Shown here one piece after another: positions 1 to 63,556 of a stretch of DNA of 63,556 nucleotides; the stretch's first letter is position 1; each line of letters begins with the position of its first letter. A program made the position numbers and the translations under genes. The stretch lies in IMG/VR virus record IMGVR_UViG_3300044632_001415; one strand, written 5' to 3'. The notes below the pieces were generated by a model. It was not told the DNA's origin. It ran no database searches and saw nothing but the letters and a program-made list of their open reading frames with translations. This DNA comes from an uncultured virus (IMG/VR IMGVR_UViG_3300044632_001415). Lineage: Duplodnaviria > Heunggongvirae > Uroviricota > Caudoviricetes.

Positions 1-31
1 ATAATAGTAATTTTAGTTTAAAGATTTTTAA

Positions 32-1288
32 CTACTCATATTGAATTATTAAATCACTTAATACTGGAGCAGTTTTATCATCTAGCATGTTTAATGTTAC
101 CTCTATCCAAACATAATTAGATCCACCAGGATTGGTGGAGAGAGCGTATCCGTCACCATCTGGATATATAACTCGATAACTAAATGCTGTAGAAATTAGA
201 CTTTGTGGTACGTTGTATATTTTTGGTGTTACATTTGTCACGTCATATATTATACTTCCGTCTGGAGGAGTATATTTAATTATCATTTTACCGGAAGTCA
301 AATACTTATCATATCTAATGTCTAAATCAGATAAACCATAAGTATAAATATATTTACCTAATTCGGTAAAATAATTTCTCTGCCTTAAAGCTATTCTTAT
401 GGCAGTTATATCTAGCTCTGGAAAAGCAAACGCTACGGGACCAGAATTTAGAATATAATCAGAACCAGTAGTGGTCCATCCACCTGGTGCAACTTTCCCA
501 ACGGCATCAGATTCACCATTATAGTATGATCGATAATTTAATGGAATCCAGCCATCTTTTTCTGATAACGTAGGGTTTGGCTTTTGGGTAAATTCAATAG
601 ATGTAATATCAGAACCAAAAGATGGATATGGATTTATTTTGATCATATTAGCTCTTGAAGACCCTGATATCTCAGGAGCTACATTTGCATACAGATATAG
701 GCCAGCTCCGCCTAATCCAGTAGATTCAGTTATTACATTTCTTTTCCAAATTTTATCAGGAGAGTCTAGTATACAGTTGTGTATAGGCGTTGTGTCTATT
801 ATTGCTCCAGCACTATCTACAGATACAGCTGTTGGTTGGACGGCAAATTTTATATAATCACTAATTACTTGACCGCTACCAGGACTGCCTATTTTTAATT
901 TTGAATATGAACCACTATTAATCTTTGGCAGTGTTATTACATTATATGTTGGATCAAATGATAGTAACTCGGTTGACAAAATTGCGTATTCTGTACCGGC
1001 AAAAGTCGCATAGTCCAATTGATTAAATGAATGTATGGAAATACTATTTGAAACTGCTTCTAAGGCACTTATCCTATCGCTTAGGTCCTGTATCGCCAAG
1101 GATAGAAATCTTTGATCTTTAATAACTCTTTCAAAAGTCTGCTTCAGTTTAACGTCTAAACTATTAGATTTATTATATAGATAAACTAAATCTTTATAGT
1201 TTTCTTCAATTCTTGCATTATAATCTGAGCTATTAACTGGACCATTATATTGATAGTCTCGCTTTTTTGTATTAATTATTTCTGTCAT
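32..1288 (-). CDS. Baseplate/tail-appendage structural protein (paralogue family)
   Basis: YNGPVNSSDYN + coiled coil, I.INPYPSFG, YTYGL, C-terminal TAPVLSDLII. Confidence 0.6.
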   Translation of the reverse strand: MTEIINTKKRDYQYNGPVNSSDYNARIEENYKDLVYLYNKSNSLDVKLKQTFERVIKDQRFLSLAIQDLSDRISALEAVSNSISIHSFNQLDYATFAGTEYAILSTELLSFDPTYNVITLPKINSGSYSKLKIGSPGSGQVISDYIKFAVQPTAVSVDSAGAIIDTTPIHNCILDSPDKIWKRNVITESTGLGGAGLYLYANVAPEISGSSRANMIKINPYPSFGSDITSIEFTQKPNPTLSEKDGWIPLNYRSYYNGESDAVGKVAPGGWTTTGSDYILNSGPVAFAFPELDITAIRIALRQRNYFTELGKYIYTYGLSDLDIRYDKYLTSGKMIIKYTPPDGSIIYDVTNVTPKIYNVPQSLISTAFSYRVIYPDGDGYALSTNPGGSNYVWIEVTLNMLDDKTAPVLSDLIIQYE

Positions 1289-1289
1289 T

Positions 1290-1703
1290 TTACATTTCGC
1301 TCTCTAGTCGAGTAACTTTATTAAATAATCTAGCTAGTTTTGCACCCAACTTATTAGTAACATCGATGCTTAAAACTTGCGTATTAGGAAGCTCTACATC
1401 TGGGTCTTTAAATCCAAAAGTAGAAAGGTTTACGCCAGTAATTGAATAACTTAATCCATCATTTAACTTTACGGAATCAGTAATATCAGTAATATCGCCA
1501 ATCAAATATGTTAAATTATCAATTACTGTTAGATCAATTTCATCTAATTCCTTAGAAATTCTACTTATATCTAATTTTAAAAGATTACTTTCCACATTCT
1601 CTTGCTGACTAGATCTAGGACTTTTATACTTTACTCTTTCTATATTGAAGAGTGGTTCCCTAATTCTTGTAGCGTTCGTTTGATTTGTATATATTTTCGG
1701 CAT
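1290..1703 (-). CDS. Small coiled-coil structural protein
   Basis: YKSPRSSQQEN resembles the N-terminal YNGPVNSSDYN of the next gene; coiled-coil C-terminus; AGGA RBS. Confidence 0.55.
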   Translation of the reverse strand: MPKIYTNQTNATRIREPLFNIERVKYKSPRSSQQENVESNLLKLDISRISKELDEIDLTVIDNLTYLIGDITDITDSVKLNDGLSYSITGVNLSTFGFKDPDVELPNTQVLSIDVTNKLGAKLARLFNKVTRLESEM

Positions 1704-1710
1704 GTTATCC

Positions 1711-3855
1711 TCAGTTGTCTATATGCTTAAACTTTATTCTTACAGAGTCAATTACTGGCGTTTGTAATGGGTTATTGTATCTTCTTAGATCAATTCTATA
1801 TCTAATAGAATTATATAATTGATTATTATTTGAATAATATCTAATTAAAGATCTATTAGATATTTCTTTTGAAGAAATAATTTCTCTTCTTGTATAAAAA
1901 TTGTCTATTGTAAATACGTTGTCATTTTCTGTAATTTTATTTCTAAAATCAATTGGATCAAGATATCTATAATAGTCTAGATATATAGTTCCATAATCAT
2001 TTAACGATGCGCCAGCAGTGATGTTGAAATTAATAGGTCCAGTAATACTTTTGTCGTAAGTAATAATAACATTGTTATCTCCAGTTAATAGATCCCACTC
2101 CGCAAACGTGGATGCAGTTCCAGCTGGCAAATCTGCTATCAGGATTCCATTTAAATAAATTCCAAGATTAAATCCATCAGAGCTTTTTACTACATTGTGA
2201 TTAACTTTTATTGATTCATCACAATATAAGTTAAACTTTATAATTCCATTAATAACACCTGAATTATTAATAGATATTTGACTACTTTGATTTAAAAGCG
2301 TAGCATTATATACATCGCCTGGAGTATTGATTCTTATTTTATTATTCCATGTATCAAGAGATTTATAATATGAAGTTTGAGATCCATTTCTTGTATCTGC
2401 TATTGGAAGCGTATACGAGTGTCGCATATTATTTACATCTGATAATATATATGGATTAATTAATTTTTCATCTGATTTTAACGCACATACTCTGTAAACA
2501 GTTTTATTTGAGTTCGGTAATATAGATGGATTTTTTTCATTTATATTTGGCGAAGTTGTATTTTTTGGAATTAATTGAAAATCATCTATAATAAAATTAC
2601 TTATATATTTTTTGTAAAAATTTGAACTTAAAAAATTAACTGGTATATCTTTTCCTCTGCTATTTAATGCAGTTGGCTCAATTTGTATCCAATTATAATC
2701 AGTAATGTTACCGTAATCTACAGTATGTTGACATACATAATATTTTGCTTCAGTTCCAGGTGGTAACTGTGTTTTAGATTCCAACGCCACCGCGGCAACA
2801 AAGAGGTTTGAATTATCTGATGTTGGAATAGATATTGGCTGAGATACTATAGTTGCATTTGTTTCATGATACTCTGCGCCAATTGACATTTCTCTAATTC
2901 CAAAAGAGTATGCGTATGGGGATTGAGATCCTGCTACTACTGTATCATGTTCAACTTTTACAAAAGTTAAAGAAATTTTATTATATGCTCCTGTTGGTAT
3001 CGCAAACGAAAACTGATTATACTCAGCATTTGGTTGTTGTGTATCCATATGCTCTGGTATTTGAATATTTGCTGGAGTACAAGTTATATGAGTTGTTGTT
3101 GGAGTTATGGTTAATAATTTTCCTGCGACTCTAGAGATACTGAAAGTATTTGGAATCGGTATATCTACCTGTAAACTAACGATAGAAGGAGTTTGAGTTA
3201 AGTGACCAATTGACCAATATGTATCATTTAGTCCATCAAAAACATTATCAAAATTAACTGCCCTTTGACTAGAGGATACTGTATTTCCATTAACTATTAT
3301 TGAGTATGTTACATTTAATGTTTGTATATTATCTACAGTTAGAGCGTTTGATAGATTTGAAGTAATCTTTGGTATTTTTACTTGACCTTTTTCAATATCA
3401 ATAAAGGCGTTTGTTAATGCTAGATCTATATTGTCCGTATTGAAATAATCATCCAAAAAAGAATAATAATATCCATCAGAATTATTATTAATAAAAATTA
3501 ATTCGTCTACTTTAGCTTCAAGTACTCTTCTTTTTGCTCGTAAGCCATCTAATTTTGAATTTAAAACATTAATTACAGAAAATAGTTCTTCGTTATTTTC
3601 TAAAATACAATCATTTAGAACTTCCATATTTAAAAGCGTAGTAGCCATAGCGTCATTAATGATATCTACATCAGTTACATTTACGTTTTGCAGTAGGCTA
3701 TAGTTAACATTTGCTGGAAGACCGAATTCATTAACAGAAAAGTATGCGCTAAATATTCTTCGGACTTCTTGCTCTGTTGGTGTTTTACCAGAAGAATACA
3801 ATAGCTTATATATATTATTTAAAAATTTTCTTTTTTGTATTGTTGCTATGTTCAT
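1711..3855 (-). CDS. Baseplate/tail-appendage structural protein (paralogue family)
   Basis: Coiled coil, NVFDGLNDTYWS discoidin-like motif, C-terminal QTPVIDSVRIKF. Confidence 0.6.
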   Translation of the reverse strand: MNIATIQKRKFLNNIYKLLYSSGKTPTEQEVRRIFSAYFSVNEFGLPANVNYSLLQNVNVTDVDIINDAMATTLLNMEVLNDCILENNEELFSVINVLNSKLDGLRAKRRVLEAKVDELIFINNNSDGYYYSFLDDYFNTDNIDLALTNAFIDIEKGQVKIPKITSNLSNALTVDNIQTLNVTYSIIVNGNTVSSSQRAVNFDNVFDGLNDTYWSIGHLTQTPSIVSLQVDIPIPNTFSISRVAGKLLTITPTTTHITCTPANIQIPEHMDTQQPNAEYNQFSFAIPTGAYNKISLTFVKVEHDTVVAGSQSPYAYSFGIREMSIGAEYHETNATIVSQPISIPTSDNSNLFVAAVALESKTQLPPGTEAKYYVCQHTVDYGNITDYNWIQIEPTALNSRGKDIPVNFLSSNFYKKYISNFIIDDFQLIPKNTTSPNINEKNPSILPNSNKTVYRVCALKSDEKLINPYILSDVNNMRHSYTLPIADTRNGSQTSYYKSLDTWNNKIRINTPGDVYNATLLNQSSQISINNSGVINGIIKFNLYCDESIKVNHNVVKSSDGFNLGIYLNGILIADLPAGTASTFAEWDLLTGDNNVIITYDKSITGPINFNITAGASLNDYGTIYLDYYRYLDPIDFRNKITENDNVFTIDNFYTRREIISSKEISNRSLIRYYSNNNQLYNSIRYRIDLRRYNNPLQTPVIDSVRIKFKHIDN

Positions 3856-6263
3856 TACTGCTTTACCCTTGCTATTAATTTATAATTATATATTTCTGGT
3901 GTAATATTTATACTTTTACTTTTATTGATTTGAATTCTAACTTTAATTTCTTTAACTTCTTTTGGTATTTCAGGATAATTTATATAGTATACACCTGGCA
4001 GCTCAGATGCTTTTTCTACGTTTTCATTCATAGAAAATACTTCTGCAATACCTTTGTTATCTAATTGAACTGGGGATATTGCTCTCCAAACATCATCTCC
4101 TAAAGAAACAAAATACTTTAATTCAATTAAATTACTTTGATCAGTATTTAGCTCTCTATCTACCGAGAGCATTAAAGCTACTACTGGCTTATCGAAATAA
4201 AATGGTAGGGATACAATTTCTGCTTTATCGGAGTATTCTTCATAACCTACAGACACATCCCTTAATCCAACTGCTAGTCTTTTTGCTGGATACACTTCAT
4301 ATTGTGCGCTTAATGGTACTTCTATATCTTCTTGCCTGGGTGTGCTTTGTCGAGTAATGTTAGTTAATCTTAAATCGCTGACAGTGGATGTAACTTCTAG
4401 TCCATTTTTTTGATATGTTATTTCACCATCGGTAAGAGATTGTATATATGTTTGCACTGCAGAAACATATTGCTGTGCTGCCTGCTCTGATTCAAAGTAT
4501 TTTGGACTTAAGTTTGGATTATCAAAAACTACGTCATCTGTCCACTGCATTTCAATAGATCTTTCGAGTACCCACTCATTAGTAGCTGAACCATTATTGG
4601 ATACAATATATCTACCATTTCTTTGTGGGTCTGGTTGATTTCTTATCAGAATAATATCATCCACATCTACACTTACACCAGCAACTTGTAGCTCTGCGTT
4701 TTCTGAGCTAGTTAAACTTGCCCCCACTTTTAATATACCATTATTGTATTCTGGGCTATTTGGAAGAGGCTGAGTTATTACATAGTCTACATCTGATGTC
4801 TGCTGCAGATTTTCTATGAAATCAAAGAAATATACTAACGTTTCATCTAATTTAAATGTTATTACCCATTTATTATATGTTATTGATTTCTTTTTTAGAT
4901 TAACTTTAAACCTAGATATATTGGGAAGGCCTGTTTTTTTAAATTCGTTTGCGTTGCTACTAGATGGCAGTAAGGCTTTTCGATCATATGATACTTCTTC
5001 GTAAATTTCACGATTAAGTAAGTCTGGATTAAATCTAGCAAGGCCGACAAATGGGCTATTGATTGTTGATCCTGCTGGATAATTTGGTTTCCAATATAAA
5101 TGTTGAATTTCAATATTTTGGATATTATTTTGTTCAAAAATAATTTCTATTTTAGAAGTTTTTCTTTCACTATATCTAACTGTAGCTTTATTGTAATAGT
5201 AATCTTTATAATACTCTGCGCTAATTGCTGAAACAGATGAGCCAATATAGATTGGTCTTTGGAGAATATTTTGTGTATTTCCAGATACATCAGTAACTTT
5301 TATTTGATTAACCTTTACCAAATTTGAAGAACCAAAATATGGAATTATTTCTACATAATTTGTTAATTCTTTTGCATTTAGAGCCTCCATAACAACAGTC
5401 ATTGTTAACGCATTTTCTGTGTTATAGTTTGACCAATTCACTAATTCGCCCTCAGTTACACCATTGTTAACTCTTTTATTTGCTATAAAACAAAATTCAT
5501 TTTCAGAAACAAGACTTCTATCTCCTGGCATATTAGTTTTATCTACATTTAATACTTCGTATTCAAAGTATGTAAGTGGATTAGAATCAATTACATTGTT
5601 AAGTAAACTAATTCCTGGATACTTTTCAAATACATATTCATATTCAGGATTTGTTGCTGTTTGAGATCTAACAACTTGATGGTTATTTCCCAGGAAACCA
5701 ACAGTAGATGCTATTGTGGCTGTTGATGGATTCCATTTTTTAAATGATTTTATTGGAAGAGTAAACTTTCCATTTGAAATCATTGGATTATATTCTGATC
5801 TAATATCTTCAATAGCTATATAATCATAGTTGTCAAATGAGTCGCCTAAATAAAATAGATCATTAGATGGACTTTCAGAATACATTTGTAGTATTCTTGC
5901 TTTAGAGGCTATTCTTTCTGAATACCTTTTTTCATTTTCTATTTCTTTAAAAAACATATTAAAGCTATTTATTGTTTTTGCGTTTAAATAATCCATTTGT
6001 TTTGCTAAAGAATTAATATTATCAGTTAAATTATTAGAAAATTTATTTAACTTAGCAGAAGTTGGCGGCTCACCTTTTATGTATGGATCATAATAAAACT
6101 GATGATCAATTATACTTTCTTGTATTTCTTTAAGTAATTTATTGTATTCTTCAACTTTTTCTGCTTTTGTTCGAAACTCATTCTGAAAATCTTTTACAAT
6201 AAAGCTTTTTAATTTCAAGAAAATTTGATCATATGTTATAGTATTTGCGGAAATCTGAGCCAT
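3855..6263 (-). CDS. Baseplate/tail-appendage structural protein (paralogue family) with inserted fibre module
   Basis: GEPPTSAKLN + coiled coil, NVIDSNPLTYFE, C-terminal ITPEIYNYKL. Confidence 0.6.
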   Translation of the reverse strand: MAQISANTITYDQIFLKLKSFIVKDFQNEFRTKAEKVEEYNKLLKEIQESIIDHQFYYDPYIKGEPPTSAKLNKFSNNLTDNINSLAKQMDYLNAKTINSFNMFFKEIENEKRYSERIASKARILQMYSESPSNDLFYLGDSFDNYDYIAIEDIRSEYNPMISNGKFTLPIKSFKKWNPSTATIASTVGFLGNNHQVVRSQTATNPEYEYVFEKYPGISLLNNVIDSNPLTYFEYEVLNVDKTNMPGDRSLVSENEFCFIANKRVNNGVTEGELVNWSNYNTENALTMTVVMEALNAKELTNYVEIIPYFGSSNLVKVNQIKVTDVSGNTQNILQRPIYIGSSVSAISAEYYKDYYYNKATVRYSERKTSKIEIIFEQNNIQNIEIQHLYWKPNYPAGSTINSPFVGLARFNPDLLNREIYEEVSYDRKALLPSSSNANEFKKTGLPNISRFKVNLKKKSITYNKWVITFKLDETLVYFFDFIENLQQTSDVDYVITQPLPNSPEYNNGILKVGASLTSSENAELQVAGVSVDVDDIILIRNQPDPQRNGRYIVSNNGSATNEWVLERSIEMQWTDDVVFDNPNLSPKYFESEQAAQQYVSAVQTYIQSLTDGEITYQKNGLEVTSTVSDLRLTNITRQSTPRQEDIEVPLSAQYEVYPAKRLAVGLRDVSVGYEEYSDKAEIVSLPFYFDKPVVALMLSVDRELNTDQSNLIELKYFVSLGDDVWRAISPVQLDNKGIAEVFSMNENVEKASELPGVYYINYPEIPKEVKEIKVRIQINKSKSINITPEIYNYKLIARVKQ

Positions 6264-6273
6264 TTTATTCCAA

Positions 6274-8862
6274 TCATATAAATGTTTTATTTAACTTATT
6301 ATAATAATTATCAAACTTTGCCGTTTTCATCTTTAGTATAACAGCGTCTGCATTAGACGCCAAAGGCATCGAGTTTGTTGTCTGTCTCATGACAAGCTTA
6401 AATCTAAGATTGTACGGTGCGTATTCATAGTCTACGGTAAATGGAGAATTTATTGGTTTATTAAAAATAATGTTTTTCCCGCTGTGCATGTACAGAATTA
6501 GGTCTGTATTGTAGAAGCTAACTTTTTCAATAATATTTGAATAATTTGTTATATTTGTTGCTATTGAACCATTTGAAAGTTGTATTCTTATTGGTGAATA
6601 ATTTGTATTCATAAATAGTGTACCAAAACCATTAATATACGTTGCATCCTTTAGGTAGTCTTGATTTACATATGGATTATATTCAAGAACTACAGAAGAA
6701 TTAATATCTGTATTAGTAAATTTTTGGCCATAACCAAGCGATGTTGAATATCTTTTTATTAGTTTTTTATATCCTGCGTTTGTGTTTAAGTCAATTTCAT
6801 ATGGATTTTTTAAAGATATATCAACTAAATATGATACGCAAAATATATCTGTTGATGAATAAATATTTGTCTGCAGTAGGGTAATTCTATTTGAGGGTAG
6901 AGAATATGAGTATAAGCTTGGAGAAACTCTTAAGCCATTTTTATACAATAGGATCGTATCTTGTTTTGCTGTAAATCTTAATTGATATGAATAGTCTGTT
7001 GTATCAAAAAATACAACTTCGGCATCTACGGCTACCTTTTTATTCGGTAGGATTGGAGTCCAACTTGATTCATTTACTGGGATTTCCTCATTGGAAACAG
7101 ACAATTCATAAGATACTGGATATCTCAACATGCTCGGCGTTAGTACTTCAAATTCCTCATTATCTATTTGGAGATCAGCTTTTATCGCAGCAACCTGACC
7201 ATCTACTGGAATTTTTTTACTAACAAAACAAGCCTTACTATTTGATTCGCTAGATGTTTCAATAAAATCAATAGAATTTATAGAAAAATTATATTCATAT
7301 AAATCACTTGGTTCATTAATTAACAGCTTTCTTACTGCGTCGCTCGAGCCACCTAACTGTCTAATTGTTTCGTAGAATTGATATTTTTGATTATTTTTTG
7401 TATTTGTATTTCCGTAAGGTATGAAACCAGGATAAGCCAATAATGAACTAGAAGAATTATTTGAATTATTTTCTATATATAAATTTGAATAACTTTCAAA
7501 AATATCTTTATCCATATGTGACAGCATCGAATAAAAAAGATCTACAAATACTGGAGATTCTGATAAAAGTTTTTTATCATCAAACTCGGAATTGCTTGCT
7601 CTAAATATTTCACTGGAAATTAATTCAAAATAATCATTTTTTTCAATAGGAAAACGATTGCTATAAAATTTATCGGAATTTTTTGTATTTTTTGAAACTC
7701 CCTTTATAGTGTATTTTCTTTTGAATTGATTATAAACAATGTCTTGAAGAATACTAAAACGATTTCTCTTGTATGACATCTTATCATTAATAAAATTATT
7801 AATTAATTTTGAATTCATTTCAGATGTTAGGGCAGTTAGTTTAGATCTAAAATAGATTGGTTGATTAAATATAAAAATAACTTTTGATATATTAGTTACA
7901 TTAAAGAAGATATCTAAAGTTTTATCTAAACGCTGTGGTGAGCGCATGCATAAAGTGTAGTTCTCAGAAGTATTTGAGTTAGTATTTCCAACTGGTGTAA
8001 ATAGTACAATTTGAAGTAACTGCATTCCTTCCGCATAGTTTGGATTAATTCTAATTTTGTCTGCCCTGACTGTGTTATTGAATAACACTTCAACAGCTGT
8101 TCTAGCTCCTTTTAATCCAACTTGAGAATATGGTATATATGAATTAAACCCTGTTAAGCCAGCGCCAATAATATTTTTACTTTTTATAGTTCTTGTCCAG
8201 GCGTCCTGCTTGTTATCGGTAAACACATTATCAAAATTTGACTGTGATGATATGTCATTTTCATGATTTGAATTAATGATAATAGTACCAATATTGTCAA
8301 TGACATTTTTGTACACATCAGAATTGCCAATTCCAATAACACCTTTTGTATAATCTATTTTTACATTTCCATCTAGCGGGAATGTTGTACCATCTTTATC
8401 ATTAATTGTAAAGCTATAGCCATCATATTTATAATGATTTTGAAGCGTATCAAATTTTTCAATATAGTTATTATCATACATATCATCTTTACCTGAAATA
8501 AATTCATAATTATTTATGAAAGCTTCCAAATAATTTAGATCGTTTTCAATTTTTTGTATTTCAGATGATAAAACTTCTATCATAGAATTTAATGCTAACC
8601 CTATTGCATTAGCGCCTTTAAAAAATCTAGATATTCTAATTGAAGAATCTCTGAATAAATCTACTAATATTTCTCTATTTAATTCTATACCAGCTCCAAC
8701 TTTTTGCGCAGCGAACTCTGTACCAAAGTTATAGTTGTTCATTTTTTGAATTAAAGAATTAAATTGTGATTTATCTAACTTCATTTCTCTAATCAATAAA
8801 GATACATTAGTTTTAGATAAATTTGAATAGGATGTCAAACTCTCTGGCAATGTTCCTAACAT
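6274..8862 (-). CDS. Baseplate/tail-appendage structural protein (paralogue family)
   Basis: N-terminal coiled coil, NVF.D....AW motif, beta-rich body; probable start MLGTLP at 8862 just past the upstream stop. Confidence 0.6.
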   Translation of the reverse strand: MLGTLPESLTSYSNLSKTNVSLLIREMKLDKSQFNSLIQKMNNYNFGTEFAAQKVGAGIELNREILVDLFRDSSIRISRFFKGANAIGLALNSMIEVLSSEIQKIENDLNYLEAFINNYEFISGKDDMYDNNYIEKFDTLQNHYKYDGYSFTINDKDGTTFPLDGNVKIDYTKGVIGIGNSDVYKNVIDNIGTIIINSNHENDISSQSNFDNVFTDNKQDAWTRTIKSKNIIGAGLTGFNSYIPYSQVGLKGARTAVEVLFNNTVRADKIRINPNYAEGMQLLQIVLFTPVGNTNSNTSENYTLCMRSPQRLDKTLDIFFNVTNISKVIFIFNQPIYFRSKLTALTSEMNSKLINNFINDKMSYKRNRFSILQDIVYNQFKRKYTIKGVSKNTKNSDKFYSNRFPIEKNDYFELISSEIFRASNSEFDDKKLLSESPVFVDLFYSMLSHMDKDIFESYSNLYIENNSNNSSSSLLAYPGFIPYGNTNTKNNQKYQFYETIRQLGGSSDAVRKLLINEPSDLYEYNFSINSIDFIETSSESNSKACFVSKKIPVDGQVAAIKADLQIDNEEFEVLTPSMLRYPVSYELSVSNEEIPVNESSWTPILPNKKVAVDAEVVFFDTTDYSYQLRFTAKQDTILLYKNGLRVSPSLYSYSLPSNRITLLQTNIYSSTDIFCVSYLVDISLKNPYEIDLNTNAGYKKLIKRYSTSLGYGQKFTNTDINSSVVLEYNPYVNQDYLKDATYINGFGTLFMNTNYSPIRIQLSNGSIATNITNYSNIIEKVSFYNTDLILYMHSGKNIIFNKPINSPFTVDYEYAPYNLRFKLVMRQTTNSMPLASNADAVILKMKTAKFDNYYNKLNKTFI

Positions 8863-8863
8863 A

Positions 8864-11800
8864 TTAAACCCACGCATTTCCATTCATGTCTTGAATTTCG
8901 TATACAACGCCCGCTGTTAAATTATTCTGTACAATTCTATCAATTTCTTCAATCTGCACAAAATTATCTTTAACTTCTTGTGGTATTTTTACTATTACGT
9001 ATCCACCCTTTGGATAGGTTGTTCCTTGTGGTGGATAAATGTCCCATAGGGATTGTACATCATTTATAGTATCTTGTAATTCTACAATATTTATGTCGTT
9101 AATTAAACCACCACCACGTAGTCTTAGATCTGCTACCTGAGTAGTTTTTCTATATGGATTATTATATACATATACCATTCCTATAGGCAGGGCAAAAGGA
9201 TCGTATTCGGTGGATAGATAATTAAATATTTCTTTATTATAAGTAAAATTAACAAAGCTATCATATGAATAATCTGAGACTTTAACTAAATTACTACTAT
9301 CGTTTAGCGGATCAGATCTTTTATATATTCTTTTTGGCGTTATATAAACGAATAGTGGCCTATCAAATTTAATTGAATCATAATTTAAAAATGGATTTAA
9401 TGGGACTGGTGTTCCGTCAACTTGACGTATAAGAATATCTTTATTAGATGTTGTATAAGATACTTTAATAAGATTTAAATCAGATGGTACTATGGGATTT
9501 AAAAATTCAATTGTTCCATTCTGACAATCTATATCTTTAATCTGAGTGTGACTTATTTTTTCCCATTCCTCATTTATGCTATTTCTTATATAAATTTCAA
9601 TAATATTTTTAATAATATGAAATTTTGAATCAGAGTTATTAGTTGGAAAATTCCACGAAAGAATAGGAACTCTTTTAACTTGAATCTTTTTACTAGTCAA
9701 TAAAATTGGAGTTTCATCTACAATATCATAATATCCATAGCCATAAATGTCTGACCAATCCATAGAAATTTTATCCAGTGTTGAATAGTATGCTAGTAGA
9801 TTTTGACCTTTATATTTATTTTTCCAATCTGACCACATTGTTGATGAGGATATTGATATTGTTTTCCAAAAGCTTCCAGTAGTAACTGGCAGTTCCCAGG
9901 AATCAAATTTAGATATTTTTGGATCTATCTCACCAATTTTTATTGAAGATAAATTATTGTATTTAACGGAGTATACTGGACATATCATTTTTAATGGCAG
10001 CACGACTGGTTTGAATGTTGTGCTAACTGTTGGTCCTATATATTCATTTTTATTTTGAGTATTTCCATCTGCGTCAAATGCGCACACAGCTATAAATATA
10101 TTAGAAAGACCTCTATTTAGATAATCTATATAATGTATTTTTTTACCTATAAATTCTCTTTGCAACACATCATAGAAGCCATATATAAATCCATTTTCAT
10201 CTGTAGTATTATTTTTGAGATAGAAGAAGCCATATCTAAAGTCAACTTCTTCGTCAGTTAATACTTGTGTGCCAGCAATTTGGGTTAAAATTTGCGCTGC
10301 GGTTGGGACGCCATATGGTTGACCATCGTTATTGCATAATAGCAATATTCCGTCATTAACATTTACAAAGTTTCTAGTATCTGGAAGAATGGTACCATTT
10401 ATTTTTTTCATTCTATAGTTATCTACATTTTGATCGACATATACAACATCGTCTACAGAATAATAAGTAGATGATGTATCAATATCTATTTTCTTTAGCT
10501 CTGCATTCGTAGTAAGCGTTACTGGTGGGTTTCCAGATACTGGATATGATGTATTTCCTGAAGTGATTGAATTTAAAGTGGAGGAATATAAAGATTCTAT
10601 TCTTCTTAGCGATTGAGAAAATGTTATTTTTAAGTTACCAAAAGTTCTTTCAAGGCTATCTCCTAATTTTTGTTCATCACCCTGAAAAGTTTTTGATACA
10701 CTTCCGCTTAAAGCGGTAGGGTCATTCCAGTAAATATGCTTTATGTACGCCGCATTTCTTTTTTCTAGTACTCTAGGAGTTGAATATGTTTCTGAGTGTG
10801 GGTTTGCTGCAGATATACCTCTTGCTGTTTCGGGTATTGCCAATCTAGCGTACACTGGTAAAGTATCAGTAGTATAGCGTTGTGTCACTGGCGGAACTGC
10901 TGGCGTACCTGGTATTGATGCGCTCATTATTGAGCCTTTAGCTTTAATTTGAGATATTGAAAATCCTTCTGCAAAACCAAATCCAGGAATAGCGCCACCA
11001 ACTATACGAACCCAAAAATATCTAGCTTTTGATGCTTCAACATTTGCTAGATTAATGTCTATTTGCCCACTTGATGCGCTTAGATTTAAGCCCATAAATA
11101 ATGTAGTTTGGAAAATATCTGTTGTATAATTAGAAGAATATCCATAGGAATCAATATGATAATTTTTCCATCCGTTTGGTCCCTGATCTGCAACAATTGT
11201 TATAGTCTGTACTTTTGCAAGATCATCTGGAAGCTTGAACCAAATTATATCTGCACCTTCGCTTGGACCAGCAAATCCGCTAAATGTTATTTTTTTATAA
11301 ACTTTTCCTGGCTTATTTATTTCTGAACAGAGAGCCATTTGATTTACTGCGTCTATATATTTTTTAACTTCAGCGCCTGCTTCGGTATACATTGTATTGT
11401 ACTTTTGTGGCTCAAAAAGTTGTATCACTCTAACATAGAAGGCTAAATACCACTTTGTTTCACTGTCAACTTTACCATCTTCCCACCTTTGGCCATACTT
11501 ATCTTGAAATTTAAGGACTGCTGACTTAGTTACTGGACCATAAATGCCGTCAATAGTGCCACTATAATATCCATGTGTTTTTAATACGGTTTGTATATAT
11601 TCGACATATGAACTTCTTTGCAGTATTGGTGAAGATGTACTTGCACTACTGGGTCGACTTCCTGTTCCTGATGAACCTCCACTAGAGGATCCGCCACCGG
11701 GCCTAGTTGCGCCACCAGAAGATCCGCCACCAGGTCTAGATCCACCGCCGGAAGATCCACCGCCGGAAGATCCACCGCCGGAAGATCCGCCACCAGGTCT

Positions 11801-14800
11801 AGATCCACCGCCGGAAGATCCACCGCCGGAAGATCCACCGCCGGAAGATCCACCGCCAGGTCTAGATCCACCGCCGGAAGATCCGCCACCAGAAGAGGGT
11901 GGTGTTCTTCCGGGAAGAGTTGGGGTAGGAGCAGGAACTACCGGCGCAGGTGGTGTTGGTGTGACTGGATTGCCAGGAGTTGATGTTGGTGGATTTATGT
12001 ATGTTCCAGTTGGATTTCCCCAAACATCTATAACTGGCAGTGTTATTGTATCAAAATTATCTTTTGTAACAAGTGTTAAAAACCATGGTGACTCTTTGTA
12101 ATCGTTTATGTCGCTTGCCCATTTATACATCAGCTGCACATTAACGGTCCCAGATCCAAATAAGGACGTATACAGTACAGCGTCTGAATATGTATTGCTA
12201 TATGGGGATGGTGCAAAATCCTCAACGGCTCCCTGTTTCCAATTTATTGGCCCATATTTCTCATAGAACTTTAATGCGTTTGCGTTTGCCCAGGGTGCCT
12301 GTAAATTATATTCTCTTCTTTCTTTTTGCCAATATGCAGTTGCTCCGTCTACAACAAATTGTCTTGGAATTACAGTTACTGTTGACCCATCTTTATACAT
12401 ATTTAAAAAATTAGATACTGATCCAGATTGCGTCTTAAGAGTTGTTGACATAATTTTTGCAGCAAGTACTGTACTACCATTTCTTTGTTTTGCGTCAAAA
12501 ATAATAGAAATAGCGTTACTTCTGCCATATGCGCCCGCCATCTGTGCTAGGGCATCGAAGTATTGAAATGGTGTTTCAGTTTCAAAATTTCTTCTTCTAT
12601 AAGCTTTTCTATCATTAATATAATAACTACCAACAGGATTTATAACCAGTTGTCTTATTATTAAATAGCCAGAATTATCAATATATGCGCTGTGCATTCT
12701 ATAGCTTGAATAGGCTCTATTTTGCAAATATAAGCCACTTGCCGCTGCACCTTTTTTAAATAGTTCCCAAAGTCTTCTTCTTTCTTCCTCAGCTGCTCCC
12801 GCTGGACCAGGATCATGCTGCCCTGGAACTGAAGTACTTTGTATTGATATTGCACCTGTTTGATTTTCAAAAAGACTAAAAGTAGATACAGATTCAATTT
12901 CCGCGATTGATCTACTCTCTATTGGAATAGAAGTTCCACTAGGAATAGTCGCCATCATAAATGGTGAAGTGACAGTTTTATATTCCCACATGTCTAAGAC
13001 TTTATGAATATCTATATCTCCAGTGTATGGAAATATATTAGAATTTGCCGTGACCTGAGTACTCCTTAATTGATTTAGATCATCTATGGAAGATTTAAAA
13101 TCATTACATAACCCAGTTACACCTGGTATTTCTCTTGAGGGAACTGGATCAATTGCTGGTATTCCAGGTCTAATAAGTATTTCAACATCCATTTTCCCCT
13201 CTAGATAAACATCCAATTCTGTTGTATATGTTGCATCTAGTACTTGTGGCTTATCTCTTCCTTGGAAATAATTATATGAAGATGTTAAATTAAAAGGATA
13301 GTTTTTAAAGGAATTTAAAATATTTAGTTCATTATTAAATCTTCTAGTTGATGAGCTACTTATCGGTTTATCTCTTATAACATAGGGGCCCATTTTAGTA
13401 GGGGCTATTAATTTTGGAGATATTTTTGCCGGATCTGAGTAGGCGAAAGTCTTTGCTGAATTATTTATAATCTTATAAAGAGTGTAAGATGATGGAATAT
13501 TTTCTTCAATTAGAAAATCATTTTCATCTACTTTTTCAGCGTTTGTTAATATAATATCTGGATTTGTTACTTCTATATAAATTTCAACTTCAGAAGGCAG
13601 TAAACTAGATAGTATAGATCTTTGTAATTCTGGAAGATTTCTTGACAAATAATACTTATAATATTCAAAAGCCGATGCCTGAGATCCAAGAATATCTCTT
13701 GTGTAAAGCTCACTTGATGACGAAATTGATACTTTAGTAAAGTAATTTCTTTTTTCATCTTCTAATATTGCATCACTGTGCATCGCCCATGAGGAGTCCC
13801 ATGGGGCAACAAAATTAAATAATGTACTTCTTATATCCTGTACGCCAGTAGCTCTTTGACAATAAAGGGCGTAGCTTACGCAGTTGTATAGGAATTTAAA
13901 AGGACCCTCAACTATTCCTGAGTAAGTAGATGAAATTCCAATATCATTTGATATTTCACCAAAATTAGAAATAGATTGTTCTGGACTGCCTGCATTATAT
14001 ATTGAATTACAGTATTGTGCTAACGGAAAAGTCGTCGCTATTATATTTCCTTTAGATAAGGAATCTCCAGAATTTGGATATTGAATAACAATACCTATTG
14101 GTTTTGCCGCAGCACTTGTCGGTCCTGCTTTGCAAAAAACTTCTGCTGATCCATTTGAGCTAAAGAATGGGTATGTCTTATACGTATTTCTTGATGGTAT
14201 GTAATTTGCACCAAAAATTCCGTAATAAGATTTTTCAAAGATTGAATTATTAGAATCGTCTAATATTGTCCATCCACCATTTTTTCTATAATCTATAACA
14301 ACACTATCATTGAGTGTATCTATATAACTAGAAGTAAGACCAGCTCTATCTATAACTAATCTTTCGTCTATATTTGATGCATTTGCTGTTGATGCACTTA
14401 GGTCTAAAATAATTGTCCCATTGTTTCTAACAAACGCATCTATTTTAGCTTTTTGATTTACTGTTATAGTCGACTTAGGTGACCATATTAAGACATCAAA
14501 ATCATTTAATGTACCTATCGCATCTATGTTTACTTTCCAGTAATTTGCATTTCTACTATCAGCTGGCCCATTGTAAATTGGGTTATAAAAATTATATTTA
14601 GAAAGATTGAATGGAGAATAATTTAACCTTAAGAAAACATATGGATTTATATTTTCATTAACCTCATTATCTGCGTGTAGTACACCTACTTTTATAGATT
14701 GCGTTAAACTATTTTGATCAGCTTCTGGTGAGTAGCCATAGTTAACCTCATCTCTGCTAACACTTACTCTAGACCTGCCTATTAATCTCCAGTTAAAAAC

Positions 14801-15688
14801 TTCAAAGACTCTATAGTCACTAATAGCTTTTGTGGGAACAACTACTTGATATCCTGTATCTGATATATTTGTTGAAAATAAATCTGAATATTTTTCATTT
14901 ATTTTTTTAATAGAATAATTATTTTCCTGATAATAATTATCATCTATAACAAAAGATTCTTCTGGAACTTCCGAAAAATATGAGACCGCGTTAATTGTTT
15001 CTGAATATTGAATCTGCTGATTAAATATTTCCCCATCGGAATTAGTTTCTATTTTATCGTAAATAAGACTTAAATTATTTGGCTTATCATGATCTAGTAA
15101 AACTATAACTCTATGTGGTTTTTCTGGATTATTTGTATTAAAGTCTGTCACAAATGGTTCTAATAAAATTCTATACTTCTTTGCATTTGTGTTTGGATCT
15201 ATGTACTCTTTTCCATTTTCATATATAACTTTAATATTAATTCCATTAAGCCTGCTTGCATCAAGATATTGCCTTCTTGATAAAAGTGAAAATGCAGCTG
15301 GTGCGCTAATAAAATGTTTACTTACATAATAATAGTGAACAAAATCTTTTGAATTTAAAGTTGATTCATCTATCTGTTCAGTATTTGTTGGTTTACCAAT
15401 AAATATATTTCCAATAGTTAAATTATTTGTTGGAAAACTATATTTATTATCAGATGTTTTTAAAAATCCTAACTCATCCGCATAGACTAAAATAGGCTCA
15501 CTAATGTCAATTTTTTGAACATTATTTTCATCAATTAAATTAGAAACATCTACCACAGAAATACTATTTCCTGGATTTATATCTTCTGAATTAAACCATC
15601 CCAAGACTGCCCCATCTGAAGGTACAGACGACCCTATTTTAACTGCCTTTTCATTTAGATTTTCTGTTTGGTTAGTAAATTTTTCCAC
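8864..15688 (-). CDS. Very large baseplate/tail-appendage protein with Pro- and Gly/Ser-rich linker and a peptidoglycan-binding domain
   Basis: 2274 aa; VEYIQTVL...GYY.G.IDGIYGPVT..AV..FQ...DG.VD..T PG_binding_1 motif; GTG start. Confidence 0.65.
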   Translation of the reverse strand: MEKFTNQTENLNEKAVKIGSSVPSDGAVLGWFNSEDINPGNSISVVDVSNLIDENNVQKIDISEPILVYADELGFLKTSDNKYSFPTNNLTIGNIFIGKPTNTEQIDESTLNSKDFVHYYYVSKHFISAPAAFSLLSRRQYLDASRLNGINIKVIYENGKEYIDPNTNAKKYRILLEPFVTDFNTNNPEKPHRVIVLLDHDKPNNLSLIYDKIETNSDGEIFNQQIQYSETINAVSYFSEVPEESFVIDDNYYQENNYSIKKINEKYSDLFSTNISDTGYQVVVPTKAISDYRVFEVFNWRLIGRSRVSVSRDEVNYGYSPEADQNSLTQSIKVGVLHADNEVNENINPYVFLRLNYSPFNLSKYNFYNPIYNGPADSRNANYWKVNIDAIGTLNDFDVLIWSPKSTITVNQKAKIDAFVRNNGTIILDLSASTANASNIDERLVIDRAGLTSSYIDTLNDSVVIDYRKNGGWTILDDSNNSIFEKSYYGIFGANYIPSRNTYKTYPFFSSNGSAEVFCKAGPTSAAAKPIGIVIQYPNSGDSLSKGNIIATTFPLAQYCNSIYNAGSPEQSISNFGEISNDIGISSTYSGIVEGPFKFLYNCVSYALYCQRATGVQDIRSTLFNFVAPWDSSWAMHSDAILEDEKRNYFTKVSISSSSELYTRDILGSQASAFEYYKYYLSRNLPELQRSILSSLLPSEVEIYIEVTNPDIILTNAEKVDENDFLIEENIPSSYTLYKIINNSAKTFAYSDPAKISPKLIAPTKMGPYVIRDKPISSSSTRRFNNELNILNSFKNYPFNLTSSYNYFQGRDKPQVLDATYTTELDVYLEGKMDVEILIRPGIPAIDPVPSREIPGVTGLCNDFKSSIDDLNQLRSTQVTANSNIFPYTGDIDIHKVLDMWEYKTVTSPFMMATIPSGTSIPIESRSIAEIESVSTFSLFENQTGAISIQSTSVPGQHDPGPAGAAEEERRRLWELFKKGAAASGLYLQNRAYSSYRMHSAYIDNSGYLIIRQLVINPVGSYYINDRKAYRRRNFETETPFQYFDALAQMAGAYGRSNAISIIFDAKQRNGSTVLAAKIMSTTLKTQSGSVSNFLNMYKDGSTVTVIPRQFVVDGATAYWQKERREYNLQAPWANANALKFYEKYGPINWKQGAVEDFAPSPYSNTYSDAVLYTSLFGSGTVNVQLMYKWASDINDYKESPWFLTLVTKDNFDTITLPVIDVWGNPTGTYINPPTSTPGNPVTPTPPAPVVPAPTPTLPGRTPPSSGGGSSGGGSRPGGGSSGGGSSGGGSSGGGSRPGGGSSGGGSSGGGSSGGGSRPGGGSSGGATRPGGGSSSGGSSGTGSRPSSASTSSPILQRSSYVEYIQTVLKTHGYYSGTIDGIYGPVTKSAVLKFQDKYGQRWEDGKVDSETKWYLAFYVRVIQLFEPQKYNTMYTEAGAEVKKYIDAVNQMALCSEINKPGKVYKKITFSGFAGPSEGADIIWFKLPDDLAKVQTITIVADQGPNGWKNYHIDSYGYSSNYTTDIFQTTLFMGLNLSASSGQIDINLANVEASKARYFWVRIVGGAIPGFGFAEGFSISQIKAKGSIMSASIPGTPAVPPVTQRYTTDTLPVYARLAIPETARGISAANPHSETYSTPRVLEKRNAAYIKHIYWNDPTALSGSVSKTFQGDEQKLGDSLERTFGNLKITFSQSLRRIESLYSSTLNSITSGNTSYPVSGNPPVTLTTNAELKKIDIDTSSTYYSVDDVVYVDQNVDNYRMKKINGTILPDTRNFVNVNDGILLLCNNDGQPYGVPTAAQILTQIAGTQVLTDEEVDFRYGFFYLKNNTTDENGFIYGFYDVLQREFIGKKIHYIDYLNRGLSNIFIAVCAFDADGNTQNKNEYIGPTVSTTFKPVVLPLKMICPVYSVKYNNLSSIKIGEIDPKISKFDSWELPVTTGSFWKTISISSSTMWSDWKNKYKGQNLLAYYSTLDKISMDWSDIYGYGYYDIVDETPILLTSKKIQVKRVPILSWNFPTNNSDSKFHIIKNIIEIYIRNSINEEWEKISHTQIKDIDCQNGTIEFLNPIVPSDLNLIKVSYTTSNKDILIRQVDGTPVPLNPFLNYDSIKFDRPLFVYITPKRIYKRSDPLNDSSNLVKVSDYSYDSFVNFTYNKEIFNYLSTEYDPFALPIGMVYVYNNPYRKTTQVADLRLRGGGLINDINIVELQDTINDVQSLWDIYPPQGTTYPKGGYVIVKIPQEVKDNFVQIEEIDRIVQNNLTAGVVYEIQDMNGNAWV
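11687..11891. repeat. GC-rich coding tandem repeat: 15-bp GGGSS units in a 63-bp higher-order period
   Basis: gaagatccaccgccg units; caggtctaga recurs at 11731, 11794 and 11857. Confidence 0.95.
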
Positions 15689-18600
15689 TTACATATCCTC
15701 ATTGTCTGGATGAATTTCGGTATAATTATCTATGTAATCTGGCGTAGATCCTAGTAGGCCCATCTGATACTGATCAAATCTTCTCAATAAAACCCACTTG
15801 GGTGGTTTCCAGCTCGGAGTAGAATGATATGTATTAATCACTGATGATGTTACATAGTCATAGGCAAAGTATGGTGTGGCAACTATATCTGATCCCATTT
15901 GCTTACTAAAGATAACATTATTATTTATAGGAGCCTCTTCGTTTGCATAATCTATAAAGTTATATGATTCGTGCCAATATACAATGTCACCAGATATAGT
16001 AACATCTAGGAGAGACAATTCTCCGAATAGATTTTCTAATTCTGTGCGTAAATCTTGCTCATTAGCGATTTCTATTTTGACAAACCAATTGTTTGGATCG
16101 TTTCTATTTCCAGCAAGAATTTCTCTTGAAATTACAAATCTACCACTAGAATCTGTGCTTATAGAGTAAGTTTGTATTCCATCATCGAAAAGGTCATATA
16201 AGGTTTCCGCTTTAGCCCATGCTAACTCTACGCTCAACTCAAGTGGCTGATCTTGCCAGTAAATTCTTCCAACAATCTCCACATAGCTTGTGCCGTCTGC
16301 TTCATATTTTAATGATGTAGAAGATGCTTTAATGTTTAAATTAAATTTTGGATTAGTTTTTAGCTTGAAAGATTCAACGTATGAATAACTTCCAGTTTCA
16401 CTGTTTTGTCCACCATTTGGCGTAGCTGAACCAACTCCATCAATTCTGATTAATTGATTCTCTTCAAATTCTTGAATTAATGGATTAAATCTTACAACTG
16501 ATAATCCATAACCATTGTCATTTGTTGTGACATATTCTGGAACAGCTTGTATAGCATCGCCATGTATATAGAATGTCTGACCTGGTTTTAGGTTATTATT
16601 TTCATCATACGAAATTATAGACAAATACATTAAGTCATCAGAATTTGAGGTTAACGTTTTTGGAGATAAATTTGTTGTAACACGTGAGAATGGATAATCA
16701 TTTTTAGAAATATATACATAACCATTTTGTAGTGGATTATTAACCTGATCAATATCTAGGTCAATTTCTAGGAAATTATCAATAATATCCTTTTCGTAAA
16801 TAATGCTGTATATTTCAGATGAAGATGGTGTTGACGAAAAGTATATAATAGATCTGTTTATATCTTCATTTTCATCATAATAATCTTTTTCTACATAGAA
16901 TGCGTCATTTACGGTATAGGATATTTCATAATCTCTATTTGCAACTGATGGAGTAGCAGAACTAAAAGGATTTAAAATATTTGTATTAGATGATAAATTC
17001 TCAAATAAAATATTTCCAGTATAAATATCCTTAACACTTGCTTTTGAAATATTTTCATATGCAGTATAGAACATGCCCAATTTGCTCGGTTGTAAAATTT
17101 CTACATTTGAAAAGGTTGTTTTACCAGGTGTTGCTGCGTCTTCAAAGACTACATTTCTATAATTTTTATCTCCAACTTTAACTATTGTAGGAGCAGCCAT
17201 TCTAGGCGTAGCTGATAGATCTATGCTAAAGAAAGAACCAGTTGCCGAATCTTCTGATGGATTAGAATAAATGTAATAATCTTTTTCATTTAGGTATACC
17301 CATCCAGAGTTTAAGCCAACTGAATAATAATTTTCTATTTCATCTTTTCTTTTAGCGAAAAGTGGGACATTTAATAGTTCATTTTCGGCAATATATGAAG
17401 TCAGCGAATTTGTAATACTATAAGTATTTTCAAAGAATGGAACGACAATATCTGGTGTAGCATGCAGCTCTACACTTCTGAAAATATGAGTATAATCTGG
17501 GTCTAAATCAAATGTTTCGCCAGATAAAATAATGTCATTCAAATAATGATCATTGCTAATAAAATAGTTTATTTTTTCAGATTCATTTAAGTATGTATTA
17601 TTGTTATTGTCGATTAGTCCAGAAAATAATTCTGGCGCATTGTAATTAAATGGATAATATACATATCTAGAAAATGGATACTGTGTTGTATTGTACGGTG
17701 TTTCTATCTCCATGTACTTCAAATTAGTATCATAATTAATCGTTGCCTCTTCAAAATACTCATAACTGCCTGAAGCTGAGTTATTTGAATCATAATACCT
17801 ATATACAATATTCGGAGAAGAGGGTATTACATAATCAATTTTTGTGTTTGCATCTCTAGACTGTCCACCAATTTCTATTGAAAGCGTGTCTATATCTGGT
17901 GTTGCAAAATTAAATATTGGCAGCGTATCAATCGTATTAACATTTAAGTATATAGTTTGAGGAGTTGCGCCAACTGGATAGAGTATGGGTGCAATTAGCT
18001 CATCAGTATTTATTGTCGCTGATTGTAAACCATTTGACGTAATGTCATTTACATTGTTTACATAAACTGAAGAATAGTATGTGTCAGTATTAAATGTACT
18101 TGAACTAGATTCATATATTGTTGATCCAATTAATAAGTTGGCATTTAGGTTATTTATATTTGGACTTGCAATTGATATATATTCATTATTAGCTGGTTCT
18201 ACATTATAGGCTGGAGTAGCTAAACTAAAAGATGCTCTATATGGAGCAACCGATACAACTTGATAACTTGGACTTGAGTATTCAGTATTAAATACCACTC
18301 TTATTTCTTCTGCGTCGAATACATTAATTGAATTTGTTGACGGTGTTGCCTGGGTATTTAAATATCTTTGATTGTATACTTTATCTTTAAATTGAATTGC
18401 ACTAAGTGAATTTCCATCCTGATCAAATATAGTAATATAATTATATTCTGGGCTAGCTGAACTATTTTCATTAAACCTATTTCCTACATAAAAGTCATCT
18501 CTATTTAGGTAATTTAGATTAGTATAAAATGTAGAAGGAGTGGCATAGTTATCGTGGGGCGGCATAACAATTTCGTATGCTACTGCTACTCCTATGGTCT

Positions 18601-20869
18601 CGCCCTCAACTACGTAGGTTTCTGTACTCACAAACGAGCGTATGGGACGAACTTTCGGTGAGCCACTCTTTGATGAATCCGACTGCTGTAGACCATCGTC
18701 AGGATGACCATCAGGGAAAAATATTGTTGTCCATGCGTTGGATGCATCTGCTTCAGAAGAACTCCAGTAAGTATAATTACTAAAACCTCCAATAATATTT
18801 TTGCTCGTCCACAACGCCTGCAATTCATCTTTAGATGGTAAGAACCAATCTGATTTTCCACCAAAATCTAACTCACTACAATACACGGCAGCAGATGTTG
18901 CTTCCACATTTCCTGCTTGATTAACAATATCAATAGTATTTTGCGCTCCAGTACCAATTGCTGTACCATCAGCGCCAGAGACCACTGCTGACTGGTTGCC
19001 CCCAGTAGCCCAAGTTCTAGTAACTTCAACGGCGACAGGCGCTGCCTCAAAATACTTACCTGTAGAGTTCCCGGCCGTAGATGGGGTGATAAATATTTTT
19101 CCTCCACCAGGACCAGTGTCGCCAATTGCGTAGGCTACCGTATCAACTTTTTGCCTTCCAGCAAAGTAGTCTGGTGTAGATTTAATATAAGACGAGTACC
19201 ATGAATAGTCAATTTTAATTGGCTCATAAGAGTATTGTAGATTATTATCAGAATATCTATGACCTTTCACTCTAATGCCACCAGTAAAGTTTATATCTTC
19301 TCCAGATCCGGCTTGAGTTATAAGCTTTGCATCATTGAAGTCTCCAACGCCTGACTGGTAGTATTCAAGTAGAGGAGAAGCTGATGTATCATAAATGGCA
19401 GGAATTCTTCCTACGCCTTCACCATTTTTTCCTGCGTAGTCCCATATACCTTCTCCCCATCTAACGTATCCTAGGTTAGATGGATATTGGTTATTTAGTT
19501 TTTCTACTAAATCAAAAAATGCTTGCTGAGGATGTCCGGCGTCGTTGAAGTATGGAGTTGAATTTTCAATATCAGATATTTCAAGTAATTCTGGAGTAGC
19601 TCCTAAATAATTAGAATTTGGCGTTGCGCCGTAGACTCTCCATATATCAAGTTCTCTTCTAAGAGTTCGTTTAAAACCTTCAGAATTTAACTGCGGCACA
19701 TTTTGATTAACATCTAGAATTCTCTTCTTGTAGTTTTCATTTGATTCTAAATATAATCTTGGTAAGCTTACTCTTGCGCCAAACTCATCAAAATCATTAA
19801 ATATATTCTCTGCATCTTGTTCGTAGACTGAGCCGTTAATTAAGAGAGTATCGAAACTTCTAATAGTTGTAAATTTTCTATTAGCTGCGTCATAAAAGTA
19901 AACATAGTCTTCATTTCTTGAGCGCAAGAAATCTAACATTGATCCGATTGGTGATAGTTCAACACCATCACCGATAACTGTAACCATATTTGGTGGCACG
20001 TTATACGATGCGTGCACCCATGCCAACATGTTAATATCTGCTGAATTAATGTACGAATTAATATCATTAAGGTTTATTTGACCCAGAATATCATCAAGAG
20101 ACTCTTGAACTAGACCTGTCATAAACTTGCCACCAGTAGACTCTGGTATATGTAATCTAGGGTTTGTTAAATTTTCAAAAAAATCAATACTGTCTAAGCC
20201 AGAATTTGGTGTAGTAGATGCTACAGAATCTTTAAATATATCAGTCCAGGATGGGAATCTTCTAAGTATATTTCTAACAGATGTTCCAGCTATTGGTGAG
20301 ACAGGGTTATGTATTAATACTTCTAGGTAGAATATTAGGCCAAGAGTATTTAAATTTATTTCTTCTGTTTCTATTTCTAGAACAACTTTTATGTAAGGCT
20401 TAACGTTTCTAAGAAATAAAGTATTTGTATCTGTAGTTATAAGTGATTTTAGCCATGGACCATCTGGATCGCCATCATCAGACTCATATATTTCAATAGA
20501 AAAAGTTGGCTCTATTGTTCCTGGAAGATTGGTGAATAAATGTCGATAGCTAATGACATCTGCCCTAGAAGACATGTCAACAAATCTAAGAATACTAGGA
20601 GTAGCAGTCTCTGGTATTATTTCGCCATAATCAGTTTTATATCTGGCATCTTCGTGGTATGGTGTACTATGATTTCCGTCAAAAGATGGTGATGTTAATT
20701 CTGTACCAGTAAATACTGTATCGCCAATAAGATCTAGTCCATATGCAGATCTTGAATAAGAATAGTTTGTATAGCTATTATTGCTATATATATTAATTGG
20801 ATTACTAGTCCATATATTTCCAGACTTAGAAAAGTCTGAACTCCTTAATAGCAATAAATATTGTTTCAT
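15689..20869 (-). CDS. Large baseplate wedge/receptor-binding protein with internal CLec (DUF1566-like) domain; ATP-motif rich
   Basis: FDEFG..V.LPRL..ESNENYKKRI...G....L.REL (gpI/gp7-like wedge segment); insert with DWFLPSKDEL, YWSSSE, VRPIRSF. Confidence 0.65.
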   Translation of the reverse strand: MKQYLLLLRSSDFSKSGNIWTSNPINIYSNNSYTNYSYSRSAYGLDLIGDTVFTGTELTSPSFDGNHSTPYHEDARYKTDYGEIIPETATPSILRFVDMSSRADVISYRHLFTNLPGTIEPTFSIEIYESDDGDPDGPWLKSLITTDTNTLFLRNVKPYIKVVLEIETEEINLNTLGLIFYLEVLIHNPVSPIAGTSVRNILRRFPSWTDIFKDSVASTTPNSGLDSIDFFENLTNPRLHIPESTGGKFMTGLVQESLDDILGQINLNDINSYINSADINMLAWVHASYNVPPNMVTVIGDGVELSPIGSMLDFLRSRNEDYVYFYDAANRKFTTIRSFDTLLINGSVYEQDAENIFNDFDEFGARVSLPRLYLESNENYKKRILDVNQNVPQLNSEGFKRTLRRELDIWRVYGATPNSNYLGATPELLEISDIENSTPYFNDAGHPQQAFFDLVEKLNNQYPSNLGYVRWGEGIWDYAGKNGEGVGRIPAIYDTSASPLLEYYQSGVGDFNDAKLITQAGSGEDINFTGGIRVKGHRYSDNNLQYSYEPIKIDYSWYSSYIKSTPDYFAGRQKVDTVAYAIGDTGPGGGKIFITPSTAGNSTGKYFEAAPVAVEVTRTWATGGNQSAVVSGADGTAIGTGAQNTIDIVNQAGNVEATSAAVYCSELDFGGKSDWFLPSKDELQALWTSKNIIGGFSNYTYWSSSEADASNAWTTIFFPDGHPDDGLQQSDSSKSGSPKVRPIRSFVSTETYVVEGETIGVAVAYEIVMPPHDNYATPSTFYTNLNYLNRDDFYVGNRFNENSSASPEYNYITIFDQDGNSLSAIQFKDKVYNQRYLNTQATPSTNSINVFDAEEIRVVFNTEYSSPSYQVVSVAPYRASFSLATPAYNVEPANNEYISIASPNINNLNANLLIGSTIYESSSSTFNTDTYYSSVYVNNVNDITSNGLQSATINTDELIAPILYPVGATPQTIYLNVNTIDTLPIFNFATPDIDTLSIEIGGQSRDANTKIDYVIPSSPNIVYRYYDSNNSASGSYEYFEEATINYDTNLKYMEIETPYNTTQYPFSRYVYYPFNYNAPELFSGLIDNNNNTYLNESEKINYFISNDHYLNDIILSGETFDLDPDYTHIFRSVELHATPDIVVPFFENTYSITNSLTSYIAENELLNVPLFAKRKDEIENYYSVGLNSGWVYLNEKDYYIYSNPSEDSATGSFFSIDLSATPRMAAPTIVKVGDKNYRNVVFEDAATPGKTTFSNVEILQPSKLGMFYTAYENISKASVKDIYTGNILFENLSSNTNILNPFSSATPSVANRDYEISYTVNDAFYVEKDYYDENEDINRSIIYFSSTPSSSEIYSIIYEKDIIDNFLEIDLDIDQVNNPLQNGYVYISKNDYPFSRVTTNLSPKTLTSNSDDLMYLSIISYDENNNLKPGQTFYIHGDAIQAVPEYVTTNDNGYGLSVVRFNPLIQEFEENQLIRIDGVGSATPNGGQNSETGSYSYVESFKLKTNPKFNLNIKASSTSLKYEADGTSYVEIVGRIYWQDQPLELSVELAWAKAETLYDLFDDGIQTYSISTDSSGRFVISREILAGNRNDPNNWFVKIEIANEQDLRTELENLFGELSLLDVTISGDIVYWHESYNFIDYANEEAPINNNVIFSKQMGSDIVATPYFAYDYVTSSVINTYHSTPSWKPPKWVLLRRFDQYQMGLLGSTPDYIDNYTEIHPDNEDM

Positions 20870-20881
20870 TAAATACCCTTA

Positions 20882-22051
20882 TTAGTAAGCTGCTGCACCG
20901 ACTACGACTGCTGCACCAACAACATTCCCAGCTGCGTAGTATTCGGTAACAGAATTTGTAATTATATCTTTTAGAGGTAAATCTTTACCATTTGCAGTTA
21001 GACCACTAAAAGTTACTCCTCTAATTATATCAGAAGAAAGCTTTATTTGTCTCTCTAATTCAGATAAAGATACTGTATCTCCTATTGAAAGAGAATTTAA
21101 ATATCTTTTTACAAAGAGTGTAGACTGATTTAATAATCCCTGAATACCTGATTCAGAATTTCCAGTTGGAACAGTAATTGTATAGTTAACATTAATTATT
21201 ACTTTTTCGGCAATTCTTACATTAAATCTAATTCCAACGGGCTTCACACTTGTTATGGCTGTAAGTATTGATTCTGGAAGTGCTTTAAGGCCAGAAGATA
21301 CTTCTGGAACAACAATAACATCACATGAACCTATACCGTAAGTAGCTTGTCTAATTCGAACATCTCTGACACCTTTAACGGAAAGTGCTGCAAATCTTAC
21401 AGATTCTGCGGTACCGGGCAAACGTGTCTTCATTGAAGCTAATATTCTTCTGCGATAATTGTCATCAGATTCCGATGATATATTTGAGTACACTTCTTTT
21501 GGATTTGAGCAGCCGACAATAACTGTATTTGGTCCAATATAATTATGTTTAGTTAATGTATTTATCCCAGCAACGTACGAGTTGTCAGAAAAGTTTGGCT
21601 TTACAATTCCATATGCTTTTAGTGAACCGGTAGGAATGATGACGTCACCAGCAACTGCATAGCTATATTGTTTAGTAGTAAAGTTTGATACATCATTATA
21701 AACAAGTGTACCTCTAGGAATTATGACATCCCTGCTATGCTGTTTATTTATAAAAAATTCAATATTGTAAGTTTGTCTTTCTTGGGCAACGTAATCGGAA
21801 ACTGATTTTCTGGGAATGCCATAGAGATCACCTATTAAATCTAAATTTCTACCAGAAGCAGTTGTTAACCTACTTTGATTAACACTAAATCTAAAGGCTT
21901 CATATAAATCAGAAATTTCCGAACTAAATGCGTCTGCAAAAGCTTGAGCTATTGAGCCAGGGTAAGTTGCTGTAATACCTGCATTTTTTTCTAGATTTCT
22001 TAAAATTGAAGTTAATATTTCCGCTTTACTTTTGACGCCATATATGCTCAT
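20882..22051 (-). CDS. Baseplate J-like wedge protein
   Basis: TASGRNLDLIG...GIPR, IPRGT, ESDDNYRRRI, GT..SVRFAALSV.GV. Confidence 0.88.
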   Translation of the reverse strand: MSIYGVKSKAEILTSILRNLEKNAGITATYPGSIAQAFADAFSSEISDLYEAFRFSVNQSRLTTASGRNLDLIGDLYGIPRKSVSDYVAQERQTYNIEFFINKQHSRDVIIPRGTLVYNDVSNFTTKQYSYAVAGDVIIPTGSLKAYGIVKPNFSDNSYVAGINTLTKHNYIGPNTVIVGCSNPKEVYSNISSESDDNYRRRILASMKTRLPGTAESVRFAALSVKGVRDVRIRQATYGIGSCDVIVVPEVSSGLKALPESILTAITSVKPVGIRFNVRIAEKVIINVNYTITVPTGNSESGIQGLLNQSTLFVKRYLNSLSIGDTVSLSELERQIKLSSDIIRGVTFSGLTANGKDLPLKDIITNSVTEYYAAGNVVGAAVVVGAAAY

Positions 22052-22432
22052 TTAGGCTCCTAAATTCTGATTTATAGATAAGGTTATTGGTTGATTTGCA
22101 TCTGTCAGTATGTGTATGTCAAATCTAATTGTATCTTTACTCGTTGGAATAGCATCTATTTTTATATTTCTGCCTTTAAATAGACCTTCTCTCTGAAGGG
22201 CTGTTCTTATTAGTTTTTTGCCATACTCTCCTGTTTGCACTGTTTGAGGCATTCCGTATAGCAGCGAAAGATCTACACCTAAGTTTGGATAATTAATAAA
22301 ATCTCCTGGCTCAGTCATTAATCTTATATATATTTGCTGAACATCTGATTGTAGTGCAGATGTTGTTTTAGCAATGTCGTTTTTTCCATCGATTAATAAA
22401 TCACCAGTATATGTAAAATATAGGTCAGGCAT
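22052..22432 (-). CDS. gp25/GpW-like baseplate wedge (sheath initiator)
   Basis: GDL..., QQIYIRLMTEPGD...YPNLG..L..L.G; precedes baseplate J. Confidence 0.8.
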   Translation of the reverse strand: MPDLYFTYTGDLLIDGKNDIAKTTSALQSDVQQIYIRLMTEPGDFINYPNLGVDLSLLYGMPQTVQTGEYGKKLIRTALQREGLFKGRNIKIDAIPTSKDTIRFDIHILTDANQPITLSINQNLGA

Positions 22433-23081
22433 TGTTTTCCCTTAAAAATCTTTCAACTGCTTGATCAAATGATAGTCCTTCTTTTATGTATTTTACTATA
22501 GCTATGACTTGCAATCTAGAGTAACTGCTAAGATAAGCTTCAATAAGAGCTGATTGTTCTAAGGTTAAACCAGAAAAATCTAAATCAGAAGATAATTTTT
22601 GTTCAGAAATCTGTTGTGTACCTGAAAAACCATACTTACCTTCTATAGTAATTGGTTTCTGCAACTCTTCCTGTTCAAAAGCAGAAATACCATCTATATA
22701 ATGATAAATACCGTTTTGAGCGGAGTGGATCTGCTTATAGTTAATTTTTACTAAAGTTGGTTCCACATAAGAAGAGGCTGCATAATTGAAATTATAACTA
22801 TTCCATCTCAATCCATCATCTTTTGTAAAAAATCTTATTGAATCTGCGAAAAGCGAAATGCTTTTTGACCTAGTGCTTATAACTATGCCAACGCCAGGAG
22901 AGGCAAATATTTCTATGTCTCCCTGATCATTTAATCTAATAAAACTATTTAAATCTGGATGAGTAACACCAACTTCTCTATCAGAAAATTCTTTTCTTCT
23001 TTTTAATTCTGACTCAACAGGGTACATACCAGATTGAGTTTTAATTTTATTTAAAGTATCTAAAGTAGGATATTCTTCCAT
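22425..23081 (-). CDS. Spike-associated protein (gp5 C-terminal beta-strand-like)
   Basis: VTHP...SFIRLNDQGDIEIFA..GVGIVI short beta repeats; lies between OB-fold gene and gp25-like gene. Confidence 0.45.
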   Translation of the reverse strand: MEEYPTLDTLNKIKTQSGMYPVESELKRRKEFSDREVGVTHPDLNSFIRLNDQGDIEIFASPGVGIVISTRSKSISLFADSIRFFTKDDGLRWNSYNFNYAASSYVEPTLVKINYKQIHSAQNGIYHYIDGISAFEQEELQKPITIEGKYGFSGTQQISEQKLSSDLDFSGLTLEQSALIEAYLSSYSRLQVIAIVKYIKEGLSFDQAVERFLRENNA

Positions 23082-23449
23082 TAGTGCACCAAGAACCTTG
23101 GAATGCCACTTGTTACAACATAATCTCTGTTAAAATTTCTATTAATATTCCTATCATTATAATAACTGACTATATAAGGATTAGCCTCATTATTATCCCT
23201 AAATTGTACTAAACATCTTGTTCCTATTGTGGGCGATACTGACTGTATTCCATTATTTATAGGACAGGGCACTTTTGTTATTACGTTTCCTATACTAGAA
23301 GAGTTACCGGCTTCCAATACTATTGTTGCGGTATTACTTCTTTTATCATAGGAAGTTATAGTTCCTGGGCGTGTTTTAGCTTGTTGTATAATGGATGTGT
23401 TTATTTGATCTTGTATCTTTTTATCAAATTTTGGATAATTTACTGGCAT
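23081..23449 (-). CDS. Baseplate spike N-terminal OB-fold protein (gpV/gp5-like)
   Basis: G.I..YD....TA.I...VPCP...G.....P.IG.RCLV.F......PYI pattern. Confidence 0.65.
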   Translation of the reverse strand: MPVNYPKFDKKIQDQINTSIIQQAKTRPGTITSYDKRSNTATIVLEAGNSSSIGNVITKVPCPINNGIQSVSPTIGTRCLVQFRDNNEANPYIVSYYNDRNINRNFNRDYVVTSGIPRFLVH

Positions 23450-23458
23450 ATATACCTC

Positions 23459-25657
23459 CTATAGTGGAACAACTGAGTTCTCGGATCCGTCCCTATTAAA
23501 GACAACTCCATCTAACCAACGATCAATATATGGTACAGACCTTGACGTTGCACCATTGCCTTGAAATGAAAAGTAAGCTATTACCCAATCTGATAAATCT
23601 TTAGTAGCCAACTCTTTTGACTTTCCAGTCTTTCTCATATAAACATTTCTTGCGTCTTTAAATTTAGTTTTATATATAGGCCCTGCAACCGGAGCACCTC
23701 TTCCACGATAATCGCCCCAGGGCGTTAAAACATGGCGCATCTGTGGTGACTCGCCAAGTCTTCTTTCTAACGGAAATGGATAAGGAGCTATCTCGCCAAC
23801 CATAGCTGTGTACGCAATCCATGCCTGATTGATTGGATACCATAGCCTATCGTCAGATGATCCTTTAAAAGTTCCGTCTATTAAATCTTGCGGAAGTCCT
23901 AGAGATTTGTAGCTATTATATGTTTCTAGAACGTCTAACTTCCATTCTTCCCATGTATCAAACTTATCAAATTTATCAAATAGCTTATAACCTGCGATAA
24001 GAGTTGGCTGTGGGTGGGGTAATATATAAGCTACATTTCCGTGTGTTCCGAAAAAATTATTTTGCAGAAAGCCAATAGATAGATCGTTTCCGGTAAGATC
24101 AGCGTTTATAGTACCAACATTTCCTTCTCTTTGTGAAATTGCAGTTAAAATTGCTGCTAATTCTGGATAACATATATTGCTAAGTAAATCAAATATTTCA
24201 TTTGCAACTAACTCTCCAGAATTACTAGCTTGATATGAAGTTCTAAATTTTGGATTTGAAAGTGAAATTATATTAGGATTCCCCCCCCTTGGTGCCCGGG
24301 GTTGGTCTCCAAAGTCGCGATCATCCCCTGGAGGAGGCGGAGTATCATCCCCTGGAGGAGGCGGAGTATTTATTATGGTCCCTTGCAACTGACCATTTGG
24401 TCCTGAATATATTCCGGATCTTCCCTCTAAAAAAGATATATGAATATGATCCCTATGACTTCCTCCTAGGTCAGAATAAAATTGTGTGTATGGCACATTA
24501 GGATATTTCATTCTTATCTCAGAAGACGCTGGCTCAGTTCCATTTTCTCCAGAATCTATTCCATATTGTCGACCAATTTCATCACTTACTATTATCATAT
24601 CTGGTTGCAAAAATGTTGGACCTGTATTTATTGCTGACATTAAAAGCTCAAAAGCTTTTATGTATACTTGCTCATCACCAGCAGTTGCAGCTAAATTGTA
24701 AACTTCTTTTTGATCTTTTGTTCTTATTAAAGATATGTCTATTGCTCTACCAACTCTATGATTCGTTAATGAGCTACCATTAATTAAGGCAACACTCCAA
24801 TTTCTACCAGTTCCAAATCCACCATAAAAATCCAACTTTGAAGAAATATATATTAAAAATTCTATTAATGCTGGTGCTATATATGCTCTTTGTGAATTAT
24901 ATAAGATTATTTCATTTGATACTGGACCACCATTGTCTGCATACTTTAGATTCTTGCTTACGTACTCGTTGGGAATATCAAAATCCCATCCATTAGATAG
25001 TATTCCTCTATCTTGAGCACTAAAAGCATTTTCGTTAATAGTTGTTAGGTATTTTCCTCTCTCAACAATCCAACCTTTTTCTTCTTCAGTCATTTGAGAC
25101 GAAAGGGCAACCTCTCTCCGTCCACCAGATGGAGCTGATGGATCATATGTTCCAACAATTCCTGGATTATGAGAATGCCCATCTACATTAGTTCCATTTA
25201 GTGACTGTGATGCTGTTTGTGAATTAAATATATTTCTAATTATTGAACCACTAATATCATTATATCCAGCAGTTCCGATTAATTTTCCATCACCCAAAAC
25301 TCGTGCAAAAGCAGTTCCTCCAGATAGTGTAGAGTTTGCATTTCCGTCTTCTGGGTTTTTAATTACTATTGAGTTTGAACTACCAAATGCAGTTTCTCCA
25401 CCGCCAGTTAATAAACTTTCCAACGATGAAGAAACCCCTAACTGATTAAATTTAAGGACTGATCTAGGATTTCTATATAGGTTAAATCCAGAAGCAACAT
25501 CTTCAAAAACTGTAGAATGCAGTGTTCTATTTTGAACACCTTCAGTAGAATAGCTTGTATTTTTAACTAATTGATTTCCGCCAGGAAAATATTGTTTAAA
25601 TATACTATTTGTTATCGATCCAGTTGTCGACATTTCTGATCCATTTATAGCAACCAT
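23459..25657 (-). CDS. Tail-associated lysin: M15-like Zn peptidase plus lytic-transglycosylase-like domain
   Basis: NHRVGRAIDIS (H-x6-D) and HRDHIHIS (HxH) Zn-ligand pattern; AISQREG...DLSIGFLQNN lysozyme-like motif; Pro-rich linker. Confidence 0.65.
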   Translation of the reverse strand: MVAINGSEMSTTGSITNSIFKQYFPGGNQLVKNTSYSTEGVQNRTLHSTVFEDVASGFNLYRNPRSVLKFNQLGVSSSLESLLTGGGETAFGSSNSIVIKNPEDGNANSTLSGGTAFARVLGDGKLIGTAGYNDISGSIIRNIFNSQTASQSLNGTNVDGHSHNPGIVGTYDPSAPSGGRREVALSSQMTEEEKGWIVERGKYLTTINENAFSAQDRGILSNGWDFDIPNEYVSKNLKYADNGGPVSNEIILYNSQRAYIAPALIEFLIYISSKLDFYGGFGTGRNWSVALINGSSLTNHRVGRAIDISLIRTKDQKEVYNLAATAGDEQVYIKAFELLMSAINTGPTFLQPDMIIVSDEIGRQYGIDSGENGTEPASSEIRMKYPNVPYTQFYSDLGGSHRDHIHISFLEGRSGIYSGPNGQLQGTIINTPPPPGDDTPPPPGDDRDFGDQPRAPRGGNPNIISLSNPKFRTSYQASNSGELVANEIFDLLSNICYPELAAILTAISQREGNVGTINADLTGNDLSIGFLQNNFFGTHGNVAYILPHPQPTLIAGYKLFDKFDKFDTWEEWKLDVLETYNSYKSLGLPQDLIDGTFKGSSDDRLWYPINQAWIAYTAMVGEIAPYPFPLERRLGESPQMRHVLTPWGDYRGRGAPVAGPIYKTKFKDARNVYMRKTGKSKELATKDLSDWVIAYFSFQGNGATSRSVPYIDRWLDGVVFNRDGSENSVVPL
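24320..24367. repeat. Perfect 24-bp tandem duplication encoding TPPPPGDD x2
   Basis: atcatcccctggaggaggcggagt repeated twice. Confidence 0.95.
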
Positions 25658-25664
25658 AATTAAC

Positions 25665-28600
25665 CTACCTACTATTGCCCTGAACTTGATTTAATTGAGG
25701 AACAGATTCTGCCCCTGTTTGAACAGATTGTGACTCTCTTTGAAGATCTTTTACATAAACTTTTGCCAAGTTATTTACTACAAGCTCCCAATTTAATGTA
25801 TAGGGTTGACCATTTTGATAATATTCATCCCATGAAACTTGTGGCCACATTGATGTAATAATATATAATTCTTCAAGTATTTTCATATTAACCAAAACTC
25901 CTAGTGGTTTTAATAAACTAGGATTTGTAATACCATCTGCAATATAGGTAACCCACAATGGATCGGAAAGCTGTTCTACACCATCTACTCTACTAGAAGT
26001 ATAGTAATCAGGTGTATTAAGTTCATAAAGCGCATTGTATATTTCATTAAATTTTGTAAAGAATATAGAGCCACTATCAAAAGATGCCTTAAGCGATTCC
26101 TTGACATAATCTTCTGTAGTTGAATTAACTCCACCTGGCAGATATGTATCATTTTGATATTTTCTCACCGCAGAACGTGCTCTTTCTGCAACAAAAGATT
26201 TATGATTTTCTATATTTTCTGGTGGTACCGAGTGGAATATTGTTCCAATTGAACGATTAAATTGATCTTTTTCATATACGGAATCATTATTTCTTTCTGC
26301 TCCAGCTTCATAATCTGAATCTAGGATAGCAGTTGGACCTGTTCTTGTTGGATTAATTCTAACAATAAATATTTTATCACTCAAAGCTGTTCTTACATAT
26401 TCTTTTGCTGCACCGCCGGGTGTCGAAAGATCCAGGAATGATAGATTGCTATTGCTAGATGTATCTGGATAACCAATTTTTCCTTCAATTTGATTTGTTT
26501 CAGATGTGTTAATTCCATCAAATCTTACAGTAAAAACTGCTCCACTCAAGATGTCTTCAACATCAATTGTGTCACCGTCTTTAAAATCAGTAACCTTAAC
26601 TATTACTCTGTATTGTTGCTGCAAAGAAGCTTTTTCTGGACCAAGTCCAGACAGATTTAATACTCTTGCATGTATTAATGCGTTTTGATAGCCAGTATAT
26701 CTAACTAGATCTGATATTTCCGTTTCCTTCCAACCTAAACTTTGGAATAGATCATCCGATCTAACATAGGTGTAACCTTCTGCTGTTCTCACCTTTCTTC
26801 TTACGCCTAGTATTCCTGGAAGTAGAGCCTTACTGTGATGCATTCCTACTACCATTCCCTGATTATATGATAGACCCGCATCCATTGGTTGACCATTCTT
26901 ATTGAGATATTGGACATAGCATCCGTGTTGATCTAGTACATTATCTCTAACCCATTTCCAGCCACTCCAGGCAAGCTGTCCGACAATTGGTACAGTATTT
27001 GCAAAAGCTCCAAAGAATAGCGCTGGCAAACTGCCCGTGGTACCAGCTGCTGATCCTGCTCTTGCCGATATTTCATTATAAATTTGATCAGAGTTTTGTG
27101 CCAATTGATTAGCCATTGCGTCTTTTGCTAGCGCAGAAGAACCATGGGTAAATTGTATTCCACCGATTAATGAATCTGTTAGCGATTCACTAAGGGCATC
27201 AATTGATATATTTCCTCCAACTGTAAACCCAGCATTTCCGTCTCTTACTCTATCAAGAATAATTCTTGCTTGATTTCTAGTTGATTGAACATTCATCCAT
27301 GAATGAATCCATGATGTCATAAACCACTTTGCGGGATCATTGACACTTACTATCGCATTTGGGGTAATTGATGTTATGAATCCTAAGTCAGAAGTAAAAT
27401 GATGTACTACTTGTTCAACTTCAAATATGCCATACATTCTTTCGTATACGTCAGCGATATAAATCAAGTCGTGTGGTCTAATATCTCCATTTCCAAGTAT
27501 AATTAATTCACCTTGATAGATATCTTTTATAGATTCTTTCAGATGAGATAAAGCAATCCTTCTTGCAGTTAACTCATCGGGAGTACCTTGAATGTTTTTG
27601 GCAACACCTCTTATTGTTTCGAGTGGATGAAATAGTGGGTGTAAGAATCCTAAGAATCCTGATCCAACCATATTATCAAAATAAATACCACTTTCTACAG
27701 TTTTTTCCACTTGCCTTTCGGACGGTGCACCCTTATCTAATGCAACTGTAACAGGATATTTTCCGTCAGATACTGCTGTAACAACTGTAGATACATTGTT
27801 TAAGTTTTCTTGTATTTGATTTGAAATAATATGAGAAAATGAACTAATATAATGTATTCTTTGGAATGGTTCTCTAATCTCAATAACTGGTTCGCCATAC
27901 TCTCGAGTAAATGGATTATCTACTGCTCTAAGCAGTGAGCCTTCTTGCCCTAATGAATAATAAATTGAATCGTTTAAAACTTTATTTAGAATATGGGCTT
28001 GTTTTTTAAAGTTTCCAACTTCACCTAGGGCAAAACCTAATTGCTGCATAGATAACTGGAACATGGACATTAGTGCGCCTAGACCATCGCCAATCGCTGT
28101 AAATATTGGTCCTATATTGTCATTCCAGAAATCGGATACCCCATTTGCAATATCTCCAAAGATATTAGTAGTACTGCTACCTTCACCTCTAGTTGACACA
28201 AGTAGTTGCGTAAATTTAGCCCCATTACTTGATTTAGCTAATGCTGTATATGGATTAATAAATGCCCTGAACACTTTATCAACTGGCCTAAAGCTCCATT
28301 GCCCTTCGTCTTCTGCTCCAGTTTTTTTTCTGTCTGGCTTTAGAACAAGCCAAGCTCTACCATAGGCTTCTTCCCATAATCTTTGACGGAATAGTCCAAC
28401 TAAAATTAAAAACAGTTGTTTTGGGCTTGTTACTTTTTCTCTTAAAATTTGTTCTAAACTTTCATCATCTTCTAAACTTAAACTGAATTTGAATATATCT
28501 TGTATTGATTGACCAGAGAAAAACATTTCGCCAAAAGCTTTTAATGACCTAGTTATTGATGTATTAAAGTAATTAATTAATCCACCCTCGTCTAAGCCAG

Positions 28601-31600
28601 CGTCTATCCATCCTTTTCTAATATACTCTACCGCCTCTTCATATGCCCCTTTTGCTGTTAAGTTAGCTATTCCCATAAAACCTTCTTCCGTAGAAAGCGT
28701 TGGGTAATAATCAGATCCAAGTAAAATTGCAAATTCATCTATGGCATTGTTGTCTCCAGATTTTATAGATTTAAAATATTCAATTGGTTCTTCATTTGAT
28801 AATGAATTTGGATTTATTAATGTTTTTAGATATGCGGGGAATGGAGTGTCGTCATCAGCGTTTAGTCCAAAAGTATCAAAAAATATTTGCTTTACACTTT
28901 CGTAGGTATGATATCCAAACCTAAATTGATCCCAAATATCAGTAGCTTGATTTAGAGTTCTACCATCACCTGCTATTACGGAAACACTTGGATCATAATT
29001 CTCATCATAATATGATCTTGCTTTTATGCCGATTAAATCGGCTGGATCCCATGCTGGAGCAAAGGAAACTCTATTATTATTGTTTGAATTTCCATCAGTC
29101 GATGATTTTTCGGCGTCAAGTATCTCCCATAATTTTCTTCTTTCAAGAGTTTCATACTCTGCGTCTAAGACTGCTTGAAAATAGGTTTTGGCGTTTGTGT
29201 TCTTTAATATGTTGCCACCAAATTCATATCCTTCTATACTATCAACATATGTTGTTCCATATAGAGTCAAATTAGACAATGAGTTGTTTAACCCATAAAC
29301 TGCCCGACCTCCAGCACCTGGAGAAACAGATCCATCCTGACTAGGTATTATTTCAACTTTTTCTTGTGCAATTAATGCAGAATCTGCGTTATCGGAGGTG
29401 AATGTTCCAAATCCAATTGTATAATGGAAGTCATCATCTATATCTAGGCCATTTTTGTCTTTCAATTTAAAATTGATAGCTGGCGCTATAGAGGGTGACA
29501 CTACTCCTAGCGGAGTATTATCTGGCACAAAAGCGAATAGGCACTCTTGTGCAAGTGGTGTTACTCTGTATCCACTTGTAGCAAAGACTGCAAATATATC
29601 ATCAGTACCCATTTCTACATCACTAGAATCCGATGAAGCTCTTGTAATAATACCTAAATAAAAAGCTGCGTCTGGCGAAACTATTGCATCTACATTGAGG
29701 TCTGCATTTACGTCAGGTATGTCCCCTATTTCTTCTCCCCACAAAAAATAAGCTGGCCTACATATTACCGACCTTCTATTCACTGGGTTGTATACTAAAA
29801 TTTTTCTATTTTTATAGTCTTCAGCGCTTCCATACAAGTTTTCAAAACCATATTCTTCTTTAAACTTAGCCAATGTTGTGGTATCACCAGAACTTGTAGG
29901 GGGATTATATGGCCATCTCATGGCAATATAGAATTGCTCATCTTCTACGGTTTTTGGACTTCCCCATTCTTGATATGTCAGCTTACCAAATATTTCAGGA
30001 TCATATTCAAAGCTTAAATCTTCCTCATCTGCATTTGGCACTATTCCGCCAGCTGTTCCTATATTTGGCAGGGGCATTCTTATCAATTCAGTAGTCGCAT
30101 CTATTCCGTTAGCTAGACTACTTTCTATTGCAGCTTGATTTAAGTCAAAAAGATTAAGGATATTTTCATAATTTACACTACCCTCTGAAGGTATCAATGT
30201 TTGTTTTGTCTCAAGAAAAAAATTAAATTCATATGCGGCTAACTGCGCTAGATTGTTATATGAATCCTCATCAGGTGAATCATCGAACACCATATCTCCA
30301 AAGAGTTCATCTAGCTCACTGTTAATAGTCGAAGAGTTTTCTAGCAATTTTTTACTTGTTGCAATAAAATATGGGAATGAGTATCTTGGTGTTAGGTTGT
30401 TAATTTGTTTATGTACACTAAATATATCACCAATTCTTGCTGCCGTAGAACCGTTATTGTTTATATCAATTGGTAAGTGTAACCCAACGTTTGCAAAACC
30501 TTTTGTTACTGGAATTTTTGCAAGTATTACGTTTGGGCCTTCATCAGAGTATTGTGTACTTCTATATGTACTTGCTTGTTGTGAATAAAAGTTTAAGACT
30601 TTACCTGCAAGAGTTTGGCTTGGTGCATATATGCCAGTAGACTCTAATAAATCTACTGTTAGCATTTCTAGCGTTTCATCTGGTTCTGCTGCAGCAAAAA
30701 ATGCGGAGTAATCTGCGTAGGAGTTACTTTCTCTGTTAACTCTATCTAAGATACTAATAAGATCACTGTCGGCATTTCTTTCCTGTGGAAGTATAATACC
30801 TAATTCTTCAGCTTTTTCTTGACCAGGAAAACCCATTGTTACAGGAACTACACCAGATGTGTATAACCAGTGCGGCTTTCCGTAGAAAACTGTTGATCTA
30901 TCCTCGAATGGTCTTACAGCAACTATATAGTTTGGTAGTAATCTAGCGCATGTCTGAAAGATATCCCAAACAGTTCTCATATAGGTTTGCGCCCTAAATG
31001 ATACTTCATCAAATCCCTTTAAGTCATCATCTGGATTTTGGGAAATAATTCCTAAAGTTCTAAATAAATTTGTTCCGCCTCTACCAGATAATATACCTGT
31101 TAAACCTAGGCCAGTTAATAATGTTCCTGTCACAGGTCCACCAAAAGCTAAACCTACGCCCATTAGACCTAGAGACAAGCTGCCTCTTACAAAATTACCT
31201 CTTGCTGTTGATTGGATTAATTTGTTGTCTTCAACTAAATTTTCTATAGATAAATTGGAACCTGGTGTATTATTTTGACTTTCAATAACTAACCTATTCC
31301 ATGCAAAATCTGTTAAGCGTTTTGTATAACCTAATCTTTCATTTTGCATATCTGCCGGAACAAGAGAGGCTGCTGTAGACCAACCATCATCTAGGTCTCC
31401 TCCCAAGAACTGTGCCATTCCAGTTCCATTTCCTGGATATATATTTCTTTTGAATATTTCTAAGTCAACCTCAGATGCAAAGTTTGACCATAACTGCCAC
31501 ATAGCGCTTAGAGTATTTCCTCTATAGTTGAAGGAGAATCCTGAAGCTATACCTCCTGCGGCATTTAATGCGCCTCCTCCACTTCCAACGATAGTTGCCG

Positions 31601-34600
31601 CACCTTGAATACTTGCCCGCATAGCGTCTGCTCTTTGTGATTCAGTCTCAGTAAGTGGTTCATAAAGTATCATTCCAAAGTGTCTTATTCCAAAGCGATT
31701 CTCGGAAAATATAGTTCCATTTGTTGCTCTAGCTAAAGCTTCTCTTGTTCTAGATGAACCCATAGATAAAAGTCTAACCATTAAATCTCTTGGCTCAGAC
31801 AAATACATTCCAGTATCTATACCGCCATCAATTTTACCACTATGGCCATTTTTATTAACTGAGTTAACAACTGCACCAAGCTCAATTGCATCAGACTGCG
31901 CAGTTACTGTAACTATCTCACCTTGTTCAACATTGGTAATAACGCCATTGAATATTGTTTGAAGAGAATTTGGATTAGAACCATAACCAGCTCTTAGGTG
32001 AACTCTTACTCCTGGCTTTAATCTAATATTATTTATATCTACTATATATTCATTTCTCATTCCAGAAAGAATATTTCTAGATATATTTAATGTTCGATCA
32101 ATTATAGAAGATAGGCCCTCAGTTAAAGACATCTCCTCATCTAGCTCTTCTACGTTTGGATTAAATATTTTGTCAGACTCTTTGGTTGTTAATTTACCAT
32201 ATAGATTAGATAATCTAAAAATAAGAGTATCACCCAGTAGATCTTCGGAAGATACTACTGAGAAATCTATAATTGATTGTAGTCCATAAAAGTTATCAAA
32301 TAATTTAACGCCAGCAAAATATCCACCTTCATCTATAAGCCATAGCATGTAGGTGGGAAATGCCCGTAACATACGTCCGGAAACATCTCTATATGCTGAG
32401 TCAACCATCATGGTTTCCCAGTGAGTATAAACATCTCCAGTATATGCTTTTTGATATTTATCTAATGACACAGCACCAGGAACCATACTGTTTACTGTTG
32501 TGTTTCCGTATTCTGGAATTTGAGAATCTACGACATAATTATTTCTAAGAGTTACTCTTCCAGAATCTATTTGAACATTTTCTCCACCACTTGTTAAGTA
32601 GAATCTACCAGTATCTCTTTCTACATATCCATAATGTGTACCGATTGCTGTTTGCAGCATTGCGGGTATTCTATTGGACTCTATGTCCTCACTACTAGAT
32701 GCTGGCCATGTAAATATTTGTTTATGAAAATCAACTTCATCTGGATGAAAACTTACATATTTTTCCTTAACCAAATTACCTTCATCATTTTCTTCATAAA
32801 GACTATAATCACCGGAAAGAGCTGCTTCTATTGCTACTCGTTGAGATATACTATTTGGGCTAATCTCACCCTGAACAAATGGAGCAGGATCTAATGCTTC
32901 TAAGAATGGGTTATTTTCATTAGCTTCTGCGCTGATTGAAATATAGTCTGTTAAAAAGTTTATTTTCATTTCTGCGTCATATGTTGTTTCAGAGGAAGAA
33001 ACAAGTCTTATTAAATGAACAAATTCTGATCTTGTCATATTTTTATCTTTTATGAAGTCATTCATTTGTTCCACTAATTCAGTTTTAGTAATATAATTAC
33101 TACCAGGTATATCTGTTGAATCCCTATATAGTCTCATGAAATCGAGAACTTTTTGTGCCTTGCCAGCTTCATTTAAAAGGTCGGCTTCATCAATATTGTT
33201 ATTAAAATTATATTCTTGAATTCTTGGTTGCTCATTAGAAAAACTATTAACAACGTCTCTGTCAAATATTTCAAAGCTTCTAAAATAGAAATCTGGATCT
33301 AAATGACCAACCGTTTCCCCAGATTCGTTTTTTACATCTAATGGAAAATCTGGATATGCGTTAAATGCACCCCATAATTGTTTTATTCTAAGAAATGGAT
33401 TTTTCTTAGTTTGAAAATGCTTAACCATATCTTCTTGTTGTTTTGAAGATAATTTTTCTCTTTTTTGCTGAAAAATATCAAAGTCAGTTAGAGTTAATTG
33501 AACTTGATATGTGTGCGGAAAATTGGGAATTGTATTAACAGAATAATTTAATGGAAGAACATATTTGACACCACATAATGCTGTTATAATATTTTTGATA
33601 CCAAGAAAACCAATTACGCCAGTAGCGTGCTCTAATCTAGCTAATCCAGATACATGATTAAATATATTTCTTAATTTTATTAATTCTTTTTCACCAACAA
33701 CAGTCATTGATATATTAATATTTGTATCGCCACCACCAATATGCTGATAAGTTGGTTCATCGTGCATTTGGACTTGCAGTTTTGCAAAAGTGTTTTGCAT
33801 GCTTACTGTAACACCATTTATGATTACTGATGATGGATCTAAATCAACTCTCAACATTGGAACTTCCCATTCATTAAAATGGTAATTTCCACTTCTCAAA
33901 CGTGATGCTTCAAGAAGTGCTTGAATGGGTCCACTTGCAAAAAATCTTTCATAAACTAAAACATTAAATGCTGTCTTAACTTCTTGTTTTAATTTTTCTT
34001 CATCTGGCTGAACGCCAGTTGACCTTCTAAGCGCTTCAGATTTTCCGCTTACAATATAATCTAATAATATTGATGGATCTCTAGCTATTTCAATAAGTCT
34101 AGATTTCATTGAAGTTAACGATACGTCACTAATTTTTTGGCCTTGAAAAGTCCAAATATCTAATGTGTCAAGTCCTCCAACGTCTGGAGGGGCAATATAA
34201 TCTGCGTCTTCTTCCAGAAGGGAGCTATATTGTTTAAACCAATCTTTTACTGATTGTCCACCATCTCCATTGAAAATGGATTTATTTGAGTTTTCTTGAA
34301 TAAAGTTTGTTGCCAAATATGAGTATGCCTGAGCAGATTCTGAGCTTGCGTTCAATCCAGCTGTTAATAAATCAATAGAATACTTTAGCAAGTTTTTTGT
34401 AGACATTGAATAATTATTATTTCTTGAGATATCTATAGTTTCACTTAATGAAATTCCATAACCATCTACTTGATTAATATCTATACCAACTCTTCTCAAG
34501 AATCCAGCCCAAAGGTCTTCTGATAAATCAGGAAGGATTTTTTCTTCCGCAGATCTAAAAGATGCTGTACTTGGTAGGAATATTTTTGTTTGTGTTTCAG

Positions 34601-36749
34601 CTGGTGTATATATCGTTAAATGATTTCCATTTCTCCATTCTTCAAAAATATTATAAGTAAGTACATCTAAGCCTTCATTTTCTGTTTGAGTTTCATATGG
34701 AGAAATATCACCGTTCAATATTCCTCTTTCTATTGAATCTGGTGATCCAGTTGGCCGCGATCCAGAAGAGGACGATGTAACTATTTCCGTATTGGCATCT
34801 TTTGCGTCAGAAGACTTTATCAAAAATTCTTCGTTAACATACTGATGCATTGCTCCTGCTGCCTTACCCATATATTGGCGATATTTACCCCAGTGCACTG
34901 CCTGATTAAAATCTTTTACCATTGGAAGAAATGGTTCATGGTTGAAATTTAATAACTCTAAATCCACTGCTAGGGCAAATGGGAAATTTGGAATTGTAGA
35001 TATACTCATTCCAGCCAATGCAACTGCTGTTATTCCATGGATTGAATTAAGATACTGATTCTTAATTGGAAGAATTGGCGAATATTTAAATGCGGCTATA
35101 AAGCCTCTAAGTGATGATAAAAATTTATCTATTTTAATTTCAGAGTCACCACCATATCTAAAATCTATTTTCATATCTTGATTTAGATCTATTGCCGATA
35201 CGTCCTCTATATTTAATCCCCATATTTCTTCATAATTTGGAAAGAATAATCTCATTCTAATTGAAGTTTCTTTATAGCCAGAATTGAATTTAGGACTATT
35301 CTTTTGTCTTATTGCTGATCCAGTTAAGCTACCAGTTTTAAATGTTGTATTTATATCTATAGTTATAGGAGGAACGTAAAAATTAGCAGCTCCTATTCTT
35401 AAGTGAAATATATCTGGATTATTCGGTTGAATATTACTTCTAAAGTAAGGGGATTTTGTAATTATTTCTTTAATTCTTGAACTAGTATTTCTAGTTGATG
35501 CCCATTCAAAAATGGGCTCACCTCTTTCGTTCACACCGAATGCCGCCAGCAAGCTTCTTAGCATTTCTTCTGGATTATTTAATGGATCGTCTTCTGAACC
35601 ACCGTATCCACCATTAGAATAATCACCTTGGATAGCTATTGCTTCTATGAAAAATTGAATTAGGCTAGGAAAATAATAATCAACTGTAGCTAATAGAAGT
35701 GGATCTGTTGTCAAGTTTGCAGTTACCTGCTGTGCAAGAGTTAACCATCCTACGTCCACTTTAGGGTCTACAAATTCACTCGCAGACCGAATAACACTAA
35801 ATTTGGATTGAAGTCTTCTTTTAGCAAATTCGGATATTTCATACGCGTATGAGGCTAAGGTTAATAATCCTGACCTTTCGATTCTATTCATTAAACTTGT
35901 AAAAGCTTTACTGTCTAATTGGGTTATTTGAGTAGTATCAATTTTGGTAAAAACTGAATTAAATCTTTCATTAACCTCACCATTAATATCAGCAGATAGC
36001 GGACTGGGTCTGCCGGAAAATATATTAGCTATTAAAGCTGTATATTCGTATTGTAAATTATAAAATTCATATATACTTTGGAGCGTTGAAGTTCCAGGTA
36101 GAGCATCGTCTTCTGAGCTAATTGTCTCTTCTAATGACTCTAATATATCAACATCATAGTTAGAGCCAATAAAATTGTCAATTCTAGCTTTGACTAATGA
36201 AATATACGTTCTAACGATAGCAGGCCATCTGTCTAGTTCATTTACTCCAAGATTATCATCATTAAATATTTCATTTAAAAAATCTTGTCTTACTTCAGAG
36301 TCGCTGGTATCTGAATCTAAATTTCGCTTTTCTTTGTATTGCGAAAAGATTGTATCATCAAAGATTGCGCCATCAATTTTTGTTATGTAGGCAGCTATAA
36401 CTCTATTGAAACTGTTAACAGAATATGGATCGTTTTCATCATACTCTAATAGATTTCTACATACCAGATCATACTCTGGTAATTCTAAATCGTAAAATGG
36501 ATGCGATGGTTTTTGATAAATTTCACCATAAAATATAAAAGATGTAATTACGCCAGCAAGTTCTGGTGAAAGTTTACCATATAATGTATTATATAAATAT
36601 TTCCAATTGTCAGCTGATCCATCATTATCATCTTCTAGCGTAACTTTACTCGGCTCCAATAATATGTCTAGAATATTAACTAACTCATCAATTTTATTAT
36701 TATCAGAAAGAGTCTGAAGAGCCTGTTTGGTGACTGCATTTAGTGCCAT
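25665..36749 (-). CDS. Giant baseplate hub protein: two tube-like domains, gp27/GpD-like hub, DPBB insert, C-terminal SNase (thermonuclease) domain
   Basis: Hub motifs PGVRVHLRAGYG...IFNGVIT and GELIILGNGDIRPHD..EVEQVVHHF..GFITSITP; SNase motifs DGDT, VRFDGINTSE, DQFNR, LNWELVVNNLAKVY. Confidence 0.7.
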   Translation of the reverse strand: MALNAVTKQALQTLSDNNKIDELVNILDILLEPSKVTLEDDNDGSADNWKYLYNTLYGKLSPELAGVITSFIFYGEIYQKPSHPFYDLELPEYDLVCRNLLEYDENDPYSVNSFNRVIAAYITKIDGAIFDDTIFSQYKEKRNLDSDTSDSEVRQDFLNEIFNDDNLGVNELDRWPAIVRTYISLVKARIDNFIGSNYDVDILESLEETISSEDDALPGTSTLQSIYEFYNLQYEYTALIANIFSGRPSPLSADINGEVNERFNSVFTKIDTTQITQLDSKAFTSLMNRIERSGLLTLASYAYEISEFAKRRLQSKFSVIRSASEFVDPKVDVGWLTLAQQVTANLTTDPLLLATVDYYFPSLIQFFIEAIAIQGDYSNGGYGGSEDDPLNNPEEMLRSLLAAFGVNERGEPIFEWASTRNTSSRIKEIITKSPYFRSNIQPNNPDIFHLRIGAANFYVPPITIDINTTFKTGSLTGSAIRQKNSPKFNSGYKETSIRMRLFFPNYEEIWGLNIEDVSAIDLNQDMKIDFRYGGDSEIKIDKFLSSLRGFIAAFKYSPILPIKNQYLNSIHGITAVALAGMSISTIPNFPFALAVDLELLNFNHEPFLPMVKDFNQAVHWGKYRQYMGKAAGAMHQYVNEEFLIKSSDAKDANTEIVTSSSSGSRPTGSPDSIERGILNGDISPYETQTENEGLDVLTYNIFEEWRNGNHLTIYTPAETQTKIFLPSTASFRSAEEKILPDLSEDLWAGFLRRVGIDINQVDGYGISLSETIDISRNNNYSMSTKNLLKYSIDLLTAGLNASSESAQAYSYLATNFIQENSNKSIFNGDGGQSVKDWFKQYSSLLEEDADYIAPPDVGGLDTLDIWTFQGQKISDVSLTSMKSRLIEIARDPSILLDYIVSGKSEALRRSTGVQPDEEKLKQEVKTAFNVLVYERFFASGPIQALLEASRLRSGNYHFNEWEVPMLRVDLDPSSVIINGVTVSMQNTFAKLQVQMHDEPTYQHIGGGDTNINISMTVVGEKELIKLRNIFNHVSGLARLEHATGVIGFLGIKNIITALCGVKYVLPLNYSVNTIPNFPHTYQVQLTLTDFDIFQQKREKLSSKQQEDMVKHFQTKKNPFLRIKQLWGAFNAYPDFPLDVKNESGETVGHLDPDFYFRSFEIFDRDVVNSFSNEQPRIQEYNFNNNIDEADLLNEAGKAQKVLDFMRLYRDSTDIPGSNYITKTELVEQMNDFIKDKNMTRSEFVHLIRLVSSSETTYDAEMKINFLTDYISISAEANENNPFLEALDPAPFVQGEISPNSISQRVAIEAALSGDYSLYEENDEGNLVKEKYVSFHPDEVDFHKQIFTWPASSSEDIESNRIPAMLQTAIGTHYGYVERDTGRFYLTSGGENVQIDSGRVTLRNNYVVDSQIPEYGNTTVNSMVPGAVSLDKYQKAYTGDVYTHWETMMVDSAYRDVSGRMLRAFPTYMLWLIDEGGYFAGVKLFDNFYGLQSIIDFSVVSSEDLLGDTLIFRLSNLYGKLTTKESDKIFNPNVEELDEEMSLTEGLSSIIDRTLNISRNILSGMRNEYIVDINNIRLKPGVRVHLRAGYGSNPNSLQTIFNGVITNVEQGEIVTVTAQSDAIELGAVVNSVNKNGHSGKIDGGIDTGMYLSEPRDLMVRLLSMGSSRTREALARATNGTIFSENRFGIRHFGMILYEPLTETESQRADAMRASIQGAATIVGSGGGALNAAGGIASGFSFNYRGNTLSAMWQLWSNFASEVDLEIFKRNIYPGNGTGMAQFLGGDLDDGWSTAASLVPADMQNERLGYTKRLTDFAWNRLVIESQNNTPGSNLSIENLVEDNKLIQSTARGNFVRGSLSLGLMGVGLAFGGPVTGTLLTGLGLTGILSGRGGTNLFRTLGIISQNPDDDLKGFDEVSFRAQTYMRTVWDIFQTCARLLPNYIVAVRPFEDRSTVFYGKPHWLYTSGVVPVTMGFPGQEKAEELGIILPQERNADSDLISILDRVNRESNSYADYSAFFAAAEPDETLEMLTVDLLESTGIYAPSQTLAGKVLNFYSQQASTYRSTQYSDEGPNVILAKIPVTKGFANVGLHLPIDINNNGSTAARIGDIFSVHKQINNLTPRYSFPYFIATSKKLLENSSTINSELDELFGDMVFDDSPDEDSYNNLAQLAAYEFNFFLETKQTLIPSEGSVNYENILNLFDLNQAAIESSLANGIDATTELIRMPLPNIGTAGGIVPNADEEDLSFEYDPEIFGKLTYQEWGSPKTVEDEQFYIAMRWPYNPPTSSGDTTTLAKFKEEYGFENLYGSAEDYKNRKILVYNPVNRRSVICRPAYFLWGEEIGDIPDVNADLNVDAIVSPDAAFYLGIITRASSDSSDVEMGTDDIFAVFATSGYRVTPLAQECLFAFVPDNTPLGVVSPSIAPAINFKLKDKNGLDIDDDFHYTIGFGTFTSDNADSALIAQEKVEIIPSQDGSVSPGAGGRAVYGLNNSLSNLTLYGTTYVDSIEGYEFGGNILKNTNAKTYFQAVLDAEYETLERRKLWEILDAEKSSTDGNSNNNNRVSFAPAWDPADLIGIKARSYYDENYDPSVSVIAGDGRTLNQATDIWDQFRFGYHTYESVKQIFFDTFGLNADDDTPFPAYLKTLINPNSLSNEEPIEYFKSIKSGDNNAIDEFAILLGSDYYPTLSTEEGFMGIANLTAKGAYEEAVEYIRKGWIDAGLDEGGLINYFNTSITRSLKAFGEMFFSGQSIQDIFKFSLSLEDDESLEQILREKVTSPKQLFLILVGLFRQRLWEEAYGRAWLVLKPDRKKTGAEDEGQWSFRPVDKVFRAFINPYTALAKSSNGAKFTQLLVSTRGEGSSTTNIFGDIANGVSDFWNDNIGPIFTAIGDGLGALMSMFQLSMQQLGFALGEVGNFKKQAHILNKVLNDSIYYSLGQEGSLLRAVDNPFTREYGEPVIEIREPFQRIHYISSFSHIISNQIQENLNNVSTVVTAVSDGKYPVTVALDKGAPSERQVEKTVESGIYFDNMVGSGFLGFLHPLFHPLETIRGVAKNIQGTPDELTARRIALSHLKESIKDIYQGELIILGNGDIRPHDLIYIADVYERMYGIFEVEQVVHHFTSDLGFITSITPNAIVSVNDPAKWFMTSWIHSWMNVQSTRNQARIILDRVRDGNAGFTVGGNISIDALSESLTDSLIGGIQFTHGSSALAKDAMANQLAQNSDQIYNEISARAGSAAGTTGSLPALFFGAFANTVPIVGQLAWSGWKWVRDNVLDQHGCYVQYLNKNGQPMDAGLSYNQGMVVGMHHSKALLPGILGVRRKVRTAEGYTYVRSDDLFQSLGWKETEISDLVRYTGYQNALIHARVLNLSGLGPEKASLQQQYRVIVKVTDFKDGDTIDVEDILSGAVFTVRFDGINTSETNQIEGKIGYPDTSSNSNLSFLDLSTPGGAAKEYVRTALSDKIFIVRINPTRTGPTAILDSDYEAGAERNNDSVYEKDQFNRSIGTIFHSVPPENIENHKSFVAERARSAVRKYQNDTYLPGGVNSTTEDYVKESLKASFDSGSIFFTKFNEIYNALYELNTPDYYTSSRVDGVEQLSDPLWVTYIADGITNPSLLKPLGVLVNMKILEELYIITSMWPQVSWDEYYQNGQPYTLNWELVVNNLAKVYVKDLQRESQSVQTGAESVPQLNQVQGNSR

Positions 36750-36757
36750 AGTTTACC

Positions 36758-37198
36758 TTAATTAAATCTCATATTGTTTTTAACTATATTATTAATCATA
36801 CTACTAGAATTTTTTACTATTTTTAATTTACTATAGTTATCCATTATACTATAACCAGAGCTAGTGTTAGACATATTATTAATATTAGTTTTATTTAAAA
36901 AATTTACATTTTTATCATATCTAGCTTTTTGTAGATTTTTATTATCATAACCAACATTTTTTGGCTGTATTACAGTTGATGAGCTGTGCATTAGGCCCTC
37001 GTAGGACCCCTTTTGTTTATCTGCACCTACGTTTTTTACAGTCTCAATTGGTTTAGTTGGTTCTTTTGATAGAGTATTCTTATCAGATACTACCTTGGCA
37101 GATACTTTATTTGCACTCTCTGTTCTATAGGATGTATCTTTAGTTATTTTTCCAGCAGCAGATAGCGTGCTATTTTGTTTACGTGCACCAAAGATCAT
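36758..37198 (-). CDS. Hypothetical basic low-complexity protein
   Basis: 146 aa K/N/S-rich ORF filling the gap between two large genes. Confidence 0.5.
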   Translation of the reverse strand: MIFGARKQNSTLSAAGKITKDTSYRTESANKVSAKVVSDKNTLSKEPTKPIETVKNVGADKQKGSYEGLMHSSSTVIQPKNVGYDNKNLQKARYDKNVNFLNKTNINNMSNTSSGYSIMDNYSKLKIVKNSSSMINNIVKNNMRFN

Positions 37199-37209
37199 AG
37201 TTCATTACC

Positions 37210-40200
37210 CTAGTAAGACGAGGCTATTGACCCATATGGGTCCTCTGCAACATTTGCAATTCTGTTAAATATAGTAGTGCGAATTTTCCCATTAGATAAG
37301 CTTGACGCCAACTGATTAAATTTTTCAACATCTTCAGGTGATCCATTTATGTTTATATCATAATTATTTCCAGTCTCATATCCACTATTAGACATATTAG
37401 GGATCTGAGGGATTCTTGTTGGATAATTGGATTCATATGGGGAACCACCTGGCAGTAGGGGTGGGCCAGTCATATCGTCAACTGTTCTATCCTTGTATGA
37501 GGAATAAGCTAAACTGCCTACTGCAAGGGCACCGATAGCAAGGACGCTATTCTTTATCATTGGCTCTTTAAATAATTTTGTAAATTCTCCATCTTTAATT
37601 TTCTGTGAAAATCTCTTAAATTTTACTTTAGTTATTGGAGCATCTGGCTCCTCATCTAGTACGGATCTAATCATATCATCCGATATTGATCTTGAGCCAT
37701 CAGAGCCACCAGACAGAAGATCTTCCAATTCTTTAACCGAAGATGCTGTACCACGTTGTTCCAATATGTCAAATTGAGTCTGAAGCTCACTTCTGTCAAA
37801 CTGTGACTTAATTATTCTAGCTTGTAAATTAGCTTCATTCCTAAGTGTTTCGCTAGGTATTCTGTCCACATTTGCTTCGCCAGCAATTGCAAGCTGTGTA
37901 GCTTCTATTAGACTTCTATCCTGCATCATGCCTGGATAGGCTATATTTCCAAACTCATTCCTGTATAATTCTTCTATTAATTCTGCAAACTCATTATAAG
38001 TTGCTGGAGCTGGACGTGTTGTTAGTTTCCTTTTTGCTTGAATTTTATTTAATATTTCGTCTGTTAGTTCTTGAGCCATGGCAGGATCAAATTCTTCAAG
38101 AGCTTTAATGTTTCTTAGTCTTCTCGCATTTTTTAAATTTTGTGCTGCGTCAACTAACCTTTGATTTTCTGTAACTGATTCAAGTGTAGCAATATCAACT
38201 CTACTACCTAGTGTTAATTTATCTACTGCATTAGTAAATTCTTCCATAGATATATTTTTTAATTGTGACGCTTCATCAATTTGCTTTAATAAATCTTCTT
38301 GCAAAAAATCTGATCTGGCGTAGAAGTTTGCTTTTTGCAGTTCAGAAAATGCTGCTCGATCTTCTTGGTTTGTACCAAAAATATAATCTAATTTATCTCT
38401 ATTGGACTCCAAGAAAGCCTGTGCTAACTTCATTGAATCTTCAGATACAATTGAAGTTCTTCTAATTACATCATCTATATTTGCTAAATTAGCTTTTCTT
38501 GTAACTTCAAAAAAACCAAATAGTTCTTCGCCCACTTGCGCGTTTTTTGCTTGAGATGAATATTTGTGGCTCGCTTTTAGCAAAAATGGTTTTAGAGCTT
38601 CTGCCATAACTGTAGCGTCCTGTGTGTCATATGCTTTTTGAAGTTCTTCTATTCTTGCGGTAAAGCTATTAACACCAAAAAAATTTTGAGATCTTTTCAT
38701 CTCATCAATGACACCCTTTAGTAAGATTTGTTTATCCTTGTCTGCCACTCTTTTGGTAAATACATATTCATCTATTCCTAGCATGAGCTCTTGGTCCATG
38801 CCAAGATGCTCGCCAGCCACTCTGCTAAAACCAATTAATTTTCCTAGATTTTCAATACCCTGTTGTCCAATTTCATCTGCTGTTATTCTTCCGGCATTTG
38901 CCCCTTGATAGCCCATTAGTCTAGCTATAGCCCTATTAACACCTTCTTGATTAAGAAAATCAGCTTTAGCTATCTGATCTGTTATTGCAATTTGTGTTGA
39001 CATTGCAGTATCAATTGCCTGTTGGATTCCAACAGGATTTGTTGCTAAGTCAATAACTGATTCAGCAGACAGCATTCCTATTTGAAAATTCTCAAGTAAA
39101 TACTTAGTTATATTTTTATCATTTTGTCCAGCTTTTGTTAGAAAATCTCGATATTGCCTCATTGTTGAACTAATTGCTGTAGATCTATTAATGTAGACAC
39201 CTAAAATATCTCCACCAGCTTCAATGACATCCTCTTGCTTTCTTTGAAATGCTGCTCCAAAAAGTGCCTGAAATGCTGAGTCGCTTCTACCAAAAACTTT
39301 CATTACTTCTTCAAAATCTCCACCAGCTTGTTTTATTTCTCTCCTAAATCTTGCGCCACCTTTATATTTATTTAAGAAATTATTTACTTCTTCTGACTGC
39401 ATTATTTCTTCAATCTGTGTGCTCATATCAAAAGCTTTTTCGTCTTTGAATGTTGTAAATACACGGAAAATATTTGGAGTTGTGTATCGAGGCTGAGCTG
39501 TTGGGCTAGTTGTAACTAATGAGCCCATTCCTTCTCTTGCAATTCTTATTTTATCAGCGTTTGTTAGATTGACTACTGTTGTAGATCCTGCAGATTCCAT
39601 TTGGCGATATACTGTATCTATTGTACTTTCGATTAAGCTTCTTCTTCTTTTGGCTATATCTTCTGTTCTAGTTAACACATTGCCAGTACTAATCCCGGCG
39701 AATCCAAAATCTTGAAAAGCTTTGTCAAGAGATTGGCCACCATATATAACATTTTCTAATGCTAAAACAGCGGCGCGCTGTGCTTCTCTAGATGTTGCTG
39801 TTTGGCCACGTAAAAACACATTATCAAAATCTGACGATTCTACATCTACCATTTTTCTAATTCCGTATTTTATATCTTCTGCTGCTGATTTAAAATAATC
39901 TTGCTTTTTAAACATGCCAGTAAGAGTATCCTCATCAAAATATGCCCTAGCAAATAATCTTTCCTCTATAGCTGTAGGCTGACGTATCATATTAAATCCA
40001 ACCCTACTTCTACCCTTATCATCCTGGTAGCGAATCATCTTGATGATTCCTTTGTCGTCTAAGTCGAATCCACCTAATGCGTCTTTAATTCTTCCAACAG
40101 CTTCTCCGCCAAAAAGCATTGTTTTACCTTTTATTCTAAAAGATACAAGTTCTTCTGATAGTTGCTTCGCATTGCCAGATTCATCAATATAATCTGTATA

Positions 40201-42459
40201 CAAGTTTTTAACTGGAGATCCCTGACCAGTAAAGCCTTTTCCTAATACTCTTTTATCTCCCGGAATTCTTGCTTCGGTACTTACTGAGAATCGCATAGCT
40301 TCAGGAATTACTGGTTGAATTATTCCATCTCTTTCCCTGAGTACTTGCGTTGAATATAGCTTCACTAGCATATTCATCATTTTGGGACTTTCCATTGGCC
40401 CAACGCCACTTTGATGTAATTCCAAAATTGATTGAGCTAATTGTTTAGCGCGAAGCCTAGAAGCTCTTAATTCATTCGGTAGAGCTTCTATATCTTGATC
40501 TACCATCTGTTCTAGTGTTTTCTTTAATCTTTGTGGAAGAATATTTGCTCGTAATACGTCCTCTAATTCATTAAGCTTAGTTATCCCTCTATTTCTCATT
40601 GCGCTTAAAGTAGCTTCATCAGAAAATATATCTGAATGTACTGCTGCAGAAATTGGATCTAGAAAAACTTCATTTCTTGGATGGCCAAAACCTGCCAGTA
40701 AGACTTGATCAACTCCTCTAGCAAGCCCTGATTCAGTCTTAATATCTTCTGTGCTAAGTATGGCTGCTAAATTTTTTAAAGGCTTAACTGTTTTAACTGT
40801 TCCTTCATTACGCCCAAGCTCTTTCTTAAAGTACCTATCTAGTTTTCTTATTTCTTGTTCTGCTGCAATTTCATCTTTAGCTGAGGCAGCTGTTTTTATT
40901 CGCTGCAGTCTTCCAGATAACATAGCCATTGCTTTTTGTTGAGTTGATGTTATGGAGCCAATTGTTTGGAAGCCTTCTAATCTTTTTAATTCTTTTTGTA
41001 TCATTTTTTCTACAGATTTAACATCCTTAACAATATCTACCGAAACATTAAATGCGTCTCTACCCACTGTAAATGATGATTTTATATCTCCGATTCCAGC
41101 TACATAACCTCTACCAATTATGTCATCTAAATTTGAACCTTTTATTTGATCAAAAATATTTTTTAAATTATTAAACTCATTTCTTGCAATTTCTCTTTGA
41201 TCTGCGGGAAGACCCATATTGTCAATTGTTGCCTTAAGGCCTTGCATCCTAGACTTTAGTTCTTTTTTGTAAGAAGTTAGAAATCTTGAATTAAGTAATG
41301 AACTTCCGTCAACTGCGCTTTTTGCACTTGATGCTCCATCATTAAATTGTTTTAATATATTTTCTTTAGCAGCAGTACTTACACTTGAACCTTCAATGTA
41401 TCTTTTTACATGATCTGCTAAATTTTTAATATTTTTTCCGCCAACACCTTTTCCGGGGCTATAGCTATTAATTGCTTCAGCTAGAAGAGTGCTTTGATCA
41501 TTACTTAATCTGCCAATATATGTACCTATATAGTCTTCAACTTTTAAGCCCTTATAAGCGGCCATACTCCTTAATGACTCCTCTGAGACTCTAGAACTCC
41601 TTCTGAGTACACTAGATCCAAATTTATATTCTCCACCATTTACTTTTTCGTGCGCAAATTTTTTCATTATCTCATACTGAAAGTCGCTAATGAAAGAACT
41701 TTGTTTTAAAGTTTTTCCGCCTAGAATAGATGAAAGATCTGCTCCAGCTACTGCTACTTCTCTTTCTGATGTTAATGTTCTTACTCTTTTAGATAGTTTT
41801 AATAATTTATCACCAAGAACATTTGAATCTCCATCTTTAAATATTTTATTAAATACATCCGGATCTGCTAAGTTATGCCCAGAGACAGAGAGCAGTAAGT
41901 GGGACTGTAAAGCTGTTAGAGATTTTCCTCCCATTCTAAAATTAAGAACTCTTGCCCCCTGGTCGTCCATTACAGATATTCCATGTATTTCGCCCCTTTC
42001 CCTAAGGGTCTTAAGTCTCTTAACTATGCTTTTAGCATCACCTTTGCCACCTGACATTATTTGAATGTCCATTTTTAAATCACGTAGGTTTGGTATATCA
42101 ATTCCTGCAGCCTCTAATGCCTTTATCTGATTGGCTGTATAATTTTTATTAGTTATATCTTTTAGAATCGCTCCTAAACCAGAAACTTTATTACCTATCA
42201 TAGGGTCTGTTACAGATAAATTTTGAGTAACAAATAAAGTTGATGCCCTACCTATAGCTGGAGCCATAGAGTCAAATTCTTCTCCGGTTCCTGATATGAC
42301 ATATTTAATATTGTCACCATCTGGAACAACTTCAATAACTTTACCTAATCCATATACAGTTTTTCTTAACGCAGCTCTTGCTGCCATAACTTTTTCTGCT
42401 GTTGTCTTATATACACCAAAATCAAAATTTGATTTATGATAACTAATTGGATTGGGCAT
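37210..42459 (-). CDS. Putative virion-associated single-subunit two-barrel RNA polymerase-like protein
   Basis: Ordered motifs VDG, R..IKS, DIK, LGGFDLDDK, RQP..E, LGVYIN, ESVID; C-terminal hydrophobic helix. Confidence 0.55.
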   Translation of the reverse strand: MPNPISYHKSNFDFGVYKTTAEKVMAARAALRKTVYGLGKVIEVVPDGDNIKYVISGTGEEFDSMAPAIGRASTLFVTQNLSVTDPMIGNKVSGLGAILKDITNKNYTANQIKALEAAGIDIPNLRDLKMDIQIMSGGKGDAKSIVKRLKTLRERGEIHGISVMDDQGARVLNFRMGGKSLTALQSHLLLSVSGHNLADPDVFNKIFKDGDSNVLGDKLLKLSKRVRTLTSEREVAVAGADLSSILGGKTLKQSSFISDFQYEIMKKFAHEKVNGGEYKFGSSVLRRSSRVSEESLRSMAAYKGLKVEDYIGTYIGRLSNDQSTLLAEAINSYSPGKGVGGKNIKNLADHVKRYIEGSSVSTAAKENILKQFNDGASSAKSAVDGSSLLNSRFLTSYKKELKSRMQGLKATIDNMGLPADQREIARNEFNNLKNIFDQIKGSNLDDIIGRGYVAGIGDIKSSFTVGRDAFNVSVDIVKDVKSVEKMIQKELKRLEGFQTIGSITSTQQKAMAMLSGRLQRIKTAASAKDEIAAEQEIRKLDRYFKKELGRNEGTVKTVKPLKNLAAILSTEDIKTESGLARGVDQVLLAGFGHPRNEVFLDPISAAVHSDIFSDEATLSAMRNRGITKLNELEDVLRANILPQRLKKTLEQMVDQDIEALPNELRASRLRAKQLAQSILELHQSGVGPMESPKMMNMLVKLYSTQVLRERDGIIQPVIPEAMRFSVSTEARIPGDKRVLGKGFTGQGSPVKNLYTDYIDESGNAKQLSEELVSFRIKGKTMLFGGEAVGRIKDALGGFDLDDKGIIKMIRYQDDKGRSRVGFNMIRQPTAIEERLFARAYFDEDTLTGMFKKQDYFKSAAEDIKYGIRKMVDVESSDFDNVFLRGQTATSREAQRAAVLALENVIYGGQSLDKAFQDFGFAGISTGNVLTRTEDIAKRRRSLIESTIDTVYRQMESAGSTTVVNLTNADKIRIAREGMGSLVTTSPTAQPRYTTPNIFRVFTTFKDEKAFDMSTQIEEIMQSEEVNNFLNKYKGGARFRREIKQAGGDFEEVMKVFGRSDSAFQALFGAAFQRKQEDVIEAGGDILGVYINRSTAISSTMRQYRDFLTKAGQNDKNITKYLLENFQIGMLSAESVIDLATNPVGIQQAIDTAMSTQIAITDQIAKADFLNQEGVNRAIARLMGYQGANAGRITADEIGQQGIENLGKLIGFSRVAGEHLGMDQELMLGIDEYVFTKRVADKDKQILLKGVIDEMKRSQNFFGVNSFTARIEELQKAYDTQDATVMAEALKPFLLKASHKYSSQAKNAQVGEELFGFFEVTRKANLANIDDVIRRTSIVSEDSMKLAQAFLESNRDKLDYIFGTNQEDRAAFSELQKANFYARSDFLQEDLLKQIDEASQLKNISMEEFTNAVDKLTLGSRVDIATLESVTENQRLVDAAQNLKNARRLRNIKALEEFDPAMAQELTDEILNKIQAKRKLTTRPAPATYNEFAELIEELYRNEFGNIAYPGMMQDRSLIEATQLAIAGEANVDRIPSETLRNEANLQARIIKSQFDRSELQTQFDILEQRGTASSVKELEDLLSGGSDGSRSISDDMIRSVLDEEPDAPITKVKFKRFSQKIKDGEFTKLFKEPMIKNSVLAIGALAVGSLAYSSYKDRTVDDMTGPPLLPGGSPYESNYPTRIPQIPNMSNSGYETGNNYDININGSPEDVEKFNQLASSLSNGKIRTTIFNRIANVAEDPYGSIASSY

Positions 42460-45400
42460 TATCTCACTCCCGCAGATACATTAAAATTATTAGAACCAAA
42501 TGGATTAGATGAAACATTTACAGAACCAGATAAACCCATTCCAGACATCAGTGACCTTAGCTTATACACTACGTCTTGTCTATCATTATTGTAATTAAAA
42601 TTTGGGTAGCTTGGATTTACCAAATTTGCTTCTTTTATCTGTTGTGGATAGTAACCCATTTGGGACATTTCCAGACCCATTGATTGGCCCATTTTAATTT
42701 TAACTGCGTCTATATTTGTATTTGGATGCCAACCTTCCCAGCTAGCGTCTGGTAGCTCATGCCTTGCAAAATAATCTTCTAGTTCTGGACGTTTCTCAAC
42801 TTTCATCCCCCAAGCTGATTCATATAATCTTCTTTCAAGTCTTCCAGAAGTGGAAAGAATTTTTTCTCTTTCAGATACTGGGGCACTGATCATTGCTTTA
42901 AAATGTTCTCTTTTTCTCTTGGGTACAGCTAATGATAATGTTTCAACATCTGAACCATATAAATCTGCACCATACATAGTTCTTTTAGCTGCCATTTTAA
43001 ATTGATTTGCAGACGCCATATCTCCAGATTGCTTAGACATATTTGCTAATCTTGTATTTTTTACATAACTAAGAATATCGGAATATTCTTCAAGAGCTAA
43101 TTCTTTTTTACGCTCTTGAGGAATAAACCTATCGCCAGTAATTAATTCATAGGCGTTGCCGAAAATAGAGCTTCCACCACCAGCCATTATTCCTGCTGTT
43201 GTACCAAAAAGTTTTGCCCCAGGTGTAGCTCCAAACATACTGCCTACAAACCCTAAAGTGGCTGCGGCACTTATTGGATTTTCTTGTGTAGATTTGTTTA
43301 ACATTGGTTTTATATAACTTTCGTATGGCCTAGACCATTCTGGGAAAGTTGTTCCGTAAACATTTCTTCTTTCCCAATCTTCTACTGCACTTCTTTTACC
43401 TATAGTTTTAGCTATTAAAAAGTTATCAGAATGGACAATAGATTCCCCTAATCTTGTCATAGAAAATTTAAATGGCTGTGTCGTTGCCATTTTTATATTT
43501 TCCGGTGTAGATATATCTGAATATTTATAATCTGAGAACTCATATTTTTTAGTTGTTTGTTCAACTTGATTTCTAATCTCTGCTACTCTAATTCTTTCTT
43601 CTGCTGTTAACGGCTGTTTATCTATCATTCTATTAACATTTTTAAATTGCTTAGAATATGGGGCTACATCACCTAATATATCAAGTTGATTAATTAAACC
43701 ATATTCACCTGTTTGATCTGGATATAGCTTATTAAATCTTTCGTAACCAACTCCAGGAAGTCTTATTTCACCTTCTTGTATTTTAGAAAATGGATCTCCT
43801 CTTGTAAAATCTGTATAATATTCTGGCCCTGGCAAAAATGGATACTGTTGTCCCATTAGATTTTGAATTGGATTAATATAATCTACGCCAGTTCTTTCTT
43901 TTGGAATGAATCTTCTTACAATTTCAGAAAATTCAATATTACCAATTGCCTCTCGACTAGGTATTGGAACGTCACCAAGTCCACCTAAATTTAGATCCCA
44001 GAAAGCTCTAGTTGTTCCATAAGCTTTTTGTGCTGACTGTAGAACTGATCTTTGTGGCTCAAAATCACTTTGACCAAAACCAAATTTTTCCCTAAAAGTA
44101 CCGAACGCAAATCCATAAATACCAGCCATTTCTTGCATTTTATAACCAAACTCTGTTAATTGATAATTCAAATGAGATGGCTTTAGTGGACTTCCTGCTC
44201 CAACTACTCGTGGCTGCATTACTCCAGAAACTTTCGGAGGACCATAGGCTGCATTAAGGTAACTCTGGTTAATATTTCCAATAGTATTTGCAGTTGCCAT
44301 TCCTGCAGTATTCATTGCTCCTGCCATTGAAGCCATTTGCGTATTATAATTAGCAATTGGAGCCGCATAGCCACTTTGCCCTCTTGGGGATTGAACTGCC
44401 CCTCCAAAACCCATTGAACCAGAGACTCCAGATGTTACTCTAGATAGTGTCTGAGGCGCATATGCCAAAGTATCATAGGCTCCTGATTGACCAGCTGGTG
44501 CATATGATGCAAGGCCGGCAGCAACCTCTTGTTCGTGCATCATTTTTTGAGGCTTAAGTATTTTCCCAACAGTCATATTTAGGAATGGAGTTAATGGCCC
44601 AAATGGGCCACTAAAGTATTCTCCAGTAACAGGGTACGGTCTATCCTCGTAGTGCTTTCTTTCAAATCTATAAGGATCAAGTGGTCGTAATGGTGATATA
44701 TCATTATAGAATAAAAACTTTTCCATTGGGCTGCCGTATAAGTCGGAAGTAAATCCTGCTCCTCCTTGGAGTTTTTGATACCAAGATGGACGGTGGTACA
44801 TAATCTTTCCACCTTTAAATGGAGTATTTCCAAGTGGCCAAAATCTACCTTGACGAATTGGCACTTCTCCTTCAACTAGCTGCTCACGCTTGTCTTGGTA
44901 GTTCATTCCGCCTGGCATTATTCCGCTCATTAAGGCTTGACCTTCTACGGCTGCTTTTGCAACTTGGCCAAGAACCAATGGTCTATATACTTTTTCGCCT
45001 CTTGCATCCTCTTCTGAGGTCATTCCACCTAAAGTTCTGTCTACGGTAAGAGCGGTTGTTCCTGCTGCATATATTGGCAACACTCTTTTGCCTATCATTC
45101 CTTTGGTATATAAAGAAAGTGGTCCACCAAAATCTGAAGTATCTAATTGCATTCCTAGTGTTCCGAAATATCTATTTAATCTTTCAACTGAGTGCGACAT
45201 GGGCATACTTCCAGTTGAGAAGGATTGAGGATCGGAATATGTAGTTAGACCTATCGCGCTTTTAATTGCTCCCATTGGATCATTTCCAAAGACTGTGCCA
45301 AAAGTCGGAACTAATGTAACAGATTGCCCAGTACCTAATGGATCAACAGTTAAATCATCAGTCTGATGTTGTGCTATTCCAAACTTTCTTTTTAGTGGTG

Positions 45401-48400
45401 TTGTTATTGGAGAAAATTTTGTTTGGATTCCACTAGAATTTACTTCAGCTATTCTTCCACTAGAAAAAGGTTCTAATAGCCTTTTTGTCTCTGTGCTTGA
45501 TCTTACTGTAGTTAGCATTTGCTTTGCTGCCGCGAGCATATTTTGTTGCCCCGTTAGGCCATGCTTGAATGTTGTAAAAGCACTTATGTTAAACATTGTT
45601 CCAAGTGCTGCTGCCTGTGCTTCAGTTCTTTGTGATGGAGATATTTTTCCTATTTTTACCAAATCATCAATTGCTTTTTGTATTTGAATGAATACTTCGC
45701 CTTGATTTGAAGCTCCTAATTTGACTTGATTAACTTGAGAAATGTATCTAAATATTTCATTTCTTAATTGATCTAATCTAGTTGTAATAGTTGGAGACTT
45801 TTGAGACATTTGAGAAATGGCATTTAAGTTTCCATTATTAAGTAAATACTGTAATCTAGATCCAGAGGTTGTTAAAAATTGTGGATCTACACCTAATCCT
45901 TTAAGTTCAAGGCCCAACAATTTTTGCCCACGAAGAAGTCCTTGGGCAAACTCTGCCATTTCTTGGCCGCTAGACATACTGCTAACCCTTTTGCCTCCCA
46001 TTGTAAATAACTCTGGGTGGAGCTCCTCTAACTGCCTCATTACTACTGGATTTGTACCATATTGAAAAGACTGTTTTCTTAATGATTCGTAAGCTTTTAA
46101 TATATCAGATTGACTAAATTCATCAATAGCTTTTCCAGAGCTATCTACGACTCTCATTGTACTTGAGTTTAATTTAATCCTTGTAGATGCCCCACCAATA
46201 GTGTAATCTATTTCTTCTCCAGCAACTAGTTTTGCGATCACTGATTTATTTTGAATATCAGTTTTTCTTCCGCTAAATCTTTTAGCTAATCCAAATAGGG
46301 AGTTTGGCTGATCTGGAGCCATACTCATGGCTCTCTTAAATTTTAGAGCGCGCTGTTCCCCACCTAATATTTTATTTAGAAATCTTGAACCAGATGTTCT
46401 ATTGATTTCATCAGTAGTCTCCCCTGACATACCTGATGCTAGGCGTGTTTGCCTAGTTAGTAAATCACTACTTGCAGTAGGAATAGGTCTATATGTGCCA
46501 GGTAAAGATTCTCCATAAACTTTGTCTGCTAACGAGTCAGTTTCAAAACCCATAACCTTTCCTCTAGAGCCCTTTGTTTTATACCATAAATAAAAATCTT
46601 TCTCGGAAGTACCTTTATTTAAAAATGGCTGCGCGCTTCTAGAAGAAACATATTGTATTGGAGATCTTTTTGCCATTTCTGCAAAAGATCTATATCCAAA
46701 TAAATCAAATGGATTAAAACCTAATACGGGTATTTTGAATTGCCCCATAAAAAAGTCTGCTGTATCTTTAAATGTAGTTTTAATAGCACTAAAGTCAAGA
46801 ATTTCTCCTGCTTTAGTTTTATATACTCCATCAAGTTTACTAAAGCCTATTGATTTTGATACAGGGTCATTAACTGCCATTCTTACAGCAAGGTCGTTTA
46901 TAGTTTTTCTTTCTGACTCGCCTAAATAATTAAATCTTCCTGCATTTCTTGCTTCGTCAATTGTTAATGGCTGTAGTCCAAATAAATTAAAACCACCATT
47001 AAAAATACCTGACGTCATTTGTTTATTTTTAATTAAAAAAGCTCTTAAATCTGTAAATTTAGTTGGATCAAACCCCTGCTTTCTTAGGGCGTTGTTAACT
47101 ATATTATTTGAGACTTCTCTTCCAGAATCGTCTAATAATTTAATACCCAAAACTTCTGCTGTTTTTCTTTGTAAAAATTCTTGCTTCGATAAAGTTAATG
47201 GGCCAACAAAATCTTGATATTGAGCTTTTTTAGGTTTTAATAAAGATCCACCTATTGTTGATAGGTGATCAGAGTAAAATGTGTTCCAATTTTTTTTGAT
47301 ATTTAAATTAAGATTTTTTTGGAATTCTCTTGAGGCAAATATATCTCGTGCATCTTTGACTGCATTATTTAATACTTGACTTGAAGATTGTGGTGTATTG
47401 TTTAGCGAGCCAGATTTTTCCAAAGCTTCTGATAGAGTTTTACCACCTTTAATTCCTCTATATCTTTTTAGAATTTTAGAAAAAAAATCATCCTCAATAT
47501 CTATTGCGGTATCGCCGTCTTGAATTATTTTATTTTTACCAATTGTAATAATATTACTTGCGTTCATATTACTTCTTGGTGCACGTACGTTTAGATAATC
47601 AACAAATTGACCAGCCTGCTTTTTATCAATTCCTCTTGCAATTAACTGCTGCGTTAAGACACCTTTAAATGCGTCCTGTTGCCTACCTCTATAGAAGTCA
47701 CTTGAAGTAAAGGCTTTATCGCCAGGTCCACCTCCACCAAGAACCGTTAAGCCAGTAGCTAATGATGACAGCCTACTAGAGTGCTGTGACTGTATCTTTC
47801 TTATGGCTCCCTCTAAGGTGTTTGCCTGAAAGCTTCTATCAACAGAAGTCATTTGAGAAAGAACTTTATTAAATGCTATAGAATTTTCCATAGCATCATA
47901 TGCTTTCCCTAGTAGCTTAAACTCTTTAGCACCAGCTTCGTAAGCTGCTCTAACTCCACGAAATGATGGAACTATATCTAATATTGAATTATAGTTTTCT
48001 GTTGTCTTTAATCCATTTGGGCCAGTAGAGGTTCCTTTAAATCCTTTAATAAGGGTTTCAAATTTAACCTTTTTTATTTCATCTCTACTTGCCTGGCGAG
48101 CAACTGCTTGCTGCTCTGCGGCGGTAATGCCTTGACGAAGATTATGCAGATTCTGCACAAAACCTCTTTGCCCCTCTGTCTTATATACGTCAACTGCAGA
48201 ACTAAATCCGCCAGAAGTTTGAGCAGACACTTTTAGAAATTTATTAGTTAGTGTTGCAAAGTCATGGCCAACTTCAGATAATACTTCACTTAAGTCTACG
48301 AATGCATTATGAAACTTAGCCTGTCTTGGTGTTAGGTTGGCCATATCATTAAGTGAATACCTTAATGTTTGTAGCGATGATCTGCCAGCAGACGTTGCAG

Positions 48401-49130
48401 CTCCAGCAAATTCAAATGGAAGAATCATTGTTGCAATATTACTTAAAGATTGCTTAGTAAAATCAGCCATTACATCTGCTGGATTATACCACTTGACTTT
48501 TCTTTCGCCTTCTTCTCTTCTGCCAAAAATAGGATCTGTTAGCCCTCTTTGGGCGCCATACAGAGCTGGCAATTCATACGGCATTCTCCTTCCAGCTCTA
48601 ACTAGTCTGACCTGAAGTTCTTCTCTCCAAGACCAGACTCCAGCTGGCTCTCTAGTTAAACCAAATCCAGCTTGTCTTTTTTCTTGATCATTTAAAAATC
48701 TATATCCAAATCTTTCACTTTTCATTCCCTGATAGCCGGTAGTATATTTGCCATCCTGTTGAAAAATTAATTTAGAATAAGGATCGTCCCCATCTATCTG
48801 ACGAGCTACTCCTTGAAGTTCATCTAATTCTCTTCTGATTTCTGTAACAGACTTAATTAATCTAGTCGCAATTGGAGAAGTTTCAGATCTTTTTTGAAGA
48901 TGCTTAGCGAGTTTTATTCCACCAGATTTAGTTAATTTTGAAGCGACAAATGTCCCACCAATTGTTGCAGCAGTCGTTGCAAAAAATCTAATTATTGGAT
49001 GACTATTTAAAGCTTTACTAATAACTCCTGAATTATGAGAAATACCTTCTTTGTCTCCCTCATTAATTGGGAGATCACGAGAAGTTACGCTGTAACCTAA
49101 ATTATGTATTGGTCCTGGATCGCGTATCAA
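42459..49130 (-). CDS. Tape-measure-like / DNA-delivery protein
   Basis: 2223 aa, apparently helical and basic, Gly/Ala hydrophobic segments near both ends; directly after chaperones; TTG start with AGGAG RBS. Confidence 0.55.
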   Translation of the reverse strand: MIRDPGPIHNLGYSVTSRDLPINEGDKEGISHNSGVISKALNSHPIIRFFATTAATIGGTFVASKLTKSGGIKLAKHLQKRSETSPIATRLIKSVTEIRRELDELQGVARQIDGDDPYSKLIFQQDGKYTTGYQGMKSERFGYRFLNDQEKRQAGFGLTREPAGVWSWREELQVRLVRAGRRMPYELPALYGAQRGLTDPIFGRREEGERKVKWYNPADVMADFTKQSLSNIATMILPFEFAGAATSAGRSSLQTLRYSLNDMANLTPRQAKFHNAFVDLSEVLSEVGHDFATLTNKFLKVSAQTSGGFSSAVDVYKTEGQRGFVQNLHNLRQGITAAEQQAVARQASRDEIKKVKFETLIKGFKGTSTGPNGLKTTENYNSILDIVPSFRGVRAAYEAGAKEFKLLGKAYDAMENSIAFNKVLSQMTSVDRSFQANTLEGAIRKIQSQHSSRLSSLATGLTVLGGGGPGDKAFTSSDFYRGRQQDAFKGVLTQQLIARGIDKKQAGQFVDYLNVRAPRSNMNASNIITIGKNKIIQDGDTAIDIEDDFFSKILKRYRGIKGGKTLSEALEKSGSLNNTPQSSSQVLNNAVKDARDIFASREFQKNLNLNIKKNWNTFYSDHLSTIGGSLLKPKKAQYQDFVGPLTLSKQEFLQRKTAEVLGIKLLDDSGREVSNNIVNNALRKQGFDPTKFTDLRAFLIKNKQMTSGIFNGGFNLFGLQPLTIDEARNAGRFNYLGESERKTINDLAVRMAVNDPVSKSIGFSKLDGVYKTKAGEILDFSAIKTTFKDTADFFMGQFKIPVLGFNPFDLFGYRSFAEMAKRSPIQYVSSRSAQPFLNKGTSEKDFYLWYKTKGSRGKVMGFETDSLADKVYGESLPGTYRPIPTASSDLLTRQTRLASGMSGETTDEINRTSGSRFLNKILGGEQRALKFKRAMSMAPDQPNSLFGLAKRFSGRKTDIQNKSVIAKLVAGEEIDYTIGGASTRIKLNSSTMRVVDSSGKAIDEFSQSDILKAYESLRKQSFQYGTNPVVMRQLEELHPELFTMGGKRVSSMSSGQEMAEFAQGLLRGQKLLGLELKGLGVDPQFLTTSGSRLQYLLNNGNLNAISQMSQKSPTITTRLDQLRNEIFRYISQVNQVKLGASNQGEVFIQIQKAIDDLVKIGKISPSQRTEAQAAALGTMFNISAFTTFKHGLTGQQNMLAAAKQMLTTVRSSTETKRLLEPFSSGRIAEVNSSGIQTKFSPITTPLKRKFGIAQHQTDDLTVDPLGTGQSVTLVPTFGTVFGNDPMGAIKSAIGLTTYSDPQSFSTGSMPMSHSVERLNRYFGTLGMQLDTSDFGGPLSLYTKGMIGKRVLPIYAAGTTALTVDRTLGGMTSEEDARGEKVYRPLVLGQVAKAAVEGQALMSGIMPGGMNYQDKREQLVEGEVPIRQGRFWPLGNTPFKGGKIMYHRPSWYQKLQGGAGFTSDLYGSPMEKFLFYNDISPLRPLDPYRFERKHYEDRPYPVTGEYFSGPFGPLTPFLNMTVGKILKPQKMMHEQEVAAGLASYAPAGQSGAYDTLAYAPQTLSRVTSGVSGSMGFGGAVQSPRGQSGYAAPIANYNTQMASMAGAMNTAGMATANTIGNINQSYLNAAYGPPKVSGVMQPRVVGAGSPLKPSHLNYQLTEFGYKMQEMAGIYGFAFGTFREKFGFGQSDFEPQRSVLQSAQKAYGTTRAFWDLNLGGLGDVPIPSREAIGNIEFSEIVRRFIPKERTGVDYINPIQNLMGQQYPFLPGPEYYTDFTRGDPFSKIQEGEIRLPGVGYERFNKLYPDQTGEYGLINQLDILGDVAPYSKQFKNVNRMIDKQPLTAEERIRVAEIRNQVEQTTKKYEFSDYKYSDISTPENIKMATTQPFKFSMTRLGESIVHSDNFLIAKTIGKRSAVEDWERRNVYGTTFPEWSRPYESYIKPMLNKSTQENPISAAATLGFVGSMFGATPGAKLFGTTAGIMAGGGSSIFGNAYELITGDRFIPQERKKELALEEYSDILSYVKNTRLANMSKQSGDMASANQFKMAAKRTMYGADLYGSDVETLSLAVPKRKREHFKAMISAPVSEREKILSTSGRLERRLYESAWGMKVEKRPELEDYFARHELPDASWEGWHPNTNIDAVKIKMGQSMGLEMSQMGYYPQQIKEANLVNPSYPNFNYNNDRQDVVYKLRSLMSGMGLSGSVNVSSNPFGSNNFNVSAGVR

Positions 49131-49148
49131 TTAAGCTCCTAACTTAAG

Positions 49149-49775
49149 TTATGAACCCCATAGTTTTCTTGCAATTGGGTCATCATACGTTGCTGCACCT
49201 GTTGGTTTAGATAGATTATGTTTTGCAGCTCTAGCTTTTTCTTTTTCTTCTTCTTCTTCCGGATCAATTAGTTGCAGTCTTAGATTAGTTGGTTCTATAC
49301 CATTAATGCCCTGTTTGATTTCTATAATCTTCTCTGCGAGTGCAACTTTTTCTGCTAATTGAGAAAATGTACATTCATCTAATTGTTCTGGAGAATATGT
49401 ATTTATAGTAGCTAGAACAAAGGCTTTCATTAAATTTTTTACTTCATTTGCATTAAGTCTTTTATTGTCAAGCGTTTGTTTAGCAATTTTGGCAGAGGAA
49501 AAACCAGATATATCTAATATTTCATTTGCCAATGACGTGACATTGCCGGGAGGAATTTTTAATGTATCATAATTCTCTGGAAAAACAATTGTATATTCAA
49601 GAATTATATCTTCAAGATCAGCAGAAGAAAAGTCATTTAAATCTCTATATGAGAGAATTTTACTATGTTCCTTGAATGTTAATTCTCTAAAGATAAGAAT
49701 AATATCTTTAATTTTTACACTATAAATATTTCCATATTTATTTTTTAATTCAAAAATTAATTGAGAATCCAACAT
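49149..49775 (-). CDS. Tail assembly chaperone 2 (paralogue with C-terminal extension)
   Basis: LKNKYGNIY...IFREL...PGNVTSLANEILDISGF aligns by eye with chaperone 1. Confidence 0.6.
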   Translation of the reverse strand: MLDSQLIFELKNKYGNIYSVKIKDIILIFRELTFKEHSKILSYRDLNDFSSADLEDIILEYTIVFPENYDTLKIPPGNVTSLANEILDISGFSSAKIAKQTLDNKRLNANEVKNLMKAFVLATINTYSPEQLDECTFSQLAEKVALAEKIIEIKQGINGIEPTNLRLQLIDPEEEEEKEKARAAKHNLSKPTGAATYDDPIARKLWGS

Positions 49776-49778
49776 TTA

Positions 49779-50303
49779 TTAGAGCTGTCTAACCTCTAGG
49801 GCAACAAATCCAGACGCTTCAAGTACTTCTTGAGCGATGAGGGATGGGACTCCGGCCATCATACCTGTTGCCTGTTTTCTGTCATAGACTGGGAATAGAA
49901 TACACATTTCAGAAATTGTCTCTTCATTCCACATATTAGCCTCAGCGGAAGATAACTGCCCTGACTGCATAAGCTGCTCCATTTTCTTAACAATATGCTT
50001 ATACTCAACTCTATTTAATACGCGCCACACAATATGCTTATCGTAGGTAATTGATGTTACGTAAACTTCACCATATTGTTCTTTCCACTCTTTAATTTGG
50101 CCAGCTGTAGGTCCACCTTCCCAAATGTGTTCTGAATCCTCAAGATCTTCTACTGATTTATATTCTTCATCTGATAATGAATTATTAAATTCTAAAATAT
50201 CTACATCATCTGGATCATCTGACATTTCTATAGTGACAATATCTTCTAAAGAATCAATATCTTGTGATTCACTTTTAATTACTACTTTTCTTTCATTTGA
50301 CAT
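49779..50303 (-). CDS. Tail assembly chaperone 1
   Basis: Acidic; WKEQYGEVY...VWRVL.R.EYK...AGVPSLIAQEVLEASGF; between tube and tape measure genes. Confidence 0.65.
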   Translation of the reverse strand: MSNERKVVIKSESQDIDSLEDIVTIEMSDDPDDVDILEFNNSLSDEEYKSVEDLEDSEHIWEGGPTAGQIKEWKEQYGEVYVTSITYDKHIVWRVLNRVEYKHIVKKMEQLMQSGQLSSAEANMWNEETISEMCILFPVYDRKQATGMMAGVPSLIAQEVLEASGFVALEVRQL

Positions 50304-50331
50304 TATTTAATCTCCTTATTTTTAATATCTC

Positions 50332-50360
50332 ATTATACCATAATACTGAAAACATTTCTA
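50332..50360 (-). promoter_or_regulatory. Host sigmaA/sigma70-type promoter with extended -10
   Basis: Minus strand TAGAAA-17 nt-TATAAT, extended as TGGTATAAT, then AAGGAG RBS of the 50303 gene. Confidence 0.55.
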
Positions 50361-50367
50361 CAAATAA

Positions 50368-51849
50368 CTAAATAGAAAAAATTAGTTGCCACGTTTGAGC
50401 ATCTACAATGCCATTGGCTGGTGATATTCCATTTGCAGCCTGAAAATTAATAACAGCCTCTAAGGTTACTGAACCAAACGTTCCAAATTCTGCAATTCCA
50501 ATTGCTGGATCGCTGTCAGGAGGTCCACTAGGCTTAAAGCCTAGTTTTCTTTGAATCCACTTTACGTATTCACTTTCATACCCATATTGAATTGGGCCAG
50601 GCCAAACTAAGGTCAGTGTATCTGGAACTCCAGGTTCAAATATATTAAGTATAGATTCATATGTTTGCCTATTGACTATTCCATTAGCTGGAGTTATTCC
50701 TACTGAAAGTTGGAATTCAGCAACAGCTTCAGCTAGTTCACCGCTAAATCTTCCATTAATTGGATAAATACCTAATTTTTCTTGAATTATTCCAATGTAT
50801 GCATTTTGCGGTGTTCCAAAAGTTAATTCATAACCAGGATACCCATATGATCCACCGATATCTGGGCCAGGTGTATTTGATCCATTTCCTCCTGTTATCG
50901 TTTCTTCTGGAATTGGATTTGGGTTAGTTGGTTCTGCTACAGTTTCGTCTGATGTTACAGATGTAGATAGTCTCTTAATAAAGCTAAGATCAGCTTGTGT
51001 GAAGTAATAATCTCTAGCTATAAATTGATAACTCTCTGCGACTGGCTGACCACCAGGAGTATATACGGTAGACATATTCATTAATTGAACTTCTTGTAGT
51101 ATGATTTTCATCGGAGATGATGCGGCGTCGGCTTTCATTGTCCTTTGATTAATGTCTGTATACATCATTCTGTCTAAGTTATTTTCTATTTTTAGATTTA
51201 CATTATCAGTTGCACCGGTGTCTGGAGAAGGTGTAGGAAATGGACTAGAAGAAACTTCTTCTATACCATAAAGAATAACAAAATTAAATGGTGGATGTGC
51301 GCTAAAGATACTTTTATTGCTAGCTTCAGACATTGCTGGATCTGAAGTTATTCTATCTAATTGACTATAGGCCCAATATTTTTGTATATTTCTTTCATCT
51401 TGAGTTGAACCCAAAATTTGTCCATTATTTGAATACAAGTTTGACACTATCATATTTTGAGGAGCTCTTTCAGCTGGAAGTGTTGCTCTAGCTGTAGCTG
51501 CCTGTTCTAATAGATCAGTCATTCTTCTTGGGTATCTAGTGAATAATGTAATTTCACCGCTGATTATTCTTGTGCCCAACATCACATTATCGTAGTTATA
51601 TGACCAAAATCCATATAACGGTTGCTTTTCTTGCCTTATGGAGTATGCAAATGTGGCTATATCTAGTTCATTTTCTGCGCCAAAAAGACCATCTATATAA
51701 ACTTTTATATCTTCACCGCTAAAATAATAGTCATAATAATTACTAAAATTTTTACTAGAATCAGAAGATTGACCGGCCCATATTCTATCTATATTAGAAT
51801 CTCTGTCGGAAAGTGGATCAAATAATAATGGTCTTCTTTGTGAAGTCAT
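50368..51849 (-). CDS. Tail tube paralogue 3 with two C-terminal peptidoglycan-binding domains
   Basis: YFSGED, YSIRQEKQPLYG, GTRIISG, PPFNF, ESYQFIARD; two PG_binding_1-like repeats (IQ.KLG...G.F...AV..FQ...GI.PANGIV..QT). Confidence 0.75.
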   Translation of the reverse strand: MTSQRRPLLFDPLSDRDSNIDRIWAGQSSDSSKNFSNYYDYYFSGEDIKVYIDGLFGAENELDIATFAYSIRQEKQPLYGFWSYNYDNVMLGTRIISGEITLFTRYPRRMTDLLEQAATARATLPAERAPQNMIVSNLYSNNGQILGSTQDERNIQKYWAYSQLDRITSDPAMSEASNKSIFSAHPPFNFVILYGIEEVSSSPFPTPSPDTGATDNVNLKIENNLDRMMYTDINQRTMKADAASSPMKIILQEVQLMNMSTVYTPGGQPVAESYQFIARDYYFTQADLSFIKRLSTSVTSDETVAEPTNPNPIPEETITGGNGSNTPGPDIGGSYGYPGYELTFGTPQNAYIGIIQEKLGIYPINGRFSGELAEAVAEFQLSVGITPANGIVNRQTYESILNIFEPGVPDTLTLVWPGPIQYGYESEYVKWIQRKLGFKPSGPPDSDPAIGIAEFGTFGSVTLEAVINFQAANGISPANGIVDAQTWQLIFSI

Positions 51850-51851
51850 AT

Positions 51852-52622
51852 TTAAGGCCTCGCTATAGTTTCTGTTGGATTGATGCTTGCATCTAGTGCT
51901 TCATCGTAATATTCATCTAGTAGCTGGGCGTACTGACTAGTAACCACGTCACCAAATACATTCTGTGATATCTGGATATTTCTTGCCGACACTTCTGCGC
52001 TTGTGGTTGAATTTGGATCTTGCTCTTTACTCATCTTAATTAATGGCTGTATGCCTCTAGCCATAAATGTATATGTTTGCTCTATAAATAGGTCATCTAT
52101 AGATAATGTTTGACCTTCGTCTATAATTGTTACTCCAAATATTTTCATCTTAGCGTACTGGCCATATTCGTTAACTAATGTAATAATTATATCAAATGGT
52201 GGCAACATATCTGCTAAAGGTGCGAAGAAACCATTGCCACGGTATAACATTTGTCTATATTGACTAAGTCTATAAAATGCGTATTCATTAAATACTGCAA
52301 AAATAAGGCTTCCAGCTATTGTTCTAGCACCTTTAACAAAGCCTCTTGTATTAACATGACCCAGTGTTCTAACTGGAGAATTTTCTCTATGTATAGAATA
52401 TGATATTGTTTGTAGTTCACCAAGTTCAATAATGTCTGAACCAACTGGCTTATTATCTGGACCAATAATGGGAACAATCAATGTAGCTACTGCATCTGCT
52501 CCGCTAAATGAAATATTTTGAAGAGTATAGTTTTGATCATAATTAACTTTATTTGGAGCGTCAGTTGTTGCATTTGTTGTCTGCGCATTCGCCTCATTAA
52601 ATGTATTATATACTGTTGACAT
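51852..52622 (-). CDS. Tail tube paralogue 2 (minor)
   Basis: Shares FSGAD, ISYSIHRE..P...LG, G.RTIAGSLIF, DMLPPFDI, SIDD...EQTY.FMAR with 52693-53394. Confidence 0.75.
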   Translation of the reverse strand: MSTVYNTFNEANAQTTNATTDAPNKVNYDQNYTLQNISFSGADAVATLIVPIIGPDNKPVGSDIIELGELQTISYSIHRENSPVRTLGHVNTRGFVKGARTIAGSLIFAVFNEYAFYRLSQYRQMLYRGNGFFAPLADMLPPFDIIITLVNEYGQYAKMKIFGVTIIDEGQTLSIDDLFIEQTYTFMARGIQPLIKMSKEQDPNSTTSAEVSARNIQISQNVFGDVVTSQYAQLLDEYYDEALDASINPTETIARP

Positions 52623-52637
52623 ATTGCTCCTTAAATA

Positions 52638-52675
52638 AATATAGGCACGAGCTAATTAATGCCCGTGCCTATATT
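52638..52675 (-). terminator. Stem-loop terminator/attenuator after major tube gene
   Basis: Minus strand AATATAGGCACGGGC-loop-GCTCGTGCCTATATT followed by TATTT. Confidence 0.75.
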
Positions 52676-52692
52676 GCAGATAATTTTATAAA

Positions 52693-53394
52693 TTATGGTC
52701 TGATAATGTCTGTATTAAGATTCTTAATATTTCTTACGAAATCAGACATTGTAGGATCATCGTTATCGATCAATGGATCTGTCTTTATTGAATACATGGG
52801 ACCAAGTTCACGAGCAACATAGGTCATTGTTTCTTCTATGACAATATCGTCCATTGATGCGCCAGATCCTTCATTTAAGAGTTCAACGCCATAAATTGAT
52901 CTTACAGCTGCTTGACCATATTCGTTTACAAATGTAATTGTAATATCAAATGGGGGGATTTGGTCAGCGTAGTATGGGACCTTCTTTACAACACTTGAAC
53001 CCTGATCATTTACATCTGCAATTCCGCGGTTTTTATAGGCTGTATCACCGGGTAGTGCGTTGTGGGCTCTTGTGAAGAATTGTTGCTGAACAACGTTTGA
53101 ATTATTTCTATTTTTGTCCAACATTGTATATAGAGCTGGACGATCAAAAACTGTAAATATTAATGATCCAGCAATACCTCTTTTTCCTCTAGAAAAAGAA
53201 CGAGGATTAGGGGATCCCATTGTATAAATGGGAGCTTTTTCTCTAGTTACAGAGAATGTAATTCCTGATAGTGCGCCAATTTCTATACCGCCAAACGTAG
53301 CAACAATATCTGCTCCAGAAAATGTGGTATATGTTTGTAAATATTTAGACGAACTAGTGGGTGAATAATCGTTATAGTTATCTTCTAATGCCAT
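52693..53394 (-). CDS. Major tail tube protein
   Basis: FSGADI..., ITFSVTREKAPIYTMG..RSFSRGKRGIAGSLIF, DQIPPFDITITF.NEYG, SMDDIVIEE..TYVAR; follows sheath; GGAGG RBS; followed by terminator. Confidence 0.8.
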   Translation of the reverse strand: MALEDNYNDYSPTSSSKYLQTYTTFSGADIVATFGGIEIGALSGITFSVTREKAPIYTMGSPNPRSFSRGKRGIAGSLIFTVFDRPALYTMLDKNRNNSNVVQQQFFTRAHNALPGDTAYKNRGIADVNDQGSSVVKKVPYYADQIPPFDITITFVNEYGQAAVRSIYGVELLNEGSGASMDDIVIEETMTYVARELGPMYSIKTDPLIDNDDPTMSDFVRNIKNLNTDIIRP

Positions 53395-53419
53395 CTAGGT
53401 TACCCTCCATTCGGTAATT

Positions 53420-54685
53420 TTATAGGTTGATAGCTACCTGTACTTCGATATTTCTCAACTCGAAGGCAGGTGTTAATACGAGGTCAACAATCGCTTTATT
53501 TTGAGCAGGGACATATGATACTGAGAAGTCACTGCCTAATATAGCTCCTAATAGTTGCATTCCTCTTAGTGCTGAAGTAATTGCTGTTTCCATCGAATTT
53601 CTTGTTTGAATACTTGATGGTTCTCCAACAAAACTCTGACACACTTGTCTGACGAGCATAACTGCTTCGTCTATAATTCTCTTAGTTGACAAACGAGTAT
53701 AATCTGATGTTGACTGAGCGAATGTTAAACTTTCTCCAAATACAGCGATCTTATTAAAGTTAAGAACCACTGTGTTTACGCCCTTTATAGCTAGTGCCGA
53801 CTGCTGACTTCTAGTTGGAGCGTATCTTAGTGATTGAACATTAAAGACTGGCTTATTAACTAATGAGCTATATGAAGAAAGTCTGCTTAATGTTCCTGCT
53901 AAAAATGATGCGCCATTAGAATAACCAAAATCAGTGCCACCACTAGTATAATTTACCGGCTTAAGTTCCGTTGCAACTACAGTAACATATGGTCCTAGTT
54001 CCTTCTGGTAAATTTCATTTACGTTATCATATGTGCCACTACCATCTCTATCGGCAAGGCCTGATACAGCAAGATGCGCAGCTACTTGACCTGGTGTCAT
54101 TTTTTCTGCGGCTGCAATGTATGGCTTGACTCCCATTACGGCAATGCATGGATTGCTATTTTCAGAAATTGACTTAACGGCATTTGCAACTTTATATGTC
54201 CAGCTATAGGTTAGTGTAGTGCTATTGTCTGCGTGGAATCCAAACTCATCCGAATCTGATGGTGTAGCAGTTGGAATCTCCCAGTCACTATCATTTCCAC
54301 CTCTGCCCCAAGGAATAATGATATCAGGAAGTGCTGCCTCTGCTGCATCAAACGCTTCTTGAAATACACTAATCCCACCACTTGTTAAGGAGCCTGTAGT
54401 ATGATTAAATGCTGTATTGCTTGGTAGTGGAACTAAATATATTCTTTCTGCTCCCGCAATAATTAATTCAATAAAGGCTTTATGTGCGTCTGAGCCTTCT
54501 CCAAAAATTGATATTACATCAGCTTCATTTGAGGCTCTAACGACATCAAGATCTGCTATGCCACCAGTCCCATCAGCTGTACTACGGCGAGCTATAGCGA
54601 CAACTCTTGGACCAGATGGTGTATCGTTTCTTGTTACGCTATAGAATCGATCTCTAATTTTAGTAGTTACTCCAGGTATACTCAT
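53420..54685 (-). CDS. Major tail sheath protein
   Basis: N-terminal IPGV; SDYTRLSTKRII, FVGEP and C-terminal VDLVLTPAFELRNIEV typical of sheath C-terminal domains; precedes tube gene. Confidence 0.88.
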   Translation of the reverse strand: MSIPGVTTKIRDRFYSVTRNDTPSGPRVVAIARRSTADGTGGIADLDVVRASNEADVISIFGEGSDAHKAFIELIIAGAERIYLVPLPSNTAFNHTTGSLTSGGISVFQEAFDAAEAALPDIIIPWGRGGNDSDWEIPTATPSDSDEFGFHADNSTTLTYSWTYKVANAVKSISENSNPCIAVMGVKPYIAAAEKMTPGQVAAHLAVSGLADRDGSGTYDNVNEIYQKELGPYVTVVATELKPVNYTSGGTDFGYSNGASFLAGTLSRLSSYSSLVNKPVFNVQSLRYAPTRSQQSALAIKGVNTVVLNFNKIAVFGESLTFAQSTSDYTRLSTKRIIDEAVMLVRQVCQSFVGEPSSIQTRNSMETAITSALRGMQLLGAILGSDFSVSYVPAQNKAIVDLVLTPAFELRNIEVQVAINL

Positions 54686-54738
54686 GTTGACTTTTAACCT
54701 CCGGCTAAATGGAAAATCTTAGAATTAAATCTTCATTT

Positions 54739-54749
54739 ATAGTAACAAA
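54739..54749 (-). promoter_or_regulatory. Putative phage late-promoter motif TTTGTTACTAT
   Basis: Identical to 62263-62273; lies in the intergenic gap upstream of the sheath gene, which has a GGAGG RBS. Confidence 0.5.
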
Positions 54750-54801
54750 AAAGTTATAAAAACAACTAGATAGACTTGTTGATTAAAATAATATATATAA
54801 G

Positions 54802-55611
54802 TTACTGTGAATTTGGAGTTGCTGTTTTGCTTAAATCTACAATGTTTACTGATACATTTTCATAATTTGGAGTAGCTAAAGAGTTAACGTACTCAGATTC
54901 ATAAGCCATCCAATTTCGTATATCTACTAAAATGCTACTAATTCTCGCATTTTCAATTGCAAAGGTTTTTTCTGTAGTTAACATATAGGTAACAGTTCTT
55001 TTATGAATATCTGATCCATCTCGATTTATTTCAGAATCAGCTAAACGCCTAGAGTAGACTAATTCGGAAGCTCCAGCTGCCTTAAATATTGGTGTGTACT
55101 CAAGCATAAAATCTTCAAAAGCTTCAGTAATTTGATCACACATGACTGCAGCATCCATGTCGTCGGATGTAATTCCTGGATTGCTACCCTGAAGAGTGGT
55201 AATTCTCATCATAGGAGAAAATGAGACTATATTTTGATATTTTTGCCCATATATAGTATACCTATTATTTTCTACGTTTTGACGCATTCTTGGTTTAGGT
55301 TCTACTGTATGAGTTTTTCTTAATTCTAATGCATATCCTATAATTGATGTAATATCTTTTCCATTAACCTGCTGTGAGAATGTATCTAAATTAACCCCAA
55401 CTGGAACAACCGGAATAGAAGGATGACTTTCTTCCCATACTTTTTTAACTAAAGATATAAATTGCAAATAGTTTAGAGAACCTGGATATAATTCTTCTAC
55501 TCCACCAATATTTAATCTAATTCCTGGAGATTGCAAATGTGCTTGACCAGGAACGCCTTCCCATCTTGAGGAAATTGAACTAGTTGGAAAAACTCTATTA
55601 TAATATACCAT
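54802..55611 (-). CDS. Tail terminator/completion protein
   Basis: 269 aa; KPRMR...YGQ..QNIV.F, FEDFM.EY...F...G, RTVTY; position between neck and main sheath. Confidence 0.55.
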   Translation of the reverse strand: MVYYNRVFPTSSISSRWEGVPGQAHLQSPGIRLNIGGVEELYPGSLNYLQFISLVKKVWEESHPSIPVVPVGVNLDTFSQQVNGKDITSIIGYALELRKTHTVEPKPRMRQNVENNRYTIYGQKYQNIVSFSPMMRITTLQGSNPGITSDDMDAAVMCDQITEAFEDFMLEYTPIFKAAGASELVYSRRLADSEINRDGSDIHKRTVTYMLTTEKTFAIENARISSILVDIRNWMAYESEYVNSLATPNYENVSVNIVDLSKTATPNSQ

Positions 55612-57206
55612 TATGCACCGGGTCCTGCAGCTATTCTAAAATCGATTTTTTTAAGTCCAAGCGCAGATAGTAGTTCTATGTATACAAACATTTTTCCAGG
55701 ATCATTAACTGCTACTTGTCTATTAAGTGAAAAATCCAAAATTATATTATCAGATTTCATTGAACGTAATAATTTATTAAGTTTATCCATAAATACATCA
55801 TGACCAAACTTACCTATACTTTCATACGCGTAGTCTTTAGCCATATTAACCACATAGCCTACTAATCTCATTTGTGCAGCTTTTTGGAGTGTGCTATTTG
55901 ACTTTGCCATTGTATAATCATTTGTTAGATATACCTCAAACGGTATTGATCTTTTAGTTTTTTTGCCACGATATATTGTATTGATCCCAATATTTTCTAA
56001 TCTTCTAAAATCCTGTTGAGATAAATCTGAACCATATAAAGACATTAATCCTGGCACCCTAGCTCTTATTAGAGATCTGTTTAATGGATTACTAGCCAAT
56101 AGTCCAGCGTAGGCTGCTGCCATATTTGATATATAGGAACTATTTATTTGTGAGTGTTGAAAGACACCTTCACCATATACTGGAATGACAAACCGTCCAT
56201 TGTCTGATAGGACAGTATTGTCTATATTGTACTCTGTAAGCTTATCTGTAATTATTTCATCTGCTTCTAAAAAGTCAATATCCACTGAATTGACGCCACC
56301 GGATCTAGAACCAATTATACCCATCTGGACATATCCTGTTGTATTATGAAAGTCCGCGCAGTAATCTGCTAATTGTGTAATAAAATCAACACCATTAGTT
56401 TTTAGTATTGAAGTTTCTAAGGGAACAATTATATCTACAAAATCAAGATCTTTAATTATTGAATATGTTTCCTCTAATCTTTCATAATATTTTTCATAAA
56501 AAGTATATGAAGAAGGTGTCGCATTTTGTAGATCAAATATTGTAGTTGGAATATTTTTTTCATAAAATTTTTCGACATACTCTAACATAGGGGCTGCCGC
56601 ACAAATCATTATATCTCTAGCTCCTGCTGCGTATGCGTCAAAAACGCCTCTTAGTAGAGGAGACTTTAAGTCTGCGCCTAAAAGATCTACCGCTTGTTGA
56701 ACTGTTTTTATTTCAACTGGTACATTTAATTCTATATTATTTGCATGCCCGATTAATAAAATAGTTGACGTATTTCCTGCTGACAGTTGTGCATATCGTG
56801 GTTGATAATTTATAACAGTACTTTTTTCAGAGTTAACTATAACTGGAGATAAAGTAATTGGATCACCTTTTACTTCAAAATTAGATGTAACTACAAGTTG
56901 TGAAGCTGAGTCTGAAGTTCTGGCTAATACAGTATATGTACCATTAAATAATGTACTGGGAATTCTATAATTAAATGTAAATTCGTATGTGTTTGATTTT
57001 TCAATGTATGCGTCAGTATTTGGTGTAGAGTTTTGACTCCAGTATGAATATGGGCCATCTATTACTGGTCCAGAACCATCTGCCCCTCTAAGGATTGTTA
57101 TATACAAATCTGATGGACTTGCAACTGAGGTTGGATCGTACGGTAAACCTCTAGAGGTAAATATAAATTTAAATTTAACTAATTGACCTCTTTGTAATAC
57201 TAGCAT
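55611..57206 (-). CDS. Tail-sheath paralogue with N-terminal Ig-like domain
   Basis: ILLIG....V.I..VQQA..L.G, LE.IGINT and C-terminal IELLS..GL..I.F sheath-like features; probable start at MLVLQRG (57206). Confidence 0.7.
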   Translation of the reverse strand: MLVLQRGQLVKFKFIFTSRGLPYDPTSVASPSDLYITILRGADGSGPVIDGPYSYWSQNSTPNTDAYIEKSNTYEFTFNYRIPSTLFNGTYTVLARTSDSASQLVVTSNFEVKGDPITLSPVIVNSEKSTVINYQPRYAQLSAGNTSTILLIGHANNIELNVPVEIKTVQQAVDLLGADLKSPLLRGVFDAYAAGARDIMICAAAPMLEYVEKFYEKNIPTTIFDLQNATPSSYTFYEKYYERLEETYSIIKDLDFVDIIVPLETSILKTNGVDFITQLADYCADFHNTTGYVQMGIIGSRSGGVNSVDIDFLEADEIITDKLTEYNIDNTVLSDNGRFVIPVYGEGVFQHSQINSSYISNMAAAYAGLLASNPLNRSLIRARVPGLMSLYGSDLSQQDFRRLENIGINTIYRGKKTKRSIPFEVYLTNDYTMAKSNSTLQKAAQMRLVGYVVNMAKDYAYESIGKFGHDVFMDKLNKLLRSMKSDNIILDFSLNRQVAVNDPGKMFVYIELLSALGLKKIDFRIAAGPGA

Positions 57207-57207
57207 T

Positions 57208-57579
57208 TCACTTCTCTCTTGTAGCTCCAACTACCCAATAGTTAATTTCACCTAGTCTACCTCTAATAGCGGAAACTGTATCTATCTTAAAGACAGTATA
57301 ATTTTTATTTACTTTTAAAGAATAATTTTCATATATTCTATCACCTTCTTTAGGTGATATATGCTTTTCGAAGTAATAGACTGCATCATAGTTTGATACT
57401 ATCCCTTCGGGCATTTCTTGTGTAGAGTTAGCGTTTGTCATACCTGACTGTCCAACTTGACGAGTTGTTACTCTTTCAAATTGATCAGAATGATTTCCAT
57501 TTGATAACATTCGCTGAAAATAAATATCATGTCCCCACTCGCGCATTACTTTTCTAAATGCTCGCTTAGCGTCAATCAT
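57208..57579 (-). CDS. Head closure/stopper protein
   Basis: 123 aa beta-rich, VYYF...ISPKEGDRI and GRLGEINYW; canonical position after the adaptor. Confidence 0.6.
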   Translation of the reverse strand: MIDAKRAFRKVMREWGHDIYFQRMLSNGNHSDQFERVTTRQVGQSGMTNANSTQEMPEGIVSNYDAVYYFEKHISPKEGDRIYENYSLKVNKNYTVFKIDTVSAIRGRLGEINYWVVGATREK

Positions 57580-58459
57580 AGCTCTTCAACCCCCTCTTTG
57601 GCATAGGGTCATCTTTAGATATTATGGTTGTTCCTGGGCCATATAATTCTTTATCTGATAGATATATTGTTTTTCCAGTTAATGGATCTATATTTGTACC
57701 AGTTGAAACACTTGGTAAATTTTTTGGCGTAAATGATCTTGGTGAGACTTTATTTGCTAAAATTTCTTTTCTTAAAGCTGTTGCTATCTGACACCATGTC
57801 GTTGCATTATCCCTAGTTACCACTCTTCTAGGAAGTGATCTATTTGTAATATTAAAATCACCCAATCTTAGCGAAACTTCATCATCTCCACCAAATCCAT
57901 AAGTTCTACTTAACTCACATGCAGTTGCCGCTTTTATGTATTCTAAAACTGTAAAAGATAAATTAGTTCCATCTTCTTCATCCAAAAGACCATATAATGA
58001 TTTAATTTCATTTGAGTAATTATGTATAATTTCTCCTATTTCCAATAAAGACGCGTCTGGAAAATATGGAATTAATGTTTCGGGATCAAGATATAATGGA
58101 TCTACATTTGGGGCAAAAATAATTGTTTCTTCATTTTTTAATATAATAGTTGGTTGATATTCTTCGCTGACAGAACTAACATATAGTTTTTGCTCAACAA
58201 CTACATTATTTCCAGAAGATAAAGTTCCAGTAAATTTAACAGTATATGTATCAGCTAAACTTGGTGTATAGTCATAGTAAAATATTGATGAGGTTGATTG
58301 AGTTGCATTAGTTGCAACTATTGTTGTTCCACTTGAGTTTTTAATAGTTACGCTGACAGTGCTGGGCGACAACTCAACTTCTAGTCCATTGGAATCTATA
58401 TCTTTAAATTTTACAGTTACTCTAACCGTATCACTAACTACAACTCTATCTGTTGACAT
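57572..58459 (-). CDS. Head-tail adaptor (neck) protein with N-terminal Ig-like domain
   Basis: Ig-like N-half; C-half with YIKAATAC.L and SLRLGDFNIT resembling adaptor proteins; precedes closure gene. Confidence 0.6.
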   Translation of the reverse strand: MSTDRVVVSDTVRVTVKFKDIDSNGLEVELSPSTVSVTIKNSSGTTIVATNATQSTSSIFYYDYTPSLADTYTVKFTGTLSSGNNVVVEQKLYVSSVSEEYQPTIILKNEETIIFAPNVDPLYLDPETLIPYFPDASLLEIGEIIHNYSNEIKSLYGLLDEEDGTNLSFTVLEYIKAATACELSRTYGFGGDDEVSLRLGDFNITNRSLPRRVVTRDNATTWCQIATALRKEILANKVSPRSFTPKNLPSVSTGTNIDPLTGKTIYLSDKELYGPGTTIISKDDPMPKRGLKSYD

Positions 58460-58473
58460 TTTTACCTCTTAGT

Positions 58474-58926
58474 TCATGCGTTAGATATAATAGTAACGTT
58501 TACTGTGCCTGCTGAGTTATTCTCTAAGATAATACTTTCTGCGTTGGAGATTGCATATACGTCATTTTTATTAACTGATATGGCAAAGACACCGGCGCTG
58601 TATGATTCCTGACTACCCACACTTGCTAATGCAAACGCATCTGCATTAATTTTATTTATCTCAGAAGACCCATAGCCATCAAACTGAGCAAATGAGATCG
58701 TAGAGATCGTTTCACTATTCTCTACTATCCCAGTAGAGCCTATTATGTTATGAGTATCTACAAAAACTAATGTGCTATTTACAGACGGTGGTGATATGAC
58801 GATAACGCCTAATACTTTTAGGCCACCAAAATTAGTAGTTAATCCAAAAGACTGAGGAGAAACTACATATACACCACTGTAATTGAAATGATCTTGATTA
58901 TAGGCTATATCTCCATTGTAGAGCAT
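58474..58926 (-). CDS. Hypothetical virion protein
   Basis: 150-aa beta-rich ORF with AAGGA RBS inside the structural operon. Confidence 0.5.
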   Translation of the reverse strand: MLYNGDIAYNQDHFNYSGVYVVSPQSFGLTTNFGGLKVLGVIVISPPSVNSTLVFVDTHNIIGSTGIVENSETISTISFAQFDGYGSSEINKINADAFALASVGSQESYSAGVFAISVNKNDVYAISNAESIILENNSAGTVNVTIISNA

Positions 58927-58939
58927 CTACATCCTTTAA

Positions 58940-60697
58940 TTAGAATGTTCCACCATCAATGGAGAAACCACTTAATGTACTGCTATTTCCGTACAATGCG
59001 CCTGAGACTCCGATTCCACCAGTTACAACTAAGGTGCCAGTTGTATAAGATGATGACGCAGTTGCTGCAGTAAATGTTGTGGCACCGTTTGAGGTTAAGG
59101 TAGTGAAAGCTCCTGTGCCTTTAGTTGTTGCGCCTATATTGGACGAATCAATTGTCTTATTTGTAAGACTTTCAGATCCAGCTAAAGTGGCAAGAGTTCC
59201 AGATGTTGGAAGAGTTACGCCTGTTGTTCCAGTCGAGGTGAAAGTTATTGCATTAGCTCCAGATGTAACAAGGTTGCCACCAAGAGTAATGGTACTAGCT
59301 CCATTATTTACTCCGGTTCCACCATAAGTTGAACCGATTACTGTACCATTCCAGGTACCAGTTGCAATTGTTCCAACTGAAGTAAGGCTTGAGGCAGTTA
59401 CTCCTGAGCCAAGAGTTGAGCCAGAGAGTACAGAAGTTCCCGCAATCAACAATGACTTGCCTGTCAGAAGATTAAGATTTTCTGAAGAAGTCCATGCGTC
59501 AGTTGCATCAACCCAGTTAAAAGTCTTGTCTGTATCACCCTTAAGAGTGATTCCACCACCATCAGCACCTGCGTCTGTCGGAGAGGCGCTTGAGCCAAGT
59601 TCAATGTTCTTATCGTCAATAGTTATAGTAGTTGAATTGATTGTAGTTGTTGTGCCGTTAACTGTTAGATCGCCCGAAAGGACAAGGGAGGTGCCAGTGG
59701 CAGCACCAATGTTTGGAGTTACAAGTGTTGGCGTATTAGCAAATACTAGAGCACCAGTACCAGTTTCGTCAGATATAATTCCAGCAAGTTCTGATGATGA
59801 AGTCGCTGCAAAAGCTGAAAGCTTATCTGCAGTAAGAGCTACTGTACCAGTTGCGTCTGGCAGAGTGATAGTGCGGTCTGCAGTTGGATCTGTGACTGCA
59901 AGAGTTGTTTCAAAGTCATTTGCAGTTGCACCTTCAAAAACCATGCTTCCACTATTAAGTGTAAGTCCTGCAAATGTTACGCTTGCAGAGGTTGCTACAT
60001 CTTGACCAATGGACAGTGAGTGAGTTGTCCCCTCACCTGTTGTTGCTGCAGAAGAAGTAACACCAGTTCCACCAGTTATTGTTGCTACATAGTTTCCTGA
60101 AGTATTAGTTCCAAGCGCAATTTCTATAGTTGTAGAACTTGCTGCGATTAAACGACCCTGGGCGTCAACCGTGAAGCTACCGACTGAGGCAGCACCGCCG
60201 TATGAACCAGCAGTAACTGTTGTATTGTCAAGATTTAGTGTTATGGTATTTGTAGATGATGCTATTGATGAAAGCCCAGTTCCACCTGATATGGTTACAG
60301 TCTCCGCGTCGTCAATTGTCTGCGATGTTCCAGAATCACCTGCTAAAGTAAAGTTATATGTAGCAGCTACGACAGCTGCATCCACATATCCTGTTGTTGC
60401 AACTTTAGTGCTATTGTCCCCGGCTGTTTGTGTTGTTGCAGTTGCAGAAGATCCTAAGGCTACTGTTCCAGAAAATGTTTTATTTCCAGTAATAGTTTGA
60501 GTCCCAGTGAGGTCGACATATGCGCCTTTACCACCGATTGCTTCAACGGTAGTCGCAATTCCACCAACTCCACCAGTTCCCTTACCATAATAAAGGGTAT
60601 CATCTACTTCATTATATGCGAGTTCTGCATTTTCCAGACTGCTTGGTGCACCAGAAGCTCCTGATGCCCTTCTTTTAATTCTGATTGTATTAGCCAT
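58940..60697 (-). CDS. Fibre protein (head/collar fibre), Thr/Gly/Ser/Ala-rich
   Basis: N-terminal MANTIRIKRR..P..L...ELAYN.....LYYG (Mtd-N/hyaluronidase-like anchor), mosaic of common fibre modules, C-terminal IDGGTF. Confidence 0.75.
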   Translation of the reverse strand: MANTIRIKRRASGASGAPSSLENAELAYNEVDDTLYYGKGTGGVGGIATTVEAIGGKGAYVDLTGTQTITGNKTFSGTVALGSSATATTQTAGDNSTKVATTGYVDAAVVAATYNFTLAGDSGTSQTIDDAETVTISGGTGLSSIASSTNTITLNLDNTTVTAGSYGGAASVGSFTVDAQGRLIAASSTTIEIALGTNTSGNYVATITGGTGVTSSAATTGEGTTHSLSIGQDVATSASVTFAGLTLNSGSMVFEGATANDFETTLAVTDPTADRTITLPDATGTVALTADKLSAFAATSSSELAGIISDETGTGALVFANTPTLVTPNIGAATGTSLVLSGDLTVNGTTTTINSTTITIDDKNIELGSSASPTDAGADGGGITLKGDTDKTFNWVDATDAWTSSENLNLLTGKSLLIAGTSVLSGSTLGSGVTASSLTSVGTIATGTWNGTVIGSTYGGTGVNNGASTITLGGNLVTSGANAITFTSTGTTGVTLPTSGTLATLAGSESLTNKTIDSSNIGATTKGTGAFTTLTSNGATTFTAATASSSYTTGTLVVTGGIGVSGALYGNSSTLSGFSIDGGTF

Positions 60698-60699
60698 TG

Positions 60700-61038
60700 T
60701 TAAAAGTTTCCTCCATCAACAAGATTTTCTTCATTATAATTAACCCAAACTGAGCCATTGTAACGTAAAACATCACCAGGATTAACTGTTGATATAGTAA
60801 CATCGGTTAAACCATTTAAAACGGATTGTGTAGTAATTGCAGTTTCTGCAGATATTATTCTATCTTTAACTGTTAAATGACTGCCCGCTGGATTTAATCC
60901 GATAACCGTCTGCATGGCCTCAATGGCGTCATTTGCATTAGCGTGCTGTTGATGGTGAGGTACCGTTACTGAATTAAGCGCATCAGATGATGTAGGATTG
61001 ATCAATACGTCCAATGCTGCGGGATACTGGGTGGTCAT
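60700..61038 (-). CDS. Short fibre/whisker-associated protein
   Basis: N-terminal YP.ALD...NP and HHQQHANANDAIEAMQ..IG; L..LTDVTI...GDVLRYNGSVWVN fibre repeat; C-terminal DGGNF. Confidence 0.55.
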   Translation of the reverse strand: MTTQYPAALDVLINPTSSDALNSVTVPHHQQHANANDAIEAMQTVIGLNPAGSHLTVKDRIISAETAITTQSVLNGLTDVTISTVNPGDVLRYNGSVWVNYNEENLVDGGNF

Positions 61039-61047
61039 AAAAATCCT

Positions 61048-61458
61048 TTATAAACTAAATATTTTATATTGTTCGTTACTCCAATTAATTGTGATGGAGA
61101 TAGGACTAGCACTAGAAGATACTGGAAGTCCAGTAGCTGTATCTATGTAGGCTAAAAGTCTTGATGTAGATCTAACTCCAGTATCTTTATATAAAACTAG
61201 ATAGGCAAAACCGCTAGTCCCGTAATCTTCTATTGTAATATTATCAGCATCAAAGACACCAGATGCTGTTGTTTTTCCGCTTAATAAACTAGTAGTTGCT
61301 GCGACTGAATCTTCACTAATGCTTGATAAGAATTCATGTGTACTTAAATTTACTGTATAAGTATTTTTTACTAATGCAATTTTTAAGTTATTGTCAGTCA
61401 GGTCAAATAAACCCTCTAGTAGGCCTTCTTTCCCTTTTGCATATAGTGCATTTGCCAT
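61048..61458 (-). CDS. Small virion structural protein (head/neck region)
   Basis: 136 aa, MANALY..G.E..L...DL....LKIALV...WS....IFSL pattern recalled from phage structural modules. Confidence 0.55.
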   Translation of the reverse strand: MANALYAKGKEGLLEGLFDLTDNNLKIALVKNTYTVNLSTHEFLSSISEDSVAATTSLLSGKTTASGVFDADNITIEDYGTSGFAYLVLYKDTGVRSTSRLLAYIDTATGLPVSSSASPISITINWSNEQYKIFSL

Positions 61459-62231
61459 TATATGCCAACTTCCGAAGAGACAATAACTCTATATTTATAG
61501 CCTTTTTCGAAATAAGTTTTATCATCAATATAGAAAACGGGTGTAGCGTCTGTAGATGGGAAATCTACATATACATCTGGTTTCCATGAGTGCATTGATA
61601 TATTTGTATCTACATTTTCCCATCTTGATGGAGTCTTTTGTATCTTTTTGCGCTGCGCTTTAAAGTATTTAGAGATCAAAAAGTTTGAAGCTGGTCGAGA
61701 ACTAAATGTAATTGTTACCCTACCATTATTCTCATCATTTGCTAGATAAAAATCTCCAGCCGTTGGATTAGTTGATATTATATAAAAATCTGGGTTTTTT
61801 GCTAATATTTGATATCCAGTTTCAATATCTGCTCTAACAGACTTATCTTCTATTAAAACTTCATTAAGAACTGTAGCTTTACTGTCAGTAAGAATCGAAG
61901 GTGTCGCTGCGCTAGTCTGGCTTGTAAAGGTTATTTTTTCTTCTGGAATTATAAAACCTGAAGAGTCTAATAAATTTGTTATTTTAAGAACATAATCTGT
62001 GTTTGGCTGTAATACTATATCCCAATATAAAGTTAAAGTTCTACTAATCTGATTATAGTCAGTTATTGTATTTATTACCTTAAATGGAGAAACTAGTTGA
62101 ACTGGTGTTGCGGTATCTGTATTTACAGTAAAATTGGCATCTACTATCGAAGATATCTTAATAGTTCTTCCAAACTTAATGTTAACTGTATTTACTGTTA
62201 CAGTTGCATTATCAATCAAATATAGTGCCAC
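61458..62231 (-). CDS. Virion structural protein with two Ig-like domains (decoration)
   Basis: Beta-rich LTLYW..LQPNTDYVLKI..L.D..G and ISTNP....VTITFS patterns typical of Big/SbsA Ig-like domains; start reassigned to GTG at 62231 (GGAG 8 nt upstream); three ATP motifs. Confidence 0.6.
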   Translation of the reverse strand: MALYLIDNATVTVNTVNIKFGRTIKISSIVDANFTVNTDTATPVQLVSPFKVINTITDYNQISRTLTLYWDIVLQPNTDYVLKITNLLDSSGFIIPEEKITFTSQTSAATPSILTDSKATVLNEVLIEDKSVRADIETGYQILAKNPDFYIISTNPTAGDFYLANDENNGRVTITFSSRPASNFLISKYFKAQRKKIQKTPSRWENVDTNISMHSWKPDVYVDFPSTDATPVFYIDDKTYFEKGYKYRVIVSSEVGI

Positions 62232-62262
62232 TTTACACACTCCATAATACGCATCTATTTTA

Positions 62263-62273
62263 ATAGTAACAAA
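62263..62273 (-). promoter_or_regulatory. Putative phage late-promoter motif TTTGTTACTAT
   Basis: Identical 11-mer also in the intergenic gap at 54739-54749; about 32 nt upstream of the probable GTG start at 62231. Confidence 0.5.
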
Positions 62274-62291
62274 TTAATGCAATTAATAGCA

Positions 62292-62324
62292 TAGGGGACG
62301 GTAGATTTATTCCACCGTCCCCTA
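62292..62324 (-). terminator. Stem-loop terminator after the capsid gene
   Basis: Perfect 11-bp inverted repeat TAGGGGACGGT/ACCGTCCCCTA, extendable by a G-U pair on the minus-strand RNA; A/U-rich tail. Confidence 0.75.
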
Positions 62325-62365
62325 GCTTTAGGGCTAATTCGTAACTATAGCAACCCTAAGGTTTA

Positions 62366-63430
62366 TCAGCTCAAAGCTACGTCGTTTGTAACCTGAACTT
62401 CGTAGTTGCGGCTGAGTCTTACGTTCTTAGCAACAGTGATACCTTCACCATCACCTAACATTACGATATCATACCGCTCCTTCATTTTAAGTGAGCGAAT
62501 GTCACGACTTGGATCATCAAACTGATCTGTACTCATATCATCCTTCACTAGAAGTGAGCCGACCTCATTGCGATCAATGAGGAAGAGGTCTGACTTAGCA
62601 GCTGTTGCGCCACTCTTAGCAGTAAAGCTAACGAATGGTGAAACAAGCACATTGAGACCCATGGGTGCTGTTGCATTTAGAGCGCCTTCGGCTGACTGAG
62701 GACGATATCCCCAGCTACTTCCAACACCTGAAGCTGCACCACCGGCGTGGAAAATAGCGTCCTTAAGGAACACTGACCACATCAAGGGGTGTAGGATAAA
62801 GTCTGTTGGAATATGGTTTTCAGCCATAAGAACAGCAGCCATGTCAATGATGTCATCCCATGTCACGGTCTTGTTGGCTGTGCCATCAATGTCGCGACCT
62901 GTGGTGTCATCGTATGAACCGCTATCGTTATCAAATACGATAGTAGCTGCGTCTTTGAATCGGCTAAGTGCAATTTGCTCTTTCAAACGAGCCATGGCAC
63001 GCCCAGCTGCACGAACATGTAGGCCAACAATGTCCCAAAGTGAATCGGCAATTACCTCTTCTGTAAAGGCGAGCTTAACGCCCTTCTTTGAAACTTTGCC
63101 CTCTACCTGCTTTGCAAATGCGAGTGCTTGCTCTGGATACTCTTGTCCTTCTGGGATCTCTGCTGCTTGGATTGCATTGACTGCTGGGAACTCCAAAGAG
63201 CGCCCCTTGCCGAGGCGAACTGTAGAGAGAAGCGGCGTAACCAGCAATTGTGGCTCCGCAGCCTCACGCAGAGTGCGAGAGAGAACCTTGGGGAAAAGGG
63301 CAGCTGCATCAGAAGATGCAAATGCTTCCTTAATGGTTACTCTATTATCTGCGTCTATATACCCGTCCTCAGTCAGTGCAGCCTCCCAAGCTGGGAGACC
63401 CGAGAGGAGCTCTTGGATTGTCTTACTCAT
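62366..63430 (-). CDS. Major capsid protein (HK97 fold)
   Basis: 354 aa; EAFASSDAAALFPKV, AAEIPEGQEYPE, KKGVKLAFTEEVIADS, ILHPLMW and ERYDIV resemble HK97-type MCP motifs; AGGAGG RBS, distinct codon usage, followed by a strong hairpin. Confidence 0.9.
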   Translation of the reverse strand: MSKTIQELLSGLPAWEAALTEDGYIDADNRVTIKEAFASSDAAALFPKVLSRTLREAAEPQLLVTPLLSTVRLGKGRSLEFPAVNAIQAAEIPEGQEYPEQALAFAKQVEGKVSKKGVKLAFTEEVIADSLWDIVGLHVRAAGRAMARLKEQIALSRFKDAATIVFDNDSGSYDDTTGRDIDGTANKTVTWDDIIDMAAVLMAENHIPTDFILHPLMWSVFLKDAIFHAGGAASGVGSSWGYRPQSAEGALNATAPMGLNVLVSPFVSFTAKSGATAAKSDLFLIDRNEVGSLLVKDDMSTDQFDDPSRDIRSLKMKERYDIVMLGDGEGITVAKNVRLSRNYEVQVTNDVALS

Positions 63431-63468
63431 CTTAGGATTATTCCTCCTGTGCTATTGTTTTCTATTTA

Positions 63469-63556
63469 TCAGAGTGTCAAATTAACGCGGAATGCGCCAA
63501 TGACATTATTTACGTCCAGGTTCGCCCGAATGCCAAGCTTACCGCTAAAAGTACCG
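63469..63556 (-). CDS. 3' end of a head-associated protein (decoration/capsid accessory), truncated by window edge
   Basis: Open frame ...GTFSGKLGIRANLDVNNVIGAFRVNLTL ending TGA TAA, directly upstream of the capsid gene RBS; function inferred from position only. Confidence 0.55.
   Translation of the reverse strand, partial: GTFSGKLGIRANLDVNNVIGAFRVNLTL

What the first reader, a model, noticed from the sequence alone, without database searches (positions are those of the whole stretch)
15689..20869. Extreme enrichment of an Ala-Thr-Pro tripeptide: candidate virion glycosylation/modification sequon
Seen: by manual count the 1726-aa protein has 14 ATP, 6 STP, 3 ASP and 2 SSP. A rough composition-based expectation for ATP is below 1. 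The copies are dispersed in unrelated contexts and use different codons (GCT ACT CCT, GCA ACG CCA, GCC ACT CCT, GCA ACA CCG), so this is protein-level selection and not a DNA repeat. The inserted CLec domain contains none. Inference: a recognition signal for an enzyme modifying Thr/Ser, such as a phage-encoded O-glycosyltransferase (virion glycosylation is known in some mycobacteriophages), or a docking site for a decorating protein.
Basis: partly seen in the sequence, partly recalled or inferred. Interest (0 to 1): 0.82.

Follow-up and report, generated by a model that had tools for sequence, protein, structure and literature searches.

The report
Ala-Thr-Pro tag on phage particle proteins
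A large baseplate protein and several other particle proteins of this uncultured phage carry the three-residue tag Ala-Thr-Pro far more often than chance, and it behaves like a signal read by another factor, most likely the phage's own sugar-adding enzymes, though no chemistry has been done.

Summary
The counts are exact: 14 ATP against 0.34 expected (P 3e-18), 12 different codon triplets. The protein is a baseplate-module protein of a ~200-kb 0305phi8-36-like myovirus, host probably actinobacterial (WhiB in 11 of 12 related records).

The tag is lineage-wide: 116 of 116 close and 64 of 70 distant homologs carry 6-21 ATP. It sits in loops, not in a repeated domain. It recurs on the capsid cement protein (96 of 96), a head protein and both sheath proteins, but not on non-virion proteins. 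Six homologs lost it as a block, keeping 3 of 58 sister sites against 60% in controls, so something external reads it.

Three GT-A glycosyltransferases are core genes (7 of 7 near-complete relatives). One lies between portal and protease; another has the flagellin transferase GmaR as best PDB match. No conserved phage kinase was found.

Best reading (0.62): an O-glycosylation sequon for phage enzymes. I could not test joint loss of tag and enzyme, because no tag-less genome was found. The scan noted this tag before on other genomes. Verdict: new variant of virion glycosylation, unproven.

The parts
15689..20869 (-). 1726-aa baseplate-module virion protein: conserved N-terminal part (aa ~243-411 = phrog_21059), then a chain of beta-sandwich domains; 14 ATP, 6 STP, 3 ASP, 2 SSP
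   Evidence: lies directly after the Baseplate_J gene
18599..19144 (-). Mobile Lcl_C-like insert (aa ~576-757), tag-free; absent from a 98%-identical, 1548-aa homolog (P0002)
20597..20605 (-). ATP site aa 89-91 (motif in 101 of 104 homologs covering it)
19619..19627 (-). ATP site aa 415-417 (85 of 115; 55 of 57 tagged distant homologs)
19592..19600 (-). ATP site aa 424-426 (92 of 115; 56 of 57 tagged distant homologs)
18536..18544 (-). ATP site aa 776-778 (83 of 115), coil
18341..18349 (-). ATP site aa 841-843 (86 of 114), coil
18212..18220 (-). ATP site aa 884-886 (55 of 114), coil
17960..17968 (-). ATP site aa 968-970 (83 of 116), coil
17897..17905 (-). ATP site aa 989-991, lineage-specific (6 of 94), coil
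17453..17461 (-). ATP site aa 1137-1139 (29 of 116), coil
17204..17212 (-). ATP site aa 1220-1222, lineage-specific (5 of 116), on an otherwise conserved Pro
17126..17134 (-). ATP site aa 1246-1248 (112 of 116), coil
16949..16957 (-). ATP site aa 1305-1307 (92 of 114), coil
16418..16426 (-). ATP site aa 1482-1484 (74 of 113), coil
15872..15880 (-). ATP site aa 1664-1666 (89 of 113), in the low-confidence C-terminal tail that also holds STP 1683 and STP 1708
20882..22432 (-). Baseplate_J (20882-22051) and gp25-like (22052-22432) genes; no tag; they place the target in the baseplate module
53420..54685 (-). Tail sheath, 1 ATP (54260-54268)
54802..55611 (-). 269-aa virion structural protein between the two sheath genes, 2 ATP near the C-terminus (54868-54876, 54814-54822)
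55611..57230 (-). Second sheath-like protein, 1 ATP (56514-56522) plus 1 STP and 1 ASP
61458..62240 (-). 260-aa head-module protein after the capsid gene, 3 ATP (62103-62111, 61899-61907, 61539-61547); 71 of 71 distinct orthologs have at least 1, 56 have 3
62366..63430 (-). Major capsid protein, no tag here (ATP in 17 of 78 orthologs)
63472..63556 (-). 3' end of the 257-aa capsid cement gene. Its single ATP loop, then the protease, the portal-linked GT-A gene (about 2.4-3.2 kb past the window end) and the portal were read in G007, which is 99% identical to the window

Best explanation
[Ala>Ser]-Thr-Pro is a short acceptor sequon. During assembly in the host cytoplasm, a phage-encoded GT-A glycosyltransferase puts a first sugar on the Thr (Ser tolerated) hydroxyl in exposed loops of selected virion proteins: the baseplate protein (about 20 sites per chain), capsid cement (1), a head protein (3), the sheaths and, in some lineages, fibres. 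Other core and variable glycosyl- and methyltransferases extend the glycan, giving the particle a sugar coat. SHOWN: enrichment, restriction to a few virion proteins, loop location, site gain and loss, block loss, presence and conservation of the enzymes. INFERRED: that the Thr is glycosylated, that these enzymes do it, that it happens in the cytoplasm, and the purpose (shielding, stability or adsorption). Which enzyme starts the glycan is open: the portal-linked GT-P is favoured by position; GT-C or GT-B by likeness to GmaR and by the GX15bay observation.
For: Tag in 116 of 116 close homologs (6-17 ATP) and 64 of 70 distant homologs of 1200 aa or more. Thr is kept at 0.70 inside the motif and 0.34 outside; position -1 is A 52%, S 26%. 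Sites turn over: 92 site clusters, only 21 held by half of the homologs. Block loss: 3 of 58 sister ATP sites kept against 12541 of 20798 in tagged pairs of like identity; at common sites Pro stays in 53 of 85 cells, Thr/Ser in 25 of 85. The losses are nested among tagged sisters on a tree built with the motifs masked. The same tag sits on unrelated folds: cement (96 of 96; beta-tulip cement fold, Z 8.8) and an FN3 fibre protein with 11 ATP in G011. Non-virion proteins have 7 ATP against 12.9 expected. GT-P lies between portal and protease in 178 of 178 loci (redundant) and in 25 of 25 records that reach the head region, with invariant DxD, xED and C-terminal His, the position of the Corndog GTs (PMC4351075, passages). 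GT-B and GT-C are in 7 of 7 near-complete records; GT-C's best PDB match is GmaR, a flagellin GlcNAc transferase. Three cultured relatives have portal abutting protease and no tag.
Against: No chemistry. Joint loss of tag and enzyme was not testable: all 105 loci fetched were tagged and searches aimed at tag-less lineages found none. GT-P's closest solved relative is the GT1 domain of COLGALT1, which is non-catalytic in humans (PMC12003778, abstract). The GmaR match covers only about 110 N-terminal residues shared by many GT2 enzymes. GT-B and GT-C lie among DNA-metabolism genes and could act on DNA or the host surface; they were seen in relatives, not in a record of this phage itself. The three GTs match no mycobacteriophage enzyme by tblastn; that search also missed a 29% homolog later found by HMM, so absence in the cultured relatives is weak evidence. 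Solvent exposure was not computed, and Pro motifs favour loops anyway (15 of 32 other xxP are all-coil). The GX15bay signal is weak (6 vs 2.7, P 0.057).
Confidence: 0.62

Rival explanations
1. The tripeptide is a docking motif. A small decorating protein or an assembly chaperone binds ATP loops on head, tail and baseplate, and lineages that lose that partner lose the tag.
For: Explains dispersal, turnover, virion restriction and block loss equally well. Many small conserved genes of unknown function lie in the module.
Against: Three residues with only weak flanking preference give little binding surface. The kept feature is a hydroxyl (T or S) beside Pro. About 20 sites per chain, some 9 residues apart (aa 415 and 424), suit a small adduct better than a protein ligand (inference). 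No candidate partner was identified.
Confidence: 0.13
2. The Thr is modified by something other than the phage GTs: phosphorylation by a host Ser/Thr kinase, host O-mannosylation, or an unrecognised phage transferase.
For: S/T-P is a classic proline-directed kinase site (recalled). An actinobacterial host is likely (WhiB in 11 of 12 records), and such hosts have Ser/Thr kinases and protein O-mannosylation (recalled). A host methyltransferase modifies a mycobacteriophage tail protein (PMC13445384, passages).
Against: PF00069 was found in 1 of 14 related records, below its cut-off. Host O-mannosylation acts on exported proteins at the membrane (recalled), whereas these are assembled virion proteins. 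This reading leaves three core phage GTs, one inside the head operon, unexplained.
Confidence: 0.13
3. ATP is a favoured structural turn or cap in beta-rich virion proteins and needs no reader.
For: 11 of 11 modelled ATP sites are coil. Pro is often retained in tag-less homologs (53 of 85). Some sites, such as SSP 1018, look structural.
Against: Six full-length homologs lost nearly all sites together at 39-50% identity to tagged sisters. Other beta-rich window proteins have 1 ATP against 3.1 expected. Long inserted domains have 0.8 motifs per 1000 aa against 14.1 in the core. No internal repeat: 3 of 25 site profiles gave short, weak cross-hits.
Confidence: 0.05
4. A phage prolyl hydroxylase converts the Pro to hydroxyproline, which then takes the sugar, as in plant Ala/Ser/Thr-Hyp glycomodules (recalled).
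For: PF13640 oxygenases are in 13 of 19 related records, up to 9 copies. GT-P resembles COLGALT1, which acts on a hydroxylated residue.
Against: PF13640 is absent from 3 of 7 near-complete records, two of them with direct terminal repeats; all three are tagged. On tag loss it is Thr/Ser, more than Pro, that decays.
Confidence: 0.04

Closest known systems
Virion glycosylation of mycobacteriophages Che8, Corndog and Myrna (Freeman et al. 2023; seen only second-hand in PMC12363180, PMC13445384 and PMC12619734; gene position from PMC4351075)
   Same: Phage-encoded GTs, probable actinobacterial host, a GT gene between portal and protease as in Corndog, accessory methyltransferases, virion proteins as presumed targets.
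   Different: There the glycans are reported on capsid and tail-tube subunits, at their C-termini. Here the capsid and tube proteins are mostly untagged, and the tag is an internal tripeptide on cement, head, sheath and baseplate proteins, about 20 times on one chain. No sequence match to mycobacteriophage GTs at tblastn sensitivity. A ~200-kb myovirus. No chemistry.
Listeria GmaR flagellin GlcNAc transferase (PMC9638930, passages)
   Same: GT2 N-terminal domain is the best PDB match of GT-C (E 1.3e-9); it adds a sugar to a polymerising structural protein.
   Different: The match covers about 110 residues. GT-C is 230 aa, with no TPR or antirepressor part. I saw no Ala-Thr-Pro rule described for GmaR in the passages read.
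COLGALT1/GLT25D1 GT1 domain (PMC12003778, abstract)
   Same: Best PDB match of GT-P (E 7e-8); GT-A fold that binds UDP-sugar and metal.
   Different: The human GT1 domain is non-catalytic and the enzyme acts on hydroxylysine. GT-P is a stand-alone domain with invariant DxD, xED and C-terminal His.
Bacillus phage 0305phi8-36-like myoviruses (KLEB27-3, Edson, WH1, Moorella MTATph1, Acinetobacter ME3)
   Same: Homologous portal (30-38%), similar gene order, homologous N-terminal part of the baseplate protein in four of them.
   Different: In the three records inspected, the portal abuts the protease gene and the virion proteins counted carry no ATP enrichment.

Membership tests
Mycobacteriophage-type virion O-glycosylation system | Phage-encoded glycosyltransferase genes | tested here: met
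   GT-P in G007 (99% identical to the window); GT-P, GT-B and GT-C in 7 of 7 near-complete relatives
Mycobacteriophage-type virion O-glycosylation system | GT gene between portal and maturation protease (Corndog layout) | tested here: met
   178 of 178 loci and 47 of 47 in a second, overlapping sample; PMC4351075 passages
Mycobacteriophage-type virion O-glycosylation system | Homology to the Che8 gp110 / Corndog gp38 enzymes | tested here: inconclusive
   No mycobacteriophage hit among 50,697 records, but this search missed a 29% homolog; no structural comparison was run
Mycobacteriophage-type virion O-glycosylation system | Targets are the capsid and tail-tube subunits, at C-terminal sites | tested here: inconclusive
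   The ATP tag is not there (capsid and tube-like proteins 0 ATP in the window; 17 of 78 capsid orthologs); tag-independent glycosylation of those subunits cannot be seen from sequence
Mycobacteriophage-type virion O-glycosylation system | Glycans on virions, lost when the GT gene is deleted | not testable with these tools
   Uncultured phage; needs mass spectrometry and genetics
GT-A fold glycosyltransferase (GT-P) | DxD, xED and C-terminal His motifs (PMC7185993, passages) | tested here: met
   Invariant D114-S-D116, G205-E206-D207 and H231 in 22 of 22 aligned sequences; motif roles assigned by pattern, not from a model
GmaR-type protein GlcNAc transferase (GT-C) | GT2 catalytic domain similar to GmaR | tested here: met
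   Top PDB hit, E 1.3e-9 over profile positions 2-110
GmaR-type protein GlcNAc transferase (GT-C) | TPR and antirepressor domains | tested here: not met
   GT-C is about 230 aa, GT domain only
Phage-encoded Ser/Thr kinase system | Conserved Hanks-type kinase gene | tested here: not met
   PF00069 in 1 of 14 records, below cut-off; control rings in 12 of 14 genomes. Other kinase folds were not searched
Phage DNA hypermodification by TET/JBP plus GT | TET/JBP dioxygenase gene | tested here: inconclusive
   0 of 10 records over the cut-off and 4 with weak hits, most on PF13640 genes; the control rang in 0 of 14 genomes. dCMP hydroxymethylase was not searched as a family
Tandem structural repeat protein | Motif at equivalent positions of repeated domains | tested here: not met
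   3 of 25 site-centred profiles hit another part of the protein, short and weak; the same motif sits on unrelated folds
Beta-tulip capsid cement protein (257-aa neighbour) | Cement fold and position just before the capsid gene | tested here: met
   VIA-align Z 8.8, rmsd 2.9, 114 aligned (8qsy); the top 17 rows are all phage or archaeal-virus chains, mostly capsid entries; atlas neighbours with Phage_cement families at 10-43% share; model mean pLDDT 65.6

The most novel reading that the evidence does not exclude
A large aquatic phage lineage runs a sequon-directed protein O-glycosylation code. One phage enzyme reads Ala-Thr-Pro in any exposed loop, so a site can be gained or lost by point mutation, and swappable glycosyl- and methyltransferase cassettes set the outer glycan. 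The reader module (GT-B plus GT-C) also travels to unrelated small actinophages such as GX15bay, where the same tag appears on head and tail proteins. That would be a portable three-residue glycosylation tag with a small soluble enzyme.
Probability: 0.4. Interest if true: 0.88.

Novelty: new variant of a known kind. Interest (0 to 1): 0.68.

Why it matters
Phage virion glycosylation is described, in the papers I could read, for a few mycobacteriophages, and my searches found no defined phage O-glycosylation sequon (most subscription papers are not held). A three-residue tag with three candidate enzymes is testable with synthetic peptides, without culturing the phage. If true, it makes glycosylated virions predictable from sequence in an abundant aquatic phage group (563 capsid matches in IMG/VR). 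It would also offer a small cytoplasmic enzyme-tag pair for site-directed glycosylation in bacteria.

Tried and rejected
The window's own genome is not held; G007, G010, G002, G003 and G011-G014 stood in.

Hunt for a tag-less genome failed. A direct scan with the target gave nothing. Alignment A3 gave 80 + 22 + 3 loci, all tagged. A4 gave none. A5 gave 4 loci on contigs already seen as tagged. Portal- and cement-anchored samples all had GT-P and the cement ATP. Cluster look-up showed the six tag-less proteins come from Logan/ENA contigs that I could not read.

One search printed 46 head-protein orthologs with 0 ATP; this was a frame-extraction bug, corrected.

Four hits (P0110, P0116, P0118, P0120) match only the insert (10% coverage, 0-1 ATP) and were left out of the 116.

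Foldseek against the PDB gave only generic beta-sandwich matches for the target (TM-score 0.14 or less) and no match at E 0.001 or better for the cement.

The GT-B scan of GTDB gave one phage contig of this clade and two closer bacterial homologs in cellular-looking gene contexts with no tag; the other 27 of 30 loci were not examined.

Rejected: a DNA repeat (12 different 9-mers); composition bias; a repeated domain; a conserved phage Hanks-type kinase; an obligatory PF13640 hydroxylase. MAG labels on phage contigs were not used for host assignment.

Not run: AU test on the tree, complex prediction, read mapping. Freeman et al. 2023 was not available; its site data may bear on the comparison.
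Full report
OBSERVATION. The ORF at 15689-20869 (-) encodes 1726 aa with 14 ATP, 6 STP, 3 ASP and 2 SSP, as stated. ATP is expected 0.34 times (P 3e-18). In 2000 shuffles no tripeptide reached more than 8 copies, ATP never exceeded 3 and [AS][ST]P never exceeded 8, against 25 observed; block-wise shuffles gave maxima of 3 and 11. The 14 sites use 12 different 9-mers, so this is not a DNA repeat. The insert (about aa 576-757) is tag-free, scores as Lcl_C below cut-off, and is missing from a 98%-identical homolog.

WHAT THE PROTEIN IS. The window is the virion module of a myovirus: capsid, two sheath genes, tube-like genes, gp25-like and Baseplate_J genes. The target follows Baseplate_J. Its N-terminal part matches phrog_21059 and proteins of Bacillus and Moorella phages, and the portal of a near-identical record matches 0305phi8-36. 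Near-complete relatives are 190-231 kb. WhiB in 11 of 12 records points to an actinobacterial host (inference). An AlphaFold model of aa 757-1726 (pLDDT 81, pTM 0.40) is a chain of beta-sandwich domains with only generic PDB matches and one clear viral homolog. All 11 modelled ATP sites are coil; 15 of 18 motifs are all-coil against 15 of 32 other xxP triplets. The three C-terminal sites fall in segments under pLDDT 50, and burial was not measured. Profiles centred on the 25 sites found another part of the protein in only 3 cases, short and weak, so the sites are not repeats of one domain.

HOW THE TAG EVOLVES. Of 168 hits, 120 were listed; 4 match only the insert and were dropped. The other 116 have 6-17 ATP, and ATP is the most enriched tripeptide in 115 of them. 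Their 2485 motifs fall into 92 site clusters, of which 21 are held by at least half; Thr is kept at 0.70 in the motif and 0.34 elsewhere; position -1 is Ala 52%, Ser 26%, Thr 8%; flanks show only weak preferences. Long inserted domains carry 0.8 motifs per 1000 aa against 14.1 in the core. Among 70 distant homologs of 1200 aa or more (about 29-51% identity over the N-terminal part), 64 carry 6-21 ATP and 6 carry 0-1. On a FastTree tree with the motifs masked, the six are nested among tagged sisters in at least two places, probably more (no AU test). They keep 3 of 58 ATP sites of their nearest tagged relatives, against 12541 of 20798 in tagged pairs of similar identity. At the 17 common sites they keep Pro in 53 of 85 cells but Thr/Ser in only 25. 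Sites that are gained singly and lost together are what is expected when an external factor reads the motif (inference). The six proteins are not independent of each other or of the controls, so the contrast is descriptive.

WHERE ELSE. In the window, four sheath and head-module proteins hold 7 ATP (0.4 expected; chosen after seeing the counts) and the other 27 hold 1 (3.1 expected). The 260-aa head protein has at least one ATP in 71 of 71 distinct orthologs. The gene before the capsid gene has exactly one in 96 of 96, within a variable loop; capsid (17 of 78), portal (3 of 102), protease (3 of 92) and GT-P (0 of 101) mostly lack it. That gene encodes a beta-tulip capsid cement protein, so the tag would cover the head (inference from the fold family). 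Non-virion proteins of G003 and G002 have 4 and 3 ATP against 7.0 and 5.9 expected (pooled P 0.057 for depletion). In distant G011 an FN3 fibre-like protein carries 11 ATP.

CANDIDATE READERS. G007 matches the window at 99.1-99.6% over 26.5 kb and continues past its end: cement, protease, a 255-aa gene, a 101-aa gene, portal. The 255-aa gene (GT-P) is a GT-A glycosyltransferase: atlas score 0.99, best PDB match the COLGALT1 GT1 domain, invariant DxD, xED and C-terminal His. It lies between portal and protease in 41 of 41, 178 of 178 and 47 of 47 loci (overlapping, redundant samples). It is in 25 of 32 records, and the 7 without it also lack portal and capsid genes. Corndog has its glycosyltransferases in the same interval (PMC4351075, passages). 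Two further GT2 genes lie among DNA-metabolism genes: GT-B in 18 of 19 records and GT-C in 17 of 19, both in 7 of 7 records at least 90% complete. GT-C's best PDB match is GmaR, over its N-terminal 110 residues; GmaR adds GlcNAc to flagellin (PMC9638930, passages). Variable GT, methyltransferase and epimerase cassettes differ among G002, G003 and G011. No conserved Hanks-type kinase, no TET/JBP over cut-off, and PF13640 oxygenases in only 4 of 7 near-complete records.

CO-OCCURRENCE. Three cultured relatives (MTATph1, KLEB27-3, ME3) have portal abutting protease and no tag on the virion proteins counted. They are distant, and the tblastn absence of GTs is weak because it missed a 29% homolog. 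An unrelated 52-kb, 63% GC phage, GX15bay, has adjacent homologs of GT-B (43%) and GT-C (29%, HMM E 1e-27) and no GT-P. Its 19 genes from the portal onward that I counted hold 6 ATP against 2.7 expected (P 0.057), and 4 against 0.83 between portal and tape measure (P 0.010, post hoc), including one in the gene before the presumed capsid gene. The decisive test, a tag-less genome of this lineage, failed: all 105 loci fetched were tagged, and targeted scans gave nothing new. Earlier notes of this scan report such joint loss in one or two genomes; I could not check that and do not count it.

MECHANISM AND RIVALS. Most likely (0.62), a phage GT-A enzyme glycosylates the Thr of exposed [A>S]TP loops and other enzymes extend the glycan. 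Every chemical step is inferred. A docking motif (0.13) explains the same evolutionary pattern and is not excluded. A host or unknown modifier (0.13), a purely structural turn (0.05) and a hydroxyproline route (0.04) fit less well.

KNOWN SYSTEMS. It works like mycobacteriophage virion glycosylation in gene content and layout, but membership is not established: enzyme homology is inconclusive, the tagged proteins differ, and no glycan has been seen. Freeman et al. 2023 was not held; I saw it only as summarised in PMC12363180 and PMC13445384 (passages) and PMC12619734 (first eighth plus passages). Also read: PMC12003778 (abstract and outline), PMC7185993 and PMC13738210 (passages). Six searches found no phage Ala-Thr-Pro sequon in the held library, judged from the listings and these passages. 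No supplements were opened.

VERDICT. Real, strong and lineage-wide. An external reader is well supported; sugar attachment is the leading but unproven reading. New variant of a known kind, interest 0.68.

Noticed in passing
MK557849.1 (L554) 13126-18249 and 27464-49171: Unrelated 52-kb phage GX15bay has adjacent GT-B and GT-C homologs in a cluster of six annotated transferases before the terminase, and a weak ATP excess in its virion genes.
   Followed up: partly
L089:11968-14416 (G002); L320:8048-10751 (G011): ThiF-family and Prok-JAB genes close together in both distant genomes: parts of a ubiquitin-like conjugation system carried by the phage.
   Followed up: no
window 18599-19144: The Lcl_C-like insert is present or absent between 98%-identical proteins; other homologs carry different long inserts, some with PF14312, PF02018 or PF17164.
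   Followed up: partly
window 8864-15688: 2274-aa protein with a Gly/Ser-rich repeat followed by a peptidoglycan-binding domain; the matching region is split over separate ORFs in G002 and G003.
   Followed up: no
window, the 31 proteins other than the target: The tripeptide PTA occurs 12 times against 3.5 expected, unlike in G002 and G003; unexplained.
   Followed up: no
G004, G016-G018, G020-G022, G024, G025: Arrays of 6-9 PF13640 2OG-Fe(II) oxygenase matches per record; G002 has two beside a tryptophan halogenase gene.
   Followed up: partly
L087:10712-13202 (G002), L095:10289-13904 (G003), L323:4333-10360 (G011): Different glycosyltransferase, methyltransferase, acetyltransferase and epimerase cassettes in related genomes; they could be swappable glycan-tailoring modules.
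   Followed up: partly
L321:7244-8824 (G011): TROVE/Ro60 gene in the phage genome; an associated Y RNA was not looked for.
   Followed up: no
L105:18127-19588, L106:91-1256, L108:313-654 (G007, G010): Several ORFs begin with nearly the same 12 residues, implying a repeated DNA element before early genes, beyond the window.
   Followed up: no
G003 116995-121469 and 164824-166277; G004 near 98900: The target gene (G003, G004) and the protease gene (G003) are interrupted in these records, possibly assembly errors.
   Followed up: no
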